Assembly: GCA_977017645.1 (NCBI GenBank)
Contig: OZ360227.1
Location: forward strand, 101,184,001-101,248,000
Direction of reading: 5' to 3'
Origin: Torpedo marmorata
Taxonomy: Eukaryota
Length of the DNA stretch: 64,000 bases
This document shows, piece after piece, positions 1-64,000 of this stretch. The notes under the pieces are model-generated. The model had not been told where the DNA came from. It worked only from the letters and a program-made list of their open reading frames with translations, and made no database searches. Positions within the stretch are counted from its first letter, which is position 1, and the number at the start of each line of letters is the position of its first letter. A program made the translations under genes and the position numbers.

Positions 1-4
1 CCAG

Positions 5-45
5 GTAAAAAACACAAATGCTGGAGAAACTCAGCAGGTCAAAAC
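5..45 (-). mobile_element. Penelope-like terminal repeat fragment
   Basis: gtaaaaaacacaaatgctggagaaactcagcaggtcaaa matches the Penelope terminal-repeat ends at ~44817 and ~61029. Confidence 0.7.
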
Positions 46-3000
46 CCTGCAGAAAATGCCAGGTACTTCTCTGTGCTGATCATTTATTTTAAACAATGCT
101 CAAATAATTTGAATGAAAAAAAACGTAAAAGTGATTTTATTTCCCACTGCACCGGAAAAGCTGGTTGCAACATCATGAGAGAACCCATCCCTGCTGCTTT
201 ACTTGAGGTAAAGGCATTCAAAAATGTGGACAAGCTATCGTTCTTGTTGGTGCTACTGCTGCAGATGTTTCTTGCGCTACTGTTCCTCACTTCCAGAGCC
301 TCTTCCTCCTTCCCTGTACCTCTCTCTCCCCTTACTCCTTTTCCCTCCACTTGCCAACATTTTAACGTGTTACCATGTTCAGGGTTCCTGAACACGTGAG
401 TGTCACCATGTTCAGGAACTTGGAAGACCCTAGCTTAATGGCCAAACTTCGCTGGTGCAATCCTGACCCCATTTCAACATTGGACTCCTCAAAGAACCCA
501 GCAATGCAGTGCGGGTTTGTGGCCAAATCTACCGAGGGGTCTTACGCCAGGTGAGACCAGGCACAAAGTCAATGTCCAACCACCTGAACAGCTACATGTC
601 AAAAAATACACTTCAAGCAAATTACTTTCTTTAGAAGCAATTGAATTTAATTAAAAGATTTAAATTTTTTAAGTATACCAGTAACTTCAATTTGGTTCAA
701 GTTTGTTTTCTTTGAATCATTTTATTTTTATTTGTTCGATCTTTCATTATTCTTGAATGTCTCTGAACATCGTTCATGGAAGGTGTGACAGCTTGCTGAA
801 CCAGGGAGATTTGGTTAACCAGCTGTCGCTGATCATCCAGTATTTTTTGTGTGCAGGTTTTATTCCATTCAGCCCATCCGATGCCTCATTTATATTGTTG
901 GCCTCTTTATCACAAAGGGTTTTCCCACTGTGGATCAGGATGCCTACGTCCAACAAGTTTGAGTTGTTTGGTGTAATTAGTTTTGAGTTCAGAGTACAAA
1001 GAATGAAGTGGTTCACTGCTAGAGAAAATTGTAGACTATTGTGCTTCAAAACAACGGCACAAAATAATAGCATTTATTGCCTTCATTAATCCCATTGTCT
1101 TAAGTTCTAATTTATTTAATTTATCACCATAACTAAACAAATGGACTGGTTATTATTGGCGCTTTGAAATCTTGTGTTGGTTTTAAAAAATTTTTGGAAG
1201 ACTAGCAAGTTTTTCATCTGATGATGGAATTTAATGATCAAATAGCAATTTAAATTTAACTCTATTGATCTTACATAAGTGATTAAATACATTAAGAATG
1301 GCAATTGATTCTTTTAGATCCAAAGGTAAGAAATTCAAAAAACAAAGTGAAAAAATTGGATTTGGATGGTTAAAATGTAATTCTAGTATTGTATGTCAGA
1401 TAAGCATGATATTTTTTTCTTTCAGATATCACAAGTTAATTAAAAAGACTATTCACATCTCTGTCCAAGCATGAAAGTAGATAATAAAACACAAACTCCA
1501 TTTTTTACTGTCACTCCTTCCTATTTCATGAATTAAATGCCACGTGAATTCATGCATCTCTTATTTCAGTAGCTGCTCTTTTTCTGTCACATAAAACATT
1601 TGCTGGGCTCAGTGAAGGGAACAATCTCTCATTTTATTTCCTACTTTTTCTGTTTAAAGAAATATAACTTGTTTGCTTCCTTATATATTTGTTTTATAAA
1701 ATATGCAATGTCCTTTTTAATCCCTGACATTAGTCAGGATGCTCTTCTTGAAAACAGTTACAGGATGTTCCATTTTAAACTTCTGTTCAATTTTATTACC
1801 AAAGTGAATCTTTACAGCAGTATAAAATTAATGTGAAGTTACAGTGAGGAGCAGAGTATTCGACATGTTATTTGGTGTATTCCCAACACCAGGTTGGTAG
1901 TCTTAGCCATATCACAAGGCTCTGCTGTGTATTCTGTTACTCTCTTATCATCACATCTTTCTGTTGCATTTCACTCTTTCCAAAAAACATCTTAATAAAA
2001 TAACTTATTACAATGAAGTGCTCTTTACAGTGAACACCAAGGTAATATGGTCCATCACTTTATATTTTTGACTGTAGCAATTCTAATGAGAAACTACATG
2101 CAACCTGAAGAAACTGCTCAGATAGTTAAAATATATAGCAATACACTGGCATATACTTAATATAGAAGACACCTTTAATATATAAGAATGTTCCTGGATG
2201 CTCCTTTTATATGTTAGAAATATACCAAATCAAAGCATTTGTCCTTCCTGATGCTGAATGCATGCTCAGTTGTGTGAAGATAATAAATGGTGTTAGTTGT
2301 ATTGTTCAACTGCAGCTTGACCCTTTTCTCCTCTTGACTGACATCATTGTTTGTTTATCTGCATTCTTCCACTGGGAGACTGGGAATGCATGCACAAGTG
2401 CCTTTCTCAAAATGGACCATTCACACGATAGATGTACTATATTTGAGATGCCACTGAAATGGAACAGTCTGAAGTTTCTGCATGCTTCCTGAGCCAGTTT
2501 AGGCCCCAGTAATGGATGTTTCTCCATCGTGCAGGCATAGAACCCAAAAGCAAATGTGAGTCAATGAATCTTGGCCTTTACTCATCACTGTTGGGAAATC
2601 ATGTGTTCAGGCCATTGAATGTTTCATCAAGGAACAGAAGCATTCTTAGAACAGAATTCGTTGAAGAACAACTACAATGACTTGGAGGTAAGTTTTGAAA
2701 AGGTTTTTGAAGGTGAGTAAAAATGAAACAAGTTAGGTGGCTTTTGAAATAGTTCTAGAGGTTTGGAAACTGGTGACTCAGGGTTCCAACTCCAAAGTGG
2801 GTGTGGGCAGTACAAAAAAAACACAAAAACCATTTGAAGATTCAACTTACTGTTTGAAGTTGCTCAATCTTAGATGAGAGTTGTAAGAGCAGTTAAACAT
2901 ATCTTATTAAGACCCATTTAAATTCTCTGCAATATTTACATTACATTGCATGTGTTGAGGATTATTGGCTGCACAGAAGGCAAGATTCAAAGGTACAGAG

Positions 3001-4473
3001 AGGGCAAAACTAGTAGAGAGCCTTGTCTGATTAGTAGGAGAAGGGAAGCCTACTATCGTACAGGAGTGTGAATCAAAAATACAGTTTGTTGTTTTGATGA
3101 GGTACTCTCTTGCAGTGAATATCAGAATGATTTGACAAACATGAAGGAAGATGCCAGGGTTGAAGAAAGTACACTGCTCCCCTGATAAAATAAAATGGAA
3201 TTAATTTGTCACTGATATAGCATAGTGCTGATTTACATTACCTGTAGTTCAATAGGTCTGCACTCCTGGCTGTACAGTACAATCATTCTGTAATCTCAAG
3301 GATAGCTATATAATGTAGATTTAAATGATAGGGCTCAAATGATGCATAACATTCATTTTCATGCTTGCTGCATATCTCCAAGCACCCTTTCTTTTAACAG
3401 TGGAAAGGATCCTCTGAAAAAAATCATTAACACACAAATATACGGCAAACATATAATAGCATATTTTTCAAACTCATGCCATTTTAAACATTTTTATTAA
3501 AATAATAAAAAATTGTTCCCTTAAAGCAATAGAAAGGAATGCAGTAGATCTTCTTTATGATTACTTTCTGATACAAAAAGACCTCCAATGCAACACATTT
3601 TTATGGTTCCTTCGCTAACAGAAAATACACATAAAGTACATTGTTCATAACACATCCACTCCCTTCCAAACAACATGCTCTTTAATCCCAAAGATTTGCA
3701 ATGATGTGAGATTATATAGAATGAATAAATGTCCTTGGGTAACTTTAAATGTACAAGAAGACACAGAAAGGATTTGAAGTAATCTAATAGGTCAAGTGCT
3801 TCAGAAGAAATATGTTTCCAGATTTCTATGTGGTTACATTTTGCCTAATTTTACATGGAATCAATTAATTAATAATAATATTTTCACATTTATTGACAGA
3901 ATAGATAGACAAAGTAAAAATGAAGAAACTTCAACAGACATTTAGTTAAACATTAAGAAGGCAAATCTATGTCATTGAAACACCTTAATTACTTTACTAA
4001 CCAGTTTAAAAGAATTAACGTCATGCAACCTATGATTAACATTCATTAATTTCTTAATAATGAATGTAATGCCACAGTTAATAAAATAATACTTCGTATT
4101 TTTACATAATTCAAAAACCTTTTATATTAACTACAGAGACTTGTGGATTTAAACCAGCCAATCTTCTGTAACATCGATCACAGAGACAAACTGCTACTTA
4201 CCCTATTGTAATGTACGATATACAAAAATTATGGGAACTTCAATATATGATGACGAAAGAAGTAAAACTGTTGTCAGAAGTTTTGAATATTTGAAGTCAT
4301 AGGAGGATAACTGACAGAAGGATCATAGCCACTTTACCTAAAAAACTAGCTGGATTGGCATTACACTGAACAGGTACAGAACTCAACTGACCTCTTTCCC
4401 TGCTGTAACTGAAGCTTACAAAGCACCTGATATACTCCACATTTGCGAATATCATTGGCCAATTGGTGGTGCA

Positions 4474-5062
4474 GATCTAATCTATTGCATTCGATGTATG
4501 CAGTGTGGCCTCGTCTACATTGGTGAGACCAAACACAGACTGGGTGACTGCTCTCCCAAACAGCTATACTCTGTGTGTGAGTCTAAACTTGAGCTTCCTG
4601 CAGCTAACCATTTCAACTCCCCTGACCATTCCTACAAAGGCATATCTGTTCTTGGCCTCATCCACTGTCAGGACAAACATAAGCTTGAGGAACAACGTAC
4701 CATATTCCTACTGGACAGCCTGAAACTTAATGGCATGAACATTGATTTTTCTAATTTTAGGTAACCCCAATCCCTTCTGGTTCCACTGTTTCCACCTCTT
4801 CCTTACAGTTCTTGTGGTTATTTTTTTCTTCTTCTCTCTCTAACCTTGCTAGTGGTCTCTCCCTCTACCTGTCTCTCCACCTTCTCATATCTTCTGCACC
4901 ATTATATCTGCCCAGCTTCTTTCCCCCTTTATATATACATACTAACAGCCCCTTCCCTTCAGTTTTAATCAAGGGTTTGGACCCGAAACACTGACTGAAC
5001 ATTTCTCCAGAAATTCTTTGTATGCTCAAGATTCCAGCATCTGCAGCCCTTGTGTTTCTCAC
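4474..5062 (+). mobile_element. Penelope-like element 3' fragment (GIY-YIG endonuclease plus terminal repeat)
   Basis: IYCIRCMQCGLVYIGETKHRLGD...ANHFNS...KLEEQ...NGMNIDFSNF, then a pyrimidine tract and a degenerate terminal repeat. Confidence 0.85.
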
Positions 5063-5464
5063 TGGCCAACATGTTTAATTGCTGATTGCTGTGCAAGGAC
5101 CCCCAGTGTTAAATAAATTAGGGTTTCTTTGCATGAGGGGGTCCAAAAGCTTGAACATTGATCCCGACGCCGAGTGGCCATTTTAATTAGATATTGGGAA
5201 AATCCAGCAAATGTGAAACAGAAAAGTGGCTAGATTATGGATTGTCACAGAATGGATTAAAGGGAATAAGGGAGTGATGAAGGCTGTAGATGGAATCAGC
5301 AGATGGGCAGAAGAAAAGGCATTAGCACTCAAGCTGCAGCAACAATGGGAGAAAGCAGCAAGGAGCAGACAAAAAGAATTAAGATTGCATGAGCACAACA
5401 TTTTCACTGGTGTTCTAGAGACCTCATTGTTAGATATATAACAAGTACGTCATATGTAACAGAG

Positions 5465-6540
5465 TGCAATACACAAAAGTGCTGGAGAAACTCAGCAGGT
5501 CACACAGCATCCAGAGAGAAGTAAAAGGAATCAACCTTTCAGGCCTGAGCCCTTTGTCAAGAATGTGGAAAACCATGTAAACTCCTGAATTAAAAGGTGG
5601 TGGTGGGGGGAGGGGGGGGAGGGGGAGGGGGAGAGGAGAGGAGGAAGGGGAAGTGGGAGGACCTCAGGCTAACAGGTAAGAGGTTACAGATGGATACAGG
5701 TGGGATGGTAGATGAGAACGAAGCTAAGAAGTGATGGGGGAGAAGACAGAGCGCTAAGAAGAGGAACTCTCTGATAGCAGAAGGAAGGGAGGAGGGTTGG
5801 GAGCTGGAGGAAAGGAGAAAGAGGGAAAGAGAAAGACTGGGGAGAGGGTTAATGGAAATTGAAGGTCAATATTGATGCCGTTTGGTTGGAAATTGATGAG
5901 ACGAAATATAAGGTGTTGTTCCTCCAATTTGCAGGTGGCCTCAATTTGGCAGTACATGAGGACATGAACAGATATGTCGGTGTAGCAATGGTGTGTGGAA
6001 TTGAAATGGTTGGTTACTGGGAAGTCTTTGCTGTTGCAGTGGACAGAGCGAAGGTGCTCAATGAAACGCTCTACCAGTCTGTGTCCAGTCTTCCCGATGT
6101 AGAGGAGGCTGCATCAGGAACATTGGATGCAGTAAATGACCCCTACAGATTCACAAGTGAAGTGTTGTTTCACTTGAAAGGACGGTTTGGGGCCCTGAAG
6201 AGTGGTGAGGGAGGGGGTGTAGGTGCAGATGTCGCATTTCTTGCGGTCACAGGGGTAGGTACTAAGGGAGCAATAGGTAGGAAGGGATGAGTGGACAAGG
6301 GAGTCGCAGAGGGAGCGGTGAAAAGTGGAGAGGGGAGGGCAAGATATGTCTGGTGGTGGGATCACATTGTAGGTGGCAGAAATTGTGGAGAATAATATGT
6401 TGGATGCAAAGGTTGGTGAGGTGGTAGGTGAGAACAAGGGGAAAATGTAACAGAGTACCATGAGAACACAAAAAATGTAAGGAGGCAAATATCAAGAAGG
6501 AAGGCTCAACACGTGAAGCACCCCATGTCTGCGGCAGAAA
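5465..6540 (-). mobile_element. Penelope-like element, 3' part, degenerate
   Basis: Minus-strand PCDRKKCDICTYT...QGPKPSFQVKQHFTCESVGVIYCIQCS and CKLEEQHLIFRL...PNGINID; terminal repeat at 5465-5570. Confidence 0.85.
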
Positions 6541-6554
6541 GAACTGTACCAAGG

Positions 6555-7240
6555 TCAGGCTTGGATTGAGTGATGGTAACATTGGCTTCACAAACATACC
6601 AGGCAATGACCAACTCCTACCAGAGAGATTCTGCACGCCTACCCTTGATATTTAACAAAGTATCACACCAAACCCCTCACAATTAACATCTGGAGGGTCA
6701 CTCTTGAAAGAAAATCCATTGGAACAGTCATAAAGATACTGTGGTTAGAAGAGGTCAGAGGTTGACTCACCCTCTGATGCTCCAAGCCTTTCCTTTTTCT
6801 GTAAGGCACAAGTCAGGAGGATGACTGAACACTCTCTACTGGCTTGGATGAGTCTAGTTCCAAGAACACTTGAGAAATTTGACTTCGTCCAGGAAAAACA
6901 TGAATAGCATTCCATCCATAACATTTATTCCTGTTCCCACCAGCACATCATGGCTGCAAAATGTCTTGCAGATACTTGCCAAAGAGACTTTCTCAGCACG
7001 TCCCAATCTCACAACCTCCACAACCAGGATGAACAAGGACAGCAGGCTCATGGGAACACCACAACCTGCAGGTTCCCCTCTCAGTTGCATCCCATCCAGC
7101 ATTCCTCCATCGTTGCATTATGGGAGCACATCCATCAGAATAGCTGCAGTGGTTCCAGAAAATGCTCACACCACATTTAAAGGGGCAATTAGGGACGAAC
7201 AATAGTTTCTAGGATTGACAAGCATGTTTACATCCTGAAA
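6555..7240 (+). mobile_element. Old CR1/L2-group LINE 3' fragment
   Basis: Decayed KAQVRRMTEHSLLAWMSLVPRTLEKFDFVQE (post-RT motif of CR1/L2-group ORF2); related antisense tails flank the L1 at 33.4/37.0 kb and occur near 51.6 kb. Confidence 0.55.
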
Positions 7241-7648
7241 AATGAGCGAAAACACCACGTACAACATACTTACCGGTAGTTTTTTTTTTAAAGATAGATC
7301 ACTTTAGGATAACTTATGCTGTTAACACCTCTCACTCAATGCCTTTGAGTCACTGCCTGATAAATGCTTGGTTAATCTTCACACTATTCATTTAACTGTG
7401 AACATCCAGATGCTACCTTAATAGAAACCTTAGCAGAAGGTTGGGCAGACCTGTCCTTTTCTGTTTTGAGGTTGAAGTAATTCTACTTACTTTTAGATGT
7501 CATGTAAAGAAAAGGAAGAAAAATTGGGAAGAAAATAAAACCAGAAATCAGAAAAGTAAGTTTCAGAGGTTTTAAACTCCAAAAGATATTCAAATAAGTT
7601 CACTGGAGAGTGCATTAGAAGTTGTGCCCTTGCTAAAGGTTATGTGAA

Positions 7649-8279
7649 TGTTGTGTGTGGAGGAAACGTGGCCTCCCTGCCTGAAACTTATTCGGAAGTC
7701 ACATCACCTGTCAATCAAGGTTGGACTCCGGCCACCCATTAGTGCACACCTTGCCGTTGGCTAATTTAAATCACCTAGGGTCATTATTGGCTAGACGCCC
7801 AGATCAGAACTGTATATAACATCAACACACAGCACCTTCTTTCTCTCTGCCTCCTAGTCCAAGCCCTAGACATCGCTCCACGCCAGGTCGCTACTGTGGA
7901 CATCGCTGGAAGTGTCGCAGGTAAGGTGTGCACTACACTTAAGCTGAACCGTAGTATTGCGATAGATTAATACAGTACTTGCAGAGAGCCACATCCCCGT
8001 TTGTACAGGGAACCGGGTGTGTGTAAGAGTCCCTGTTTGTAGTGCATGTACTCAAGTGTGTGAGAATGTCGAGTATAGGTTCACTATTGTCGGAGTCCAA
8101 CCTAGGTCCGAGGTGAATGTCTATATCGTTGCTTAAGTGAAATAGTAATCGAGTATCATTTAACGTTCTCCCCTGTTTGTCTCCCGTGTGTTAATTAAAG
8201 TTATGTGTGATTGTAACACTTGTGACCAGACTCATCTCTCTGTGAACCCACCGAACCTGATACTATTCCCAAAACGACA
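7649..8279 (+). mobile_element. Solo LTR (631 bp)
   Basis: TGTTG...CGACA ends; 5-bp TSD GTGAA (7644-7648, 8280-8284); ATTGG (CCAAT) and TATATAA near 7787/7813; ATTAAA near 8194. Confidence 0.8.
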
Positions 8280-11200
8280 GTGAAAATGAACTGAAATTAT
8301 GACAGGTAATTTGGAAAAATTCAAATCAGATATGGTTGAGTTTCATATTCATGTGAATTAATCTGAAGTACCTAAATTTGGCTCATATCAGACATCCTGA
8401 ATTCAATTGGCACAAATCCATACTGTGGGAAATTAGCCCATAAAATTTCATAGTTATGACCAGCTTCATGTACAGATGTGAACTAATTTAGCATACTCTA
8501 CACACAGCTTTAATGTGGATTCTAGAACACTAGTGTTTCTTCTGGCATGAGGCAAAGCACAAAATTAATAGATAGCAGCATGCTAAAATCTCAAGGAGCA
8601 TGCTACCTTAAATTCATTACTGCCATTAAATTGACAGATTAATGCATTCATTGTTTGGTTTATTCCTGCCTAACTTTACTTGCCTTCTCAATATCAGTTC
8701 TAACAAAAAAATAAACATTTGTGATACACCTAAACTCTTCTGTGGTGTTAAAAGCAGACCCAAGCCAATTCCCCCTACCATTATGAGGAGTGGGTCAGGT
8801 TAACCTGACAAACAGCTGAACTTGGCACAAGCCTTTTGCATTGTGAGTTTAATGCACAGTGGATATCTAACCCTTGACACGTTTCAATTAAATTGCTTCA
8901 TAAACCCAACAGTCTGTATTTTACTGAATGAACACAATCCGAAAACTGGGGTGAATATATATAAATGTGACTATTATGTATAATTCATAATTACCAAGTC
9001 GGTTGGGACATTCCTTAATGGTTGTCAAGAGTCAGCAGATAGAACTATTGGGTCTATTGCTGGACAGGAAATGCTACTTCTATTACACCAGTGTATGTAT
9101 TGGAACATTCTGACTAATGAATAGCTCAGATCATACTCCACAATTCTTGTTGAAACAGGCCAGCTGTCCAACTAATGTGCTCATACTAAAATTGCAACGA
9201 ATGGATAAGATTTACTTCTTTCATTAAGCAATGAACTTAAATTAATGCATTCCACCTACTTTGAAGCAATTTGAGCATTGAAATCTTTTTCTCAGATAGT
9301 TCGCTGTGCATGTAAAATGTAAAATGTTGATCATTCTTTTGGAATCAAGAAAATGCTGCTGCATGGTTTCTGAATCTGTGCTTTTGCTTATATAATCTGC
9401 CAAGAATTGTGAGGAACATTAGCATTCTTCAGTGCTTAAAAAAATTCATACTAATTTATTCAAAAATGCTATTCATAATGAAATAATTTAATAAATTTTT
9501 TAGAACGTCCAATTAATATTATGAAGAATATTAGTTTTGGAGGCTCTTCCTCCTCTTTTCTCATTTAACTTAGATGGTGGTTGATATTTTAACAGTAATT
9601 TTTCACATTCATAACAATGAAAACAAAATCACAGAAATGCCAGATATTGCTCAAAAATGTACTCAGTAAATCTACTTTGTTAGATCTATTATGATGAACA
9701 TGCAGGGATCAAGATCATAATTAGAGAATGATGATGACAGGTGGAGGTGGACTGCACACCAATTCAAAATGGAATGCGTAGGGGTTGGCAAGAGCCAAAA
9801 GGAAGTAGAGTTCTTGAAACACATCAATAAATCTCAAGTTTATGCCTTTTATCTGAGCCTTGAAAGACAGCTCATTTTGGATAGCTGCCTATCTAGGACT
9901 GAAAGTAGGTCCGGCAAATCATTCCCATTATCAAGGTACAACCTTCTTGTAATTATTGCAATTGCTAGTTTTCAATTATTTATGCAGCTGTTGGTCACCA
10001 GAGATTAACTCAATCTGGGCCAACAGAAGTAAGCGCCGCTGTTATGTTTCCACAGCACAGAGAAAGAAAACAAAACACTCGCCTAATGAAAAGCACACAT
10101 GGGAAGCACTTTATTATTTCATCATCCTCACCTACTGAGATCTGGCACAACTACATGCCTTAATATTACACTACCTTAATATTATGTGGTCAAGCAGACT
10201 GCCAGTTTGTAATTTCCTCTCAGTTCATTCCAGAGGAATTTGGCTCCCATTTCCTTCTGACACACCAAGGCTCCCAAACCCCTTATTCCACACATGCAAC
10301 GCTGCAGTGCTATTTACTTAACCGCATACTAGTCTGAGAAAAAAAGACCAAGGAATTTAGCTTCCTTGAAAAATAACTTCTAAGTTCTCATAAAGATGTA
10401 CAACCACTTATGGCAACCTATCATTACTTTTTAAATTCCATGTATCCTACAATAGAAATCTTCACAAATGCACATAAAGAACTAAATTTGACATATATAA
10501 TATTAAAGCATGCATAGCTGAAATTTTAGGAGTGGTCTTCTTTATTAGGAGACTAATTGAGACTAGCAAGTATGAATTGAGCTGAATTTTATAATGAAGA
10601 ATTTTCCAATGATCAATAATTTAACTTAATTTGTCCATTCGCACATTTGCACCAATAGTTCAATACATTTGTGTAGTAGAGCAATCTAAGCAACATTGAC
10701 CAAATGTCAGAAACATTCTGAGAAAGTAGTACCATTTGTTGTTAACTTCTGCTTGATTTTCCATCATTTAGTGCCAGAGTTTCACAATAGTTGGAGTTTT
10801 TCAGTATCCACTTTCATTTTTATACACTTGTGGAGCATTTTAATATTACTAAAATGAGATTTGTCATTAAAATTAAGTAAAAACACAACTCTTCTTTCTG
10901 CACTTTTTTTTTCTATTTGCCCCAAGCTCTTAACATGTTATTAGAATATACCACAGTTCATGTTGATGGCTTCATCGCACAGGAATGGCCCTTAATTTAA
11001 TGAACAGTTTTAATAAATCATTGAGCTTAAATCTGTTTTATATCATGGACACAGACAGACAAGCACTTATCCTGCACAGAGGAGATCGTTAGCAAGGAAA
11101 CAGGAAGTGCAGTCTGAAAGGAAAGGTGCTCATTTAAATAGACCAATTTTTCATATAAATAACACCGGTGGAATTTTCCAGTGGTGAAGATGTTGGACTA

Positions 11201-11977
11201 TCGCCCTCCCTCCAGCTGTTATATAATCCTTGCTGGGGGAAAATACTGCAGAAAACTTCCACAGTATTCCAGCTTCATATATATTCCAGTGTAAGCATTT
11301 GAGGGATGCAAACTGCTTCTTTTGTTTTAAAGTAAAATTATGTTTAATCATATCTCAAGTTACACTATTTTAACACCATAAAAAAGAACGAACTACTTAA
11401 TACTGAAGAAAAGGAAGGCTTCAAAATAGGTTCCAAACCATTCAAAATCAGTAACTGATTCAAAAATACCATATTGTTTTTAAGTACTTCACACTGCAGG
11501 GTAGATAGAAAGTAGTTTTTTCTGCAAAAAAATAAAGGTAAAGTTTTAATTGTCCATTCTCCTCTTGACAGTGAAACTGCATTCATCCTGCTGTTTTAAT
11601 GGCACTTAATAATTTATTTTATCCAATAGATGAATGATGGTGCTCTAAGATCTTTTGCTTGGAATCAACACAGCCAACCATTCAAAATCAGAGCTCGACA
11701 TGCCTGGGGTTAATTTGATATCACCACAGATGATGTTGAATTTCACTGCATCCGGTTGCCTACATGGCTAGTTGGACGTCAAACATGGTCGAATATTGAG
11801 GGGGAGGAGGTCCATAGTTCTTTAAATAATTTAGTATTTAAAACTGTCTTCCAAGTCTGGCAGCAAGGCAACTGAACAGCAAAGCCTGCAAAGTGAATTT
11901 CCTTTTAAGGGGAAACATGGAGTGTGATAAGCACAGTTGTCAGAAAGAATGAAATATATTAATTCATCATCCACCAT

Positions 11978-12492
11978 AATAAGATTCGGTATGTCACCGA
12001 AGACTCTCGTAAACTTCTACAGGTGTACCGAGGAGAGCATTCTGGCTGGTTGCATCACTGCCTGGTATGGAGGCACCAACTCCCAGGACAAGAATAAACT
12101 CCAGAGGGTTGTTAACTCAGCCTGTGACATCACAGGCACCAAACTTCACTCTATAGAGAACATCTACATGAGGCGGTATCTTAAAAAAGCAGCCTCTGTC
12201 CTCAAAGACCCCCACCACCAAGGCCATGCCCTCTTCACTCTGCTACCATCGGGAAAAAGGTACAGGAGCCTAAAGACGAGCACTCAACGGCACAAGGACA
12301 GCTTCTTCCCTGCTGCCATCAGATTCCTAAATAATCAATGAACCAAAGACACTGCCTTACTTTTCGTGCACTATTATTTATATTTTTTTATAGTAATGTC
12401 ATAAGATGGTAATAATATGAATGTTTGCACTATGATGCTGCCGCAAAACACCGAATTTCATGACTTGTTCATGACAATATATTCTGATTCTC
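11978..12492 (+). mobile_element. Rex1/Babar-type LINE 3' end
   Basis: RFGMSPKTLVNFYRCTEESILAGCITAWYG...LLPSGKRYRS...DSFFPAAIRFLN (DUF1891-like); ATTCTG tail. Confidence 0.85.
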
Positions 12493-13279
12493 ATTATTTG
12501 ATCGCAAATTATTTTATTTAGCACTAAAAGGGATGAATTGTCTTAGGGCAGCAATCCACTAGTCCAGTGTGCAGAGTTAAGTTACATCAATATATGACTT
12601 TTAAGTTAAAATCTCAATGCACATGGTTGGGACAATTGAAGAAGATGATGCTCAAATTAGCAAATAATCCCTTCGGTCTTGTTCAAAATACTTCTGGTAA
12701 AGGGTACAAAATTTACATAACAGAGAACTGTTGCCACTTTCTACATAGAAGTAATTACTCAGAGATTTCAAGTCTTCAGGAGAACAACAAACAGTTTTTC
12801 TGGTTGCATCTGTTTTTTCATGGCTGCCTCTTTAAGTCTCCATTCCCACTTATTTTCCTGTATGACTTGGTGTCAAATTTAGTTTGTAATCACTCCTTTA
12901 AAGTTACTACATCAATATAAGATGCTCCTGCTGCTCAACTTTCTCTTGAAAGATTACAACTGAGATGTTCTTATTTTGGACATCATCAAGCCCCCTGAAA
13001 GGATTGAGGGAGATTAAGAAGCTTTTGGGAGAGAATTGAAAACTCTTTACCCTGATAGGTGAAGGCATGGTTACCAATGGTGGTGTGATTAAAATCAAGG
13101 GGTGATCAACAGAAGCTTGGAGGAATGTCAGCACTTGCTGGGTGAGAGAGCCAGAGAAAGAGAGGGGCGAAAAAATGACATGGTTGAAATTGCTCAGGTT
13201 TATGCAAATCAGAATATGTAATCATCTAAAAAGCAGCAGTGGTTGTTGAGAAGAAGAGAGGAATAAGATCAGAAATAGA

Positions 13280-13480
13280 GCATGTTGCCTGGATTGGAAA
13301 ATAAGTCTTATGAGGCAAGGTTAGCAGAGCTGGGACTTTTCCCTTTGGAGCGTAGGAGACTTAATAGAGGTCTACAAGATTATGAGAGGCATAGATAGGG
13401 TGGACAGCCTGCGCCTGTTTCCCAGGGCAGGAATAGCAAACACCAGAGGACATATGTACAAAGTGAAGGGAGGGAAGTTG
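13280..13480 (+). mobile_element. CR1 LINE 3' fragment
   Basis: MLPGLENKSYEARLAELGLFPLERR..DLIEVYKIMRG, a typical CR1 ORF2 C-terminus. Confidence 0.8.
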
Positions 13481-14900
13481 GAACATATGAGTTAGGAGCA
13501 GGAGGAGGCAACTCGGCCCTGGAAGCTTGCTCTGTCTCTAAAAAAGGTAATGGACGACCTGATTCCCATTGACTGATGATAACCTTTCGTGCACTTGCTA
13601 TCAAGTATCTATTTACCTCTGGCTTAAAAATGTTCTAAGTCCCTGCCTCTGCCATGTTTTGTGAATGAGAGTTATGAAGATTTACAGCCCTATGAGCTAA
13701 AGAATTTCACTTCATTGATGTCTTAAATGGGAAACCCTATATTTTAAAATAGAGGCCCTTCATTCCAGACTCTTCACACCTTTTGTGTCAAGACTCATCA
13801 TGATCTCATGTGTCAGTCAAGTTGCCTCTCACTTTTCTGAACTCAAATTGATAAAAGCCTAGTCTGTCTTCATCAGACACCCCATCCATTCCAAATATTA
13901 GTTTAGTAAAAATTTGCCTTACATGATTCTTTAATGGTAAGACCACCAGCCTTCACTGTATTCCAGGTGAAGTCTCACCATTTCCCTATTTAACTAAGCA
14001 TAGCTTAACCTTTCTGGACGGACCTTAGGGAAACTCTTAGAACAAATTACAGAAATTCAGTTCCCACAATGCCCAGAATTATTTCTATTGGGCATTATCT
14101 CCGGCGTAAGACCTAAGTTGAGGCTGTCAAAATTTCAAATAAAATTTCTGGAGATCGCATTGGCGGTGGCCAGGAAATGTATAGCGGTCACATGGAAGTC
14201 TGATTCCCATCTAGGTATGACAAGATGGAATGAGGAAATGTACAGTTGTGTTCCCCTTGAGAAGATTACCTATAATCTTAGAAATAGATATGATATATTT
14301 TTAAAGATTTGGACTCCATATTTACAACATATGGCTGTAAATCTATAACCAGGCCCCCCTCGCCTCCAGGACCTATGTCCATTTCTTCTTCAGAAATCCG
14401 AGTATGCCAAGTAATTTAAGCCTGTGGGGTGATCACGAGCCTCCAACGTCTTCTTTCCTTTTCTATTTCAACCTTTTCTTATTCTATTCCTCTTTTTTTT
14501 TAGGGGGGAATTGGGTGGGTGGGTTTTCCTTTGTTTGTAATTTTGTTGTTGTTTTTTAGTATAATAGCCAACAGACGAATATTATATTTGATGATGTATT
14601 ATTTTTGTTATTGATAATAGGTTTTGCTTTAAAAAATACAAATAAAATATTTAAAAAAACTAAGCATAGCCTCCCTACTTTATTCAATTCCAGTGGCAAT
14701 AATCAATAACATTCCAATAATTTTGTCATTACACGCTGCACTTGGATTCTAGTCTTCTATGCATCATGCACCAAGATCTCTCTGCATCTCAGAGCACTGG
14801 AACCTCACACTGTTCAGATGATATGCTTCATTTTTATTTCTCCTGCCAAAAGAAAAAAACAACTTCACATGTAATATTGTAACATCTCTTAGGATCAACT
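13481..14900 (-). mobile_element. Old CR1 fragment, antisense, split by an L1 insertion
   Basis: Starts gaacatatgagttaggagcaggaggaggcaactcggccc (CR1 tail in reverse); resumes after the L1 TSD at 14658. Confidence 0.55.
14005..14657 (+). mobile_element. 5'-truncated L1-clade LINE 3' end
   Basis: ALAVARKCIAVTWKS...PLEKITYNLRNRYDIFLKIWTPY; G-rich UTR; AATAAA plus A tail; TSD AACTAAGCATAGC (13992-14004, 14658-14670). Confidence 0.85.
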
Positions 14901-15498
14901 TCATATCCACTGTGTTTTCAGGCTTTCAGGCATTTGTGATGACTTTTATTTCAAATCAGATTTCTTCTATGCCAGTGGCAATCAACAGGTCACCCCTCTG
15001 TTTACACAATGGATAATCCACCAGATGCAAGGGTTTTATTGATAATGCCCTGACAACGCTTGGGCAAAGACTTGCCTCCATCTGACCATGCACATGGAGC
15101 CTCCTGATGTATCCAGGCCAGGCAGCCCTCGTGTCTCTGTCCTACTCAGCAGTAACCTAGTCAAACCTGCTGCACACGCGAGTGTAATAACAACACAATG
15201 CCACACTTCATTTGTGGCTTGTTGTGCTCAATGCTCTCATTGGTACGTAATGTTGCTGTCAACAAGATGTCGTGTGGGAAAGCATCACATAAAATCAGTT
15301 TTGGTGTTGCAAATTCAGTTGAAAATGCCAAGTGGGAGTTATAAATTGTGCTCCAACAACCCTGAAGAAAAATCACCATCCCAATTTGAAATAACTTTGT
15401 GAATTAATGCATACATGAAACCAAATAGGCTGTGTTTACTTGCAAAAGAGCACCCTTGAGCTATATACATGTTGAGAGTTTAAGCTGGCAGACCGACT

Positions 15499-16145
15499 AT
15501 TCAGATTTCAGATTTATTGTTTCAGATTTCAGATGTACATACGACATCACATAAAACCCTGAGATTCTTCTTCCTGCGGATGAGGTATAATTACCACTTA
15601 TTGGCAGTATAAAAAAAACAGACTCAATGTACACATGTAAACAAATAAAGAAATGTAAACAAACTGGCTGTGCAATACAGAGAAAGAAAAAAAAATCAAT
15701 AAAGTGCTAAATTAAGAGTCCTTAAATGATTGAGTTTATTGTTGAGGAGTCTGATGGTGGAGGGGTAGCAGCTTTCCCTGAACCTGATGGTGTGAGTCTT
15801 GTGGCACCTATACCTATTTCCTGATGGTAGCAATGAGAACGGAGCGTGTGCTGGGTGGTGTGGATCCTTGTTCATTGCTGCTCCTCTCCGATGGCAGCGT
15901 TCCCTGTAGATGTTCTCAATGGTGGGGAGGGTTTTGCCTGTGATGTCCTGGGCTGTGTCCACTACCTTTTGCAGGACTTTGCGCTCAGGGGTATTGGTGT
16001 CCCCATACCAGACCATGATGTAGCTGGTAAGCACACTTTCCACCACACATCTGTAGAAATTTTCCAGGGTTACCAATGTCATACCAAACCTCCACAAACT
16101 CCTGAGGAAGCAGAGGCGCTGACGTGCTTTCTTCACGATGCCATT
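15499..16145 (-). mobile_element. Rex1/Babar LINE, 3' part (interrupted by BEL element)
   Basis: IVKKARQRLCFLRSLWRFGM...FYRCVVESVLT; continues at 21624; collinear with the uninterrupted copy near 37750. Confidence 0.9.
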
Positions 16146-16680
16146 TGTAAGAGCCATAGGCTTGGTTACTTACCTTCATCGCGGCGTTCCGATGTATCCA
16201 GCGGGTTTCAGAGGAGTTACGGAGATTAGTAGGCTGTGCTAGGCCTATTGAGTAATCTGCGCATGCGCGGGAGTGCCGACGGGCGCATGCGCAGTAGGGA
16301 AGTGGCTGGAGCATGCGCGGTGGAGTATGCGCGGTGGACCATGCGCGTTAATCAGGGAAGAAGTATATAAGAATATGGCGACTTAGAGGAGGGTGAGTGA
16401 GATCGCCATAGCTTTCATTGACCGTTTAAAGGAAGTTATAAAGAATCGTTTTAAAGGAAGTTTAAAGACGTTTTAAAGAATTGTTATTAAACATCATTAT
16501 CAAGAATTGTTTATATTTCGTTAAAGAAGATATTTAAGTCTTTGAAGATTGCTACAAGTCATCGTGTGTAAATAAAGTTTTTTAACCTATTGGACTTGTT
16601 AGTAAATTAATTGAAACGCGTCATGAACAAGTGTCTCACCTAGCCTCCAAGTGACTATTTGTTGGATTGAAATCACTATA
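16146..16680 (+). repeat. 5' LTR of BEL element
   Basis: TGTAA...CTATA; TATATAA at 16364; AATAAA at 16571; ~18 substitutions versus the 3' LTR counted by eye, many at CpG. Confidence 0.95.
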
Positions 16681-17139
16681 TTTTAGTCAATGAAAGTTTA
16701 TTGTTTGGAACAGAAAATTGAAGGAAAGAAGATAGAATAAGCTCTCTGTGCTTTGGACTGATATTTAAAATAAGATGGTGGCCATTTTGGAAATGCCTCG
16801 AGTTAGGGGCAGTTTGTAATCCACATCCATCTGCCATGAGTATCAGCCAGAGAGGGATATAGAGCTTCAAATCTTATAGTGAAGTGTCCTACAAAAATAC
16901 GCTGGAGAAACCATTTCTCGAAAATCAGCGATATTATTGACGGATGCTGCGGTGGAAACTCGTTTGTGAATAGTAGCACATTACAGTCATCTGAAGTGGT
17001 AGGCATAAGTCTGTGGACTCCTTCTGTGTATCTTTGGCAAGTTTGAACACAGATTGGATTTGCTGCCGCAGTCCATTGGGGACTGTTGATTTGGCTAGTG
17101 TTGTGTATGCTAGAACGACGGTGGAACAAGACAAGTAAA

Positions 17140-17784
17140 ATGGCCGCAGCAGCCACTGATGTTGCTGCTGAGGAACAACGTGTTGAAGACATGAAGGTTG
17201 TGGAGCTCAAAGAAGAATTGAAGCGACTGAAACTAGATACAACTGGAAATAAAAAGGTTCTCATCACAAGACTGAAGCTGGCAAAGGAAGAAGAGGCTGC
17301 TTCGTTTGATGAACATGAAGACAGCAACGTGGAAATGGCGGAAAATGTGTCACCAAATGATGAAGAAAACGAAGAGGATGAAGATGCAAAGGATGTACAA
17401 TTCGAATTGGTGAAGGAGGTAAGTAAGAAGACAACATCTGACCTATAGGATGAAATACAAGCATGTGACAGTGTCTCAAATGTTGAAAGCAGGAGAAGCA
17501 AACTAAGTTCCGGTTCAAGCTCCAGAGTTTATCGTACTTCAAGTTCTGCATCGTCACGTACAAAGGTTGAAGTTGACTTGGCCACTCTTCTTGCGCAACA
17601 AAAAACACTTAAGGATAAACATATTTTAGAACGACAGGAGGAGCAGCTAAGGCAAAAGGAGGAGCAGCTAAAGCAGCAGCTAGAGCAGCAGCTAAGCCAA
17701 GAGAAGGAGCAGCTAAGGCAGAGAAAGGAGCAGCAGGATCTGGAAGCAAACATTACTATTGCCAGGGCAAAAAAAAGGTACTAG
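17140..17784 (+). pseudogene. Gag N-terminus: SAP domain plus BEL gag coiled coil (in-frame stop at 17446)
   Basis: MAAAAT...VEDMKVVELKEELKRLKLDTTGNKKVLITRLKLA, then in the same frame DSVSNVESRRSK...LLAQQKTLKDKHILERQEEQL as in fish BEL gag. Confidence 0.8.
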
Positions 17785-18114
17785 AAGGCTCAATGGTATC
17801 TGTTACTCGGAGTAAATTATCTAAAGTGTGCAATGATAAGAAGTTATATTTTAAAAAAGAGCCACAGGAAAAGAAACCAACCAAAAAGGTAGATATTTTA
17901 GTACCAAGGGTACAAGACTTGCAAATACAAGGACAAATCCTTCAAGATCATGTTGTTATCGAGTCACATGTACCAGTGGTAACATCCGAAGACAAAGCTG
18001 TGGCTTGGGTTCGGTCAAACGATGCAGCTCCCTTGTCATCTGAGTCAAGCATCAGAAATATGGGAGAAACTACACCAGTGAGGTTTCCAGATACATTACC
18101 TGTAACAAGAGGCG

Positions 18115-19110
18115 GTGAACAGAGCAATGTATTGTCATCCAAAGGAAAGAAAAAATGAAATTGCTGCATCATTGATTCAGTTACAGTCTCTCTCTTCTTT
18201 GCTTAAGAAAGAGATTCAAACTTTTGATGGTGATCCACTTCAGTACCAAGCGCTCATGAAATCTTTTAGACGCAATATTGAAAATAAATGTCAAGACCCT
18301 GATGAATGTCTTTATTATTTGGAAATGTTCACAAAGGGACATCCAAGAGAACTTGTAAAGAGTTGTCAACATATGTCCTCAGAAAGAGGATTAGACAGAG
18401 CTAAGTCTTTACTAGAACAACATTTTGGCAACAAGCATCGAATTGCTTTAGCTTATATGGATAAAGCTCTTAAATGGACATCAATAAAACAGAATGATGT
18501 AAAGGCTCTACAAGCATGTACTCTCTTTTTAAGAGGATGTTGTAATGCCATGGAAGATATCGATAATATTCGTGAGCTTGACGTGCCTGGTAATATGCGA
18601 ATCATCTTAGATAAATTACCTTACAAGTTGTGGGATAGATGGAGAAATTTGGCTTGTGATTTACAAGAAAATTACAGTCAAAGAGCTACCTTAAAGGATT
18701 TGGTAAATTTTCTTGAACGACAGGTGTACATTGAAACAGATCCAATATATGGAAATACCAGAGACAATTCAATGGGGAACAAAGATGTAAGGAAGTCAAA
18801 CTCACAGCCTAGTCCAAAATTGAAAATGAGTACTTTTGCTACTAATGTGTCAGTTATAAATAAAGAAAAAGATAAAGTAAATAAGGAAAAGGAAAGTTTG
18901 ACTAATGAGAAGAGTTGTTTGTTCTGTAAAGGTGTACATGCTTTGGAAATGTGTTTACGGTTGGAAAAGAAGGAACATAATGAGAAGATCGCTTTCTTAA
19001 AGGAAAATGGAGTGTAGTTTAGCTGTCTGTGTAAAGGGCACATCAGTAAAAACTGCGAGAAGCGAATTAACTGTAACATATGCAATTTGAAGCATCCTAG
19101 AATGTTGCAT
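18115..19110 (+). pseudogene. BEL/Pao gag core (DUF1759-like) with three Cys/His knuckles
   Basis: EIQTFDGDPLQY...LYYLEMFTKGHPRELVKSC...LLEQHFG; CLFCKGVHALEMC, (stop replaces C)FSCLCKGHISKNC, CNICNLKHPRMLH. Confidence 0.9.
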
Positions 19111-20832
19111 ATCCATCAAAGAAACAAGGAATTGGAAAAGGAGCAAACAGAAACAAAGGAAACATCAGAAAACAATGTTATAGCCTCGGTTCAGACAAGT
19201 GGTCTTACCGGGGCCGGTATGGATAACTGCAAACTTTCAATAGTGCCTGTACAAGTCAAGATTAAGAACGGGGATGCAACAGTACATACGTATGCATTTC
19301 TCGACTCAGGCAGCACTGAATCTTTTTGCACGGTGGGACTAATGCACAAACTTAATATTCAAGGAAGAAGGTCAAGAATTATGTTGAAACCCATGGGACA
19401 AGAAAAGGTTGTTGAAACCAGCATTGTTTCAGGCTTAGAGGTTGCTGGATTGTATGACAAAAAATTTTGTGATCTTCCAAGTTTATATACTCAGAAGATT
19501 ATGCCTGTGCACGAAGGAAACATTCCGCATCAAAATGATTTCCATCATTTGTCTTATCTGTGGAAGGTTTATTTACCTGAAGTTAATTCTGAGATAGAAA
19601 TGCTGATTGGTTCAGATGTACCAAAGGTTCTGGAACCACCAGAAGTAATACAGAGTAGAGAGAATTGTCCTTACGCTGTTAGAACCAAGCTTGGTTGGCC
19701 AATCAATGGACCATTGGAAAGAAATAATGATATTGCACAGGAACAGTTAGTGATAAATGTTAACAGAATTTCGGTTGTGAAATTTGATGAGTTAAGGGAA
19801 GAGCAAAAGACTGTGAATAAGAAAGTCACTTTTGAAGAAAAGAAAACAGATCAATGTGAAAATAAATCAAAGGTATTTAAAACAACATTGAAGGAATTAT
19901 TTTCATCAGAAATGGATGAAAATGAAGTATTAGAAGATGTTGCAAATAATACTAGTGATTATTCATGTGTAATTGAATCAGAGGCAGGAATAAAACAAGT
20001 GACTGAGAACAAATTTGAAAGTAAATTTTGTAGTTCGGAGGTTACAGCAGACAAAGTCAATGAAGAAATGTCGCAATGTGATGTAAAACTGGAGAACACA
20101 GAAAATTGTGCTGATGGAATAAAGAAGAATGTGAATGATAATTTAATGCAATTGAATTCAGAGAACAAAATGTTGAAAGGGGAACTGGAAATATTGGATA
20201 ATCATGAAAACAGTAAACAGAAAGATTTCATTGTAAATAAAATTCGCAAAGTCAGAAAGCGGAAGAAAAGAATAACTGCTGAAGAAATAAATACAGTTAT
20301 TGAAGAAAGAGATTCAACATTATCAAGATGTAAAAGGTTGGAGGAAGAGATTCATTTTTTGAAAGAGATCAAGTTATTGGTTAATAACACAAAACAGCTG
20401 ACTATAGAAAACAATCAAGAATGTAAATTGAAGGTTCAGCTGTTAACAATGCAGAAAGAAAGTGATATTGCATTGCAGCAATGTAACAAGCAAGATGAAG
20501 AAATTCAAATATTTCAAGTTTACCATAGCAGGGTTGACAACAAAAGTATCAATGTATCACATGATATTTTCACTTCAGATCAAGTTATTAATTTCTCAGA
20601 AGGAACTGAGACTGAATTGAAAGTTGCAAAATTGGATTTGGAATTGCAGGAAAAGGCAATAGAAACCAGAGTGGTTAAAGAGACTCGTTTATTAAAATCG
20701 AGAGGATCAGATAAATATTCAAATTCTGGTTATGAAAGTTCAAATTATTCATATGAGAAACGACATGTTGAAGAAGTACCTTGTGTTAAATTCAAAAGGA
20801 AAAACTATCTATTTTGTCTGAGGAAGATTTGA
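19087..20832 (+). pseudogene. BEL aspartic protease fused to a non-pol tail containing a MIPOL1-like coiled coil
   Basis: SIVPVQV..TYAFLDSGSTESFC, MLIGSDVP, AVRTKLGWPINGP; then ITAEEINTVIEERDSTLSRCKRLEEEI where RT should be. Confidence 0.85.
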
Positions 20833-21088
20833 GGTTTACTGGTCGACGTTCTAACTCAAAGATTCTGGAGATAAAATAACTTTGATAAATACAAACTGAC
20901 TTTATTTTGTTATTTTGTATACTACACAGGTTACAGACTTTTACTGATCCAGAGTTATGGTAAACTCTGTTCTTATGAAGAAAGAAGATTTGTATATTGT
21001 TTGAATGTTATATGGTTATTGTTATTTGTAATTGATTGTATAATTATTATTTAAGACATTGCGTCTCGTTATAATAATTAGGGGCCGG

Positions 21089-21623
21089 TGTAAAAGCCAT
21101 AGGCTTGGTTACTTACCTTCATCGTGGCGTTCCGATGTATCCAGCGGGTTTCGGAGGAGTTACGGAGATTAGTGGGCTGTGCTAGGCCTATTGAGTACTC
21201 TACGCATGTGCGGGAGTGCCGACGGGCGCATGCACAGTGGGGAAGTGGCTGGAGCATGCGCGGTGGAGTATGCGCGGTGGAGCATGCGCGTTAATCAGGG
21301 AAGAAGTATATAAGAATATGGCGACTTAGAGGAGGGTGAGTGAGATCGCCATAGCTTTCATTGACCATTTAAAGGAAGTTATAAAGAATCATTTTAAAGG
21401 AAGTTTAAAGACGTTTTAAAGAATCGTTATTAAACATCGTTATCAAGAATTGTTTATATTTCGTTAAAGAAGATATTTAAGTCATTGAAGATTGCTACAA
21501 GTCATCGTGTGTAAATAAAGTTTTTGAACCTATTGGACTTGTTAGTAAATTAATTGAAATGCGTCATGAACAAGTGTCTCACCTAGCCTCCAAGTGACTA
21601 TTTGTTGGATTGAAGTCACTATA
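21089..21623 (+). repeat. 3' LTR of BEL element
   Basis: Direct repeat of 16146-16680, followed immediately by TSD CCATT. Confidence 0.95.
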
Positions 21624-22196
21624 CCATTAGTGTGTTGGGTCCTGGAAAGATCCTCCGAGATAGTGACTCCCAAGAACTTAAATTTGCTCACCTTCTCCAT
21701 CTCTTATCCCCCAATGATCACTGGTTCGTATACCTCTGGTTTTCCCTTCCTGAAATCAATAATCAGCTCCTTGGTTTTGGTGACACTGAGTGCAAGGTTG
21801 TTGTTGGAGCACCATTCAGCCAAGTTTTCAATCTCCCTCCTGTATGCTGACTCATCGTCCCTTATTAAGCAACCCACTACTGTGGTATCGTCAGTGAATT
21901 TGTAGATGGTGTTGTTGTCGTACCAAGCCACACAGTCATAGGTGTAAAGTGAGTAGAGCAGAGGGCTAAGAACTTAGTCCTGTGGTTCTCCGGTACTGAT
22001 GGAGATTGTGGGGGAGATGTAATATCAATCCTCTGATTGTGGTCTGGAGGTGAGGAAATCAAGGATCCAATTACACAGTGGGCTTTTGAGTCCTAGGTCT
22101 TGGAGTTTGCTGATCAATTTTGAGGGGATGATGGTGTTAAATGCTGAACTGTAGTCGATAAAGAGCATCCTGGTGTATGCATCTTTGCTTTCCAGG
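21624..22196 (-). mobile_element. Rex1/Babar LINE, RT part (continuation of 15499-16145)
   Basis: [29 protein letters not shown]...ESAYRREIENLAEWC. Confidence 0.9.
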
Positions 22197-22379
22197 TTGT
22201 GTGTGACATTTCTTCGTAGCTGAGAAGCAAGCACTCTATATGACTCATCACCCAGTGCTCCACGACCTGCTTGTGCCAACTCATCTTCCTCCCTTTGGGA
22301 TCCTCAGCAGAGGCTCAGTGGGTTTGTGATGCCCTTTGTAAGCCCAAACCTTGGTGCTGGCCATAGAGAAAAGTACCCA

Positions 22380-22482
22380 TCAAAACGTACTGGGGGTGTA
22401 GGTTAATTGGGTGTAAAATGGGCGGCACAGACTCATGGGCCGAAATGGCCTTTTACCGTGCTGTATGTCTAAATTTTAAATT
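22380..22482 (+). mobile_element. V-SINE (HE1-like) 3' tail fragment
   Basis: gggccgaaatggccttttaccgtgctgtatgtctaaatttt matches the tail of the SINE at 38503. Confidence 0.7.
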
Positions 22483-22784
22483 GTGGTTGATGACTCCTGA
22501 AGGGCATCTCCACATGTATCCAGCTTCACGTTAACTTTTCTAATAACACACATGGTATGCTTTCCAGTGGTCCTCGACCTTACTCCTTGGATGTCGGAAA
22601 GTTGTCATTTTTTAAGGAGGTTTCCTCTGCCTCTGAACAGCCAGCTGGTGACTCTAATTCCAAGGTCAAAGTCATTTGAGCTATTGGACTGCCACAGGAT
22701 GGAAACATCTTGGCTGATGCTGGATAACCTTTTGTGGTTGTCCACCAGATGTGCACTGTTGATGTGGAGCGGCCGATAGAAGAG

Positions 22785-23105
22785 AGGCCTCAGAGCTCCA
22801 GCACTCGAGGTTCATCTCTGACCTCTGTCCGTCTGCTATTTGCATGTTTTGCCTGTAACCCCATTGTTTAATTTTTCAGATGCTCCTATTTCCACATTCC
22901 AAAGAGATGCAGTTTGATAGATTAATTGGCCACTGTAAATGACCTCTTGTGTGCAGATGAGTGGTGGAATCAGGACAGTGTTGATGGAAACATGGGAAGA
23001 CTAAAATAGGATCAGTGTAGAATTAATGTAAATGGATATCTGAAGGTTGGCACTGACCTGATGGTAGAAGGGCCTGTTTCTGTGCTGTATGACTTTCTGA
23101 CTCTC
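22785..23105 (+). mobile_element. Older V-SINE-like element
   Basis: Decayed B-box and V-domain (tttgcatgtttt...), ttaattggccactgtaaat, CR1-like tail gaagggcctgtttctgtgctgtatgact. Confidence 0.6.
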
Positions 23106-26100
23106 TTTCACTTGATGGAATTGCCTTTGTTCAGCTTACACCCTTGGGTGATCCATGGGGTTCCTAATGCTATGTTGGTGGAGCCGATACCACAAGGTAC
23201 TTGCAGAGAACCAGTGAAAGCTGAGGATCCTAGCAGCCATGCATTTGAACTGATGTCATCACAGACATCATAATTGCCAGCCCTGGTTAAACAAATCATA
23301 CTTCACTGCAGCTGTGTGCAGATACAAGGAAGATCCTGAAAATGCCTCTGAAAGATCCCTGGAAGGATGTACAAACAAAACAGTTGACACCAATGGTGAT
23401 TTTGAGAACCACTGGTCATCAGATCTCATTGTAACAGATTTTGTTGTAATGTCCTAAACATGTTGCCCACACTTGATGTAGTGTTCAGACATACTGAGAA
23501 AGCTACTTCACTGCCTGTGGCTCCTTTGTCTAGGATATTACCCACCGTGAGCTCATGAAGGGCAAATACTTACTGGCCATTAAGTCATTTGCAGTAATAT
23601 GTATAAACTCAAAGATAATCAACATGATTTCTACACAACAGTGAGACTCAGCCAGGTAAATGTATTTCTCTATTACGTCATTTGGGTTAATTGAATTTTG
23701 TATTTTCTCAAACTCTTTCACTTCTCTGTGGTGTATTGCACCGTGCTTTTTTGAATATCTGTGCTCATCGGCACATAACTGTGCCAATGCAGACAGCACT
23801 TAAATATGTTGTTTAAAAAATTCCTCCTACTCCATCATTTTCTGTGATTTAGTCAAACCGTCCTACTTGACTGTTTAAAACATTAGTGAAAGAATTCTAC
23901 CCTTTTTCCTCTGGTTTTCTTTACTGTCACACATCTGACCCAAACAAAACTTTTGTTATTACCTCCTTGTCAAAAGTTTTAGATTGCTTTTAAAACATGA
24001 TGAAATAAATTTTGAAAATCCAAAGTAAATCTTACTAACCAGCTGACATACTGAAAGCTCATAACCAACACAAGATGATGTCTCACATTTTGTAAGTAAG
24101 CAAAGACACTCTCTGAGGCTTCTTTTTGGTAATCGATGATAGCTCATCGGACACTAACTATTTTGAATAACGGATGTCTTTAACTTACAAAATTGATAAG
24201 TGCTTAGCGACAAAAAAAAAATCAGACTTATTGTTTATGCCACACAGTATCATCGTGTCTCGTTCTTCCCAACTCACTTTGATGAACAGTAAAATAATCA
24301 CCAAGATGGAACTGGAAGATATTTGTTTTGTACATTATATTAGTTGTGAATTGCACAGTTACGCATAGGTAATATCCACTTTCTCACCTCACCATTAATT
24401 GTCTGTACAATGTAATACAGAAACCATCCACAAAACACCTTCTGCAATCCTTTGACAGACATTAATGCCTCACTTTTTTCTGTCTGTCAAAGCTGTCAAG
24501 GTTTTTTAATGCTTCAAAATGCTCCTGCCATTCAGGAAAAATAATGAAAATATATTAAAATTAATGAAACTATTAAAACAAAAAAAAAGCATTTTGAAGC
24601 AAGGTTAAGCCTTGCAGCTTTAACAGACAAAAGAGTTGTGCACAGGATACTTCAGGCCTGGCACCCTTTAATTTTGTCAGTGCTCAAAATGTTTGAGGCC
24701 TTGTTGCAACTCAGACCTTTGCAGCTCAATTTCTGATTGTCTCAGTAAGAAAATTGCCTCCTGACTGCAGGCAAGGTAATTTTGGGGAATAGGAAAAGTA
24801 GAGAGGAATATAATGGAGAATGCAGGCAGCTGGTCCTACTCAGGAAAATCCAAGCCTGTTTTTGTAGTCACTTACCGCTGTGTGCTTCGCCTTTAATGGG
24901 CAGCAAACACTTTGGGATTAAACAGAAGACACAATTAATAGTGAGATGAATAAGTGGGTGTTACCTTCGTGTAACTGTGTGAAATATGGTTAATATCATG
25001 CATTTAAACCATATGCTTCAAATGGGCATATATAAATGAAGGGCTTGACTTGTATATTTGAAATACTGACGATTTGTTGATGAGTTCATTTTTACTTCAA
25101 AAATATTTAAACATGCAATTCGTGTAGTTGTCACAATCTCTCTGGTGCCAATGATTAACAAACAGGAATGGTATTAACGTTCTGACAGAATATGTAAACA
25201 ATTTACTGCACAATGAAATGCATTTTCTGTTAAGCCGTTAATATTTCAAATTAAACAAAAACACCTGTCTACGATTCAAAAAGGCTAAATCTGTCGGATT
25301 ATTTTAAAGATCATTCTTCATGTTTTCACATTCAAATAAGGCATCAGTGTAAGGTATATTTTGACTGCTGAGGTAATTGGAGAGTCGGCAATCTGAAACC
25401 TAACAACTTACTAAACAACTTTCATGATTTCTTTGATATATTTCATCTATAATTAAAGTCTTACCTAAGCAACAAGGTAAAATGTAAATGTTTAGAGATG
25501 TATCAGTAGAAGAAAGTACAACATCCTTTCTTTGATAAATCCAGTGTTAAATTACAGATAATGCCCTAGCTGACTAACACATTCCACCCCAAACCATTTT
25601 GGAAAATTATGTTTGATTAACGTGAACCTCACAAAAAGACTCAATTTAAATGCTATACTTAGACAATTGTCAAATATTTGTCATTTTACCATTTTCCTAT
25701 GATTATTATTTTATTTATAATTTAGAAAAGCTCAAAAAATCTTATCAATACCTTCAGGAATTCCTGTTTACACATGTAAGTAACAGAAATATATGCATAG
25801 TTGGCTCATTGAAAATATTTGAAATAATGACAGATGATGATAATGTTGAGCCTTTAAAAGAATAATATCCATCAACACTCAAGTAATAGGCCAAATTGAT
25901 CAAGGGTAGAGTATGGGTGTGCATTGTTTGAGTACGGGCAAGCAGGGGTTGCAGTGGTTCAGATCTCCAGAATTTTGTTTCTCTCTCTCTGGATTGAATA
26001 AACACCCAGCTAGGTAATAGGGAAAGGAAGGGACTGATATGTTTAAACGTATCCCTAACATGATGATTGTTCGGCTGGAGGTGTATGTGTGTGGAAGTCA

Positions 26101-27344
26101 ACTGATTATAGCTGAAGAATATAGATGTTTAGAAGAATAGATTGCAGTTTAGCATTGTGTTTCATTATGTATGTGAAAGCGTTGATGAGGTAGATAACTT
26201 TTATCATCCTGTACTTTCTTATTTATTTATCTTCTCTTACTGTTCTTAAAATGCTTTATATGAGGATGTCCAAAACCATTTCTAACCATAACCTAATTAT
26301 ATTGTGACTAATGGCTTTTCTGTTCTTTGCTGGTCCTTTCTTACTTTGTTTTAAATTAAATAAATTCACACTAAGTTCAGATGGTCAAGTTGATTCTCCT
26401 CTGCTTTGAAATATAAGCACATAGCATGATCATAAGTGGGGAGATAATCCTTCTTAATCTGCCAGGAATGAATTACACTTTGAATATGCCAGGGACACAG
26501 ATATGCCAGGCAACACAGGCAGAACCTTCACTCCCTATTACTTCATCAGGAGTCAGACACACACTCACCATTAGATTAACAGAGCTCAGACACATATCTC
26601 TTAATTGTACTCCTAGCCCTGACTGCTCAGACAGCTGTGCTGTCAGCTATGGCTTTTGCTTGGATAGTTTCCTAAGTACAAAACATTGCTGAGGTGATGT
26701 GCTGTATTTGGACAAGGGCAAATACTGGATCTTTGATCACAGGTTACAAAGAATGTGATTGTACAGAACAGGAAGAATGTATTAGGTAACAAAGTTAAGA
26801 GGAAAGTAGCAAACAAAGTAGCCGAATAGCTATGATAGGAAGGAGTGATGACTACATGAAGCAAGATTACTTTGATAAATGGCATTCCTAGTTGAAATAT
26901 TTTCCGTGAAATGACATTGAAAAACTGATGGAGGGTAGTGGCAAACTGCTGGCTCTTTACCATAATTTTATGTTGAATGGTCACAGTGTCTATTAACTGT
27001 AAGAATAAGAGAAGTGTACGAAGCACACAGGAGAACTATGACTTGTCTGTGAAACTTAAAAGCAAGTGGTCAATAATGGGTGCAACAGTTCAGCGATTCT
27101 TTGGGGAGCCATAAATAGCTTTTCAGATCATCAGCTTTTTTTTGCCAAAGGTAGAATATTAATAAAGATTTTACAACAATTAAAAGAAGAGGCTCAGGGT
27201 TTAGTATGAATTTGATGAGTGCCAGGATCAGGTTGATGTTTCGTGAAGAGCTTTTAGGGATGGTTCTTTTCTGATGCTCTCCACAGGACCATCCCTGTAG
27301 GCCAGCACTATAGGACCAGTACAAAAAGTAAACACAAACAACTA

Positions 27345-27928
27345 GTCAAGTTTATTGTCATCTGATTGCACAAGTACAATCGATGAAACAGCGTTCTCTG
27401 GTTCTAAATGCAAAACACGCAGACACACAACCAGACATAACACACATACAGACAAACAATACATATGCAGGACAAGTATTCATATATACAAATAAATAAA
27501 TTTATATTGTTTCGTGAATATGAGAGTCTCGGATGGTTAGTGTGAGCAGTTCCTTTGGTCGTTCTGCATTCTCACTGCCCGAAGGAAGAAGCTGTTCCTC
27601 AGCCTGGTGGTGCTGGCTCTGATACTCCTGTATCTCTTTCCTGACGGGAACAGCTGAAAGATGCTATGTGCGGGGTGGAAGGGGTCCTCAATGATTTTGT
27701 GCGCCCTCTTCAGACAACGATCCCGGTAGATCACATCGATGGGTGGGGGGGGGGGGTGGATGGAGGAGACTCCAATGATCCTCTCTGCCACTCTTATGGT
27801 CCTGTGGATTGACCTCTGATCCATTTCTCTGCAGCAACCGCACCACACTGTGATGAAGCCAGCCAGGACGCTCTCGATGGAGCTCCAGTAGAAGGTTGAC
27901 ATAATGGTGGCTGGTAGCCTTGCCTACC
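27345..27928 (-). mobile_element. Rex1/Babar LINE 3' end
   Basis: STFYWSSIESVLAGFITVW...FQLFPSGKRYRSIRASTTRLRNSFF. Confidence 0.85.
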
Positions 27929-29099
27929 TTAACTATTATTGTCTCTGCCTTTGTCAGTGTTGTGATACACTAGAGTCACAGGTGTCCCTATAATGGATGA
28001 CATCGCTCTACATCTGACCTGGACCCTGTAAGGATAGACACCCACAGTCAATTGTAAGTCAGAATGCATAGCCCTGCAAAAATAGTTGAAAACATCTTGC
28101 TAGCTGTAAACATTTAAACAGCAATCGCTTAATTCTGTGCCATGTAAAATGTTGTGACTTCTAGAAGACTATCTGCCGTAAAAAGAGTTACTGACATTGT
28201 TCGAATCTACTGCCTTTGTAGTTTCATATGTTTGGCAAAGCTGGTGGATGCAAGAAGGCATATAAAGTTACATTTGAAGCCTGATCTTCCTGAGTTCCTA
28301 CACAAATGCTCTTTTTCTTCTCAATATATCAGTTAAGACATGCCAGTGATGTAAAGTAAATTTACACAATAAGTGTCCTGGAATTACTTAAATGCAAAAT
28401 AAAACAAACTGCTGAAGGAACTCAGTGGATCAGGCAGCTTCCTTGGAGGAAAAGGACAGTTGGTGTTTAGGGTCGAAACCCTGCTTCAGTATTTTAGATG
28501 AGTGCTTACTTTAAAAAGTAGGCACTTACCTTCCCTCCTCACACCTATCCTAAGTGTATCTGGAAGCACTGCCCAACATGCCATTGATTTCATAATGAAA
28601 TAAGTGTTCATTGGATTATATTAACACAACTCTCATTTAAACTTCCCATTTCCACCTTGGGCTGATGGAAAGCTGCTCGAATTTATTATCAAAGAGTACC
28701 TCCAGTCAGAAAACTGAAAACACAGAAAAATAATAATTTTGGATGCGAGTGTGATTTTCTAACCACACATGAAGGCATTGTTTTGCAAATAAAAAAGATC
28801 AATTCAATGATTACAAACAATAGCAAAATGAGAATTCAATATCACAATCAGATATTAATGAAATTGTGAGCTACATGTAATACTGAAGTAATTTTATCAA
28901 AATTATGCACTCTTCTGTCAGCTGAATCAATACAAAAGAGACCAGATCCCTACTTCAATTGCCACACGAGGATCGGCTTGACAATGAGACAGAAGGGAGA
29001 TAACTTCCAGGTAGAGCAGTATTTCAACAAGCAGCATGGATTGAAGTGGATTCATTCATTCTTTTCCTAAGTATGTGCATTTCCTTTCGTGGTGGGGAA

Positions 29100-29290
29100 G
29101 AATCAAAAACTGAGATGCTGGAGGAACCCACCAAGTCAGGTAATAGGAGGCGAAGGAATGGTTGATGTTTTGGGACAAGACCCCGCATCAACCACGTGGT
29201 TGCAGGGAGAACATGCAAATTCCACACAGACAGCACTCGTGATCAGGATTGAACCCGTGTAACTGGAGCTGTGCCAATGTGGTGTGCCAT
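29100..29290 (-). mobile_element. Penelope terminal-repeat fragment joined to a V-SINE head
   Basis: gatgctggaggaacccaccaagtcagg..., then gggagaacatgcaaattccacacagacagc...ggattgaacccg (reverse V-domain and B-box). Confidence 0.6.
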
Positions 29291-32200
29291 CGTGTCAAGG
29301 GATGAACATTTCACAACCAGGTTATCACTTGACGGGGTGCTTGTGTAGGCCAGAGTCAGACTACACAGACACACAGGTGAAAATAGGCACATGATGATGA
29401 GCCACTCAAACTACTTGGCCAGAGTGAGAATTAAGTCAGAAATTTGACGACAGAAGACAATGGCTCCACTAATAGTTGGTGATCATTTCTGCTTATCCAA
29501 TGCTATATATTAGAGTGGGATCTGAGCAGTCCGAGAGAAAGGGGACAGTGTGCAGAATGACCTGATCCTGTGCTATCAGATGATGGTGGAAGTGCAGTGC
29601 TCCAGGTAATGTTGCATGTACAGGAAGGAATCTATTGGAGACAATTCTCTGTCTCTTGCTGGAAAAGGAGGAAGCAAACATGGTTCCAGCCAAATGGATA
29701 ACAGGCAAGTGAATATGGCAGAAGAAGGAGTAGTCAACCATGTTTTAAGGCTGCAGACAGCTGAAGAATGATGAGGAAGGAGTCACCATCTTTCATAAGA
29801 GCCATTTTAGTACTGCAGCAGGTAGGATTTTGCAGGTCTCAAGGGCGTAAGGGTTACGGTATGCTTTTCTGAGGAGGGTTCCTGCTGGTAGAGGGGCATG
29901 CGGGGGCAAAAGGGGAAGTTTAGTAGCTGGCAGTTTGTGAAAATTATCCATAGAGAGCAGATGGCTACCCTCATGGAAAATGGAGGTTGGACATAGCATA
30001 AAGAATTATAGGAGACAAATTATTGACCATTCAATAGAAAGGGTGCTGAGTAAATATCAGTCTTTGTTGCAATGAATTCCACATGTGCATGTGCATATTG
30101 AATGGGACAAGGGAGAACGGTTTAAGGAGATAGTTGGTTCTGGAAGACATAATGTGCAATCTGTTATTAGAAGTATACTTCGTTTCTCTTTCTGTATTTC
30201 TTCCAGACCTTTTCAATTACTTGCCTTTCTTTGTTGTTGAGGTTCCCCCATTGAAATTAAAACCTCTGCTTTGCCTGGCTTTAAGTTGATGAACAAAAAG
30301 GCATTCTAATTTATCAAGAAGCAGAAAACACAGATGTTAAGTTTCTGAAACAAAGCCAGAAACTGCTGAAAACCCTTAGCTGAGAGGAACATGGGTTCTG
30401 ATGAAATGTCCATGGTTAGGAAGGTTTACACCCTTCCCCTCTCCACTGCAGCTGCCTGGCCCATTGAAGTTTCCAGCATTTTCTGTTTTTATTATACATT
30501 CATTTATGCTTGAAGGCTCTTGGATTTCTGTACATCTTACATAAAATGTGGTAAACAATGACTATTAAAATACAATCCAGTCGGTGGAGGAGGAATGGCC
30601 TCACCCACAGGCCTATGAATCGTAACACTCCTCCATCTCCCACCTAAGCTACAAAAGCAAGCACTTTAGGTGGTTCCTGCACTCAGTATCCAGTCCTGCT
30701 TGTTTCTGCCTCAGCTACATTGTTGCAAAATATGTCACATTCTTTACGGCAGAGGCGTCCATCAAGTCTTATTGCTTTGGCATACACTGCTCGCTTACAA
30801 CCATCATTCTTGAGTGTCAATTGCTGTTTAACAAGAAAGACAGATGAGACTTTCAAAGCAAAATGTATCTATAACTGTTTGCTGATATATACATTAGATC
30901 TCATTTAGTCCATTATATGGTTTTTCAAAAGGACAACATTACCCGTGGTGATTTATCTCCTACCTTCACATGTAACCCTTTCATTACAAGCTTACTCCGT
31001 AGCTTTTTAGGGGAGCAAAGAATTTCCATTCCATTACAATAATGGCATTAGTGTCTAATGAAAATGTTATGTTCCATTAATGTGAAGTGTTGATAAAAGA
31101 AAATAATAGGGCAAAGTTACCGTTTTATTGGTGTTGCTCAATTTGTGACTGCAATAAAAAAGCAGTACTTGACAAATCCTTTCCTGCACATCATCCTGTG
31201 TATAGAACCAGGTGATGTTCGGATATTTTGTGGGTAGAGGTTTCAATGCAATTTTAATGCATCTCCTTGCTGACCATTCCTCTTTTCTAAACAACATTTC
31301 ACAAAGCTGCAACAGATATTTACAGCAGTTTGGCAGCCCAGGCAAATGATTGGTATTGAAGTGTTAAATATGTAGACTGGCTTCTAATTTTTAGTATTGG
31401 AATATCTTTCTTGTAATGAGGAACATGGGTTTGAGAGTGCCATGTTGACGATGCAACATTCTGTCAGATCAAAAGAAAAGTGCAATGAGGAAAGTTATTT
31501 GATCCATCTTAGCTCATCTATTCAAAAAGAACTTGCAGGCACCCCCGTCTCAGCATCCATAAATGATTCCAGGATCTTTGTTTCCGCTATTAGACATTCA
31601 TTCCCTATGTTGACTGCTGTGTGAAGAACTTCCTGATGTAAGCTTGCCTTTTACCAATTTAAATCAATTTTCCTTGGAACTTAATCTCAGGCTGTCTTAA
31701 ATAAATGACAACATTTCTGTCCTTTCCATTTGAAGACTAACCTTGCTTTATGACGTACAGCTGGAAAAAGAAAGATATGTTAAAAATGCTTTCTAAAGAT
31801 AACATAATTTGGGTGTTTGAATATTCGAGTGTGTTTCCTTTAGGAGCTAATAGTAGCTCAATAAATCATAGATTCCCATCTTTGCTATCTGGTCATTGCT
31901 GCGTTCATTGTTTAGAAGTTTGATTACAACAACTTTCATCAATAAATTTCATTTCAGTGGCAATTGAGATGAAATAGCGAAGTAGGTGTTAGATGTTACA
32001 CAGGTGAGGTAGGATGTTTTAATAATGTGAGGTCAGAACATGATTTAAATCAGCTAAAATACTTGGGTTACACATAGTCTAAGATGAACCAGTTGACCTT
32101 GTTTCTACTCTTCACTGCTGTCCAGGAAATCAATTTGAAAATTGCAAGCATGTGCATGCCTGATGCAGGCTGAGCTGCAGTGGTTGGAATCCTTTAGCAA

Positions 32201-32401
32201 CAGGCTAACAGTTATTCGAGGAACATTCATTGCACAGGGTCAGATGTGAAATGTGCCTCCAGAACATGGCACTAATTGCTGTAATGTATCATAACATTGT
32301 TCCTTTCAAATGGTTTGGATGAAGGAGAAAGTTTGTCTCGACTAGATTCAAAACCTGAAGTATAAGAAAAACTGAACTGGAACAAAAATGTGTTTGGTTT
32401 A

Positions 32402-32635
32402 TGTGGTAAACCACTGTATGTGTGTTGTGGAGCTGGGGATAGGTTTGGACATGCCCTGCTGACTGTCCCGGTGACCCCTCCCACAATCCCCTTGAATAAA
32501 GGCCATTGTGCCACAACTCCTCCCCTCAGTCCGGGACAGATCAGCAGCTCGAATGTAGCTCCATTCTATAACCAATAAAAGCCTTTCAGTTCAATACAAC
32601 TTCCAGTCTTTTGGGAGTCATTGATAGGTGTATCA
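32402..32635 (+). mobile_element. Short solo LTR (234 bp)
   Basis: TG...CA ends; 5-bp TSD GTTTA (32397-32401, 32636-32640); TATA-like GAATAAA and AATAAA near 32574. Confidence 0.75.
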
Positions 32636-32744
32636 GTTTACAAATTAATCTGAATCTGATTCCATTCACAAGTTCATCACTGTCACCCAAAGGATTACTA
32701 ATGATCTTCAATGTAAATTCCGCAAAAACGATGCCAGGATTTCT

Positions 32745-32866
32745 ACTGACTACTCACTGCTATCAGATTTCTGAATGGACAATGAACCACAGACACTATC
32801 TCCACTTTCTCTTTTTTTATTTTTGTGACATGTTCATGACAATAAATTCTGATTCTGATTCTGACT
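32745..32866 (+). mobile_element. Rex1-type LINE tail
   Basis: gctatcagatttctgaatggacaatgaacc...catgacaataaattctgattctgattctga, similar to 12310-12492. Confidence 0.65.
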
Positions 32867-33481
32867 ACAACTAAATAGCACAGGTCCAATATCCGCACTT
32901 CACCAGTAGGTGAAGCGCAGAACAACCTCATCCATACAGAAAGCATAAAATGACCATCCTTAAAGCCCATCAAAATCCACAGACTTTGGCATTTCATAAG
33001 CTCAGCCCACTGCAAAGTGAATACAACACAACCTTACAACTTTCCACTACTGGATCACTGAGGACAGAACACTGGCTTATTTGGTGCTGATTACTGGATC
33101 ACAGGGCACTACAATCTTAGCCAAAGCACCTTGCGAGCTATCTGAAGTCTTCAAAGAGGGAAAGGCTTGAGACATAATGGCCAAGTGGCCAAATTCAACA
33201 AAACCTTCTCCTTGAACTGACATGTTCACTGATAAAACTCTCAAGCAAATTTGGTCAAAGCAGCCAGTTTTCAATAATTGAGAGTTGAAGAAACAGGTGG
33301 AAAGATAGAGTGGAGGCCCTCAAGACTGCACATATAAAGTTATGATGCTGTGAACAACTGTCTAAGCTTAAACCAAAAACTACATCTAAACTTAAAACTA
33401 GAATGTTTTCCACAAGGTATGAACTCGGGTGGCAATACCAATTCATTGCCCATCCCCAATTGCTTTTAAGAGAAGAGCAGT

Positions 33482-36400
33482 TGACTGAACCCTAGAGAAA
33501 AAGATTATTCATTTTATTCTTTTAGACATGATCTAGGATAGATTTATTTTTATTATCATCACAGGTTCAAGATAGAATAACGCAAGCATCCTATAAAGCG
33601 AGAGTAATTTCTGATCATTCACCTTTGTTATTGTCTTGTATAATTCCGGAAAAAGAAAAAACTATATATAATTGGAGATTTGATTCGTCGTTATTAAAAA
33701 GGAAAGATTTTTGTGAATATATAAGAAGAGAAATTCAGGAATTTTTACGAATAAATGTTAATTCTATTAATGATAAATTTATAGTGTGGGAAGCTTTAAA
33801 AGCTTACTTAAGGGGTCTAATAATGTTATTCAGTTAAAATTAAGAAAGATTATCTTAAAGAATCAGAAAATCTGGAGAAGGAAATTGAACTTATGGAGAA
33901 AGACTTACAGAGAAATAGATCAATTCAAAAAAGAAATAGTTTAATAGGGAAGAAATTACATTATAATTTATTACAAACAGAAAGAATGGAAAAATTAATT
34001 GAGAAAACTAAACAAAGATATTATGAATTAGGAGAAAGAGCACATAAGGTTTTGGCATGGCAATTAAAAAAAGAACAAGTTTCTAAAACTATAAATGCTA
34101 TAAGGAAGAAAAATACTGGAGAAATAACTTATAAACCTCAAGAGATAAATGAATCTTTTAAAGATTATTATCAGAATTTATATAAATCGCAGATTGATCA
34201 AGATGATTCTAAAATTAATAGATTCTTATCTAAAATTGTATTACCTAAATTGAATATTCGGAGTAGAGACTCTTTAGATTTGCCTTTCACAATGAGGGAA
34301 GTTAGTGAAGTTTTTTCCTCGTTGAAGAGTGGTAAATCTCCGGGTGATGATGGGTTTTCATCAGAATTTTATAAAGAATTTAAAGATTTATTAATACCTC
34401 CATATATGGAGGTATTAGATCAAATTACTGAAACTCATTCATTACCGAAAACATTTTTAAATGCTATAATTACAGTTATAACAAAGAAGGATAGAGATGT
34501 ATTAAAAACTGAATCGTATAGACCTATTTCATTATTAAATGTAGATTATAAAATAATGGCAAAATTTTTAGCAAATAGAATGGCTAAATATTTGCCAGAT
34601 TTGATACATACAGATCAAGCTGGTTTTATTAAAAATAGATATTCAAAGGATAATATAACTAGATTAATTAGTTTAATTAGTTTACATAAAAAGAAACAAG
34701 ATTTACAATTAGTTGTAACATGAGACGCTGAAAAGGCTATTGATAGATTAGAATGGAATTTTTTATTTAAGGTATTAGAAAAATTTGGTTTTGGAAATAC
34801 ATTTATAAATTGGATTAAAACTATATATAAAGAACCATCAGCTAAAGTAATCACAAATGGACAAATATCGCCAAAATTTTCTTTGACACGTTCTACGAGA
34901 CAGGGATGTCCCCTGTCACCAGCTTTATTTGTTTTGGCGATAGAACCATTGGCTGAATTAGTTAGAAAAGATCCTAAGATAGTGGGTATTAAAGTTGGTA
35001 CGGAAGAACATAAGATTAGTTTGTTTGCAGATGATGTATTGATATATATGACAAAATCTATTATATCACTTCAACAACTATCTATTATATTAAGAGAATA
35101 TGGTGAAATATCTGGATATAAAATTAATTCTGATAAAAGTGAAATAATGGCTTTATCTCAGGGTGATTATACTAGATGTAAAGAAATTACACAATTTAAA
35201 TGGGCTAAAGAAGGAATTAAATATTTGGGGGTCAAGTTTGATACAAAATTGGAAAATTTATATAAATTAAATTATTTACCATTATTTGTGAAAATAAAGA
35301 AAGATTTAGAGAACTGGAAAGATTTACCCATAACTTTAATGGGAAGGGTAAATTGTATTAAAATGAATATTTTTCCAAGAGTGCAGTATCTTTTTCAATC
35401 AATTCCTTAAAAAAATTTTTAAGATTTAAATTTTATCGTTAGGAAATTTTTATAGAAAGGAAAGTTAGCAAGAGTAAGTATGGAAAAGTTAACTGGAATT
35501 ATGAGATGGGTGGATTGTAACTTCCTAATTTTCAAAATTATTATAAAGCAGCTCAACTGAAATTTGTTAATGAATTTTTTGATTTAACTAAATCTTCTGC
35601 TTGGATTAAAATAGAATTAAATAATATAGGAGAAGATCTTAAAGAAGAAATTATTTATAAATGGGATTCTAAATTAATATTATTAAAAAAGAAAAATTCA
35701 CCGATTATTAAACATTTGTTAGAAATATGGGGTAAGACGGATAAAGAGAGAGGTGGAAGAGGATTAATTTCTTCAAATATGCCATTATATCAAAATGGAC
35801 TTATATCATTTACTGTTAATAATCAGTTACTTAAAATTTGGTTTCAAAAAGGTATTAAGAAGATAAATGATTGTTTTGAAGCTGGAAAATTTATTATGTT
35901 TCAAAGAATGAAAGATAAATTTAATATACCAGATAATACATTTTTAGCTTATTATCAAGTTAAAGCTTTTTTGACTGAGAAATTAGGTTATGCTTTGATT
36001 TTACCAAGACAAAATGAATTAGAATTATTAGTTACTAATGGAGATGTTAATAAATTTATTTCTCAAATGTATAAATTGTTTCAGAGGATAATGCCTAAAA
36101 TAGGATTGCATAAATCAAGATTAAAATGGGAATTAGATTTAAATGTAAATATAGATGAAAATCACTGGAAAGATTTATGTAAGTTAAGTATGACGAAGAT
36201 TATTAATGTTAGATATAGACTAGTACAATATAATTTTTTTCATCAATTATATTTAACACCAAAAAAATTAAAGAAATTTAATTCGACATTATCAGGACTA
36301 TGTTTTAGATGCAATAATGAGGAAGGTTCTTTTGTTCATTCTACATGGTTTTGTCCAAAGATTCAAGATTTTTGGTTGAAAGTTAAAAAATTTTTAGATA

Positions 36401-36966
36401 AAGTATTTAATATTGTATTTCCAATGTTATTTTTATTTGGAGATATTAAAAAATTTAGTATTAAAAAGAAATTAAATATGTTTCAAGTAGAATTTTTACG
36501 AATTGCTTTAGCTGTTTCGAAAAAAATGCATTGCTATTACTTGGAAATCTGATTTAGATTTAGGATTAGAAAGATGGCATGCAGAGCTTCGTTCGTGTAT
36601 ACCACTGGAAAAAATTACTTATAATTTACGTAATAAATATCATTTCTTCTTGAAAATTTGGAGCCCATATATGAGAGCTGTGGGTTTAAGGATTTGAAGA
36701 TCTCTGGATATCGGATCTACTGGCACATTTGACCTCTATAATAGAATTAGTTTATAGATGGTATTCCCCTTATTCTATCTTTTTCTTTCTTTTTTTTTTC
36801 TATTTTTACTTTTATTTTAATTTTACTAGTTTAGTGGGGATGGGGGGGTTGGGGAGAGGAGGGAGGGTGGGGGGGTGAAAATGTAACACATGTATTTTGA
36901 TAATTTTATATTTTATTTTATGTATTTTGTGATTTAAAAGTTTAAATAAAATAATAAATTAAAAAA
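33482..36966 (+). mobile_element. 5'-truncated L1-clade LINE, disrupted ORF2
   Basis: Endonuclease end SDHSPL; KSPGDDG; YRPISLLNVDYK; RQGCPLSP; LFADD; CFRC..GSFVHSTWFC; polyA; TSD AAGAGAAGAGCAGT (33468-33481, 36967-36980) at a TTTT/AA site. Confidence 0.95.
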
Positions 36967-37129
36967 AAGAGAAGAGCAGTAAATGGCCTTCTTGAAAGTC
37001 TACAGAGATGGGGTGAAGGGTTTCCACAGTGTTTTCGACAGCAATGAAAAAGGATCAGCAATATATTTCCAAGTTAGGTTTGTGCATGACTTGAAGGTGA
37101 TAATGTTCCAAAGCATCTGCTGCCCATCT

Positions 37130-39650
37130 CAAAGTTCAAAATTCAGATTTACTGTCATATTAAAAACATGACATCACAGACAACGCTGAGATTCTTTTTC
37201 CTGCAGGCCAGGCAGAGTTTCTACTTATGGGTAGCGCAAAAGACTGCACTCAAGAAAAGATATGTATACAAAAGAGAGAAATGTAAACAAACTGTGCAAT
37301 TCAGAAAATAAATATTCAATAATAAATAATGCGCAAAGTAAGAGTCCTTAAATGAGTTTCTGATTGAGTTTATTGTTGAGGAGTCTGATGGTGGAGGGGT
37401 AGCAACTGTTCCTGAACCTGGTGGTGGGAGTCTTGTCGCACCTATACCAGCAGCAAGAACAGAACAAGTCCTGGGTGGTGTGGATCCTTGATGATTGCTG
37501 GTGGTCTACGACGGCAACGTTCCATGTAAATTTTCTCGATGGTTGGGAGCGTTTTGCTTGTGACATACTGGGCTGTGTCCACTATCTTTTGCAGGGCTTT
37601 CCGGTCTGAGATATTGGTGTCCCCATACCAGGCTATGATGCAGGTGGTCACTACACTATCCACCACACCTCTGTAGAAGTTTGCGAAGGTTTTCGATGTC
37701 ATACCAAACCTCCGCAAACTCCTGAGGAAGTAGAGGTGCTGACGTGCTTTCTTCACGATGGACATTTGTGTGTTGGGTCCGGGAAAGAGTCCTCCAAGAT
37801 AGTGACTCCCAGGAATTTAAATTTGCTCACCCTCTCCACCTCTAATACTCCAATCATAACTGCATATTACACCTCTGTGTTTCCCTTCCTAAAGTCCACA
37901 ATCAGCTCCTTGGCCTTGCTGACATTAAGTGCGAGGTTGTTGTTAGTGCACCATTCAGCCAAGTTTTCAATCTCCCTCCTGTATGCTGACTCATCACCCC
38001 CTTTTATACAACCCACTAGCATGGTATTGTCAGCAAACGTATCTGGTGTTGTTGTCATACCGAGCAACACAGACATAGGTGTAAAGCGAGTAGAGAAGGG
38101 TTCTAAGAACACAACCCTGTGGTGCTCCGGTAATGATTGAGATTGTGGAGATGTTCTTACCAATCCTCACTGATTGTGGTCTGGAGGTGAGGAAATCCAG
38201 GATCCAATTACATAGTGGGGTACTGAGGCCCAGGTTTTGGAGTTTGCTGATCAGTTTTGAGGGGATGGTGGTGTTGAATGCCGAACTGTAGTCATTAAAG
38301 AGCATCCTGATGTATGCGTCTTTGCTGTCCAGGTGTTCCAGTGTTTTGTGTAGAGCCACTGAGATGGCATCTGCCATAGAACTGTTGCTGCAGTCAGACA
38401 AGAGCTGATATGCTTCAACATCAGCCTCTTAAAACCCTTCAACACAGTGGATGTGAGTGCTACTGGTCGATTGTCGTTTAAGCAGGTTACCACACTCTTA
38501 TATAAATTTTTAAAATTTAGACATACAGCACAGTAACAGGCCATTTCGGCCCACAAGTCCGTGCCGCCCACTTTACATCTACACCCCCGGTACATTTCAA
38601 ATGGTGGGAGGAAACCGGAGCCCCTGGGGAAAACCCACGCAGACACGGGGAGAACGTACAAACTCCTTACAGACAGCGCGGGATTCGAACCCCCGTCCTG
38701 ATCGCTGGTGCTGTAAAGGCATTGCGCTAACTGCTACGCCAATGCTGGGCACAGGTAGGATTGAGGCCTGTATGAAACAGGTATGTACCACACACTGCTG
38801 GAGTGAGATGTTGAAGATATCCATGAATATATTGGCAAGTTGGTCAGCACGGGTTTTCAATACTCGGCCGGGTACTCCGACCGGACCGGATGCTTTCCTT
38901 GGATTAGCTCTCCTGAAGGCAGCCCGCACGTCACCCTTGGATACTGACAGTAGAGGATCATGGGGGTGTGCAGTGGTTCTTCCTTGTTCTGGTGGTCAAA
39001 TCGGGCGTAGTAGGCATGGAGTTCATCTGGGAGTGAAGCTTTGCTGTCTCCCACTGCACCAGATTTGGTTTTGTAGCAGGTTATGTCATTTAGGTCCTGC
39101 CACAGCTGTCGGGTATACTTCGCTTTTTCCATCCTCGTCTGGAATCTCCACATCGCTCGGGAGATGGCTTTCCATAGGTTGTACCTGTCCCTTGTGTAGT
39201 ATTCTGGATCTCCAGACTTAAATGCCTGTGATCTGGCTCTCAGCAGGTTCTGGATTTCATTGTTCATCCAGGGCTTCTGGTTGGGGAAAACCCTGAATGA
39301 TTTGGTGGGAGCACACTTGTCCACAGCTGTTTTGATAAAGTCCATAGCAGCCTTGGTGTAATCATTCAGATCCTCAGCTGAGTTCTTGAACAGCACCAAA
39401 TTCACTGACTCGAGGCACTCCTGTAACCATTCTTCAGCCTCCCGCGACCACCTTCTGGCTGTCCTGATCTCTGGAGCCTCTCTTTTTAGGTTCTGTCTGT
39501 ATGACAGAGGAGAAGGAGCACAGCCAAGTGATCTGACTTGCCAAAATGCGGTCTCAGGAAAGAACGGTAGGCCTTCCTTATCTTGGTGTAGCAGTGATCA
39601 AGTGTGCTGGGTCCTCTGGTTCCACAGGTTACGTGCTGGTGAAAGACGAT
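37130..39650 (-). mobile_element. Rex1/Babar LINE (endonuclease end, RT, 3' end), frameshifted
   Basis: [61 protein letters not shown]. Confidence 0.92.
38503..38743 (-). mobile_element. tRNA-derived V-SINE (HE1-like) inserted in Rex1
   Basis: A-box TGGCGTAGCAGTTAG, B-box GGTTCGAATCC, V-domain GAGTTTGTACGTTCTCCCCGTGTCTGCGTGGGTTT..CTCCGGTTTCCTCCCA, CR1-like tail. Confidence 0.88.
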
Positions 39651-39746
39651 GAAGGAAGATAAGGTCCTCGGAGATGCTACTGAAGAAGTGAGGATGAGGA
39701 CTACTTTGCATCTTGAAACTGGTAGGCTGTGCACTGGTGGTGTTGG

Positions 39747-40641
39747 GTGAAACACAAAAGTCTACAGACGCTGTGATTATAGTAAAAACAGAAATGCTGA
39801 AGGAACTCAGCAGATCTCGCAGTGTCCATAGGTGGAAAAGATATATAACCGACATTTCGGGCCTGAGCCCTTCTTCAAATGTGGGTGCACACCTCCTCCC
39901 TCACCACCATTCAGGGCCCCAAACAGTCCTTCCAAGTGAAGCAACACTTGTGAATCTGCAGGGGTCATCTACTGCATCCAGTACTCCCGTTGTGGTCTCC
40001 TCTACATCAGAAAGACTGGACAAAGACTGGGAGATCGCTTCGTGGAGCACCTCAGTTCTGTCTGCTGCAATAGCAGGCATCTTTCAGTGGCCACCCATTT
40101 CAATTCCCCACCCCATTCCTTGCCGACATATCTGTCCATGCACTGCCAGACTGAGACAACAAATTGGAGGAATATCACCTCATATTCCGTCTACGCACCC
40201 TCCAACTGGATGGCATTAATATCGACTTTTCCGGTTTCCGTTAACCTGTCGTCCCCCCCCCCCTCATCTATCCCTATGTCTCCTTTCCTCTTACTCTGTC
40301 TCTCTCTCTCTCTCTTGCCTTTTCCCTCTGTCTCCTTTCCCCCAGCTCTGCATTCACAGAGCTAAACCCCCTCCCCCAATAAATTCTCACCTTTCCTTTC
40401 TCCTGTCCTCCTATCCACATCCAATTAACACCTTTTGTCTGTTGGTCTATACTCCTCCCCCTGCCCTTTCATTTAATTCTGGTGCCTGCCTGCTATTTAC
40501 TGAAACCTTGAAGAAGGGCTCAGGGCCAAAACATCGGTTGTATATCTTTACCTCCTATAGACGCTGCGCGACCTGCTGAGTTCCTCCAACATTTCTGTAT
40601 TTTTACCTATATCACAGCGTCTGCAGACTTTCATGTTTCAC
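39747..40641 (+). mobile_element. Truncated Penelope with inverted 5' terminal repeat
   Basis: 39747-39878 is an inverted copy of 40508-40641; the middle encodes a GIY-YIG fragment (GVIYCIQYSRCGLLYI). Confidence 0.85.
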
Positions 40642-43600
40642 TTGTCACAGAATGCCTCATCTCTTGATCTGCTCTGAAATCACAGAATTGATGTGACTTG
40701 AGCAATTGTTCTGAATAGTTGGATTACACAGTTGTATGAAGTAAAAGAAATAATACGGCAAGGTGGGTAAATGTGATTGGAAATAATTGCCACACTGAGA
40801 GGAAACAGTTCAGGTCCAGTTGTGTTGAATCTTCAATTTCCATGTTGCAACTTCTATATGTCTCTACATCTGTTTACTGGGACCAAACTCAGGACACCAG
40901 ATGAGCAAGGGCAGAATGAGCATCTTCAAGACCATCACCTGTGGCAAAATTCATGAAGCCAGCTCATTATATACCAGTCTTACCACGTCTGGTTCACAAA
41001 TGGCTGCCTTCCTCAGCCTACCCAGGTAGTAATCTAAAGAGCCACAGAGAGACTGCCAACTTGCTCAGGCTGCAGATCTGAACCAGAACAGCCCTAACCA
41101 AGAATAGAGTAATTCACCCCATGCAGTCGTGTGCAATTCACAGTGGCTCCAGGATAATACATTCTTCCTCTGTGCCACAGGGCAAAACGATCCTCTCATG
41201 TACAAAACCTTTCAGTGAAACATCTGTGGGGCATATGCCAGGGATGCATGGACTCTGTCTGGAGTATGGTAAATAGCAGGTCGTCTGGAGCTCAGAGCTG
41301 GCAATGACACAGATAGCCTCAAGAATGTCAGACGGATGACATAATAATTGCCTCCTACAATGGCACAATCCCATAATATCTCTTTCATGTCCATTTATCC
41401 CCACAGCTATCAAATCTTTATCAACATATCCTAATCCTCACTAAAGCTTCATTTCCAATATACCACATATCAATTTGTGAATACCACCCTCACAGAAGCA
41501 TCAGTATATCGAAGTGCCATCGAATCACTCTGAAAGCTTCGATGTCTATTCCCTTTGTGCTAAAAAACAACTTCATTGCAATGTGCAGAAGCTTTTATTC
41601 CACTTCTCCATGGCTAGATTTGCAACCAGTGTTTGTTGGAGGGAGGTTCCTTCATCTAAATATCCTGGAATAGTTCAATGTTTGTGGCAGCATGTTTCAT
41701 GCATCTCCTATTTTGGGGTTGCCACAAAAGCAGCGTTGATTACTTGTACAAAAGTACAATCCCCCACTACTGTCCTCACACTCACTTCCAAGAATGATAC
41801 TATTTTTTCTTGCAAACTGGTGACTGTATTTATTGTGTATCTGTCTTTTATATTTATTATCTCTTTCCGTGCAGTAATTTAATGTATACTATAGTAGTTG
41901 TTTAGCTTTACAAAGTACATATTCAGCTGCAGCAAGTAAGAATTTCAGTGCATATGTACTGTATAGTATATACGACAATAAACTCATTATCATGATCATA
42001 ATGTCTTCTGTCACTGAGTCTACTCAATGCTGGTCTCCCAGAATGGGACAAAGAGATATTTTGGCCCGTATGTGTTGGACAGGTAACTTTTGTCCTCTGT
42101 GCCCGTGTGAGTGATCTGTGACAGAGTGTACACTGGTTTAATGTTTCAGAAAAAGAAAGGATGTTGAAAATATGAAAAATGGGCATAGGATGAGTCATTG
42201 GTTGTGATGGAAAATGGTCTGATCATGATTTGGAAGCCTATTTTGCACTTCACCTGATTTCCTTCACCATTTCTAGATTTCCTTTCAGCACTGTTTGGGA
42301 TTGTTGACCAGTTTTGCTCACAATGAATATAATAATCCACTGATCCAAGAAGGCTTCCAGATCAATGTGTGGTAAGTTAGTAGTCCACACAATATCATGT
42401 ATTAAACATATAAACCTACCCATGGCTCCCCTAGAGTGAACTCTAGGTAGTAATCCAACTTTCATCAGATGTTTCAGACGAGGGTCCCTCAACCATCCTC
42501 TGATTCTGAGTGTCATGCACCAAGGACATGTACAGGGCAGAAAGGTTCCCCCAAAGAGGTAGAGATAAACAGCATATTTCTCTTCATGAGTTTATAAGGC
42601 AGCCTACTCTAGTTGCTTGTTTATTATGAGGTATCTTCTACAACCTATGCTTATACATCACCCTGGTCTTAATTTTCTTTTGGTAATTCCAATGCGATTT
42701 TAGAGGTGTAACAGTACAGTAAGCACAACAGCAGGAGACATAGCCTATCTTTTTGTTAATTGTGTACATTCATCACATATCTTGTATTCTCTAAATTGTT
42801 CTCACAACCCTTCTGGTAATGTAGAACTGCAAAAGTCAAGCTGGAAAATCCTTACATTAGAAATTATTATTGAGGATATTAGTGAACTGTGAAACTCAGA
42901 GCTTCTCAGTTCGTTTGATGGAGGTGTTGCTCCAATTTAAATGCAAAGACTAATTACAGTTTTAAAGAAGCAGACAATGAAAATTCATACAAACGTGTCC
43001 AACTTTCTTCTCCTTTTGCATTAGCAACAGCACCATGTGAACTCATCTCCAGAACTGATGCATTTCACTTACTGCTGCAGTAGCATGCGTTTGTCACTGG
43101 AGGGAGCCAGCCACAATTCACCCCCAACAATGTAACGAGGAACCGTTATTGAATGCTTCATAAAGGCATATTTTCACAAAATACCAGAACAATACTATTC
43201 TACACATTTCAGCAATGTCTGCATTTTTATCTGTAGCTACATTGGCTCTGGTTTATTCTCTATCAGATTGAAATAAGTTCTCCTTTCTTGCAACTTTGTC
43301 AGACAAAAGCAAAGAATTGCTGGAGGAACTCAGCAGCCTTGACAATATCCATGGCAGTAGAAGGTAGTCAGTCAATGTTTTGAGTCTGGACCAGTCATCA
43401 ACACTGTAAGGTAAGATTGTCAGGTAAGATCTTGGTTCGAAGAAATAGCACAGTCAAAACTCATTGGGGATTAACCTTTACCTTTAATAAATCTTCAACC
43501 CATTGTAAACGTAGAAATGGGGCATTGGGGACAGCACCCTTTATTATAGAGTCTGTAGCTTTAACTGGAGGGACATATACACCATTCCGTGTCCCAGGCA

Positions 43601-44147
43601 TTAGTGCTAGTTTGAGAAGTCTCAGTGCCACACAATGACTGCTCTATCCATGGAATTTCCTCTTCCGTCATAAGGAAATAGCTAAAGTCACACGCAACTA
43701 ATCTATTCTTAAGGCCATTCTGTTAACTAAAATGGCCATTTGATCTCATGCTGGTCTGTCTGTGGGGAATCATTTTCTGGTTACAGCTGCAATGTCCTGA
43801 GGCTGACAGCAAGGAAGATTCCTCGTGCTCCCTTGAGACACAAAAAGTGAACCAGAAAATCTGTAAAACATTTAAATTTACCAGTAATCGTGAAATGTCA
43901 TGTGAACTCAACACATTACCTCAGCTTTGCAAACTGATTGAACAAGTGCCTCCAGTTCATCGGATGGCATTAACATGGAGTTCTCCAGTTTCCGTTAAAC
44001 CAGACCCTCCCCCTTCTACTTCTCCCCATCGCCTTTCCCCAGCTCTGTCTTTCTCTCTCTCTCTCTCTCTTCCCTTTTCCCTCTGTCTCCTTTCACAGAG
44101 CTAAAATTAATTCTCACCTTTCCTCTTATCATATCCAATTAACATCT

Positions 44148-46906
44148 CTCTGAGACGGAGCGCTCGGTCCTCAGTAGCGGCCTTACCTTCGTCCCCCTCC
44201 GCAAACACCTCAACGAGTTCTGCGCACGCCGCGATGCCGAACTCTTCTTCCGTCGCCTCCACCTCAGGGCTCACTTCCATGACCGTGACTCTCCACCCCC
44301 CCACCCAAGACCCTTTCTCCCGCTTCAAGCCTTCTTCCTCTTCCTGGACACCTCGCCCTGGCCAGCTGCCCGCTCTAGACCTTTTTATTTCCAACTGCCG
44401 CCGAGACATCAACCATCTCAACTTCACCACCCCCATCTGGTATTCCAACCTCACCTCCTCAGAACGCTCTGCCCTCCACTCTCTCCGCAACAATTCCAAC
44501 CTCACCATCAAACCCGCAGACAAGGGCGGTGTGGTTGTGGTCTGGCGCACTGACCTCTACCTTGCCGAGGCCAGTCGACAGCTCTCAGACACCTCCTCCT
44601 ACCGACCCCTCCCACAGGACCCCACCACTGCACATCAAGTCACTGTCTCCAACACCATCTCCGACCTCATCACCTGCGATCACCTCCCCTCCACGGCCAC
44701 CAACCTCATTCTCTCCCACCCCCGCACTGCCCGTTTCTACCTTCTACCCAAGATACACAAACCCAACCATCCGGGCGGACCGTAAAACACAAAAATCTGT
44801 AGACACCATGGTTGAAGTAAAAAACACAAATGCTGGAGAAACTCAGCAGGTCAAACAGTGTATTTTATGTAGCAAAGGTAGAAATACATAACCGACATTT
44901 CGGGCTTGAGCCCTTCATCAAAGTATGAGAAAATGCCGGTAGGCGTCCGAACAAAAGAGTGAGGGGAGGAAGGGGGGGGGGGGTGGCAAAGGCAGGAGAT
45001 GATAGGTGGAGAAAGGAGGGAGGGGACAGCAGCAAAGAGGGGGAGGAGGAATGGCTGGGTGGGTATAAAAAAACAGGAAGGACAGGTGAGGGGGGAGAGA
45101 AAGGAAAAGACAAGCAGGTTTAGTGGAAAGCACAAAAGTCAATGTTAATGCCATCTGGCTGGAGAGTTCCCAGATGGAAAATGAGATGTTGTTCCTCCAA
45201 TTTGCAGGTAGTCTGGGTGGGATAGTACATAAGGCCATGGATAGACATGTGAGTGTGTGAGTGTGACTCGGAATTGAAATGGCTGGCTACTGGGAGGTCG
45301 CTGTTGTTGCGGACGGAGAGGAGGTGCTCAGCAAAGCGATCTCCCAATCTACGACCGGTCTCTCCAATGTAGAGAAAGCCACAAAGGGAGCACTAGATGC
45401 AGTAAATAAGTTCTCTGGATGTACAAGTGAAGTGTAGTTTCACTTGAAAGGCCTGTTTGGGGCCCCGGATCGTGGTGAGGGGGGAGGTGTGGGCGCAGGT
45501 GTTGCATCTCCTGTGGGCACAGGGGAAGGTGCCGGGGGTGCGATGGGTGGGGAGGGATGAGTGCACGAGGGATTCGCGGAGGGAGCGGTCCCTGCGGAAG
45601 GCCGAGAGGGGAGAAGAAGGAAAAATGTGTCTGGAGGTGGGATCCTGTAGTAAGTGCCAGAAATTCCGGCAGATAATGTGTTGGATGCGGAGGCTGGTGG
45701 GTTTATAGGTGAGGATGAGGGGGATTCTACGTTTGTTGCATCTGGGGGCAGAGGGGGCCAGGGCAGATGAGCGGGAAATGGAGGAGATGTGGGTGAGGGC
45801 TGAGTTGATGGTGGTGGAGGGGAAGCCACGTTTGTGGAAGAAGGCAGACATTTCAGAAGATCTGGACTGGAACACCTCATCTTGGGAACAGATGCGGCGG
45901 AGACGGAGAAATTGAGAGAAGGGGATGGAATCCTTGCAGGGGACGGGTGTGAGGAAGTGTAGTCCATATAGTTGTGGGAGTTGGAGGGTTTGTAGTAAAT
46001 GTCGGTGGAAAGCTTGTCTCCTGAGATGGAGACAGAGAGATCCAGGAAGGGGAGAGTGTTATCGGAGATGGACCAGGTGAGTTTGAGATCGTGGTGAAAG
46101 TTGGATGCGAAGTGGATGAAGTTGACCAGCTCATCGCGGGTACATGAGGCAGCCCCGATGTAGCGTCGATATAACGGAGGAAGAGATGAGGGGTCTTGCC
46201 TGTGTAGACTTGCAGCATGGATTGCTCCGCAAAGCCCACAAACAGGCAGGTGTAGCTGGGACCCATGCAGGTACCCATGGCTACTCCTTTGATTTGGAGG
46301 AAGTGGGATGAGTTGAAGGAGAAGTTATTGAGAGTGAGGACAAGTTCTGCCGGGCAGAGGAGGGTGGTGTTAGAGGTTGACTGGTCGGGTCTTTGGTCCA
46401 GGAAGAAGCGAAGTGCTTTCAGACCTTCTGTGTGGGGGATAGAGGTATAAAGGGATTGGACATCCATGGTGAAGATGATGCGGTCCGGTTCAGGGAATCT
46501 GAAGTCAAATTTGAGGAACAACATCTCATTTTACGTCTGGGCACTCTCCAGCCAGATGGCATTAACATTGACTTTTCTGCTTTCCACTAAACCTGCTTGT
46601 CTTTTCCTTCCCCTCCCCCCTCACCTATCCTTCCTGTTTTTTCCCTCCCACCCAGCCATTCCTCCTCCCCCTCTTTGCTGCTGTCCCCTCCCTCCTTTCT
46701 CCACCTATCATCCTGCCTTTGCCACCCCCACCCCCCTCCCCACCTTCCCTCCCTCACTCTTTTTTTCGGACGCCTGCTAGCCTGAAACGTCGGTTATGTA
46801 TTTCTACCTTTGCTGCATAAAAGACACTGTGTGACCTGCTGAGCTTCTCCAGCATTTGTGTTTTTTACTTCAACCACGGTGTCTACAGATTTTTGTGTTT
46901 TACTTT
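44148..46906. mobile_element. Penelope element with internal inversion
   Basis: Plus 44148-44782: ERSVLSSGLTFVP...IKPADKGG...FYLLPKIHK. Minus ~44784-46500: TMDVQSLYTSI, GVAMGTCMGPSY, RYID, GIY-YIG and terminal repeat. Plus ~46503-46906: second 3' end. Confidence 0.9.
44887..44927 (-). ncRNA. Minimal hammerhead-like motif in a Penelope repeat
   Basis: CATACT TTGATGA A GGGC TCAA GCCC GAAA TGTC GGTTATG on the minus strand. Confidence 0.6.
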
Positions 46907-47377
46907 TTAACATCTTTTGGCTGTTGCTCTGGACTCCTCCCCCTGCAATTTTTCAGTCTCTATTCAGATGCCTTCCTGTTTTTTTACTCATACCATGAAG
47001 AAGGGCTCAGGCCCGAAACGTTTGTAATATATCTTTACCTCCTATGGATGCTACGAGACCTGCTGAGTTCGTCCAGCATTTCTGTGTTTTGACTACAATC
47101 ACAGCGTCTGCAGACTTTCGTGTTTCACCAGATACATCATTGCAGCTCCTGTTGGAATCGGAGGGGAAGGACTCAGGCATGGAATTACCTGCCCTGACTT
47201 CAGATGATTTGCAGGAGGGAGTGCTGGAGCGAGGGTCTCAAACAAAATCAGTGAAGCACACCTCTCTGTGACCTAATGGATGCACCAATTAATGTACATT
47301 CACATCATCCTCTTTCTCTCTCACTGTCTATCTGCAGCTTTTTGCCAGCAGTGAGCTGGTAAATGTTGTCGTGGGTC

Positions 47378-48298
47378 CAGTGGCTGAAGCCTAGGGGCCC
47401 AGAGGTTAAGGGGGCCCGAGCTCTAGGCTTCAGCCTACTCAGTAAAGGGTAGCCTGGTCTTGGATTATGGTTTCACACTTACCGCGCAGGTGAAACCGGT
47501 GACTGAGTCTGTGGGCCAGAGTCGGTGCCACGCCATTGCTGGTGTGACGCGCGCGGTGGTTTCTGGGAGCTGACAGCGGCGGCATGAAGATTTGCGGTGT
47601 GTGCGAGGAGGGGGCTCCGAAATACCAGTGTCCAGCCTGTCACCTGCGGTAGGTAAGTGAACAACGGGAGGGGTGCGCGGCCGGCGGGGTCTGAGTGGGT
47701 GAGAGTGTGTGTGTAGAGTCACCGGGTTGCGAGCAGCGAGTGCAGTTTCTATTGGGGGCCGTGAATAGTGGGAACGGTAGGAGAAGCAATCACTTGTCGG
47801 AGTTGGAGCGGCTGGGGTTCTGTTTGGTGACCGGACGCTGACGGGGCCGCCGGGTGGCTACTGTGGCCAGTTGGATTTGTGACTCGCATTCACTGCCTCC
47901 AGATGTTTCTGCGAGAACAGAGCATTTATTTTTAAAGGATGATATTTGCAGTTGTGTGGCTAATGATGACCAGCTGCACAGATTTCCCCACAGACTTGGC
48001 TGCGGCATTTCCAAGATTGGGTAATACAGTACAGGGAAATCAGCATTTAACACGTTACATTCCTTCGTGTAAATTAATCCAATCTCTTCTTCTTCCCAAC
48101 CCAACCCCCCAACACCCGTCAAACCTAAGCACTCCTAAATGAGAGGCCAGTAGCGAGTGGCGCCCGGGTGGGTGGTGGCCAGGCCATCGCTGGGGAGCGA
48201 GGGGCGGCGGAGGTAGCCCGGGCCCGTGGCAGGGCAAGGTCAGGGGGGGCCTTCCTAAAGCTCAGCCTAGGGCCTGGGTGGTAGTTAATCCACTACTG
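47378..48298. mobile_element. Non-autonomous hAT-type DNA transposon with captured genic DNA (Pack-TIR)
   Basis: 8-bp TSD CGTGGGTC (47370-47377, 48299-48306); imperfect TIRs CAGTGGCTG / CCACTACTG; GC-rich subterminal palindromes; no transposase. Confidence 0.8.
47584..47658 (+). pseudogene. ZNHIT3: Captured ZNHIT3-like exon 1 (zf-HIT N-half) with splice donor
   Basis: ggcATG-KICGVCEEGAPKYQCPACHLR followed by TAG GTAAGT; CxxC...KYxCPxC is the zf-HIT signature. Confidence 0.7.
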
Positions 48299-50979
48299 CG
48301 TGGGTCACCCATTTGCTGAACAACAAGGAAAGGTCTAATGAGTACATCTCCAAATATCCCATATACAAATGCATTCATTTGATTGCTGAATTAGATGCTC
48401 CATGCTACCAGACATCCCTCCCATAGGAAAGTCATCAGTGCAAGCATCTGTGGCATCATGGCAACCATGCTCCGGATGGGATCTCAATCTTTCTGCAAGC
48501 ACGTACAACTGGCCAGGATGGCAAACAATATGTGACACATTCTTTGCTGCAGTTTGCCAACAGTACCCAAGATCTATTATCTCCACCAAGCTGAGCGGAG
48601 CCTGGCCACTTCTGCTGCCTGGGGTACAGAATTGTCGCTGCTCTACCTGCCCCATCCACTGCTCGTGCTCATATGCAATATGTGAGTCACCAGGAGAAAC
48701 CCTAGTTGTTTTTCTTTCCCTAAGTGCAATATGTAAATCAAATACTCGACGTACACGAGTCCTGAGATATTACAGCCTCAGAAGGTATAGCCTTCTCCAA
48801 GCAGCCAGTGTTACTTGATATTTGAAAGCCCTATGGGAAATTAAAGATATGAATTTCAATGCCAAGGTAAGACTACTTTAATTGATAATAAGCAGATGAC
48901 TGTTTTCACTCACTGTTGAATCTTGCAAAATGGGTGAGTGCCAAATGCTAAGTGTATCTTCCATTCTCTTTCAATCTCCCGTGTCCAGTGCCTTGCTACT
49001 GTCCCAATGCGATATGAAATAAAAATACCAACCCTGTACATTGTATCCACCCCTGGATAGCAGGAAGGAGTACAGTATTGAAATTAGCTGTGAGCATTAT
49101 CTCTCTGAGAATATCATACAACTACCAACCCTGTCAAGAAGTATTGTAAAACTGTTACCACTGCACCTTTTGCCCCCTTATTAAAAGCTGAGGGTACAAC
49201 ATACTGGTTGTACAGTTACCTTGTCTCCACTTTCTGTCCAGTATAAAAGCAGAGGGGTCAAGACTGAGATATTAGCTATTATGATTAATTATTTGTTGAT
49301 GAGTTATCATTTCACAGAATTGTGACATTAGCAATTTATGATATCCTTTCAAAGTGCCTGTAATCTTTGCCATTAATGTTGTTACTGAATGCAAGACAAT
49401 ATAAACTTTATTGATAAGCATACCATTGTGTTAAAATGTTATGTGTCATTTGAAGCAATTAATGACAGAGAGTAAAGGTATCAACTGGTTCACAGTTTTA
49501 TCTTGTCTGCTTTAATCTAAGACCACAATTATGTAGCAATCAAAACCGCTATATTTATTGAGCAGCTTTCCATTGTAAGATGAATAGAATTTATTTTAAC
49601 TGAAATAAAATCTGATATATTATTTGCTTTCCCTTGCAAAGATTTAACTTCAAATTATATTTTTATTTCCCATTTTTATAAAAATCAATTTGAATGTTGA
49701 TTAAAACTAAGTTAAACCTGAGCTGCTAATACACTGAGTATCTTTCAAAGTCTTTTTACGTAGAATCAGCTTTTTTTGTTGTCTGTTAAAACATGGAAAT
49801 CCAATACCCTGAGGATTACTTTGCATGGCATTGACTTGGAAAAAAACAGGTATATAAGAAACTATAATCCAACTCAGACAGGATGTTGTTGTAAATTAGG
49901 TACAGAGCCAAGCATACAAGGAAATCATACTTACGTAATATGGTAGATTTTGATGTGAAAAAGGTCATTTTACAGAAATTTCCTCAATTGTACACAATAG
50001 CTACATGGATATAGTGATTTTAGTCAAAAGAATAAATTTTATGTTAAAGGGTTCATGTCATCACCAATGCACCCATGATTATAAAATAATACTGGTAATT
50101 GTGTCTACATAAGAGAGTTTAAAATGTTCTGGTTTGTGTATACACAATAATATCAATTTTGCAAAATCAGCTAAATCAAAGCATGAACCAATATTCAGAA
50201 GGGGAGTGAATTTTGAGAGATTCCTTCTCAGTAAAAGTCTTCGTGTAGCAAAAAAAAACACACACCAAGAAGGTTAGTGAGGTTTTAAAGCTGCTGCTTG
50301 CCAAATTCTGAAGGGCCACTGATTATGATTGAAGAACAGAACATCTTTCTTATATTTTTTTTAATTGAACTAAGACTGACGACTACTTTTTCTAGGTCAT
50401 GTGAATAATTTGCTTGTAACAAATGTTGAATGGTAATGTTTTAAACAGTGCTACTATCAGAAGTAAAAAACACAAAATGCTGGAGAAGCTCAGCAAGTCA
50501 AACAGTGTCCTTTATGTGGAAGTTCACCTTTGCTCTCTGCAACAACTACTGTTAGAAGCATGGGGCAGTAGAAAACACACTCTATGTAGGACGCACATTG
50601 AATGGACATCCAAGTTAATGGATGCTGCCTGTTCTGCCTGGCCTGCTGAGCATTTCCACTATATCAGCTTACATCTCAGGTTTCCTATTTCTGTGGTATT
50701 GTCTGGATCTGGGGACCACTGCTCATTCGAAAATACTCAGTGGTAGGTTCAGTTGATGCTTCCTGATGAAAATGTTGCTCATTTTCTATATATTTCTGGG
50801 CTATAGACCGACTGACTGACTGGCAGATCTTATAGTATAGAGGCCAAGGCTGTGGTAACCACCAAAATGAAGGAAACAGTTGGTTCGGCATAGACGTTAT
50901 CCACAGGTCAACCTGAAACAAATGAAATAGTTTACCCACAGCTTCTCAAGGACACTTCCTCCCATCCTGCCAACTCCCA

Positions 50980-51510
50980 GGTCACAATCCCCATCATCCC
51001 TGCACTAAAGATAAGATATTCCACTCTGAAATCTCTTCCTTCTTCCTGAACCATGGCTTCCCCTACCATAGTTGACAAAGCCCACCACTACATCTCACCA
51101 TTTCCCACAACTCTGTTCTCACCCCACCTCCTGCTGAATTGAGCAAGGGCAGATTTTGCCTGGTTCTCACTTTCTGCTCCACAAACCTTTGTATTCAAAA
51201 GATCATCCCTTGTAATTTCTGCCAACTCCTGAAAGATTCCGATCATCCAGATGACTTCACCTTGAAGCCTATTACCATAGCAACTGAGGTCTTGCCCTAT
51301 TGAAGATATTCCTTTTGTCCTATCCATTCATGAACCATCCTCTCTGCATCTCAAAACGAACATGTTTTTCCTCGTTCCAGGTTCTGCTGAAGGTCTTCGA
51401 CCTAAAACATTTACTTTCTTTCTCTTCCCATAGATGCTGCCTGATTGTATGTGTTTCCAGCACTTTATATATTATATTCCATATATCCAGCATTTACAGG
51501 TTTTGCGTTT
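50980..51510 (+). mobile_element. Very old Penelope remnant
   Basis: Decayed cacaatccccatc..ctctgaaatctcttccttcttcctgaaccatggcttcccc; terminal repeat with ctgctgaaggtcttcgacctaaaacat. Confidence 0.5.
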
Positions 51511-52699
51511 TCTCTGAGATTGGTCTGAGTTCATATGCCAAGCAGAAGTAATAACACCCAGAGGGATATTTTGTTTAATCATTCACAGTATGTGCATGTA
51601 GCTATTTAATAACCATTCCTAGTGCCCATGAATAGAGGAAGCCAACAACATTGTTGAGTCTGGAGTCACATCAAGGCCAATTCAGGAAGGTAGGTTTACT
51701 TCCCTAACACACATCAGTGAACCAGATGAGTTTTTCTACAATGGTATTTTCATGGTTCCCATTCTTTATTCTAATGTACCAGCTTTATTTTGCTTTCTGA
51801 GCTGCCATGATGGCGTACAAACTTGTGTCTCACGATCAGTGCTCCAGAGCTCTGGCTACTTAACCACTCCAGCATCTCTCGTGGCTCATTCTCCTGAATT
51901 TGGCAGCCCCACAGAAGTGTATTGTCCTGACCTAAATCACTAAGCTCCAACGATAGGGCTGTGTCACCTCATTAAACCAACCAATCATCAATTTATTTAT
52001 CATTTTCCTGCACAGATTGTTGCAATATTTAATGTGTAGAAAATTATCAAGGGTCTCTGACTTCTTCCTAAAGGTGTCTTGCAGAGAACTAAATATCACA
52101 GCAAGTAAAATAAGGAGTAGGAAGGCCCTGTTTATGAACATCACACCATTGATTCCACACCCAGAACAAATGACTTTTTCTGATAGAAGTTTGGAAGCAG
52201 CTTCCAATGAATTAGAATATGCATTACATCTGTGTGTCAATGCCAAAGTATCTCATTACTTATAGAGTGTGTCAGCAGATGAAAAGGAATTGTTTGGACC
52301 TCAGAAATTTTGCCAAGGTAAATGTATTCATAATATGTCTGCTTTTGATATATTGCCTTTCAAAGAATGCCAACAATAGTTCAATTCCATCTTGGTGTGA
52401 CACCAGAGAAGTAACATTCACAGCACTTGGCAACTAAGCATCTGATTGGCAAATCTCCTTGTTGCTGCAGGGTTCACTTTGTTGTCCTTAGATAACTACA
52501 TTTCCATTGCTACATGAATCTTGCAAGCTAGGACTTCCCAACATTTTGCCAAGGTAAACCACTTGCCCATTGTATGTTTATGGACTCAAGAACAACACTA
52601 AATCTTAAACATGGAAATAGTGCACATCGGGGTAGACAAACACTCAGCCTTAGGCTTAAAACCATCCTTTGATTTAATTTGTCCTGGTCCTACTACGTT

Positions 52700-53260
52700 G
52701 ACGCTATGGCCAAGAAAGCCTCAGAAGGTTAAGGACATTCGGTATATCCTCAATGTCCCTCACCAACACTGTGGAAAATATCCTTTCCAAATGCATCACT
52801 GCTTAGAATGGGAACTGCTCTGCTCAAAACCACAAGAAATTGCACAGTTTTGAACACCGCTCCTCCATTCCATCTACTCTATCTACACTTCCCACAGCCT
52901 CAAAAAAGCTGCCAACTTAATAAAAATACCCATCCCACCCTGGTCACCCTCTCACCTCCCTTCTCCCATTGGGCAGGAGATACACAGTGAGAAAACACGT
53001 ACCCCCCACAAGGACAGCTTCTTCCCACTGTTATCAGATTCTTGAACAAACTTCCATTAGGTAAAAGATAACTAGGTTTTGTTCTTACCAAATTTCCCCA
53101 ATGTGAAACTTGCACTGTTTTAACTACATTTTTCTCTGTGGCACTTTGTAACACTATATTTTGCACTCTTGTTTTATTTTGTACTCAAGTATGAATTGAC
53201 TTGCACACAAACCAAAGTTTTTCACTTATCTATACATAGCAATAATGAATAATTCAATTC
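52700..53260 (+). mobile_element. Old Rex1-type LINE 3' remnant
   Basis: caaggacagcttcttcccactgttatcagattcttgaac resembles the other Rex1 3' ends in the window. Confidence 0.6.
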
Positions 53261-53429
53261 CATTTGCTATCTGTTCACCATTTCCCTGCGACAAGTACAT
53301 AATAACACAAGCCTCATGTTATGCATTGGAGGAGAAAGCCCTTGGTCAACCACAGCTGAGTGGAAGTGAGTTAAACTGCTGCTGGACAGCATTGCCCAGG
53401 GTTACTTCAGTGTGAGTGCTCACAGACGA

Positions 53430-53722
53430 CTCTCAAAGTAGAGGGCACAGGTTTAAGGTGAGAGTGGAGTGATTTAAGAGAGACCTGAGTGGCAACGTTT
53501 TCACTCAGAGGATGGTTCATATCTGGAATGAGCTGCCAGAGGAAGCTATAAAACCAGGTACAATTACAATGTTCAAAGGATATTGGGTGAAATATATGGA
53601 TAGGAAGGGTCCAGTAGGATATGGACCTCATGCAGTCACATAGGACAGACCCAGAATGCCAGCATGGTCAGCAAGGATGTTGGGCTGAAGGGCCTGTTTA
53701 GTTCTCTATGGATCTATTCAGA
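53430..53722 (+). mobile_element. CR1 LINE 3' end
   Basis: agagggcacaggtttaaggtgag...ttcactcagagg...tggaatgagctgccagagg...gggctgaagggcctgttt. Confidence 0.8.
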
Positions 53723-56700
53723 TGTTAAGCCATGTATTCTAACCATCTTGAGCTTTCTTGTAAGTACAAGTTTGAGATTTCAGCTTCAGCCGAGTATTTG
53801 GAAAGATTACCAGAGCACCTGCACAGTCCATTTCCCATCGTGCTACAAGCCTACCCAAACGAGCTTCCAAATGCCTCCAGAACCTGTCATAGGAGCGGTT
53901 CCACTGACCAAAGAGAGATTGGGAAAGAAAGGGAGAGATCCTCTGGCTCATTAAATAAAATCAAACATATTCATCTTATAATGTCATTCTGTAAAGTAAC
54001 AAAGGACAATTTTAATATTACTTCTATTTTCTTCTGGTGCATCATCGGTGCACATTGATATGTCAATAGTTGAATGTATTATTTATTTTTAATACATTTA
54101 TTCATATTTTATTATTATAAATAGATTTAGCATTTTATAGGATTTCAGCCTTAATATCAGCAAAATTAGCAATTCACAATGCTGTGTCACATTTGAAGCT
54201 CAAAAATAATTCAATTATATCTGCAGACAATTCATTTTAATTAGTAAGACTATTTCTTCAAATGTCAATTGCATTTGTTTTCCATGGTGAAGCTGATGCA
54301 GGGCAAGTTGGATTATGTCATGTAAAGGTCAAACATATCTGAAAGCTTCACAATAGGCCTGAGTACATCAGGAATATTTCCTTAACCCTGCAGGATTATT
54401 CAGAACACAGCCTCCTACACAAAGCCAATAAGATGGGACAAAGGAACCAAATAAACTTGAAAGAGGCAGTGATTTTTGATTGAACTGTTTAATTTAACCA
54501 TAATTATATATTGATTGCAATTAACTGAGCAGTTCCTGAAATGGCTGCTATTCCCTATCAAATGAGTCACGTGTTGTGTAAGAGACTCCTCAAAACTGGT
54601 ATCAGAGAAACGCAGGATGTACCTTCTGTGTGATGGAATATTTATAACTACACACGGAATAAGCTGTGTTTTCAACCACTGTTCTCTTTTGCTCCTGTTG
54701 AAAGCAGATCTTTTATTGTGTGACTGGTGTTATATTTAGGGATTACCGTATTTAATTATTCATTTCAGTCCTTAATGTTGGTCACTTTTGCTGTGAATCT
54801 GTTCTTGAAATTTATGTGATGGCCAGGGCCTCGCTAACTACGTTACCACTTTCGACTTGCTGTGTTAGTCATTGTACATTTGCTACTTCTCACAGTGGAA
54901 GAGGTGGAAATGATCAACTCCTTAAAACATTTGGCAGCCATAGGATTCAGAATCTCAGCCCACACTGATGTCACCGGCCAGTATTAAATAAACAACTTTG
55001 CCAATCAAGGAAGTTATTAAACTATTGAAATGTTGAATTGTGTCAACTCTGAGAATATTAGAAAACATCAGCAGATCCACGGTAACATGAGGGCAGTTAA
55101 AGATGCACTTATAGAGCCAGGTAAACTTAAAATGGGTATTAACAAACTCCTTACTGTAGAAATTTGTCCTTGGTCACTGGTACAAATTTAGGTTGAGATT
55201 ATTGACCACCCACTGACTTCCTCTCTTGACAAATGGAATTAAATATCAAGAAGGGAATGTAACTGGCAGCCGAGAATTCATTTTGTGTCCAAAAGCAGGT
55301 TTCTCCTGCCTTTATGGTAGGCTTGAGCATTAACACATCTATTTGACATGTGGAAGAGGCCATTCATTAATGTAACCAGCATAAAGAAGCCCCTTGGAAA
55401 GTAAGAGTGTTAGTTTTAATTGAAAGGCATTTTTTAATCAAAATGCCGACTGTTTCTATTACTGCTGATGATAGCTCTGAGCTTACTGCAGTGTGTCTAA
55501 GGATTGTGATAACTATTAAAGTGTTGTGAATTCATGTCTCTGGTGTACAGGGCGCACAGCTAATCAGAGCACGTGCTTAGTTCTAACTATAATATATATT
55601 CTCGTAAGAGTTGTTCATCTGTGCTATGTTGCTTTGAAACATAACAGAACACTAAACACAGCCAATGCAAGGGACATTTGGCCTTATTCCTTTCACCATG
55701 AGAGAAAGAGAATGAAGGAGCAAGCCAACGGAAGACTGAACTGCTTGTCCTGTCAGAGCAGGGTAACCATTTTACAGAGGAGCCCATAATAAAAGCAGTT
55801 TAATTGCTTAGTACAGTCACCACTAAAATGATCCATGGATGAGACGTCAGAGTACTCAAGAGCCACTAGACACACATTTCTTTTCTATAGCTTAATGCTG
55901 ACAGATCTGGCAGAAAAACAGCACAGCCAGTTGGAGGCTGAGCTAGGACTCAACTCCTTTAATCACTGCACATAAGCCGCAGTTTACATTAAAATCTCTG
56001 CACTAGTCATTATTTTGTACACTACCAGTGCTAATTGTCCAATAAATGAGATTTAAAGCCTCAGCAAGCTTGCATAAGTATAAATTTTACCAAAGAACAT
56101 CAAAAGTAACATGTATAAAATGATCATTACACATCTTACAATAAATCCAAGCAAGGACATTATTAACCACCTATGCTTTGTGGACTGACAACCAGGTATA
56201 CTTTATGGTTTGATCAAAAAAGACGGTGTTTGGTTCCAAAGGGGTCATAATGCAAGCTCTGCTCTTGTGCTGTCCCTGCTGTTGGCTGTGAGAAGCACTG
56301 GATCGCACATCAATCGATGTATGCTGGTCTGGTTCCTCATAGCCAATTCTGTGGCTGTTTTGGGATTTTGCTGATAAAATTGTTTGTACTTTTTAAAGTC
56401 AGAATTTGAAAGCATACATCAGTAGTTAATACAAGAAATTTCTATCTGAATGTGTCTAAAAAGAAATAGTCCAGAAGATAGTGGCAGAAATGTGAATACA
56501 TTTTATTTAAGAAAGATATATTCTCACCATTAAAATGTGCAGGTCCACATGGGTTATTTTGGAACAAGTTCAACAAATTTATAGTTCCTTTACTGTCTTC
56601 AGCAGGGACTCGCTCAAATTTGTTTCAAAAATGTAGCCCAGTCGTTTCATTTCGCTCATAATAATAATAAACAAAGTTCTACGTGGGTAAGCAGACAATC

Positions 56701-57854
56701 AAACTCTTTGATCACAAATCTCTGTCCAAAGATTTTTCCCTCTTATTATCAGACATGAACTGGATTATCATTCCTCACTCTCCTTTGGCATTTGATACAT
56801 TTAAGTGCAGCAAGAAACCCTTGACAATAGCACTCTGGGTAATTGTGGATTTCATTGGGTAATCTGATGGAAAAGGGTCTTGCTACAGTTCAGAACCTGG
56901 CTGCTTCAGCTATAAAAGGGAACAACATTATTGAGATGGTGCTGGAAAAGAGATTCCTGCTCACTAAAAGGGATACAATGCTTCTCATAAATCTTCTTTA
57001 ATTCTGTTTAATCCCTAAATTGACTCATCCCTTATATTAATGACCCAAAACTGCTATTTGTCACAGTTCTGCGTTCAAAGGGAAACCAAAGTATTTATAA
57101 ACAATTTCATATGCAGAGTTGTAATTGTAGCTGACAACCAGATGTCTGCCTTGTCACCCATCCAGAGTTAACTCAGTAAGTACCACAGACCTAGACAACT
57201 AGAGCAAAAGGTCCTGCATCCAGTCTGAGTAAATTATATACAGACAAAGAAAAACATAACAAATCACAGATGGAAAACATCCAGCAGTGACAAGATGCCC
57301 TCCAAACTCTTTAAGTTCAATTTTGAAAGTGTTCCAGGGATGGTTTCAATGATAGACCTTTCCAATTGTATTTTAGTTATTATAGCACAATAATGGTACT
57401 GGCCTGGTGTCATACAATAGTTGAAGGAATGCATAATTTCTTGGAACAAAAAGGTAAAACAGCAGACTTTTGCTTCACAGTCCAGGTCAGTATTTCCTTG
57501 GAGAAATAGAGCTTAATTCATTATCAGCCATTCTCTCTCCCCATTGTTACCACGGCATTTACAGGTCACTCATTCTTTGGGGTTACGTGTTAAGCTTACA
57601 GAAATATAAAATGGATAGGATGTGTTATTTTCGATATCTTTATAGCAAGATGAATAGCCTCAGCAGTGTCTCAGTTTCTCTAGTCCGCTGCTTACTTTGA
57701 GATTGGGAATTAAGTGCAAAACTATGCAAGATTTGACATAAAACAGATCACCTGATAGGTCATCATCTTCATGGTCGACTTCATGGTGACCTTCCGAAGC
57801 AAGCTAGTGAAGGGACATGTCCACTTTGATGGCCTGGTTTGTACATAGAGATAT

Positions 57855-58180
57855 GGATTGGGAACAGTAGTGGGCAACTCAGCCCCTTGAGCATGCTTTG
57901 CGTTCAGTGAGAATGCAACTCCACACTCCCGCCTACCCTGGATAACCTTTCACTCCAACTTGTGTGCTGTGTTTAACCACCTCTACCTTACAAATGTTTA
58001 AAAGCTCTGCTTCCACTGCCTTTTGAGGTAAAGATTTCGTATGAGAGGGAGAATTGTGCTTTAAGGGATGACCCCATACTTTTAAACAGTGACCCAAATG
58101 TCTAGATTCTTCTACAAGGTGAAACAACTTCTCTTGATCCACCCTGTTAAGGCCTCTCAGGGTTTTATATGTTCAGTGGG
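57855..58180 (-). mobile_element. Old CR1 3' fragment
   Basis: Minus-strand DQEKLFHLVEESRHLGHCLKVWG...SLPQKAVEA. Confidence 0.65.
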
Positions 58181-59929
58181 CATAATGTGCAGTGCATAAT
58201 GTGGTGTGCAGATCACATACTGTCCACTTGGAATCACGGAATGATTAATGAACAGATACAGCAGTGAAAATATCAAAATTGTTTGAAAAGAAGAAGTAAA
58301 GTTAAGTGAACAGATAATATTTTACCACAGATGATATTAACCTGCTTTTGCATTAGTTTTTTGTGCAAGCTCACTTTAACAATTTTTTTCTGGCCTAGCA
58401 GAGTTTAACAGTTGGTTACTGCCCAAAATATTTGATTACAGCAAACAAACAAAGAATTGTCTGGAATAACATGGAAACTCCTGCTATTTAAATAACACAC
58501 ATTCCCCACACTTCCCTTTCACACTCTGGGGGAAAGTTCCACTGGACTGCTCCTATTCATCCTTTAACTTATCAACAGGGAAATGATGCTGGATAATTCT
58601 TTGGCCTCCCATAAAAAAATTTTGGCATGATTATCTGAGGTCTAGTAATATTTCATGCAGTATCATAATAAAATGGCTGACACGCTGCCAGTACTTCTGT
58701 GGCATTGTAAACATGAAGCACACTAGTTAAATTTTACGAAGTGTTAAAACAGTCAAATAAAAAGAAAGAATGCAACCCCACAAAATTTACTATCCTAACT
58801 AATGCTGAAAATAACAGGCTGTCCAAACTACAATAAAACCAACTTAGCATGGATTAGGCAGTAAAGCAAAATCAAGCATGTGGATAGAATAAAATTATAC
58901 AAGCAGTATAGTGGTAGGATATTATACAGTAGGGTTTATTTGGGAAGAAGGGGAAGCATTCAGTTAAGGCAAAGCAAATCCAGTGATCATTGCTTGTTTT
59001 ATGGCCAAGCTCATCTCAAACTAATGTGGAAAACTGATTCTTTTCTTCTATGCTCCAGTGAACAAAAAGATATTTAATCTTTTGCCCACTAGGTAGTGCT
59101 ACAAGTCTAGGAATATCCACTGAACAATTATATCAGCCTAGCTGTGACCAACAGCCTCATTCCCCTGTCACATCAGAGCAATGTTGGTATTGACCACTTG
59201 AATAGTCCAAAAATTTACAGAGTTTGTAGGTTAATTAGTGTATTTTGGCTCGTGGGCCGGAAGGGCCTGATACTGAGCTATATGTCTAATTTTTTTTTAA
59301 ACTTAGGAATCTGGAGCTGCACCTGTGGCATAGCTTTGATCCTGAGTAAGATAGTGAGGATGCTAACATGGTGACTCTGTCATTGTTTACACAAGTAGCA
59401 AGGAGAGAATTCCAGAAACAAAAATATTCCTATTACATATGTCGTATTTAAATCTAATTCTGCTAATAACTATTCCTATAGGAAAAGGCTTCCTCATAAA
59501 ATTTGACTTAATGAGTGCATCTGTATTTTCCAAGATTGAGAAACTGTCAGATCACATTATATTGAGCCCAGGTGCTACTTTTATAGAAATAGATGCACCA
59601 TGAGCTCATGGCAACCTGACAATGATCCAATGGTGCTGAAAGGTTGACTCTGCCCTATCTACCTTTTCAATTGACGCAACCTGGAACCTAGAATGATGAT
59701 CGAAGTACCCCAACGCCTGTCACATCTTCCCATAAACCTATAAAATGTTACTTTCCATAATTTATTAGAGTGGCTACTTACAAAAATCTAAACATAAATA
59801 GTAAATAGGTCATAAAGTGAACATAATATTCAAATAATACAATAAATAGCAAACGAGATTTGATTAACAGGACTGGTCTTGAGGAATAACAATACAGTGT
59901 AGATTTTTCGTTGCTTATCATTAATCAGC

Positions 59930-60800
59930 CATTCGCCACAGCGGAGTTAAACCACAGTATGGTTCCCGGGGTACACACAGTACAATGGAAGCTTTGTCAT
60001 AAAGCCTGAAACAGGAAGTATCCGAAAGGCGGGGGTCAAACGGCACCAGTGGCGACAGTGAGCTGAGCAATTGGAGAAGAGCTTGTGATATTTGCTGAGT
60101 TACTGACCTGGGGCCTGGTGCCATTTGGGCAATTGCGCCAGTGCCTGCAACCAGAGCGGGTCCCCAGTGTCCCGAGTGGACGCCAGGTGATCAGGCTCAA
60201 TGCTGCCTGGTCTCAGACATGGCTGCAGCGCAGGCACAGGTGAGAGGCGGCAGAAGTGAAGTTGACAGCACGGAAAGAGGAGGGAGGACACCGGCAAGAC
60301 ATGCAGGCTGGCAATGTTCAGCAGACTCGCTTTCAATGAGCTGGATTACCGAGGTACCATCGCCCGTCAACGAGAAGGCTATTATATTTTTATTTGTCGT
60401 TTTGTGCTCATTTGGACACCTGCGCATCCAAGATTGAGCTTTGTGCGCCCTATCGCACGGACTGTACAACAGGTGAGATTCGGCTACCAGTGACCCTTTC
60501 AGAATTCCATCTTTTAGGTCAAAGACTCTCAGTTTTCTGCATCCTTGGATGTTGTTCCCCAAACCAAAATGTGTGTCAATTCTCCGCCTACCCACTAGAT
60601 GGAAGAGTTGCGTCTTCCATCGCCTGTGACGATGAGAATGTGGCCAACACCAGGCAGGGGCGGGGGAGAATGTTTGCCCGGGTCCGAGGAGGAAAGGAAG
60701 CGTTGACACACTTTGGAAACTTTCACAGGGAAGAAAACATTTCCGAAAATCATCTAAATGCTACGTGTGGAAAGTTGACGGACAATCAAACACATTTAAA
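59930..60800 (+). promoter_or_regulatory. CpG-enriched probable promoter and first exon of a host gene
   Basis: Local CpG enrichment in unique sequence; ETS CAGGAAGT (~60013); GC boxes (~60028, ~60657); gacATGG MAAAQAQ|GTGAGA (60219-60239); second donor CAG|GTGAGA at 60472/3. Confidence 0.5.
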
Positions 60801-60991
60801 CGTACTGCTTTTACCGAAGGGGTGAAGTTGTCATCTCCAGAGAAACAATATTCTTTCCACTTTGCACAGGCAGTGAAAATAGAAAAATAACATTGAAAAA
60901 AAGACATGGCGTGTATCTGCACATGTCATAGGAATTCTGTGAATGCTCCTGGCACCGTCGTGTCATTAAAAACGGAGCCTTAATTATTACA

Positions 60992-61247
60992 AAGTAAAAC
61001 TCGAAAATCTGTAGACACCGTGGTTGAAGTAAAAAAACACAAATGCTGGAGAAATTCAGCAGGTCAAACAGTGTCTTTTATGTAGCAAAGGTAGAAATAC
61101 ATAACCAAGGTTCGGACGCCTGCCGGCACTTTCTCATACTTTGATGAAGGGCTCAAGCCCGAAACGTCGGTTATGTATTTCTACCTTTGCTACATAAAAG
61201 ACACTGTTTGACCTGCTGAGTTTCTCCAGCATTTGTGTTTTTTACTT
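60992..61247 (+). mobile_element. Fold-back Penelope mini-element
   Basis: ~80-bp inverted arms (~61028-61107 and 61169-61247); flanking direct repeat CTTAATTATTACA (60979-60991, 61245-61257). Confidence 0.85.
61135..61175 (+). ncRNA. Minimal type I hammerhead ribozyme motif
   Basis: CATACT-TTGATGA-A-GGGC(TCAA)GCCC-GAAA-CGTC-GGTTATG: core boxes, stem II, GUC site, stem I with one bulge. Confidence 0.68.
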
Positions 61248-63734
61248 AATTATTACAGGAGGGTTACCATTGCCCAATTTTAAATAATCTGTCAATTGCC
61301 ACCAAATAAAATATGTGGCAATTGACAGAAAAAAAGGCCAAAGCCCAGTAAATTAACGAAGAAAGAAACATTAACAAGCTGAAGAGTTTGGTCAGAACAG
61401 TGAAACTAGGCACTGATAATTTCACACACACCACTCATTCTATTGAATATTAATAAATGTTTCAATTTGATTAATATTATTTAGTTGCTTTCGCTCCTGT
61501 AATGTCAACACTAAGGTGATGGAACCATCATCTGACGTTTGTGGTGACACAAACAGTGGCCTCTTGGGTTGAGAACCATCAGGTGTAAAACTCCAATGTA
61601 TGCCCGGCCCGGAGAAGGCAATGGAGAAGGAGGCGAAAAATATAAACTCAGCAAAATACTTTCATCACCTCTATACAGACGATTCTCCACCAGGTACGTT
61701 CTGAAGGTCAACGCAGCTGGACCCCATCGTGATCTCGGAGAAAAAGCAAGTGTCAGAATGTTGAAGCTACTTCATTGGCCTGAAGAGATGATCTGCTTTA
61801 TGAATGTTCTGCTGCGTGGCTGGGACCATCATTCACAGAAAAAAGTATCCTCCTTACAGTCATGGGAGGATGGAAAGAACATTAAGCAGACCACACATAT
61901 CCCGGTCATTCACCTCCCCCATTACAACACAAGGCACACACGAGCAATCACCTGGCTATATGTTTGGGCTGGATAAAGAGTTAGAAACTGTAAAACATAA
62001 TGATGGCCTCACAGACAGGGTCTGAGCACATGGCAAAATATATTGGATAGGCTTTACAGCAATTTGTCATTTTAATTGACATGCTACACACAAAATATTC
62101 GGTCCCCTTTTTGTACTGGCACTCAATCAGCCACAGTCAGCTTGTGTATGTCTGGACAAGAATGAGGGGAGCATGCGCAGTGCTGGGTTGCTGACACCTA
62201 CCCCAGTTCCATTCCAAGCAGTGCTAGATGCATTGGGCCTACTATGTGATAGAACTAGCAAAAGTAGAATTACCGCTAAAATTCATCTTTCAGAATAAAT
62301 CTGGTTTTACCCCCAAAAATGCCACAGAGTCAAATATAGTGACAAAAATGTACAGAATCTCAGATATTGATTAAAATTGGGGTGACTTACTGTTTTAAAC
62401 AGTTATTCTAGCTAATATGCTTGTCATCAATTGCTTATTTTTCGACGATTAACATTTATGTGACAAAAGCCACCTCATTCCAATCATGTTCTCCTTGTGA
62501 ATGTTTTGCCAAGTTACTGAGTAAATTGAGAACTCTGCCAGTTCTTCACTGGGCGCCACATTTACTTCATCAAATTGGGACTTTTCATTTCACTTTGTAG
62601 ATTGCTAGCTGTGTCTCAGCCAGTGGCCTCAAAATCAGATAGCTGTGGGTTCGGAGAGGGGAGTGTGAGATGCAGTACAGTCATGTCTGTGAAAGTACGT
62701 TCTGCACAGCGGAGGTTTGGGTGGTATAAACTTATTTTCTAGCAGACCCCAGCGACCTTTGGCATTTCTCATTGCGTAGATTTAAAGAAAGGAAGGTATG
62801 CACACCCGAATGTGTTACAAATTAGCAACAAGAGTCGAAGATCAAGATGGAAAAGAGTGTTTGTTCCGATTAATGAGCCTGAGTGAAACCTGCAACCTTT
62901 TGTTTTAATTGTGACCTTTAGGAGAAATCCTATGGCAAGGAAGTTGAGAGTCAACCTAACTTTGAGAACTCAGTGCAGACAAAAGAGAGTGGCCAAAGAT
63001 CTTCCCATAGTATCACGTATATCACAGAAAATCTAAGCCTGTGGATATTCTGTTCATCAGTAGGACACTGTGTCTCTGTGAGAGTAGTTCCCTTGCAACT
63101 GAACATTTCATCATCCTTGCCTCAGGGTTCACAATCAACGCCTCAGGTGACAGAGAGACCATGGAGGCCCCACTGCAACTAAATGCTGATAAAAACACTT
63201 CCAATTTGCTTGAGAATGCTTTGTGAACGTGTTGGAGCAGCCTGCACTTAGTTCTGAATCTGCCTGGTCATTCATCCTCAAACTTTTGTTGAAGTGAACA
63301 TAAACAGAACAATGTAGCCCAATGTACACCTCGCTGCACTGTGGCTGTTCATGGACTGTGTGTACGTTGCACATGTAAACTTCAACTTCTATTGATAAAG
63401 TGGTCTGTATGCAACTTGTGACTCCATTAGATGCATGTCTCGCACTGAAAGTATGACAGGTACGTTGAGTGAGTAGGACATGAAAATACCTGTGATGATT
63501 CCACCTGGAAAAGATTGGTCATGCAATCTAACCTGGATAAACTTGCTTTTATGTACAATTTGCACATAGAAAACAGGCACCAATTGATCCAAATTTAGGG
63601 CTGCAACTGGGAAAGGCTGCAGAAATGTTTCAGGAGATCATTCAAGTATTGTGAGTTAAGCCAGGTACAAAACCAATCTCTGATAAACCTTAACCTCTCA
63701 CAATCCATTGAAAAAGCAGGTGGAAGGAGAGTTT

Positions 63735-64000
63735 AATAAATTTAAATTTTTCTTTAACGAGTGGTAAATCTCCAGGGGAAGATGGTTTCCCATCAAAGTT
63801 TTATAAGGAGTTTAAAGATTTATTGATACCTCCATATATGGATGTGTTGAAACAAATAACGGAAACTCATTCGTTACCGGAAACATTTTCGAATGCAATA
63901 ATTACAGTTATACCTAAAAAAGATAGAGATGTGTTGAAAACAGAATCATATGGACCAATTTCATTGTTAAATGTGGATTATAAGATAATGGCAAAAATTT
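63735..64000 (+). mobile_element. L1-clade ORF2 fragment (runs off the window)
   Basis: SGKSPGEDGFPSKFYKEFKDLLIPPYMDVL...PISLLNVDYKIMAK, same family as ~34320-34570. Confidence 0.9.

Follow-up and report, generated by a model that had tools for sequence, protein, structure and literature searches.

A BEL/Pao retrotransposon lies on the plus strand at positions 16146–21623 of the window, by which we mean the whole 64-kb stretch of DNA that was analysed. The element interrupts a LINE precisely at its target-site duplication (TSD), and shows the features that identify a BEL/Pao insertion: two LTRs, a 5-bp TSD, a polypurine tract (PPT), and a BEL-type Gag (DUF1759, zinc knuckles) followed by an aspartic protease. 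LINEs are abundant across the 64-kb window, in which neither tRNA genes nor strong tandem arrays were found. The features of the element are listed below; the MIPOL1 exon letters (A, B ... H, I) are labels assigned in the present analysis.

16141–16145, plus strand: 5′ TSD, CCATT, within a minus-strand LINE
16146–16680, plus strand: 5′ LTR, 535 nt, TG...TA ends
16681–16696, plus strand: TTTAGTCAATGAAAG, conserved in most copies, at the putative primer-binding-site position directly 3′ of the 5′ LTR
17140–17445, plus strand: Gag N-terminus with SAP domain (17182–17277; PF02037, E 5e-11)
17449–19014, plus strand: remaining Gag, with coiled-coil repeat, DUF1759 (18223–18645) and first zinc knuckle; disrupted in the window copy
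19018–19806, plus strand: zinc knuckles and aspartic protease (FLDSGS at 19297), 80–85 % amino acid identity to young autonomous copies
19801–20230, plus strand: cargo 1, BRCA1 piece of two spliced host exons (joint after 19915) in the native frame (52 % amino acid identity, E 1e-36)
20223–20528, plus strand: cargo 2a, MIPOL1 exons F (3′ part), G and H, spliced; residues about 365–469
20528–20529, plus strand: back-splice joint between the host exon H donor and the host exon B acceptor
20529–20673, plus strand: cargo 2b, MIPOL1 exons B and C starting at residue 210; the subfamily shares an 81-nt deletion here
20673–20863, plus strand: cargo 3, what remains of two Elongin A host exons; the final piece is out of register in the window copy
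20866–21079, plus strand: terminal part of the BEL frame, then 3′ UTR
21080–21088, plus strand: PPT, AGGGGCCGG, identical in the autonomous family
21089–21623, plus strand: 3′ LTR, 535 nt
21624–21628, plus strand: 3′ TSD, CCATT

The LTRs, TSD, PPT, gag and protease named in a preliminary description of this locus are all present, and the two 535-nt LTRs share 96.6 % identity, close to the approximately 97 % given there. The LTR termini are TG...TA in the window copy, as against TG...CA in other copies. In the window copy the frame is no longer open: stops interrupt it at 17446 and 19015, and frameshifts near 17775 and 18150. Each of these breaks was present in one to four copies out of 31, window included. 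As had been claimed, the RT, RNase H and integrase core is absent: residues 901–2018 of an autonomous relative gave no tblastn match to the window element at E≤1. The element is a non-autonomous BEL/Pao derivative. Two supposed traces of an integrase tail proved to be something else, since LVDVLTQRFWR (20838) is an Elongin A exon read off-frame, with a 91 % DNA match to the host exon and the native frame SILSEEDLRFTGRR, and KLCSYEE (20962) lies past the stop codon in a stretch that matches the 3′ UTR of the autonomous element.

Plant TR-GAG elements likewise consist of LTRs with Gag (and protease), and lack RT and integrase, as does the window family; they are not known to carry host cargo. 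The preliminary description had recognized two segments resembling vertebrate genes. Host genes are indeed represented, but the N-terminal segment is the SAP domain of the autonomous Gag, and the cargos that replace pol number three. The SAP domain is common to the autonomous family and the window family, and was missing from all 22 BEL relatives of other species that were scanned. A homolog search among longer proteins with the SAP segment of the window found no donor gene, comparison with the PDB gave weak SAP matches only, and the Atlas gave generic SAP clusters below 0.9.

Spliced host exons in place of pol

In the chimeric element, approximately 3.2 kb encoding RT, RNase H and integrase is replaced by approximately 2.0 kb of spliced host sequence on the sense strand, with the pieces in the protease frame. 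This is the arrangement of an LTR-mediated retrocopy, in which spliced host RNA substitutes part of the internal frame and both LTRs are retained. Older copies carry BRCA1 with four spliced exons and Elongin A with five, at a per-exon identity to the host genes of 87–100 % that is lower only across deletions. An Elongin A-like paralogous locus on C25 was rejected as donor, as older copies match it at 68–77 % versus 87–98 % for the gene on C41. An apparent extension of the MIPOL1 piece to residues 313–359, suggested by weak BLAST matches, was also discarded, the stretch being BRCA1.

Every joint between two host genes (three in all), and likewise every joint to BEL, lies within an exon. The reading frame is kept across joints in 36/40, 40/40 and 40/40 window-type copies; in most window-type copies the final piece of Elongin A has slipped out of register. 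Microhomology is weak, with 2–4 nt at the BRCA1–MIPOL1 joint, about 19 unassigned nt at the MIPOL1–Elongin A joint, and no close enough donor for the BEL-side joints. The least probable of the explanations that we weighed is that the cargo represents LINE-made processed pseudogenes inserted at the DNA level into an existing element. The abundance of LINEs in the window would suit such an origin, but the cargo substitutes 3.2 kb of pol rather than interrupting it, neither a poly(A) tail nor a duplication is visible at the cargo joints, and the pieces are internal and in frame.

Copies, subfamilies and the autonomous relative

The chimeric family comprises at least 4,806 copies, counted as exact genomic matches to the MIPOL1 joint pattern; the reversed control and the normal H-to-I joint each gave none. 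Among the first 40 of the 4,806 matches, 38 had the BEL protease upstream and none had pol sequence of 150 nt or more. Both LTRs were whole in 10 of 40 window-type copies, and all ten of these had different TSDs (eight perfect, two with one mismatch), whilst a crude LTR/TSD screen of 40 unselected loci gave 14 LTR pairs (80–95 % alike) and three TSDs. The family has therefore gone on transposing in its non-autonomous form. The earlier proposal of a non-autonomous element that captured cellular RNA and transposed as a chimera is borne out by these thousands of copies of the same mosaic with distinct TSDs and spliced host exons, and by the existence of an autonomous partner family; far from lacking host-gene matches or being confined to one copy, the cargo comes from genes that can be named. 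No cargo copy seen had an LTR identity above 97 %, and for that reason the family may have stopped moving.

An autonomous partner is also present, as the preliminary description had anticipated. In this related BEL family, RT, RNase H and integrase lie in one frame with Gag, and 7 of the 20 copies fetched had a single frame of 2018–2134 amino acids with LTRs that were 97–100 % alike. With its whole frames and young LTRs, this family is likely to be the helper of the chimeric one. The MIPOL1 tree is a single ladder starting from the host gene, and a single protease clade of cargo-bearing copies was rejected (p-AU 1.8e-6, in an AU test run after tree inspection), showing that the window subfamily acquired a newer protease from the autonomous family by recombination. 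On the stem of this subfamily, the protease had 11 synonymous and 9 non-synonymous changes (p 0.004), and Gag had 4 and 9, with no clear purifying signal. The purifying signal in the protease may predate the recombination.

The MIPOL1 joint

The preliminary description missed a back-splice junction in the MIPOL1 cargo. The MIPOL1 piece is out of order, with the donor of a late exon (H) fused to the acceptor of an early exon (B) that lies 206 kb upstream in the gene. The joint was exact and free of indels in 57/57 aligned copies, and the GT and AG of the host splice sites were confirmed. Exons B–H sum to 780 nt, of which older copies carry 587 nt, and no sequence from outside this circle (exon A or I) was found in the copies examined. 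A non-colinear joint at true splice sites, nothing from exons outside the circle and no poly(A) are the marks of a circRNA-derived pseudogene. Because out-of-order exons are joined exactly at splice sites, the MIPOL1 piece is likely to derive from a back-spliced host circular RNA.

The same BEL capture could have drawn its MIPOL1 joint from a linear RNA with repeated exons, made by a tandem duplication in the ancestral gene or by trans-splicing. Such an RNA would yield an identical joint at the exact splice sites, and Dong et al. (2016) caution that a non-colinear joint may arise in other ways (PMC4897178); moreover, the capture spans less than one full turn (587/780 nt), so rolling-circle copying is not demonstrated. 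However, host MIPOL1 has a single copy of each exon B–H across 330 kb, its C-terminus has one match in the genome, and neither exon A nor exon I accompanies the joint in any copy examined. A mouse circ-Mipol1 has also been reported (PMC9888537). Taken together, we consider a repeated-exon linear RNA unlikely. A chance jump of the reverse transcriptase on an ordinary linear MIPOL1 mRNA, via the shared AG, is very improbable: at least four other jumps occurred in the same element and there is a 2-nt AG overlap at the H–B joint, but every other jump falls within exons, whereas here both ends fall at splice sites, for which the rough chance is 1e-4.

The circular-RNA reading invites comparison with the mouse circRFWD2 pseudogenes, of which 33 high-confidence copies are known, with LTRs only enriched nearby and a mechanism that was called mysterious (PMC4897178). 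Both cases share a non-colinear joint at the back-splice site, the absence of sequence from outside the circle, and an LTR association (MMERVK10C-int in mouse). Unlike circRFWD2, the joint described here exists in at least 4,806 copies, within a defined BEL element (LTRs, TSD, PPT, helper), and in frame with two other host RNAs.

Our data are consistent with a model in which a germ-line BEL particle would have packaged host RNAs, and its reverse transcriptase, starting on the element, would have moved by template switching to Elongin A mRNA, then to circular MIPOL1 RNA and to BRCA1 mRNA, before returning to the element, in one round or several. The later steps can be read from the copies themselves. 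The spliced host sequence took the place of RT–RNase H–integrase in frame. The chimera amplified in waves to the thousands of sites observed, each with its own TSD, as the cargo drifted and shrank, and later subfamilies recombined with newer autonomous elements, an exchange demonstrated for the protease and seen for the 3′ end. Overall, we assign a probability of roughly 0.78 to the reading that this is a large non-autonomous BEL/Pao family in which pol was replaced by spliced BRCA1, MIPOL1 (likely from a circular RNA) and Elongin A sequence, and which was likely moved by the enzymes of autonomous BEL elements.

Probable selection on the open frame and wider relevance

The cargo has been cleared of stops and frameshifts, yet at the amino acid level it drifts neutrally. 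Stops account for 0/148 shared changes versus 27/330 private changes (p 5e-5); in the older group alone the difference is not significant (0/54 versus 22/441, p 0.15). Shared-change dN/dS is 0.84 and 0.77 for BRCA1 and 1.08 and 1.37 for MIPOL1, none of which differs from private changes, and 0.49 and 0.38 for Elongin A, which is not significant (p about 0.2). Therefore, it is the open frame, and not the cargo protein, that seems to be the target of selection.

The preliminary description had suggested that the protease could release working cargo domains. A functional cargo of this kind, in which freed BRCA1, MIPOL1 or Elongin A pieces aid the element or act on the host, could explain why all three pieces lie in their native frame and why stops are purged; older copies also keep the Elongin A region with matches to PDB 4hfx and 8oev, and the low dN/dS values given above for Elongin A could be cited as well. 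We nonetheless regard it as quite improbable: the dN/dS of the shared BRCA1 and MIPOL1 changes (0.8–1.1 on the first value of each pair) does not differ from that of private changes, deletions have reduced the cargo to 1.06 kb from an original length of about 2.0 kb, the most numerous subfamily retains little of the Elongin A piece, and the BRCA1 piece contains neither RING nor BRCT. Under selection for the open frame, translation to the 3′ end would aid the RNA in cis, either by sparing it nonsense-mediated decay or by letting the Gag fusion that it encodes package it, and the cargo would serve as open-frame stuffing. A model for this is the mouse IAP 1-delta-1 element, which is non-autonomous, has an in-frame fusion that acts in cis, and out-transposes its helper, although the available text describes an internal deletion of a retrovirus-like element without host cargo (PMC6466679).

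Two other systems resemble the chimeric family. The LTR-mediated retrocopies of Tan et al. (2016) also place host RNA in the internal frame between both LTRs, and include multi-gene chimeras, Pao/BEL cases and further transposition (PMC5131818). They differ in occupying one or few insertion sites, whereas the present family numbers thousands of copies in subfamilies that followed one another, contains a back-spliced piece and has exchanged backbone sequence with its helper; the term 'circ' is absent from that paper's main text. Maize Bs1, according to the portions consulted, is similarly a single LTR element that transduced three host gene pieces into a hybrid frame (PMC13317346, PMC5408686). 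It is a plant element that has been called a new chimeric gene, with no circular RNA mentioned in those portions, whereas the amino acids of the cargo described here are neutral. In the openly searchable literature on MIPOL1, BRCA1, BEL/Pao capture and circRNA retrocopies, we found no published account of the chimeric family.

MIPOL1 heads a list of the most retrocopied genes in cartilaginous fishes, in a study that relates the number of retrocopies to selective filtering and to non-LTR elements, and whose main text mentions neither BRCA1, ELOA nor circular RNA (bioRxiv 10.64898/2026.06.26.734816). The chimeric BEL family is a likely candidate source of this MIPOL1 count, its copies being passengers of one capture. 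Judged from sequence, we lean towards the view that a host circular RNA templated the reverse transcriptase of a vertebrate LTR retrotransposon, and that the back-splice joint became a heritable mobile cargo, was amplified to thousands of copies, moved by recombination to newer helper backbones, and was kept as an open frame solely since full translation helps the element; the top 'retrocopied genes' of cartilaginous fishes would then be transposon passengers and not selected gene copies.

As a caution, a single transposon may lie behind the outcome of 'intact frame' tests and behind retrocopy counts such as the one for MIPOL1 in cartilaginous fishes, and mapping and annotation can both be misled by partial copies of BRCA1, MIPOL1 and Elongin A that run into the thousands. 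Were the element silenced by small RNAs, the cargo copies would supply small RNAs against these three genes. In this family, selection for an open frame can also be told apart from selection for a protein, which is relevant to why non-autonomous LTR elements keep fusion frames. The study of the mouse pseudogenes did not settle how circular RNAs return to genomes (PMC4897178). As the joint lies within a complete LTR element with a helper, at more than 100 times the mouse copy number, the template-switch route within a particle can be studied from sequence. If the circular-RNA reading is true, a germ-line circular RNA is preserved in the genome as a dated fossil.

Structure of the element and identity of its cargo

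The element (5,478 bp, 16146-21623 of the window) is bounded by LTRs of 535 nt with 96.6% identity, carries the PPT AGGGGCCGG and is flanked by the TSD CCATT, precisely at which a LINE is broken by the insertion. More LINE reverse-transcriptase remnants lie in the window at 33824-36552 (+) and 45877-46530 (-). The element encodes a SAP domain (E 5e-11), the BEL Gag domain DUF1759, zinc knuckles and a protease motif, and residues 901-2018 of an autonomous relative found no match in it at E<=1.

Window 19780-20829 matches ray MIPOL1 at 55-62% (7 hits). Rays supply the nearest named relatives of the genome's genes, so the host is probably a ray. In an older copy, a family member with longer cargo, a single 594-aa frame spans three foreign pieces, the first being BRCA1 residues 194-384 (66% to a ray protein, E 9e-56) and the last Elongin A (PF06881, E 7e-16; PDB 8oev, E 6e-40). 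The 'integrase' motif of the preliminary description is an Elongin A exon read off-frame. The three host genes were located in the genome and retrieved for exon comparison with 10 copies, the window copy among them. In older copies, up to four exons of BRCA1 and up to five of Elongin A were matched, joined by splicing in their normal order, with per-exon identity to the host of 87-100%, and lower solely across deletions. A second Elongin A-like gene, more distant and intron-bearing, is found at G000:C25:175318134-175337048.

Cargo pieces of the window element, from exon matches to the host genes
19801-20230: BRCA1 piece
about 20223-20673: MIPOL1 piece
20673-20863: Elongin A piece

An exact back-splice joint in MIPOL1

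Spliced host RNA has replaced pol, and it includes an exact out-of-order joint: residues 210-300 of MIPOL1 come, in many copies, immediately after residues about 340-469. On the host exons, mapped across 330 kb and named A-I, the cargo comprises the last 124 nt of F followed by G and H, after which come B, C and 18 nt of D. At H|B, the donor of H is united with the acceptor of B, sites that lie 206 kb apart and in reverse order in the host gene. This joint is crossed without an indel in 57/57 aligned copies (the window copy, 39 chosen by likeness to it and 17 chosen from the MIPOL1 search). Exact matches to a 20-nt H|B pattern number 4,806 in the 6.2 Gb genome, versus none for the reversed control; none exists either for the equivalent pattern across the normal H|I junction, and the MIPOL1 C-terminus matches once, at the host gene. 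All gene-gene and gene-BEL joints fall inside exons, and the rough chance of a random jump reaching two splice sites is 1e-4. Host exons B-H (G000:C40:64591882-64385713) have AG and GT ends throughout, sum to 780 nt and contain no stop over two rounds of reading, so the predicted MIPOL1 circle would have an open frame without end. An identical joint would arise from a linear RNA with repeated exons, but these exons are single in the host gene, making such a source unlikely.

Spread of the chimera and exchange of its backbone

The chimera has spread with TSDs, and a related family with a whole frame is present. Among the first 40 of the 4,806 H|B matches in genome order, BEL protease lies upstream in 38, BRCA1 immediately before in 35 and Elongin A behind in 38 (under 60 nt in two); none has a pol stretch of at least 150 nt. 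A 75-83 nt pol match in 17 of the 40 proved, in 6/6 looked at, to be the integrase C-terminus behind the cargo, with a 3' crossover unlike the window's. Six window-type copies (L162, L165, L177, L185, L190, L195) keep this piece, which marks a second crossover, at the 3' side, with the autonomous family. A crude screen of the 40 loci gave 14 LTR pairs and three TSDs. Both LTRs are whole in 10/40 window-type copies (identity 93-97%), whose TSDs are all distinct (perfect in 8, one mismatch in 2). Older copies carry the original BRCA1|MIPOL1 joint, which has 398 exact matches, and four cargo copies sit in host MIPOL1 introns. In the 4 sequencing runs analysed, out of 17, contigs under three other organism labels covered 30/30 bins of 19500-21050, and those under a fourth 28. 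Each of the joints protease|BRCA1, BRCA1|MIPOL1, H|B and MIPOL1|Elongin A is bridged by individual contigs, none of which spans the whole interval.

Locus L031 (G000:C57:64469095-64476295) has both flanks in common with the window insertion (88-93%) and is therefore a copy made by segmental duplication, not by a separate transposition. Loci L038, L039, L041, L044-L046, L051, L055 and L060, on the short contig C3 (2.1 Mb), and L061 form a near-identical cluster with common insertions; on C3 this is probably a duplicated array. At L090:7608-8996, MIPOL1 cargo is re-duplicated in tandem behind one copy (99.8-100% identity).

A Pao-peptidase search scored 150 places, of which 20 were retrieved because of a long frame or a top score. 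In seven of these autonomous-type copies a single frame runs for 2018-2134 aa and LTR identity is 97-100%; the two whole-frame copies analysed with Pfam show SAP, Gag, RT, Pao peptidase and integrase. The closer relatives match window 16146-19806 and 20866-21623 (coding part about 82-89%) and share the element's PPT and LTR start. SAP occurs in 18/20 retrieved copies versus 0/22 scanned relatives of other species (22 of 53 hits), making it a feature of this BEL lineage's Gag. It lies at the Gag N-terminus in L121-L131 and L134-L140, where other-species relatives carry a different N-terminus. It may be an older host capture retained by a working element; a homolog search with the window SAP segment among longer proteins found no donor gene.

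The protease tree (42 of 77 rows; 17 were too short and window-type copies were thinned to 10) nests the window subfamily among autonomous elements, apart from the older cargo copies, and a single clade of cargo bearers was rejected (p-AU 1.8e-6, tested after the tree was seen). The MIPOL1 tree (32 rows) is one ladder from host through older to window-type copies. One cargo lineage has thus switched backbone by recombination.

Selection on the frame, mechanism and precedents

Stops have been purged from the cargo. Frame is constant across protease|BRCA1, BRCA1|MIPOL1 and MIPOL1|Elongin A in 36/40, 40/40 and 40/40 window-type copies, and in 9/11, 16/17 and 14/14 scorable older copies (17 in total). 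For selection counts, 9 near-identical clustered window-type copies were left out and 31 kept. Shared changes, defined against the host sequence as those found in the majority of window-type copies, gave dN/dS of 0.84 for BRCA1, 1.08 for MIPOL1 and 0.49 for Elongin A (not significant); private changes in the cargo gave 1.0-1.25. Stops made up 0/148 shared versus 27/330 private changes (p 5e-5), and 0/54 versus 22/441 in older copies (p 0.15). In the 5' frame, 10/10 indel classes present in at least 5 copies are multiples of three, as are shared deletions within cargo pieces; the departures from this rule occur at the edges of alignments and ahead of the last Elongin A piece, the frame of which is not fixed. 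On the window subfamily stem, the protease was under purifying selection (11 synonymous, 9 non-synonymous, p 0.004), with no clear purifying selection in the Gag or SAP region. All 23 near-complete copies among the 31 have at least 4 breaks in the 5' frame.

By analogy with Tan et al. (PMC5131818), host RNAs may have been co-packaged and joined by template switching. A circular RNA would have been the template for the MIPOL1 piece, with RT and integrase provided in trans. An open frame can spare a transcript from nonsense-mediated decay, and such escape is one candidate benefit here. The other is a cis benefit from translation to the frame end, of the kind reported for mouse IAP 1-delta-1 (PMC6466679).

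Every ingredient of the cargo-bearing BEL family has precedent. Maize Bs1 likewise transduced three genes (PMC13317346, PMC5408686), and LTR-mediated retrocopies, Pao/BEL cases among them, exemplify host-RNA capture (PMC5131818); 33 mouse circRFWD2 pseudogenes lie near LTR sequence, their mechanism of origin being left open there (PMC4897178). The openly accessible literature searched contained no description of the family, nor of a back-spliced cargo that had multiplied to thousands of copies within a defined LTR element. A preprint of 2026 (10.64898/2026.06.26.734816) puts MIPOL1 at the head of the retrocopied genes of cartilaginous fishes and interprets such lists as selective filtering; the cargo-bearing BEL family would probably account for that ranking.

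Follow-up and report, generated by a model that had tools for sequence, protein, structure and literature searches.

The Gag protein of a BEL/Pao retrotransposon lineage of Torpedo marmorata opens with a SAP domain. In the reading that we consider probable as a whole, this domain was copied from the 5′ end of the host gene SLTM's spliced mRNA, likely acquired once by template switching, and likely serves as a DNA or chromatin tether. To our knowledge, accessory chromatin-binding domains of mobile elements are usually too old for their donors to be traced, and the biology of BEL/Pao Gag proteins has hardly been studied. Here the donor gene, the splice junction, the start codon, intermediates, the displaced domain and SAP-less relatives are all in hand. 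The series allows direct study of the tuning of a host domain after capture and of its effect on the site and frequency of insertion, and the swap identifies a part of Gag that can be replaced.

Structure of the element and its copies in the genome

The stretch of DNA analysed (64,000 nucleotides; referred to as the window) contains an LTR element, and the start codon of the SAP domain is located 460 nt inside it (Table 1). The element is bounded by 535-nt LTRs and a CCATT duplication, and its LTRs, target-site duplication and polypurine tract are those of BEL/Pao (Belpaoviridae) elements. A canonical TGG primer-binding site is absent after the 5′ LTR (window 16681-16700); the LTRs terminate with TA in young copies and with CA in older ones. 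The window copy is broken: its frame stops after 102 codons, shifts near 17770, returns near 18155 and meets a second stop within the Cys/His knuckles. It is non-autonomous, retaining DUF1759, the knuckles and the protease and lacking RT, RNase H and integrase. In place of pol it carries further spliced host captures, derived from Elongin A and, with a back-splice junction, from MIPOL1. The first-pass annotation of this DNA had placed the SAP domain in frame with gag; this holds for the family, in which SAP stands first in each of the 11 autonomous relatives whose frames span 2,018-2,134 codons, and fails for the window copy with its broken frame.

Table 1. Features of the SAP-bearing element of the window and loci cited for its MIPOL1 insert
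Feature	Position in the window (or loci)	Strand	Basis
Target-site duplication, left copy (5 bp, CCATT)	16141..16145	+	sequence
5′ LTR (535 nt, TG...TA; 18 differences, 3.4%, from the 3′ LTR)	16146..16680	+	
Decayed SLTM-derived 5′ leader, recognisable in part only in the window copy	17103..17139	+	
Captured coding part of SLTM exon 1: ATG, Ala-rich start, SAP domain (PF02037 at 17182-17277)	17140..17280	+	
3′ terminus of the captured stretch: 16 nt from the start of SLTM exon 2, directly following exon 1, the 1,184-nt intron being absent	17281..17296	+	
Acidic linker, in-frame stop (17446-17448), then conserved Ser-rich/coiled-coil Gag segment	17297..17781	+	
Gag core DUF1759 (PF03564, E=1.1e-6)	18223..18645	+	
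Three Cys/His knuckles, presumably the nucleocapsid region (label from knowledge of BEL/Pao Gag), interrupted by a stop (19015-19017)	18915..19116	+	read from translation
Aspartic protease region with DSG motif (Asp_protease_2 at E=0.19 only)	19249..19449	+	
Captured MIPOL1-like exons, permuted (A-B-C, then X-Y) and continuing the frame of the protease; junction of back-splice type at 20528/20529	20223..20685	+	
Captured Elongin A (ELOA) exons, remnants (77-91%)	20673..20863	+	
Polypurine tract preceding the 3′ LTR	21080..21088	+	sequence
3′ LTR	21089..21623	+	
Target-site duplication, right copy	21624..21628	+	
Loci cited for the permuted MIPOL1 exons and the host gene	L195, L203, L206, L208, L216		

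A Gln/Glu-rich tandem repeat (window 17638-17748), whose length varies among copies, lengthens the Gag coiled coil. The element is nested in a fragment of an older non-LTR retrotransposon, with RT-like frames flanking it on both sides (15696-16169 and 21704-21973, minus strand). An open frame of approximately 400 nt (window about 19805-20222), downstream of the protease region and preceding the MIPOL1 piece, showed no match to the three host genes and may be a fourth capture.

Searches of the 6.2-Gb genome yielded 4,945 first-look DNA candidates for the SAP region and 29,045 for the SAP profile, figures which are not copy numbers; the latter, with 29 of the 30 top SAP loci matching the element, suggests that the lineage has contributed a large share to the genome. 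The remaining top locus is a host gene, which we take to be hnRNP U-like. SAP was present upstream in 18 of 20 loci chosen by Peptidase_A17. Locus L036 encodes SAP, DUF1759, RT, Peptidase_A17, integrase and DUF5641 in one frame; the order Gag-PR-RT-RH-IN with Peptidase_A17 and DUF1759 was found in L036 and L041 (DUF1759 at E<0.01 in L036 only). The LTR pairs of the 11 loci with full-length frames are 97-100% identical, four of them fully. Among the 20 copies nearest to that of the window, 16 carry the same pol-replacing insert, one (L026) has RT, and three were not covered. The window copy is a member of a pol-less branch which keeps SAP, Gag and protease, and whose mobilisation would depend on the autonomous relatives acting in trans. 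Contigs of two other organisms cover the SAP codons and those of two more hold many copies of the pol-replacing insert; the lineage thus extends beyond this assembly.

The SAP domain, its donor and further host captures

The start aaaATGGCC (17137-17145) and the peptide (17137-17295) quoted in the first-pass annotation are present as written, and the SAP domain that it had claimed was recovered by a Pfam scan (PF02037, residues 15-46, 43.1 bits, E=3.1e-11). Its score of 43.1-44.5 bits exceeds the gathering cut-off of 23.9. The predicted model has the helix-extended loop-helix fold of SAP domains (helices 11-20 and 29-44, pLDDT 89), and its best structural neighbours (Foldseek) are all SAP domains, with TM of 0.7-0.9 and, owing to a domain length of only 45 aa, E>0.1. 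Across 15 copies, 11 of the 45 columns are invariant, including Lys, Gly-x-Lys and Arg-Leu positions; the basic surface residues that characterise SAP vary little or not at all. The lowest Pfam score was that of the youngest autonomous SAP (38.5 bits, compared with 45.3 for host SLTM), so the constraint is not absolute. Two derived lineages reach 52-59 bits on the SAP profile (host SLTM, 45), in loci chosen for high score and hence biased.

The donor was sought with a profile of 15 natural element copies against a protein collection. Since multi-SAP repeat proteins topped the 138 matches of the SAP profile among representative proteins, matches were rescored per domain; the best single-SAP match was chimaera SLTM (61 bits), other SLTM and SAFB1 proteins reaching 50-57. 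A protein search with the 102-aa frame of the window gave no match among 850 candidates (longer proteins), and the leads of an Atlas search with the Gag N-terminus were all below 0.9. Searching the genome with the SLTM N-terminus revealed an old subfamily of the element; its SAP shares 85-90% identity with the chimaera protein. Both host genes, SLTM and SAFB1, were located in the same genome, the SAFB1 N-terminus being 98% identical to a stretch of a sawfish protein. A second SAFB-like gene is present at G000:C54:17152770-17155194, about 1 Mb from SAFB1.

The proposal that the domain comes from SLTM, and that the start codon itself may have been captured with it, was borne out: nucleotide identity, leader and exon junction identify the donor as SLTM, not SAFB1 or hnRNP U, and the old subfamily carries the ATG together with 37 nt of the SLTM 5′ leader, near-identical to that of the host. 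In blastn comparisons, old copies align with host SLTM exon 1 along about 189 nt, with 79-90% identity (E to 3e-69), and give no match to SAFB1 coding exon 1; the SAP codons of four old copies are 93-96% identical to SLTM and 60-64% to SAFB1. The window copy matches SLTM exon 1 at 68% over 132 nt (E=6e-17), with SAP codons 70% identical to SLTM and 52% to SAFB1. All sampled lineages are nearer in DNA to SLTM (65-77%) than to SAFB1 (47-58%), a comparison in which SAFB1 was the only SAFB-like paralogue.

In the old copies the match extends from the leader to the end of exon 1 and on into the first 16 nt of exon 2, skipping the intron. The exon 2 stretch is identical at 16/16 nt in 14 of 17 old copies and at 15/16 in the other three, and all 17 differ from the intron sequence at 10-11 of 16 nt. 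To judge by this junction, the SLTM piece is derived from a spliced host mRNA. The linker following SAP was also considered as a continuation of SLTM exons 2-4; this was rejected, as DNA similarity stops 16 nt into exon 2. The old copies carry residues of this host's own SLTM (the Ala-rich start and a Cys before SAP), which the chimaera protein and P0224 do not have, so the capture occurred in the lineage of this host.

Past the protease, the frame of the element runs on into host-derived sequence. Its coiled-coil part was assigned to MIPOL1 by an Atlas search (0.96), and host MIPOL1 was located by the junction pattern. The MIPOL1-like block is 81-89% identical to five host exons. In the host gene the exon order is X-Y-Z-A-B-C over 206 kb (G000:C40:64385712-64591881); in the element, and likewise in the window, part of A, then B and C are followed by X, Y and the first 18 nt of Z. 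The donor of C (exon end C40:64385712) is thus joined exactly to the acceptor of X (exon start C40:64591881), 206 kb upstream. This junction, a clean case of back-splicing recorded inside an LTR element, was present in 44 fetched loci, some of them overlapping. Its form indicates that the insert was likely copied from a circular RNA; the permuted order may also have arisen by trans-splicing or by a switch at a shared AG.

In old non-autonomous copies as many as five exons of Elongin A are recognisable (87-99% identity), without their introns (captures in L106 and L157-L164; host locus near 39.0 Mb of G000:C41, L153-L156). The ELOA family search matched at 136 places. The ELOA copies vary in the presence of one exon, and in L159 the MIPOL1 block lies inside the large ELOA exon. 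A 15-nt stretch between MIPOL1 and ELOA in L157 (5080-5095) and its homologues resembles the beginning of the LTR of the element itself and is possibly the trace of a further template switch.

The lineage therefore repeatedly takes up spliced host RNA, which supports the same route for SAP. SLTM mRNA would have been co-packaged in a particle, and template switching during reverse transcription would have joined its 5′ end to gag; we regard this route as highly probable. In the available text of Tan et al. (PMC5131818), template switching is an established means by which LTR elements, among them BEL/Pao, acquire spliced host RNA.

Order of events, selection and the displaced domain

An RT/RNase H tree was constructed from 25 genome copies and 25 outside proteins, the latter nameless or labelled as teleost, omitting eight near-identical young copies and L130 (poor alignment). 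Genome copies and outside proteins are split by one change on this tree, with support of 67/87 for the monophyly of the SAP copies; L045 was placed within a SAP lineage, yet no SAP was found in its stretch. The SLTM-like subfamily is at the base, on a stem of 0.005 (support 84/74), the two derived lineages are sisters (94/91, each 100/99), and SAP-less elements fall outside, at about 0.2 RT substitutions per site. The identity of the SAP codons to host SLTM is 91-96% in old copies (n=14), 74-79% in intermediate copies (n=6), 71-75% in the window family, 65-70% in young autonomous copies (n=10) and 59-68% in the second derived lineage (n=11); L103 and L106 have intermediate SAP sequences. The simplest reading of the tree and these identities is one capture, after which early copies were frozen as fossils and two lineages evolved on, and we consider a single capture very probable.

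Selection was estimated from pairwise counts over 37 SAP codons, a small part of the constraint being added by the host branch. Between the host and young autonomous copies dN/dS is 0.20 (Fisher p=2e-4); after removal of CpG-touching codons, pS is 0.62-0.68 and pN 0.18-0.21 (p 1e-4 to 1e-3, four copies). The ratio is 0.34 between the two derived lineages (p=0.02) and 0.66 among old dead copies, as expected with decay. By these counts SAP is under purifying selection in recently active copies, which supports some function of the domain without saying which.

Relatives were sought with the first 800 residues of L036, which gave at least 78 polyproteins, the named ones mostly teleost; the closest among the matches listed is 49% identical to this query. 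The first-pass annotation had allowed for a long-standing SAP carried by related transposable elements. None of the 78 related BEL polyproteins from elsewhere, among the matches listed, has a SAP in its precomputed domains and none matched the window SAP (best E=0.4); among the 185 proteins found with SAP, again of the matches listed, there was no match at E<0.01 to either the BEL Gag core or pol. Instead, 54 of the 78 relatives have a conserved helical domain within the first 120 residues, predicted as three long helices (pLDDT 91) and without a Pfam, PDB-sequence or Foldseek match at E<=0.001. The fish BEL Gag N-termini (P0001-P0061) share this conserved three-helix domain, with invariant Arg, Trp-Phe and Trp.

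Homology of the old SAP copies with the closest relative begins after the helical domain, and the acidic linker of these copies contains a short trace of it (40 residues, 35%, E=6e-4). The Ser-rich/coiled-coil Gag segment which follows (within 17297..17781) is common to SAP-less relatives. Within the same genome, the ancestral helical domain or a SAP-less sister gave no match among 53 candidates (one query) and was absent from 235 fetched loci. SAP would thus have replaced the ancestral three-helix domain at the Gag N-terminus, and is, on these comparisons, a lineage-specific swap rather than a BEL/Pao family trait.

Other accounts of the origin fare less well. It is quite unlikely that there were two captures, an older SAP later refreshed from SLTM mRNA, or that the route led through a genomic processed pseudogene instead of a packaged mRNA. 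Two captures would accommodate the weakly supported base of the tree and the motifs that the derived SAPs share with SAFB1 and generic SAPs, but all sampled lineages are closer to SLTM in DNA, a common linker follows the junction and intermediates exist. As regards the pseudogene route, an RRM search of the genome revealed no intronless SLTM copy, its nine matches being split exons at three host loci plus three weak unrelated ones. The view of SAP as an old accessory domain common in BEL/Pao Gag, similar to SLTM by convergence, retains practically no probability. Such a domain does occur in Zisupton transposons and in a Penelope-like family, according to the available text of PMC8557442; for the present lineage, however, the nucleotide identity, which includes synonymous sites, the 5′ leader, the exon junction and the absence of SAP from the relatives listed refute it.

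Possible function and comparison with known systems

With an origin by capture from SLTM mRNA, Gag or a capsid-bound cDNA complex would grip host chromatin via SAP before integration. The first-pass annotation had suggested a chromatin or nucleic-acid tether that could influence targeting or packaging. Such a tether, to DNA or chromatin, is the role that we favour, as a plausible but tentative one, because the SAP of SLTM is described as its DNA-binding part and the RRM as its RNA-binding part (available text of PMC10901741), because the basic and Gly-x-Lys positions are conserved, and because foreign binding modules can take the place of Gag-derived retroviral chromatin tethers (PMC6021111, in its available part). 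The AT content of flanks is 63% near insertions and 60% further out (n=24, p=0.049), in a set with some miscalled ends and no SAP-less control; with a signal so weak and uncontrolled, targeting is not shown.

A role in particle assembly or in the packaging of RNA or cDNA, in which SAP of the same origin would bind nucleic acid inside the particle and stand in for the three-helix domain, appears somewhat unlikely. The domain does occupy the site of a structural helical domain of the relatives, it stays constrained in the pol-less branch, which supplies only Gag and protease (dN/dS 0.27 versus the host and 0.38 versus young autonomous copies), and an RNA-binding SAP (3′hExo) is among its structural neighbours. 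Packaging is normally performed by nucleocapsid knuckles, however, and all three are retained in the element; the description of the SLTM SAP as DNA-binding also speaks against this role. We consider it unlikely that the capture was favoured for its new leader and strong start codon, with SAP kept merely as a folded, soluble N-terminal cap. This would agree with a captured stretch starting 37 nt upstream of the ATG and with the change of about a quarter to a third of the non-synonymous sites in the derived lineages (pN 0.23-0.30), yet in the lineage of the window the leader decayed while the SAP codons stayed under purifying selection, the basic surface positions typical of SAP were kept, and the two derived lineages outscore host SLTM on the SAP profile (with the bias stated above). 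It is very unlikely that SAP acts as a decoy, competing on chromatin with SAFB-family repressors of transposon RNAs. SAFB1, SAFB2 and SLTM act on L1 transcripts, and in mouse also on those of LTR/ERV elements, by binding and suppressing them (available text of PMC10901741), and the donor is one of these repressors; but their repressive effect is linked to RNA binding and the captured piece lacks the RRM, and SAP drifted from SLTM-specific residues after the capture, which would not be expected of a mimic.

Returning to the tether, we advance with considerable reserve the possibility that its acquisition from SLTM, a member of a family of transposon repressors, drove the expansion to tens of thousands of copies, with the series from fresh capture to tuned domain preserved and a circRNA-derived insert fixed in frame.

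We found no report of SAP or of an SLTM piece in BEL/Pao Gag in the open literature (subscription papers, Repbase and Dfam lay outside the search); the term SAP does not occur in the available text of PMC3118150 and PMC8321522, nor in the ICTV profile of Belpaoviridae (PMC8742986). The element shares with the family described in this profile (i) LTRs, a 5-bp target-site duplication and a polypurine tract, (ii) a single Gag-Pol frame and (iii) the domains DUF1759, protease, RT, Peptidase_A17, integrase and DUF5641; the profile has no N-terminal SAP, and the nearest relatives found here have the three-helix domain at that place.

The capture of host mRNA is a known process, and what is new is that it yielded a retained Gag domain of an autonomous element. 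In LTR-mediated retroposition, as presented in the available text of Tan et al. 2016 (PMC5131818), spliced host exons likewise replace part of the internal frame, several genes can be combined, and the products, with BEL/Pao examples among them, spread as non-autonomous elements. There, the retrocopies reside in disabled elements; here, the SLTM piece forms the start of Gag, is under purifying selection and occurs in recently inserted elements with a full polyprotein of 2,000 codons. SAP as an accessory domain of mobile elements is also found in Zisupton, a DNA transposon, and in the Penelope-like Chlamys-1_pPol, a non-LTR element, for which the available text of PMC8557442 names no donor; in our case the carrier is Gag, and donor, junction and intermediates are preserved. 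A possible functional analogy is provided by MLV p12 and the CBS of foamy virus Gag (PMC6021111, in its available part), replaceable Gag parts which tie the capsid or cDNA to chromatin. Those are short viral nucleosome-binding peptides tested experimentally, whereas a folded host domain with a putative role is considered here. Finally, the circRNA-derived pseudogenes described in the available text of Dong et al. 2016 (PMC4897178) also exhibit a genomic back-splice junction associated with LTRs (mouse circRFWD2, 42 copies), while in the present lineage a high-copy non-autonomous element carries the permuted MIPOL1 exons in frame downstream of its protease.

Follow-up and report, generated by a model that had tools for sequence, protein, structure and literature searches.

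The genome of the electric ray Torpedo marmorata contains a BEL/Pao long terminal repeat (LTR) retrotransposon in which reverse transcriptase (RT), RNase H and integrase have given way, with the reading frame kept, to spliced sequence from three genes of the host, those of BRCA1, MIPOL1 and Elongin A. Within this cargo, the end of one MIPOL1 exon is fused exactly to the start of another that lies six exons upstream in the host gene. It is probable that this non-autonomous element copied its MIPOL1 piece from what was likely a circular RNA (circRNA), moves with the likely help of an RT-bearing relative, and retains the three pieces chiefly as an open-frame spacer.

Structure of the element

The element spans positions 16146-21623 of the window, the term used here for the whole 64,000-nucleotide stretch of DNA that was analysed. 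Its parts, all on the plus strand and in window coordinates, are as follows.

16141..16145, +, 5ʹ target-site duplication CCATT (sequence)
16146..16680, +, 5ʹ LTR, TG...TA, 535 bp (LTR pair alignment)
17140..19218, +, gag with SAP domain, DUF1759 and cysteine/histidine knuckles (Pfam, sequence)
19219..19801, +, aspartic protease region and first pol codons (D-S-G at 19303; weak match to Pfam PF13650, E 0.19)
19802..20222, +, spliced BRCA1 piece, shortened and diverged (colinear with four host exons in the old form)
20223..20528, +, MIPOL1 exons F (part), G and H, without introns (host-gene alignment, protein search)
20528..20529, +, back-splice-type joint of exon H donor end to exon B acceptor start, in frame (host-gene comparison)
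20529..20672, +, parts of MIPOL1 exons B and C (host-gene comparison)
20673..20863, +, Elongin A remnant (colinear with five host exons in the old form)
20864..21079, +, integrase-end remnant and 3ʹ untranslated region (comparison with RT-bearing and old copies)
21080..21088, +, polypurine tract (read directly from the sequence)
21089..21623, +, 3ʹ LTR (LTR pair alignment)
21624..21628, +, 3ʹ target-site duplication CCATT (sequence)

Like members of the BEL/Pao group (Belpaoviridae), the element has paired LTRs, a polypurine tract, a 5-bp target duplication (likewise found at copy L175 and at a copy on contig C40) and a DUF1759-type gag that shares a single frame with a protease, the SAP and DUF1759 matches exceeding the Pfam cut-off and the protease match being weak. 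The LTRs agree at 516 of 534 aligned bases with no gap, and the flanks outside the element, when rejoined, form a single stretch that is presumably LINE-like. Unlike that group, it carries host pieces where RT, RNase H and integrase should be; none of these three domains is present in it, whereas relatives 90-96% alike in gag-protease have a pol with RT, RNase H/Peptidase_A17 and integrase. The protease region is 90% like that of one RT-bearing BEL copy, L240. A further difference is that the LTRs of the young form end in TA. No TGG-type primer-binding site was recognised behind the 5ʹ LTR: the sequence there (16681-16700) lacks an initial TGG, as does that of the old copy L175. No tRNA gene was detected within the 64-kb window. 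Having no RT, RNase H or integrase, the element is classed as a non-autonomous derivative of BEL/Pao rather than an autonomous member, and the marks of a LINE-made processed pseudogene (an mRNA 3ʹ end with poly(A), colinear exons and no LTRs) do not describe it. Elsewhere in the window lie broken reverse-transcriptase frames (33824-36552 and 44111-46530), which we take to belong to non-LTR elements.

The window copy is damaged by two stops and three frameshifts. Its gag is interrupted by stops at 17446-48 and 19015-17 and by frameshifts near 17769 and 18140, and the Elongin A remnant is frameshifted near 20803. What remains is a 604-codon open frame that includes the cysteine/histidine knuckles, the aspartic protease motif and the approximately 100 uninterrupted MIPOL1-like codons (20227-20526) reported in the preliminary description, whose translation is indeed free of stops. 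That description had placed these codons in frame behind the BEL protease; the frame holds, and the BRCA1 piece stands in between. Its coordinates end 2 nt before the joint of exons H and B (H|B) and omit MIPOL1 positions 20529-20672 as well as the BRCA1 and Elongin A pieces.

The MIPOL1 piece and its permuted exons

The identification of the peptide as MIPOL1-like is borne out by protein search, in which the best among the matches listed was MIPOL1 of Narcine bancroftii (E 9.9e-38, 74%). Among the 120 of 142 matches that were listed, all bear the precomputed Pfam accessions PF27918 and PF27921, and all are named MIPOL1 or uninformatively, except for one odd label. Because the matches are specific to MIPOL1, this is not a generic coiled-coil resemblance, the outcome that would have told against the identification. 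The local Pfam search of the element matched no MIPOL1 model, and the PDB search returned no MIPOL1 relative. A single-sequence structure model predicts two helices overall, the first of them long, separated by a linker; residues 22-108 are helical.

The host MIPOL1 gene lies on contig C40, and its exons are labelled A to I here by their place in the Narcine protein; exons B to H have AG/GT borders. Comparison with this gene shows that the stretch crosses exon junctions, comprising exons G and H in full and a portion of exon F, with a nucleotide identity of about 87%, and that host introns of 29 kb and 78 kb are missing from it. In pairwise alignment, a second MIPOL1 match downstream of the first corresponds to an upstream part of the host protein, so that the order in the element is F(part)-G-H|B(part)-C(part), and the permuted order aligns with a score of 639 versus 458 for the linear one. 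The proposal that the sequence was captured from spliced mRNA therefore stands as regards spliced RNA and fails as regards an ordinary linear mRNA, since the exon order is F-G-H|B-C(-D). The second MIPOL1 piece (20529-20672) contains an 81-nt in-frame deletion bounded by two TCAGAA repeats.

The H|B joint is exact. Host exon H ends in TACTACAG followed by gt, host exon B begins CAGGGC after taatag, and the element fuses the two at 20528/20529. An older form of the element, found by searching the host genome with exon B and with Narcine MIPOL1, carries 587 of the 780 nt that make up exons B to H, mostly at 94-97% identity to the host. At 58 old-form loci, chosen as closest to the host and including some duplicate fetches, 36 match the end of H and the start of B over 22 nt, and the remaining 22 differ by point changes only. 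The MIPOL1 sequence in the copies examined is confined to exons B-H, with none from exon A or I in any. As expected of a circRNA-derived retrocopy, there is thus an exact non-colinear joint of a donor to an upstream acceptor, together with circle-internal exons only. Among the public sequence runs listed, none is recorded as RNA. Three runs, consisting of contigs, contain the family across its length, and in one of them exon H continues into exon B sequence; old element copies give the same joint.

Being a back-splice joint, H|B indicates that the template was most likely a circular RNA, on this sequence evidence one of 780 nt. That length is divisible by 3 and stop-free in frame through two laps, so the putative circle would have an endless frame. 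Introns of 50 and 62 kb flank exons B-H, and long flanking introns are usual for back-spliced exons. A search for inverted repeats flanking the circle gave nothing notable within 5 kb, and no more than for other exon pairs.

Because less than one lap was captured (587 of 780 nt), trans-splicing of two MIPOL1 pre-mRNAs or an ancestral, since lost, tandem duplication of B-H would yield the same sequence, and the circle itself is deduced from DNA. Such an origin is nonetheless doubtful. The present host gene has single exons B and C within the 400 kb examined; between exons H and I it has no second exon B, and the sole match to exon C there is inside a copy of the element. A tandem repeat of B-H type is absent from all seven listed vertebrate MIPOL1 proteins that were aligned, and the long flanking introns also speak for the circle. 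That RT jumped by chance within or between linear MIPOL1 mRNAs is very improbable: the element made many such jumps, three nucleotides (AG|C) are common to both exon borders on the linear mRNA, and a switch point close to an exon junction is mentioned in PMC5131818, but just 9 of 17,039 possible backward joints with at least three shared bases pair an exon end with an exon start, and the remaining switch points of the cargo lie within exons.

BRCA1, Elongin A and the switch points

The stretch before MIPOL1 derives from BRCA1 (11 of 12 matches so named, best E 1.5e-70) and represents four host exons in normal order, the host gene lying on contig C61. The stretch after it derives from Elongin A (Pfam above cut-off, PDB match E 7.5e-37) and represents five host exons in normal order from the gene on C41; a second, more distant Elongin A-like gene, at G000:C25:175318134-175337048, is not the source of the captured piece. 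Since capture, BRCA1 has been trimmed to about 58% and Elongin A to about 26%, while MIPOL1 F-G-H has been kept almost whole. The Narcine BRCA1 model (P0126) has a first stretch of about 185 residues unlike the RING start of Pristis BRCA1, and RING Pfam matches are missing from it; these residues presumably resemble retrotransposon gag, and the start of the model is possibly a gene-model error.

The points at which the element passes into and out of the three genes recur unchanged across old copies and fall inside exons. Microhomology amounts to 9 nt at the pol|BRCA1 switch point, 6 nt at the Elongin A|integrase end and 5 nt where protease meets BRCA1 in the young form, but only to 2-4 nt at the BRCA1|MIPOL1 joint. 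The MIPOL1|Elongin A joint contains about 13 nt of uncertain derivation. An RT-deleted copy (L245 / L217), from which the RT core was lost in frame, provides the sequence to the left of the pol|BRCA1 switch point. In the copies inspected, the frame is kept across each of the first three joints and across H|B. An expectation that the whole cargo would be in frame with the native pol stop was abandoned, the Elongin A|integrase joint being in frame in just 1 of 49 copies. A search for capture intermediates in which only one or two of the host genes are represented gave none that were clear among 60 loci, L205 and L221 looking like later deletions, and the BRCA1 and MIPOL1 rows of the comparison with L240 were spurious alignments and were left out. 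No chimeric protein was found in other species among 8 matches of 595-1896 aa (7,998 candidates scored), which is weak evidence.

Copy number and age

A 19-letter pattern across the H|B joint is matched exactly at 5,554 places in the genome, against 0 for a control, and this number is a floor because the pattern misses the youngest variants. Four joint-bearing copies in the 590 kb fetched for host genes extrapolate to about 42,000 copies (95% range 11,000-108,000), and a protein search of the genome gave 32,863 first-look candidates, 150 of which were scored; copy-number estimates reach 30,000-40,000. The long Elongin A piece yielded only 136 matches among 178 candidates, which indicates that the old three-gene form is rare and that expansion took place in the shortened form.

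LTR mismatch is approximately 5-9% in six old copies, 3.4% in the window copy and 0.3% in two young copies. The old element has 11 residues in common with the host and Narcine as against other cartilaginous fishes, and it is without the changes found only in the host or only in Narcine. Capture is therefore placed within the electric-ray lineage, near or soon after the split of the host from Narcine. A one-residue deletion apparently common with Narcine, which had suggested transfer, was rejected: the element is without a Q, Narcine is without an N, and copy L105 is undeleted.

Several individual copies have features of their own. L105, an old copy, contains an inserted 378-codon transposase-like frame (2111-3247), which we take to be pogo/Tigger-like. 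At G000:C42:9563886-9564965, a 405-nt part of the MIPOL1 arc is tandemly repeated within a 459-codon open frame. The host MIPOL1 gene (G000:C40:64288001-64688000) itself contains four joint-bearing copies, and one very young copy with an unbroken frame lies within it about 0.8 kb upstream of exon E, in the same orientation as the gene. Its intron C-D also holds about 40 kb of purine-rich simple repeat (G000:C40 about 64544000-64585000).

RT-bearing relatives

Close relatives of the element encode Peptidase_A17 and integrase. Across leader, gag and protease, ten of ten long-frame RT-bearing copies that were fetched are 89-96% like the youngest cargo copy. The open frames of these copies (L315-L324) measure 1,635-2,134 codons, and the two LTRs of each agree at 95-100%; the BEL family appears, from these sequences, to have been active recently. 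In trees, the old copies with cargo cluster with old RT-bearing ones, and the young copies with cargo with a different RT-bearing lineage, to which the young cargo was joined through the 5-nt microhomology at the protease end. The ten long-frame copies nest inside the cargo clade and are placed differently on the gag and protease trees. This conflict is a sign of recombination, and the nesting in differing places suggests that the backbone was probably exchanged repeatedly.

Gag and protease are under purifying selection (P 1.2e-4). A tree whose RT-bearing copies were chosen near L240 fitted the idea that this proves use of the element's own Gag; the nested long-frame copies undercut it, and the selection is not creditable to the element because RT-bearing copies nest inside its clade. 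The cargo is a different matter, for the RT-bearing partners do not have it and it cannot be borrowed from them; its open frame is therefore the element's own.

A sibling RT-bearing lineage has a piece of cytoplasmic isoleucyl-tRNA synthetase in frame behind RNase H, recognised by Pfam and by a PDB match (E 1.3e-111) in L233 (4112-6067, minus) and L238 (5105-6310, plus). Judged from the sequence, this fusion is an independent host capture by the same family.

Selection on the cargo frame

The preliminary description had read the open frame as a hint of selection at the level of the element. This is supported as regards avoidance of stops and frameshifts, and finds no support in the amino acids, which change neutrally in the MIPOL1 arc. 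Among 165 fixed cargo substitutions, there are 0 stop columns, against a random expectation of 7-8% per change (P about 3e-6, assuming independence). All eight net length changes keep the frame; the eight consist of seven between an old copy and the youngest form (an adjacent pair counted as one, and one value taken from L177) plus the switch at the protease end, and the corresponding P of 1.5e-4 is optimistic because deletions between same-phase repeats may favour in-frame outcomes. In 20 copies picked by position, stops account for 3 of 284 shared versus 47 of 873 private changes (P 0.001), and a stop is never the commonest codon in any column; the individual copies decay neutrally. One natural copy retains an unbroken frame of 1,339 codons through all parts, with LTRs that match at 623 of 625 bases.

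The MIPOL1 residues themselves behave differently. The dN/dS of the arc is 0.7-1.5, with wide confidence intervals (0.36-2.1), and 36 changed residues were observed versus 35.7 expected under neutrality. Synonymous to nonsynonymous counts in the 20 position-picked copies are 6/25 for shared and 21/88 for private changes (P 1.0). With 0 stops in 165 fixed substitutions and eight of eight length changes in frame despite neutral residues, selection therefore acts on the open frame and not clearly on the MIPOL1 protein.

A reading in which the cargo protein matters supposes that the MIPOL1 coiled coil is a dimerising or particle-binding tail of Gag-protease that stands in for the lost RT-integrase, with helicity alone constrained. 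This would account for F-G-H remaining nearly undeleted while its neighbours shrank, and it is in keeping with retained helix propensity (P 0.033), with 0 prolines gained versus 2.7 expected and with the one long, confident helix that the model predicts; HIV-1 offers a parallel, as RT-RT contact is reported to promote protease activation there (PMC11998509). Set against it, the changed residues, the BLOSUM score and the loss of hydrophobic residues all agree with the neutral null, the helix result is 1 of 15 tests and fails correction, and the frame is preserved equally well through the BRCA1 piece, which has no likeness to MIPOL1. A structural role for the coiled coil is consequently an unlikely explanation of the open frame. 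A fuller version, in which a circRNA with an endless frame was reverse-transcribed in a BEL particle, its permuted coiled coil was co-opted as the Gag-protease tail and the rider came to outnumber its helper and to occupy a few per cent of the 6.2-Gb genome, is likewise improbable; if true, a protein domain of a selfish element would have been born from a circRNA.

The spread by drift of a few lucky master copies, with no selection on the frame, is largely refuted: the neutral decay of individual copies and a basal young set partly chosen for long frames speak in its favour, but the absence of any column with a stop as its commonest codon, the substitution and length-change results, and RT-bearing partners that have no cargo with which to refresh the element's own leave it very little room.

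A model for capture and spread

In the favoured explanation, host RNAs, one of them circular, would have been co-packaged in the particle of the element, and the RT of a helper would have switched templates so that pieces of BRCA1, MIPOL1 and Elongin A entered it. The switch points, the parent element, the RT-deleted intermediate and the graded copies, all in one genome, point to such template switching in LTR particles. An RT-bearing relative would then mobilise the element in trans, and the gag-protease backbone would repeatedly be swapped with RT-bearing copies.

The cargo would be kept as an open-frame spacer and not for any function of MIPOL1. A stop right behind the protease is estimated to about double the 3ʹ untranslated region, from about 0.85 to 1.9 kb, and a 3ʹ untranslated region lengthened by an early stop invites nonsense-mediated decay. 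If the rest of the explanation holds, protection of the genomic RNA from decay by the open frame is somewhat favoured, and it is preferred to a role for the coiled coil.

Comparison with known systems

Acutely transforming retroviruses are replication-defective and helper-dependent, with spliced host sequence fused in frame to gag, and in them the host protein is the selected function. The element resembles these gag-onc viruses in its defectiveness, its apparent dependence on a helper and its in-frame spliced host fusion, and differs from them in the neutrality of its amino-acid change and in showing no envelope gene.

LTR-mediated retrocopies are a closer parallel. The main text of PMC5131818 describes, among others, a two-gene case in Drosophila (CG4799_CG11924_r) in the Pao element BATUMI and maize Bs1, which contains three genes; the word 'circular' is absent from that main text. 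The element shares with such retrocopies the intronless, partial host sequence in a discontinuous LTR element without poly(A), microsimilarity at switch points (here at three joints of 9, 6 and 5 nt), several parent genes, common switch points and non-autonomous spread. Unlike Bs1, which is given 1-5 copies in PMC5131818, it has at least 5,554 copies and is still young; and whereas the older animal retrocopies described there are mostly broken (14 of 21), its frame has been kept through 10-15% divergence.

The second parallel is circRNA-derived. PMC4897178 describes 33 mouse circRFWD2 pseudogene copies with LTR-enriched flanks, leaves their mechanism open and calls circRNA retrotransposition mysterious. 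As with those copies, there is a non-colinear joint, circle-resident exons only, no poly(A), an association with LTRs and multiplication. The arc described here differs in being part of an element's coding frame, between mapped switch points and beside two more genes, and in its more than hundredfold greater copy number; the parent circRNA is known for circRFWD2 (PMC4897178) and deduced for MIPOL1.

LTR capture of mRNA and circRNA-derived retrocopies have thus each been published, and no report combining both was found. Likewise, a search mainly of openly accessible main texts found no published account of the element or of circMIPOL1; supplements may list cases. What is unusual about the element is the likely circular template, the three in-frame host pieces, the copy number and the continued activity.

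Significance

If about 33,000 copies are near full-length, a rough assumption, the family may make up about 3% of the 6.2-Gb genome. BRCA1, MIPOL1 and Elongin A look-alikes by the thousands will confound gene annotation, read mapping and circRNA calling in these rays. With thousands of dated copies and a cargo that helpers cannot refresh, the element offers a natural experiment on frame retention in selfish RNAs. It would also preserve, in fossil form, one particular back-splicing event of a cartilaginous fish.

Follow-up and report, generated by a model that had tools for sequence, protein, structure and literature searches.

A probable Pack-hAT element carrying a decayed ZNHIT3 first exon in the genome of the ray Torpedo marmorata

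In a 64,000-nucleotide stretch of Torpedo marmorata genomic DNA (the whole of the DNA analysed, called here the window), we found a 921-bp insert at 47378-48298 that is flanked by exact 8-bp repeats and holds the coding part of a ZNHIT3 first exon. This insert is very likely a non-autonomous Pack-hAT transposon with Tip100-like ends, which carries a decayed copy of ZNHIT3 exon 1 together with the genomic surroundings of that exon. Gene-fragment capture by DNA transposons is already catalogued in vertebrates, and the element is a clean new example of it.

ZNHIT3 (Hit1 in yeast) is a box C/D snoRNP assembly factor encoded by a housekeeping gene, and its HIT finger provides eight ligands for two zinc ions. 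On the plus strand of the insert, an ATG at 47584 opens the peptide MKICGVCEEGAPKYQCPACHLR, whose 22 codons (47584-47649) include the first four cysteines of the HIT zinc finger and are followed by TAG at 47650-47652 and GTAAGT at 47653-47658, just as the original prediction had read them. The peptide matched the Pfam zf-HIT family with 29.4 bits (cut-off 24.7; E 6.7e-7), and zf-HIT was the only Pfam family detected in the element's frames of at least 22 aa. A profile search in which 8000 candidates were scored returned five proteins at E ≤10, and the three significant matches, from Narcine bancroftii, Amblyraja radiata and Scyliorhinus canicula, were all named ZNHIT3. The peptide is identical to Narcine bancroftii ZNHIT3 (XP_069768289.1) at 20 of the 22 residues, the differences being A10G and R15Q, while identity over the same residues fell to 17-18 in skates, 14-16 in stingrays, mantas and sawfish, and 10 in the elephant shark, supporting the ZNHIT3 identity that had been proposed for this exon. 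By this ranking the host is probably a ray and, of the groups sampled, closest to the electric rays. Other HIT-finger genes were ruled out as the parent because the named matches were all ZNHIT3 and the next matches had E values of 1.6 and 5.2. Sequence searches of the PDB matched Hit1, ZNHIT3 and Bcd1 weakly, without telling the paralogues apart, and a PDB profile search ranked ZNHIT3 first (E 0.021). No candidate was returned by a single-sequence word search with the peptide, and ESM Atlas contained no match at ≥0.9. An HMMER protein search with a 34-residue frame yielded two matches, both of which were rejected as long repetitive prokaryote-type proteins with scores summed over repeats. Chimeric or additional loaded copies were absent from the results of the protein searches, which are weak for such copies. 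In two catshark species, a second full-length ZNHIT3-like model lies on another contig, so that in sharks ZNHIT3 has undergone a separate duplication.

The end of the exon was examined in a comparison set of 161 ZNHIT3 sequences (isoforms included, and so not independent), 151 of which bear the finger. The first half of the finger is lacking in 10 of the 161, and all ten join the shared part of the protein at the Tyr that follows HLR, in agreement with the claim that exon 1 ends inside this Tyr codon. In these ten models the residue at the Tyr position is Ser, Gly, Cys or His; since Gly, Cys and Ser occur at the joining position, a phase-1 intron is excluded. Two elephant-shark models run from a pyrimidine tract into Ser, which fits an acceptor AG followed by one exon base (AG+C) and hence a phase-2 intron. 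We infer that intron 1 of ZNHIT3 is in phase 2 and that the parent should read TA/GT at the junction (the slash marks the splice site). Human ZNHIT3 exon 1 likewise ends within the Tyr codon, which agrees with the phase-2 assignment. No boundary for exon 1 of ZNHIT3 was found in PMC13736010, and residues on both sides of the exon boundary are described as supporting a zinc site (PMC9418376).

In the copy, the junction at 47650-47658 (plus strand) reads TAG/GTAAGT, which is one G more than the inferred TA/GT, so that a stop codon replaces the split Tyr codon directly before a consensus splice donor. Among the 151 finger-bearing sequences, 149 have Arg and 2 have Lys at position 15, and all 151 have Tyr or His at the Tyr position; the copy has Gln at the former and the stop at the latter. 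R15Q would correspond to a single step from CGG to CAG, that is, a CpG transition. Judged by its sequence, the exon copy is decayed, with Gln15 and the stop-forming extra G as its two disabling changes. The copy cannot make ZNHIT3; at most, it could supply a peptide of 22 residues containing half of a zinc finger, or a promoter and donor for nearby DNA.

No other ZNHIT3 exon was found in the window: a tblastn search with 8 orthologues as queries and a six-frame profile search run unfiltered both matched only 47578-47649, the next best matches having E values of 0.09 and 3.8. Twelve consecutive 10-mers taken from the protein past exon 1 reached no more than 6/10 anywhere in the window, compared to 9/10 for two exon-1 10-mers, and the exon 2 peptide was not found anywhere in the window. 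The exon is thus an orphan first exon. Retrocopying (a processed pseudogene) was rejected because exon 1 runs into a donor and not into exon 2, which is absent. The homology ends at the exon 1 boundary and the donor follows, as is expected for a capture of genomic DNA and not of spliced RNA. The original prediction had taken the retained donor and intron as the mark of such DNA-level capture, and here the consensus donor, the non-coding DNA behind it and the absence of exon 2 bear it out, but the junction itself is TAG/GT and not an intact parental TA/GT.

We also considered whether this could be the real first exon of ZNHIT3, with exon 2 lying past the end of the window (which would make intron 1 longer than 16 kb) and the extra G being an assembly error. 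The 20/22 identity, the CpG island character and the consensus donor are what a real exon would show, and a one-base error in a run of G would be possible. However, the later exons are absent from the 15.7 kb downstream, Gln stands where 151 of 151 relatives have Arg or Lys, and the exon sits inside a duplication-bounded insert, which makes this explanation highly improbable. A complete HIT finger, an open junction and the C-terminal domain, as a functional gene would have, were not found; there were instead the stop, R15Q and no later exon in the window. A true exon 1 spliced to downstream exons, the case that would have spoken against capture, is therefore contradicted both by the 15.7 kb without a later exon and by the two disabling changes.

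The DNA around the exon is CpG-rich, as had been noted for the insert: 47446-47870 has a GC content of 0.61 and a CpG observed/expected ratio of 0.90, compared to 0.48 and 0.21 in one flank and 0.47 and 0.23 in the other. The two flanks are alike in composition and both are unlike the insert, and the change begins at the boundary. On the plus strand, the DNA 5' of the ATG (47443-47583; GC 0.62 and CpG o/e 0.88 in 47446-47583) is presumed to be the ZNHIT3 promoter and 5' UTR, and the non-coding DNA past the donor (47653-47870; GC 0.62, CpG o/e 0.98) is presumed to be the start of intron 1. It is followed at 47871-48140 by an AT-richer (GC 0.41 in 47871-48090) and then C-rich stretch, which may be intron cargo or transposon interior. 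When the DNA 5' of the ATG was compared with the 26-residue extension of Narcine ZNHIT3, 165 of 200 shuffles were as good (31 of 400 at the codon level), and no comparison with the N-terminal extensions of five orthologue models was significant, the best being equalled by 14 of 200 shuffles. As there is no significant match to the Narcine extension, the host need not be N. bancroftii, and the upstream DNA is ascribed to ZNHIT3 by its position and composition only.

A second donor-like G/GTAAGT, matched as a 7-mer, lies on the minus strand at 47477-47483 and faces away from the ZNHIT3 exon; 7-mers of this type number 11 on both strands of the window, two of them inside the element. The two donor regions (47477-47493 and 47640-47659) form an imperfect inverted repeat, alike in 17 of 20 columns, and 18 of 2000 shuffles were as good. 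The minus strand also has an 18-codon frame that starts with ATG and runs up to the minus-strand donor. The inverted repeat may reflect a first exon in head-to-head orientation, a foldback that formed during capture, or chance.

Outside the insert, 47130-47377 and 48300-48700 are alike in composition and have the look of a single older repeat that has decayed; no Pfam family was found in their frames, and broken minus-strand frames near 48460-48580 resemble a Myb/SANT-like Harbinger frame. About 40 bp upstream of the insertion, the plus strand has a splice-acceptor-like pyrimidine tract ending in CAG (47305-47338).

The boundaries of the insert proved exact. It starts with CAGT and ends with ACTG, and the target-site duplication CGTGGGTC is present in identical copies at 47370-47377 and 48299-48306, so that both the 921-bp span and the exact 8-bp duplication claimed for it were confirmed. 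Duplications of 8 bp are a signature of hAT elements (PMC12511174). We counted structures in which an exact 8-bp repeat surrounds 4-bp inverted ends starting with CAG or TAG over a span of 80-3000 bp. The insert, which is read on the plus strand and is without a transposase, was the only one in the 64-kb window. Dinucleotide shuffles gave 0.575 such structures per window, and in 2 of 200 shuffles one spanned the insert locus. No second copy of the 921-bp insert was found in the window by BLASTN.

The terminal repeats are imperfect. The left one, CAGTGGCTGAA (47378-47388, plus strand), and the right one, which reads CAGTAGTGGAT inward (48288-48298, minus strand), share four perfect bases and are alike at 7 of 11 positions. 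The terminal repeat of Tip100, as printed in PMC12511174, is also 11 bp long and starts with CAG, and it is matched at 8/11 by the left end and at 7/11 by the right end. Among the 2463 CAG-starting 11-mers of the window, 46 reach 8/11 to Tip100 and 189 reach 7/11; in the GC-richer 44-49 kb region the corresponding numbers are 9 and 33 of 218, and both counts include the element's own ends. The element thus resembles Tip100 in its CAG-starting 11-bp ends and its 8-bp duplication, but unlike Tip100 it has no transposase and its ends are degenerate, and its hAT subfamily is given as a resemblance only. Over longer spans the similarity of the two ends is not significant: when the outer 30, 60 and 100 bases were aligned end-to-end, 665, 571 and 876 of 2000 shuffles, respectively, were as good, and the weak k-mer sharing between the ends was matched by 326 and 599 of 5000 shuffles. 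In the window, AGCCTAGG occurs only at 47388 and 48264, one near each end of the element, and the GC-rich right end (48141-48298, plus strand; GC 0.70) has both AGCCTAGG and TCAGCCTA in common with the left end.

The left end is marked by a 63-bp palindrome (47378-47440), which may be a set of inverted subterminal repeats, or else a very small MITE whose inner end is damaged. It begins exactly at the left boundary of the element, with the hairpin running from the second base, and has perfect 13-bp arms at 47382-47394 and 47423-47435. The DNA fold of 47378-47450 has an energy of -21.9 kcal/mol (z -5.1), and none of 200 shuffles was equally stable.

These ends bear on a further explanation, in which a short stretch from the 5' end of ZNHIT3 was duplicated, either without any transposon or by way of a carrier from another superfamily, and in which chance or repair produced the 8-bp repeat and the CAGT ends. 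In its favor, the element ends are weak, and minimal structures of this kind do arise in shuffled windows at the rate given above. Against it, few of the shuffles place such a structure across the locus, each end is similar to the Tip100 repeat, and the boundary is where both the palindrome and the shift in composition set in; we therefore give this explanation only a small probability. Counting against the Pack-hAT reading are the poor terminal repeats, the lack of significant similarity between the ends over longer spans, the single copy in the window, the DNA upstream of the ATG, which fitted the Narcine extension no better than shuffles did, and the lack of a transposase family in the scanned frames.

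Under the Pack-hAT reading, a hAT transposase acting in trans would have inserted the ends at this site and made the 8-bp duplication. The cargo would have been copied from the 5' end of the host ZNHIT3 gene, taking in upstream CpG-island DNA, exon 1 with its donor, and the first part of intron 1. It would have entered at the DNA level during break repair inside the element, by template switching. On balance we favor this template-switching route, either as gap filling or as fork switching followed by transposition. The copy would then have decayed neutrally, through the change of CGG to CAG at a CpG and the extra G at the junction. A candidate left inner breakpoint is CTCAG at 47438-47442 (plus strand), which shares microhomology with 48261-48265. 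These are the only two plus-strand copies of CTCAG in the element, the motif being common window-wide (92 on the plus strand and 81 on the minus strand). Near this pair, TCAGCCTA occurs at 47430 and 48262, and TAAAG lies just inside both. These candidate microhomologies (CTCAG, TCAGCCTA and TAAAG) are short and were identified only in retrospect.

A composite origin, which would also make the element a Pack-hAT, is possible although doubtful. Here, the parental exon 1 would have lain between two small hAT elements, with the 63-bp palindrome on its upstream side and a piece of 151 bp (48148-48298) within intron 1, and the transposase would have used their outer ends and moved everything between them. 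The left 63 bp indeed form a palindrome complete in itself, with an inner end that departs from a terminal repeat at the last base, and CAGTAGCG at 48148, a candidate inner terminal repeat, agrees with the right end in 7 of 8 bases at the point where GC rises to 0.70. This kind of capture has been proposed for plant Pack-TYPE elements, hAT included (10.1101/2021.06.18.448592). On the other hand, an interior CAGTAG is unremarkable, as there are 37 in the window on both strands, and in the 151-bp piece the inverted similarity does not extend past 8 bp and the fold is no better than that of shuffles (11 of 200 as good). In addition, one hAT end by itself normally carries quasi-palindromic subterminal repeats, as in Hermes (PMC10368747).

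The original prediction had called such elements sparsely described in vertebrates, which overstated their rarity. The survey of Tan et al. 2021 (PMC8277862) covered 100 animal genomes, 81 of them from vertebrates, and catalogued 370 Pack-TIRs in 55 of these genomes, with hAT as the commonest carrier (208 of 370) and exonic cargo in 13.4%. One of them, hAT-N8_XT of Xenopus tropicalis, carries 291 bp of the CAPSL 5' UTR, and this frog hAT has spread the 5' UTR piece to three chromosomes (PMC8277862). The same paper attributes most single-copy animal cases to gap filling, noting microhomology in 190 of 281, and the multicopy cases to fork switching followed by transposition. Of the 281 cases, 160 lie within 15 kb of the parent and 4 are multicopy; all four multicopy cases are distant from the parent, and the distant cases are mostly single-copy (PMC8277862). 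ZNHIT3 is absent from the main text and 12 supplementary files of PMC8277862, and the literature searched, with subscription papers mostly outside its reach, held no earlier report of a ZNHIT3-carrying element.

Like the animal Pack-TIRs, the element described here is a non-autonomous TIR element bounded by a target-site duplication, and it encloses a short segment of host genomic DNA, namely ZNHIT3 exon 1, which is non-transposon sequence. Unlike hAT-N8_XT and other animal Pack-hATs, its cargo is a coding first exon with its start codon, donor and CpG-island DNA, and unlike the 160 of 281 surveyed Pack-TIRs that lie near their parent, it has no parent in the 47 kb upstream or the 15.7 kb downstream. 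Pack-hATs also exist in maize (10.1101/2021.06.18.448592). In plant Pack-MULEs, a GC-rich host fragment raises the local GC content, and a subset carries host-gene promoter DNA (PMC5861414). The GC-rich host fragment raises local GC in the present element as it does in plant Pack-MULEs and Pack-TYPE elements, but the element has short hAT-type ends and an 8-bp duplication in place of long MULE repeats, and one cargo gene was identified in it. Compared with Narcine ZNHIT3, the copy retains the first 22 residues of the HIT finger, 20 of them identical, but is limited to exon 1, with R15Q, a stop at the Tyr, and the remainder of the finger and the PF21373 C-terminal domain missing.

The element extends gene capture by DNA transposons to cartilaginous fishes, of which the species table of PMC8277862 lists only the elephant shark, with 0 cases. 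For now, the element amounts to one decayed fragment that shows no hint of function. Nevertheless, a CpG-island first exon with its donor is a kind of cargo that could act as a movable promoter. We regard as rather unlikely the further idea that the ray has a young multicopy Pack-hAT family spreading the ZNHIT3 CpG-island start as a portable module, which would consist of a promoter, a stop-terminated first exon and a consensus donor, perhaps together with another donor that faces the opposite way. If such a family existed, new transcripts initiated within its copies could be spliced to host exons of either strand, and it would be the first of its kind for cartilaginous fishes within the literature searched.

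The rest of the window is rich in retroelement fragments, and Rfam gave 0 matches in it. In Pfam scans, which could miss short exons, no host exon or transposase above the cut-off was found in 97 frames near the element, in 135 of 135 plus-strand frames downstream, or in 300 of the 312 frames outside masked repeats (the 12 minus-strand frames at 61514-63732 were left out). A second GC-richer, CpG-bearing stretch lies at 60000-60900 (GC 0.49 in 60001-61000), and its frames of 161 and 187 aa contained no Pfam family above the cut-off. At 61027-61247, an inverted self-match of ~220 bp corresponds to two head-to-head copies of a common retroelement tail. Broken LINE ORF2-like frames, which we take to be of the L1/Tx1 type, occupy 33824-36552, with a second copy, 84% alike, at 63751-64000. 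An LTR element at 16146-21623, presumably of the BEL/Pao type, has two 535-bp LTRs that are 96.6% alike, a 5-bp duplication (CCATT), and DUF1759 and protease-like frames. Before the gag of this element, a frame at 17137-17448 encodes a SAP domain (PF02037; E 5e-11) and includes a donor-like GGTAAGT at 17418. The start of this frame resembles SAFB/SLTM, and searches against the PDB gave generic SAP matches only; the LTR element with its SAP domain is possibly the other gene capture that the original prediction counted in the window.
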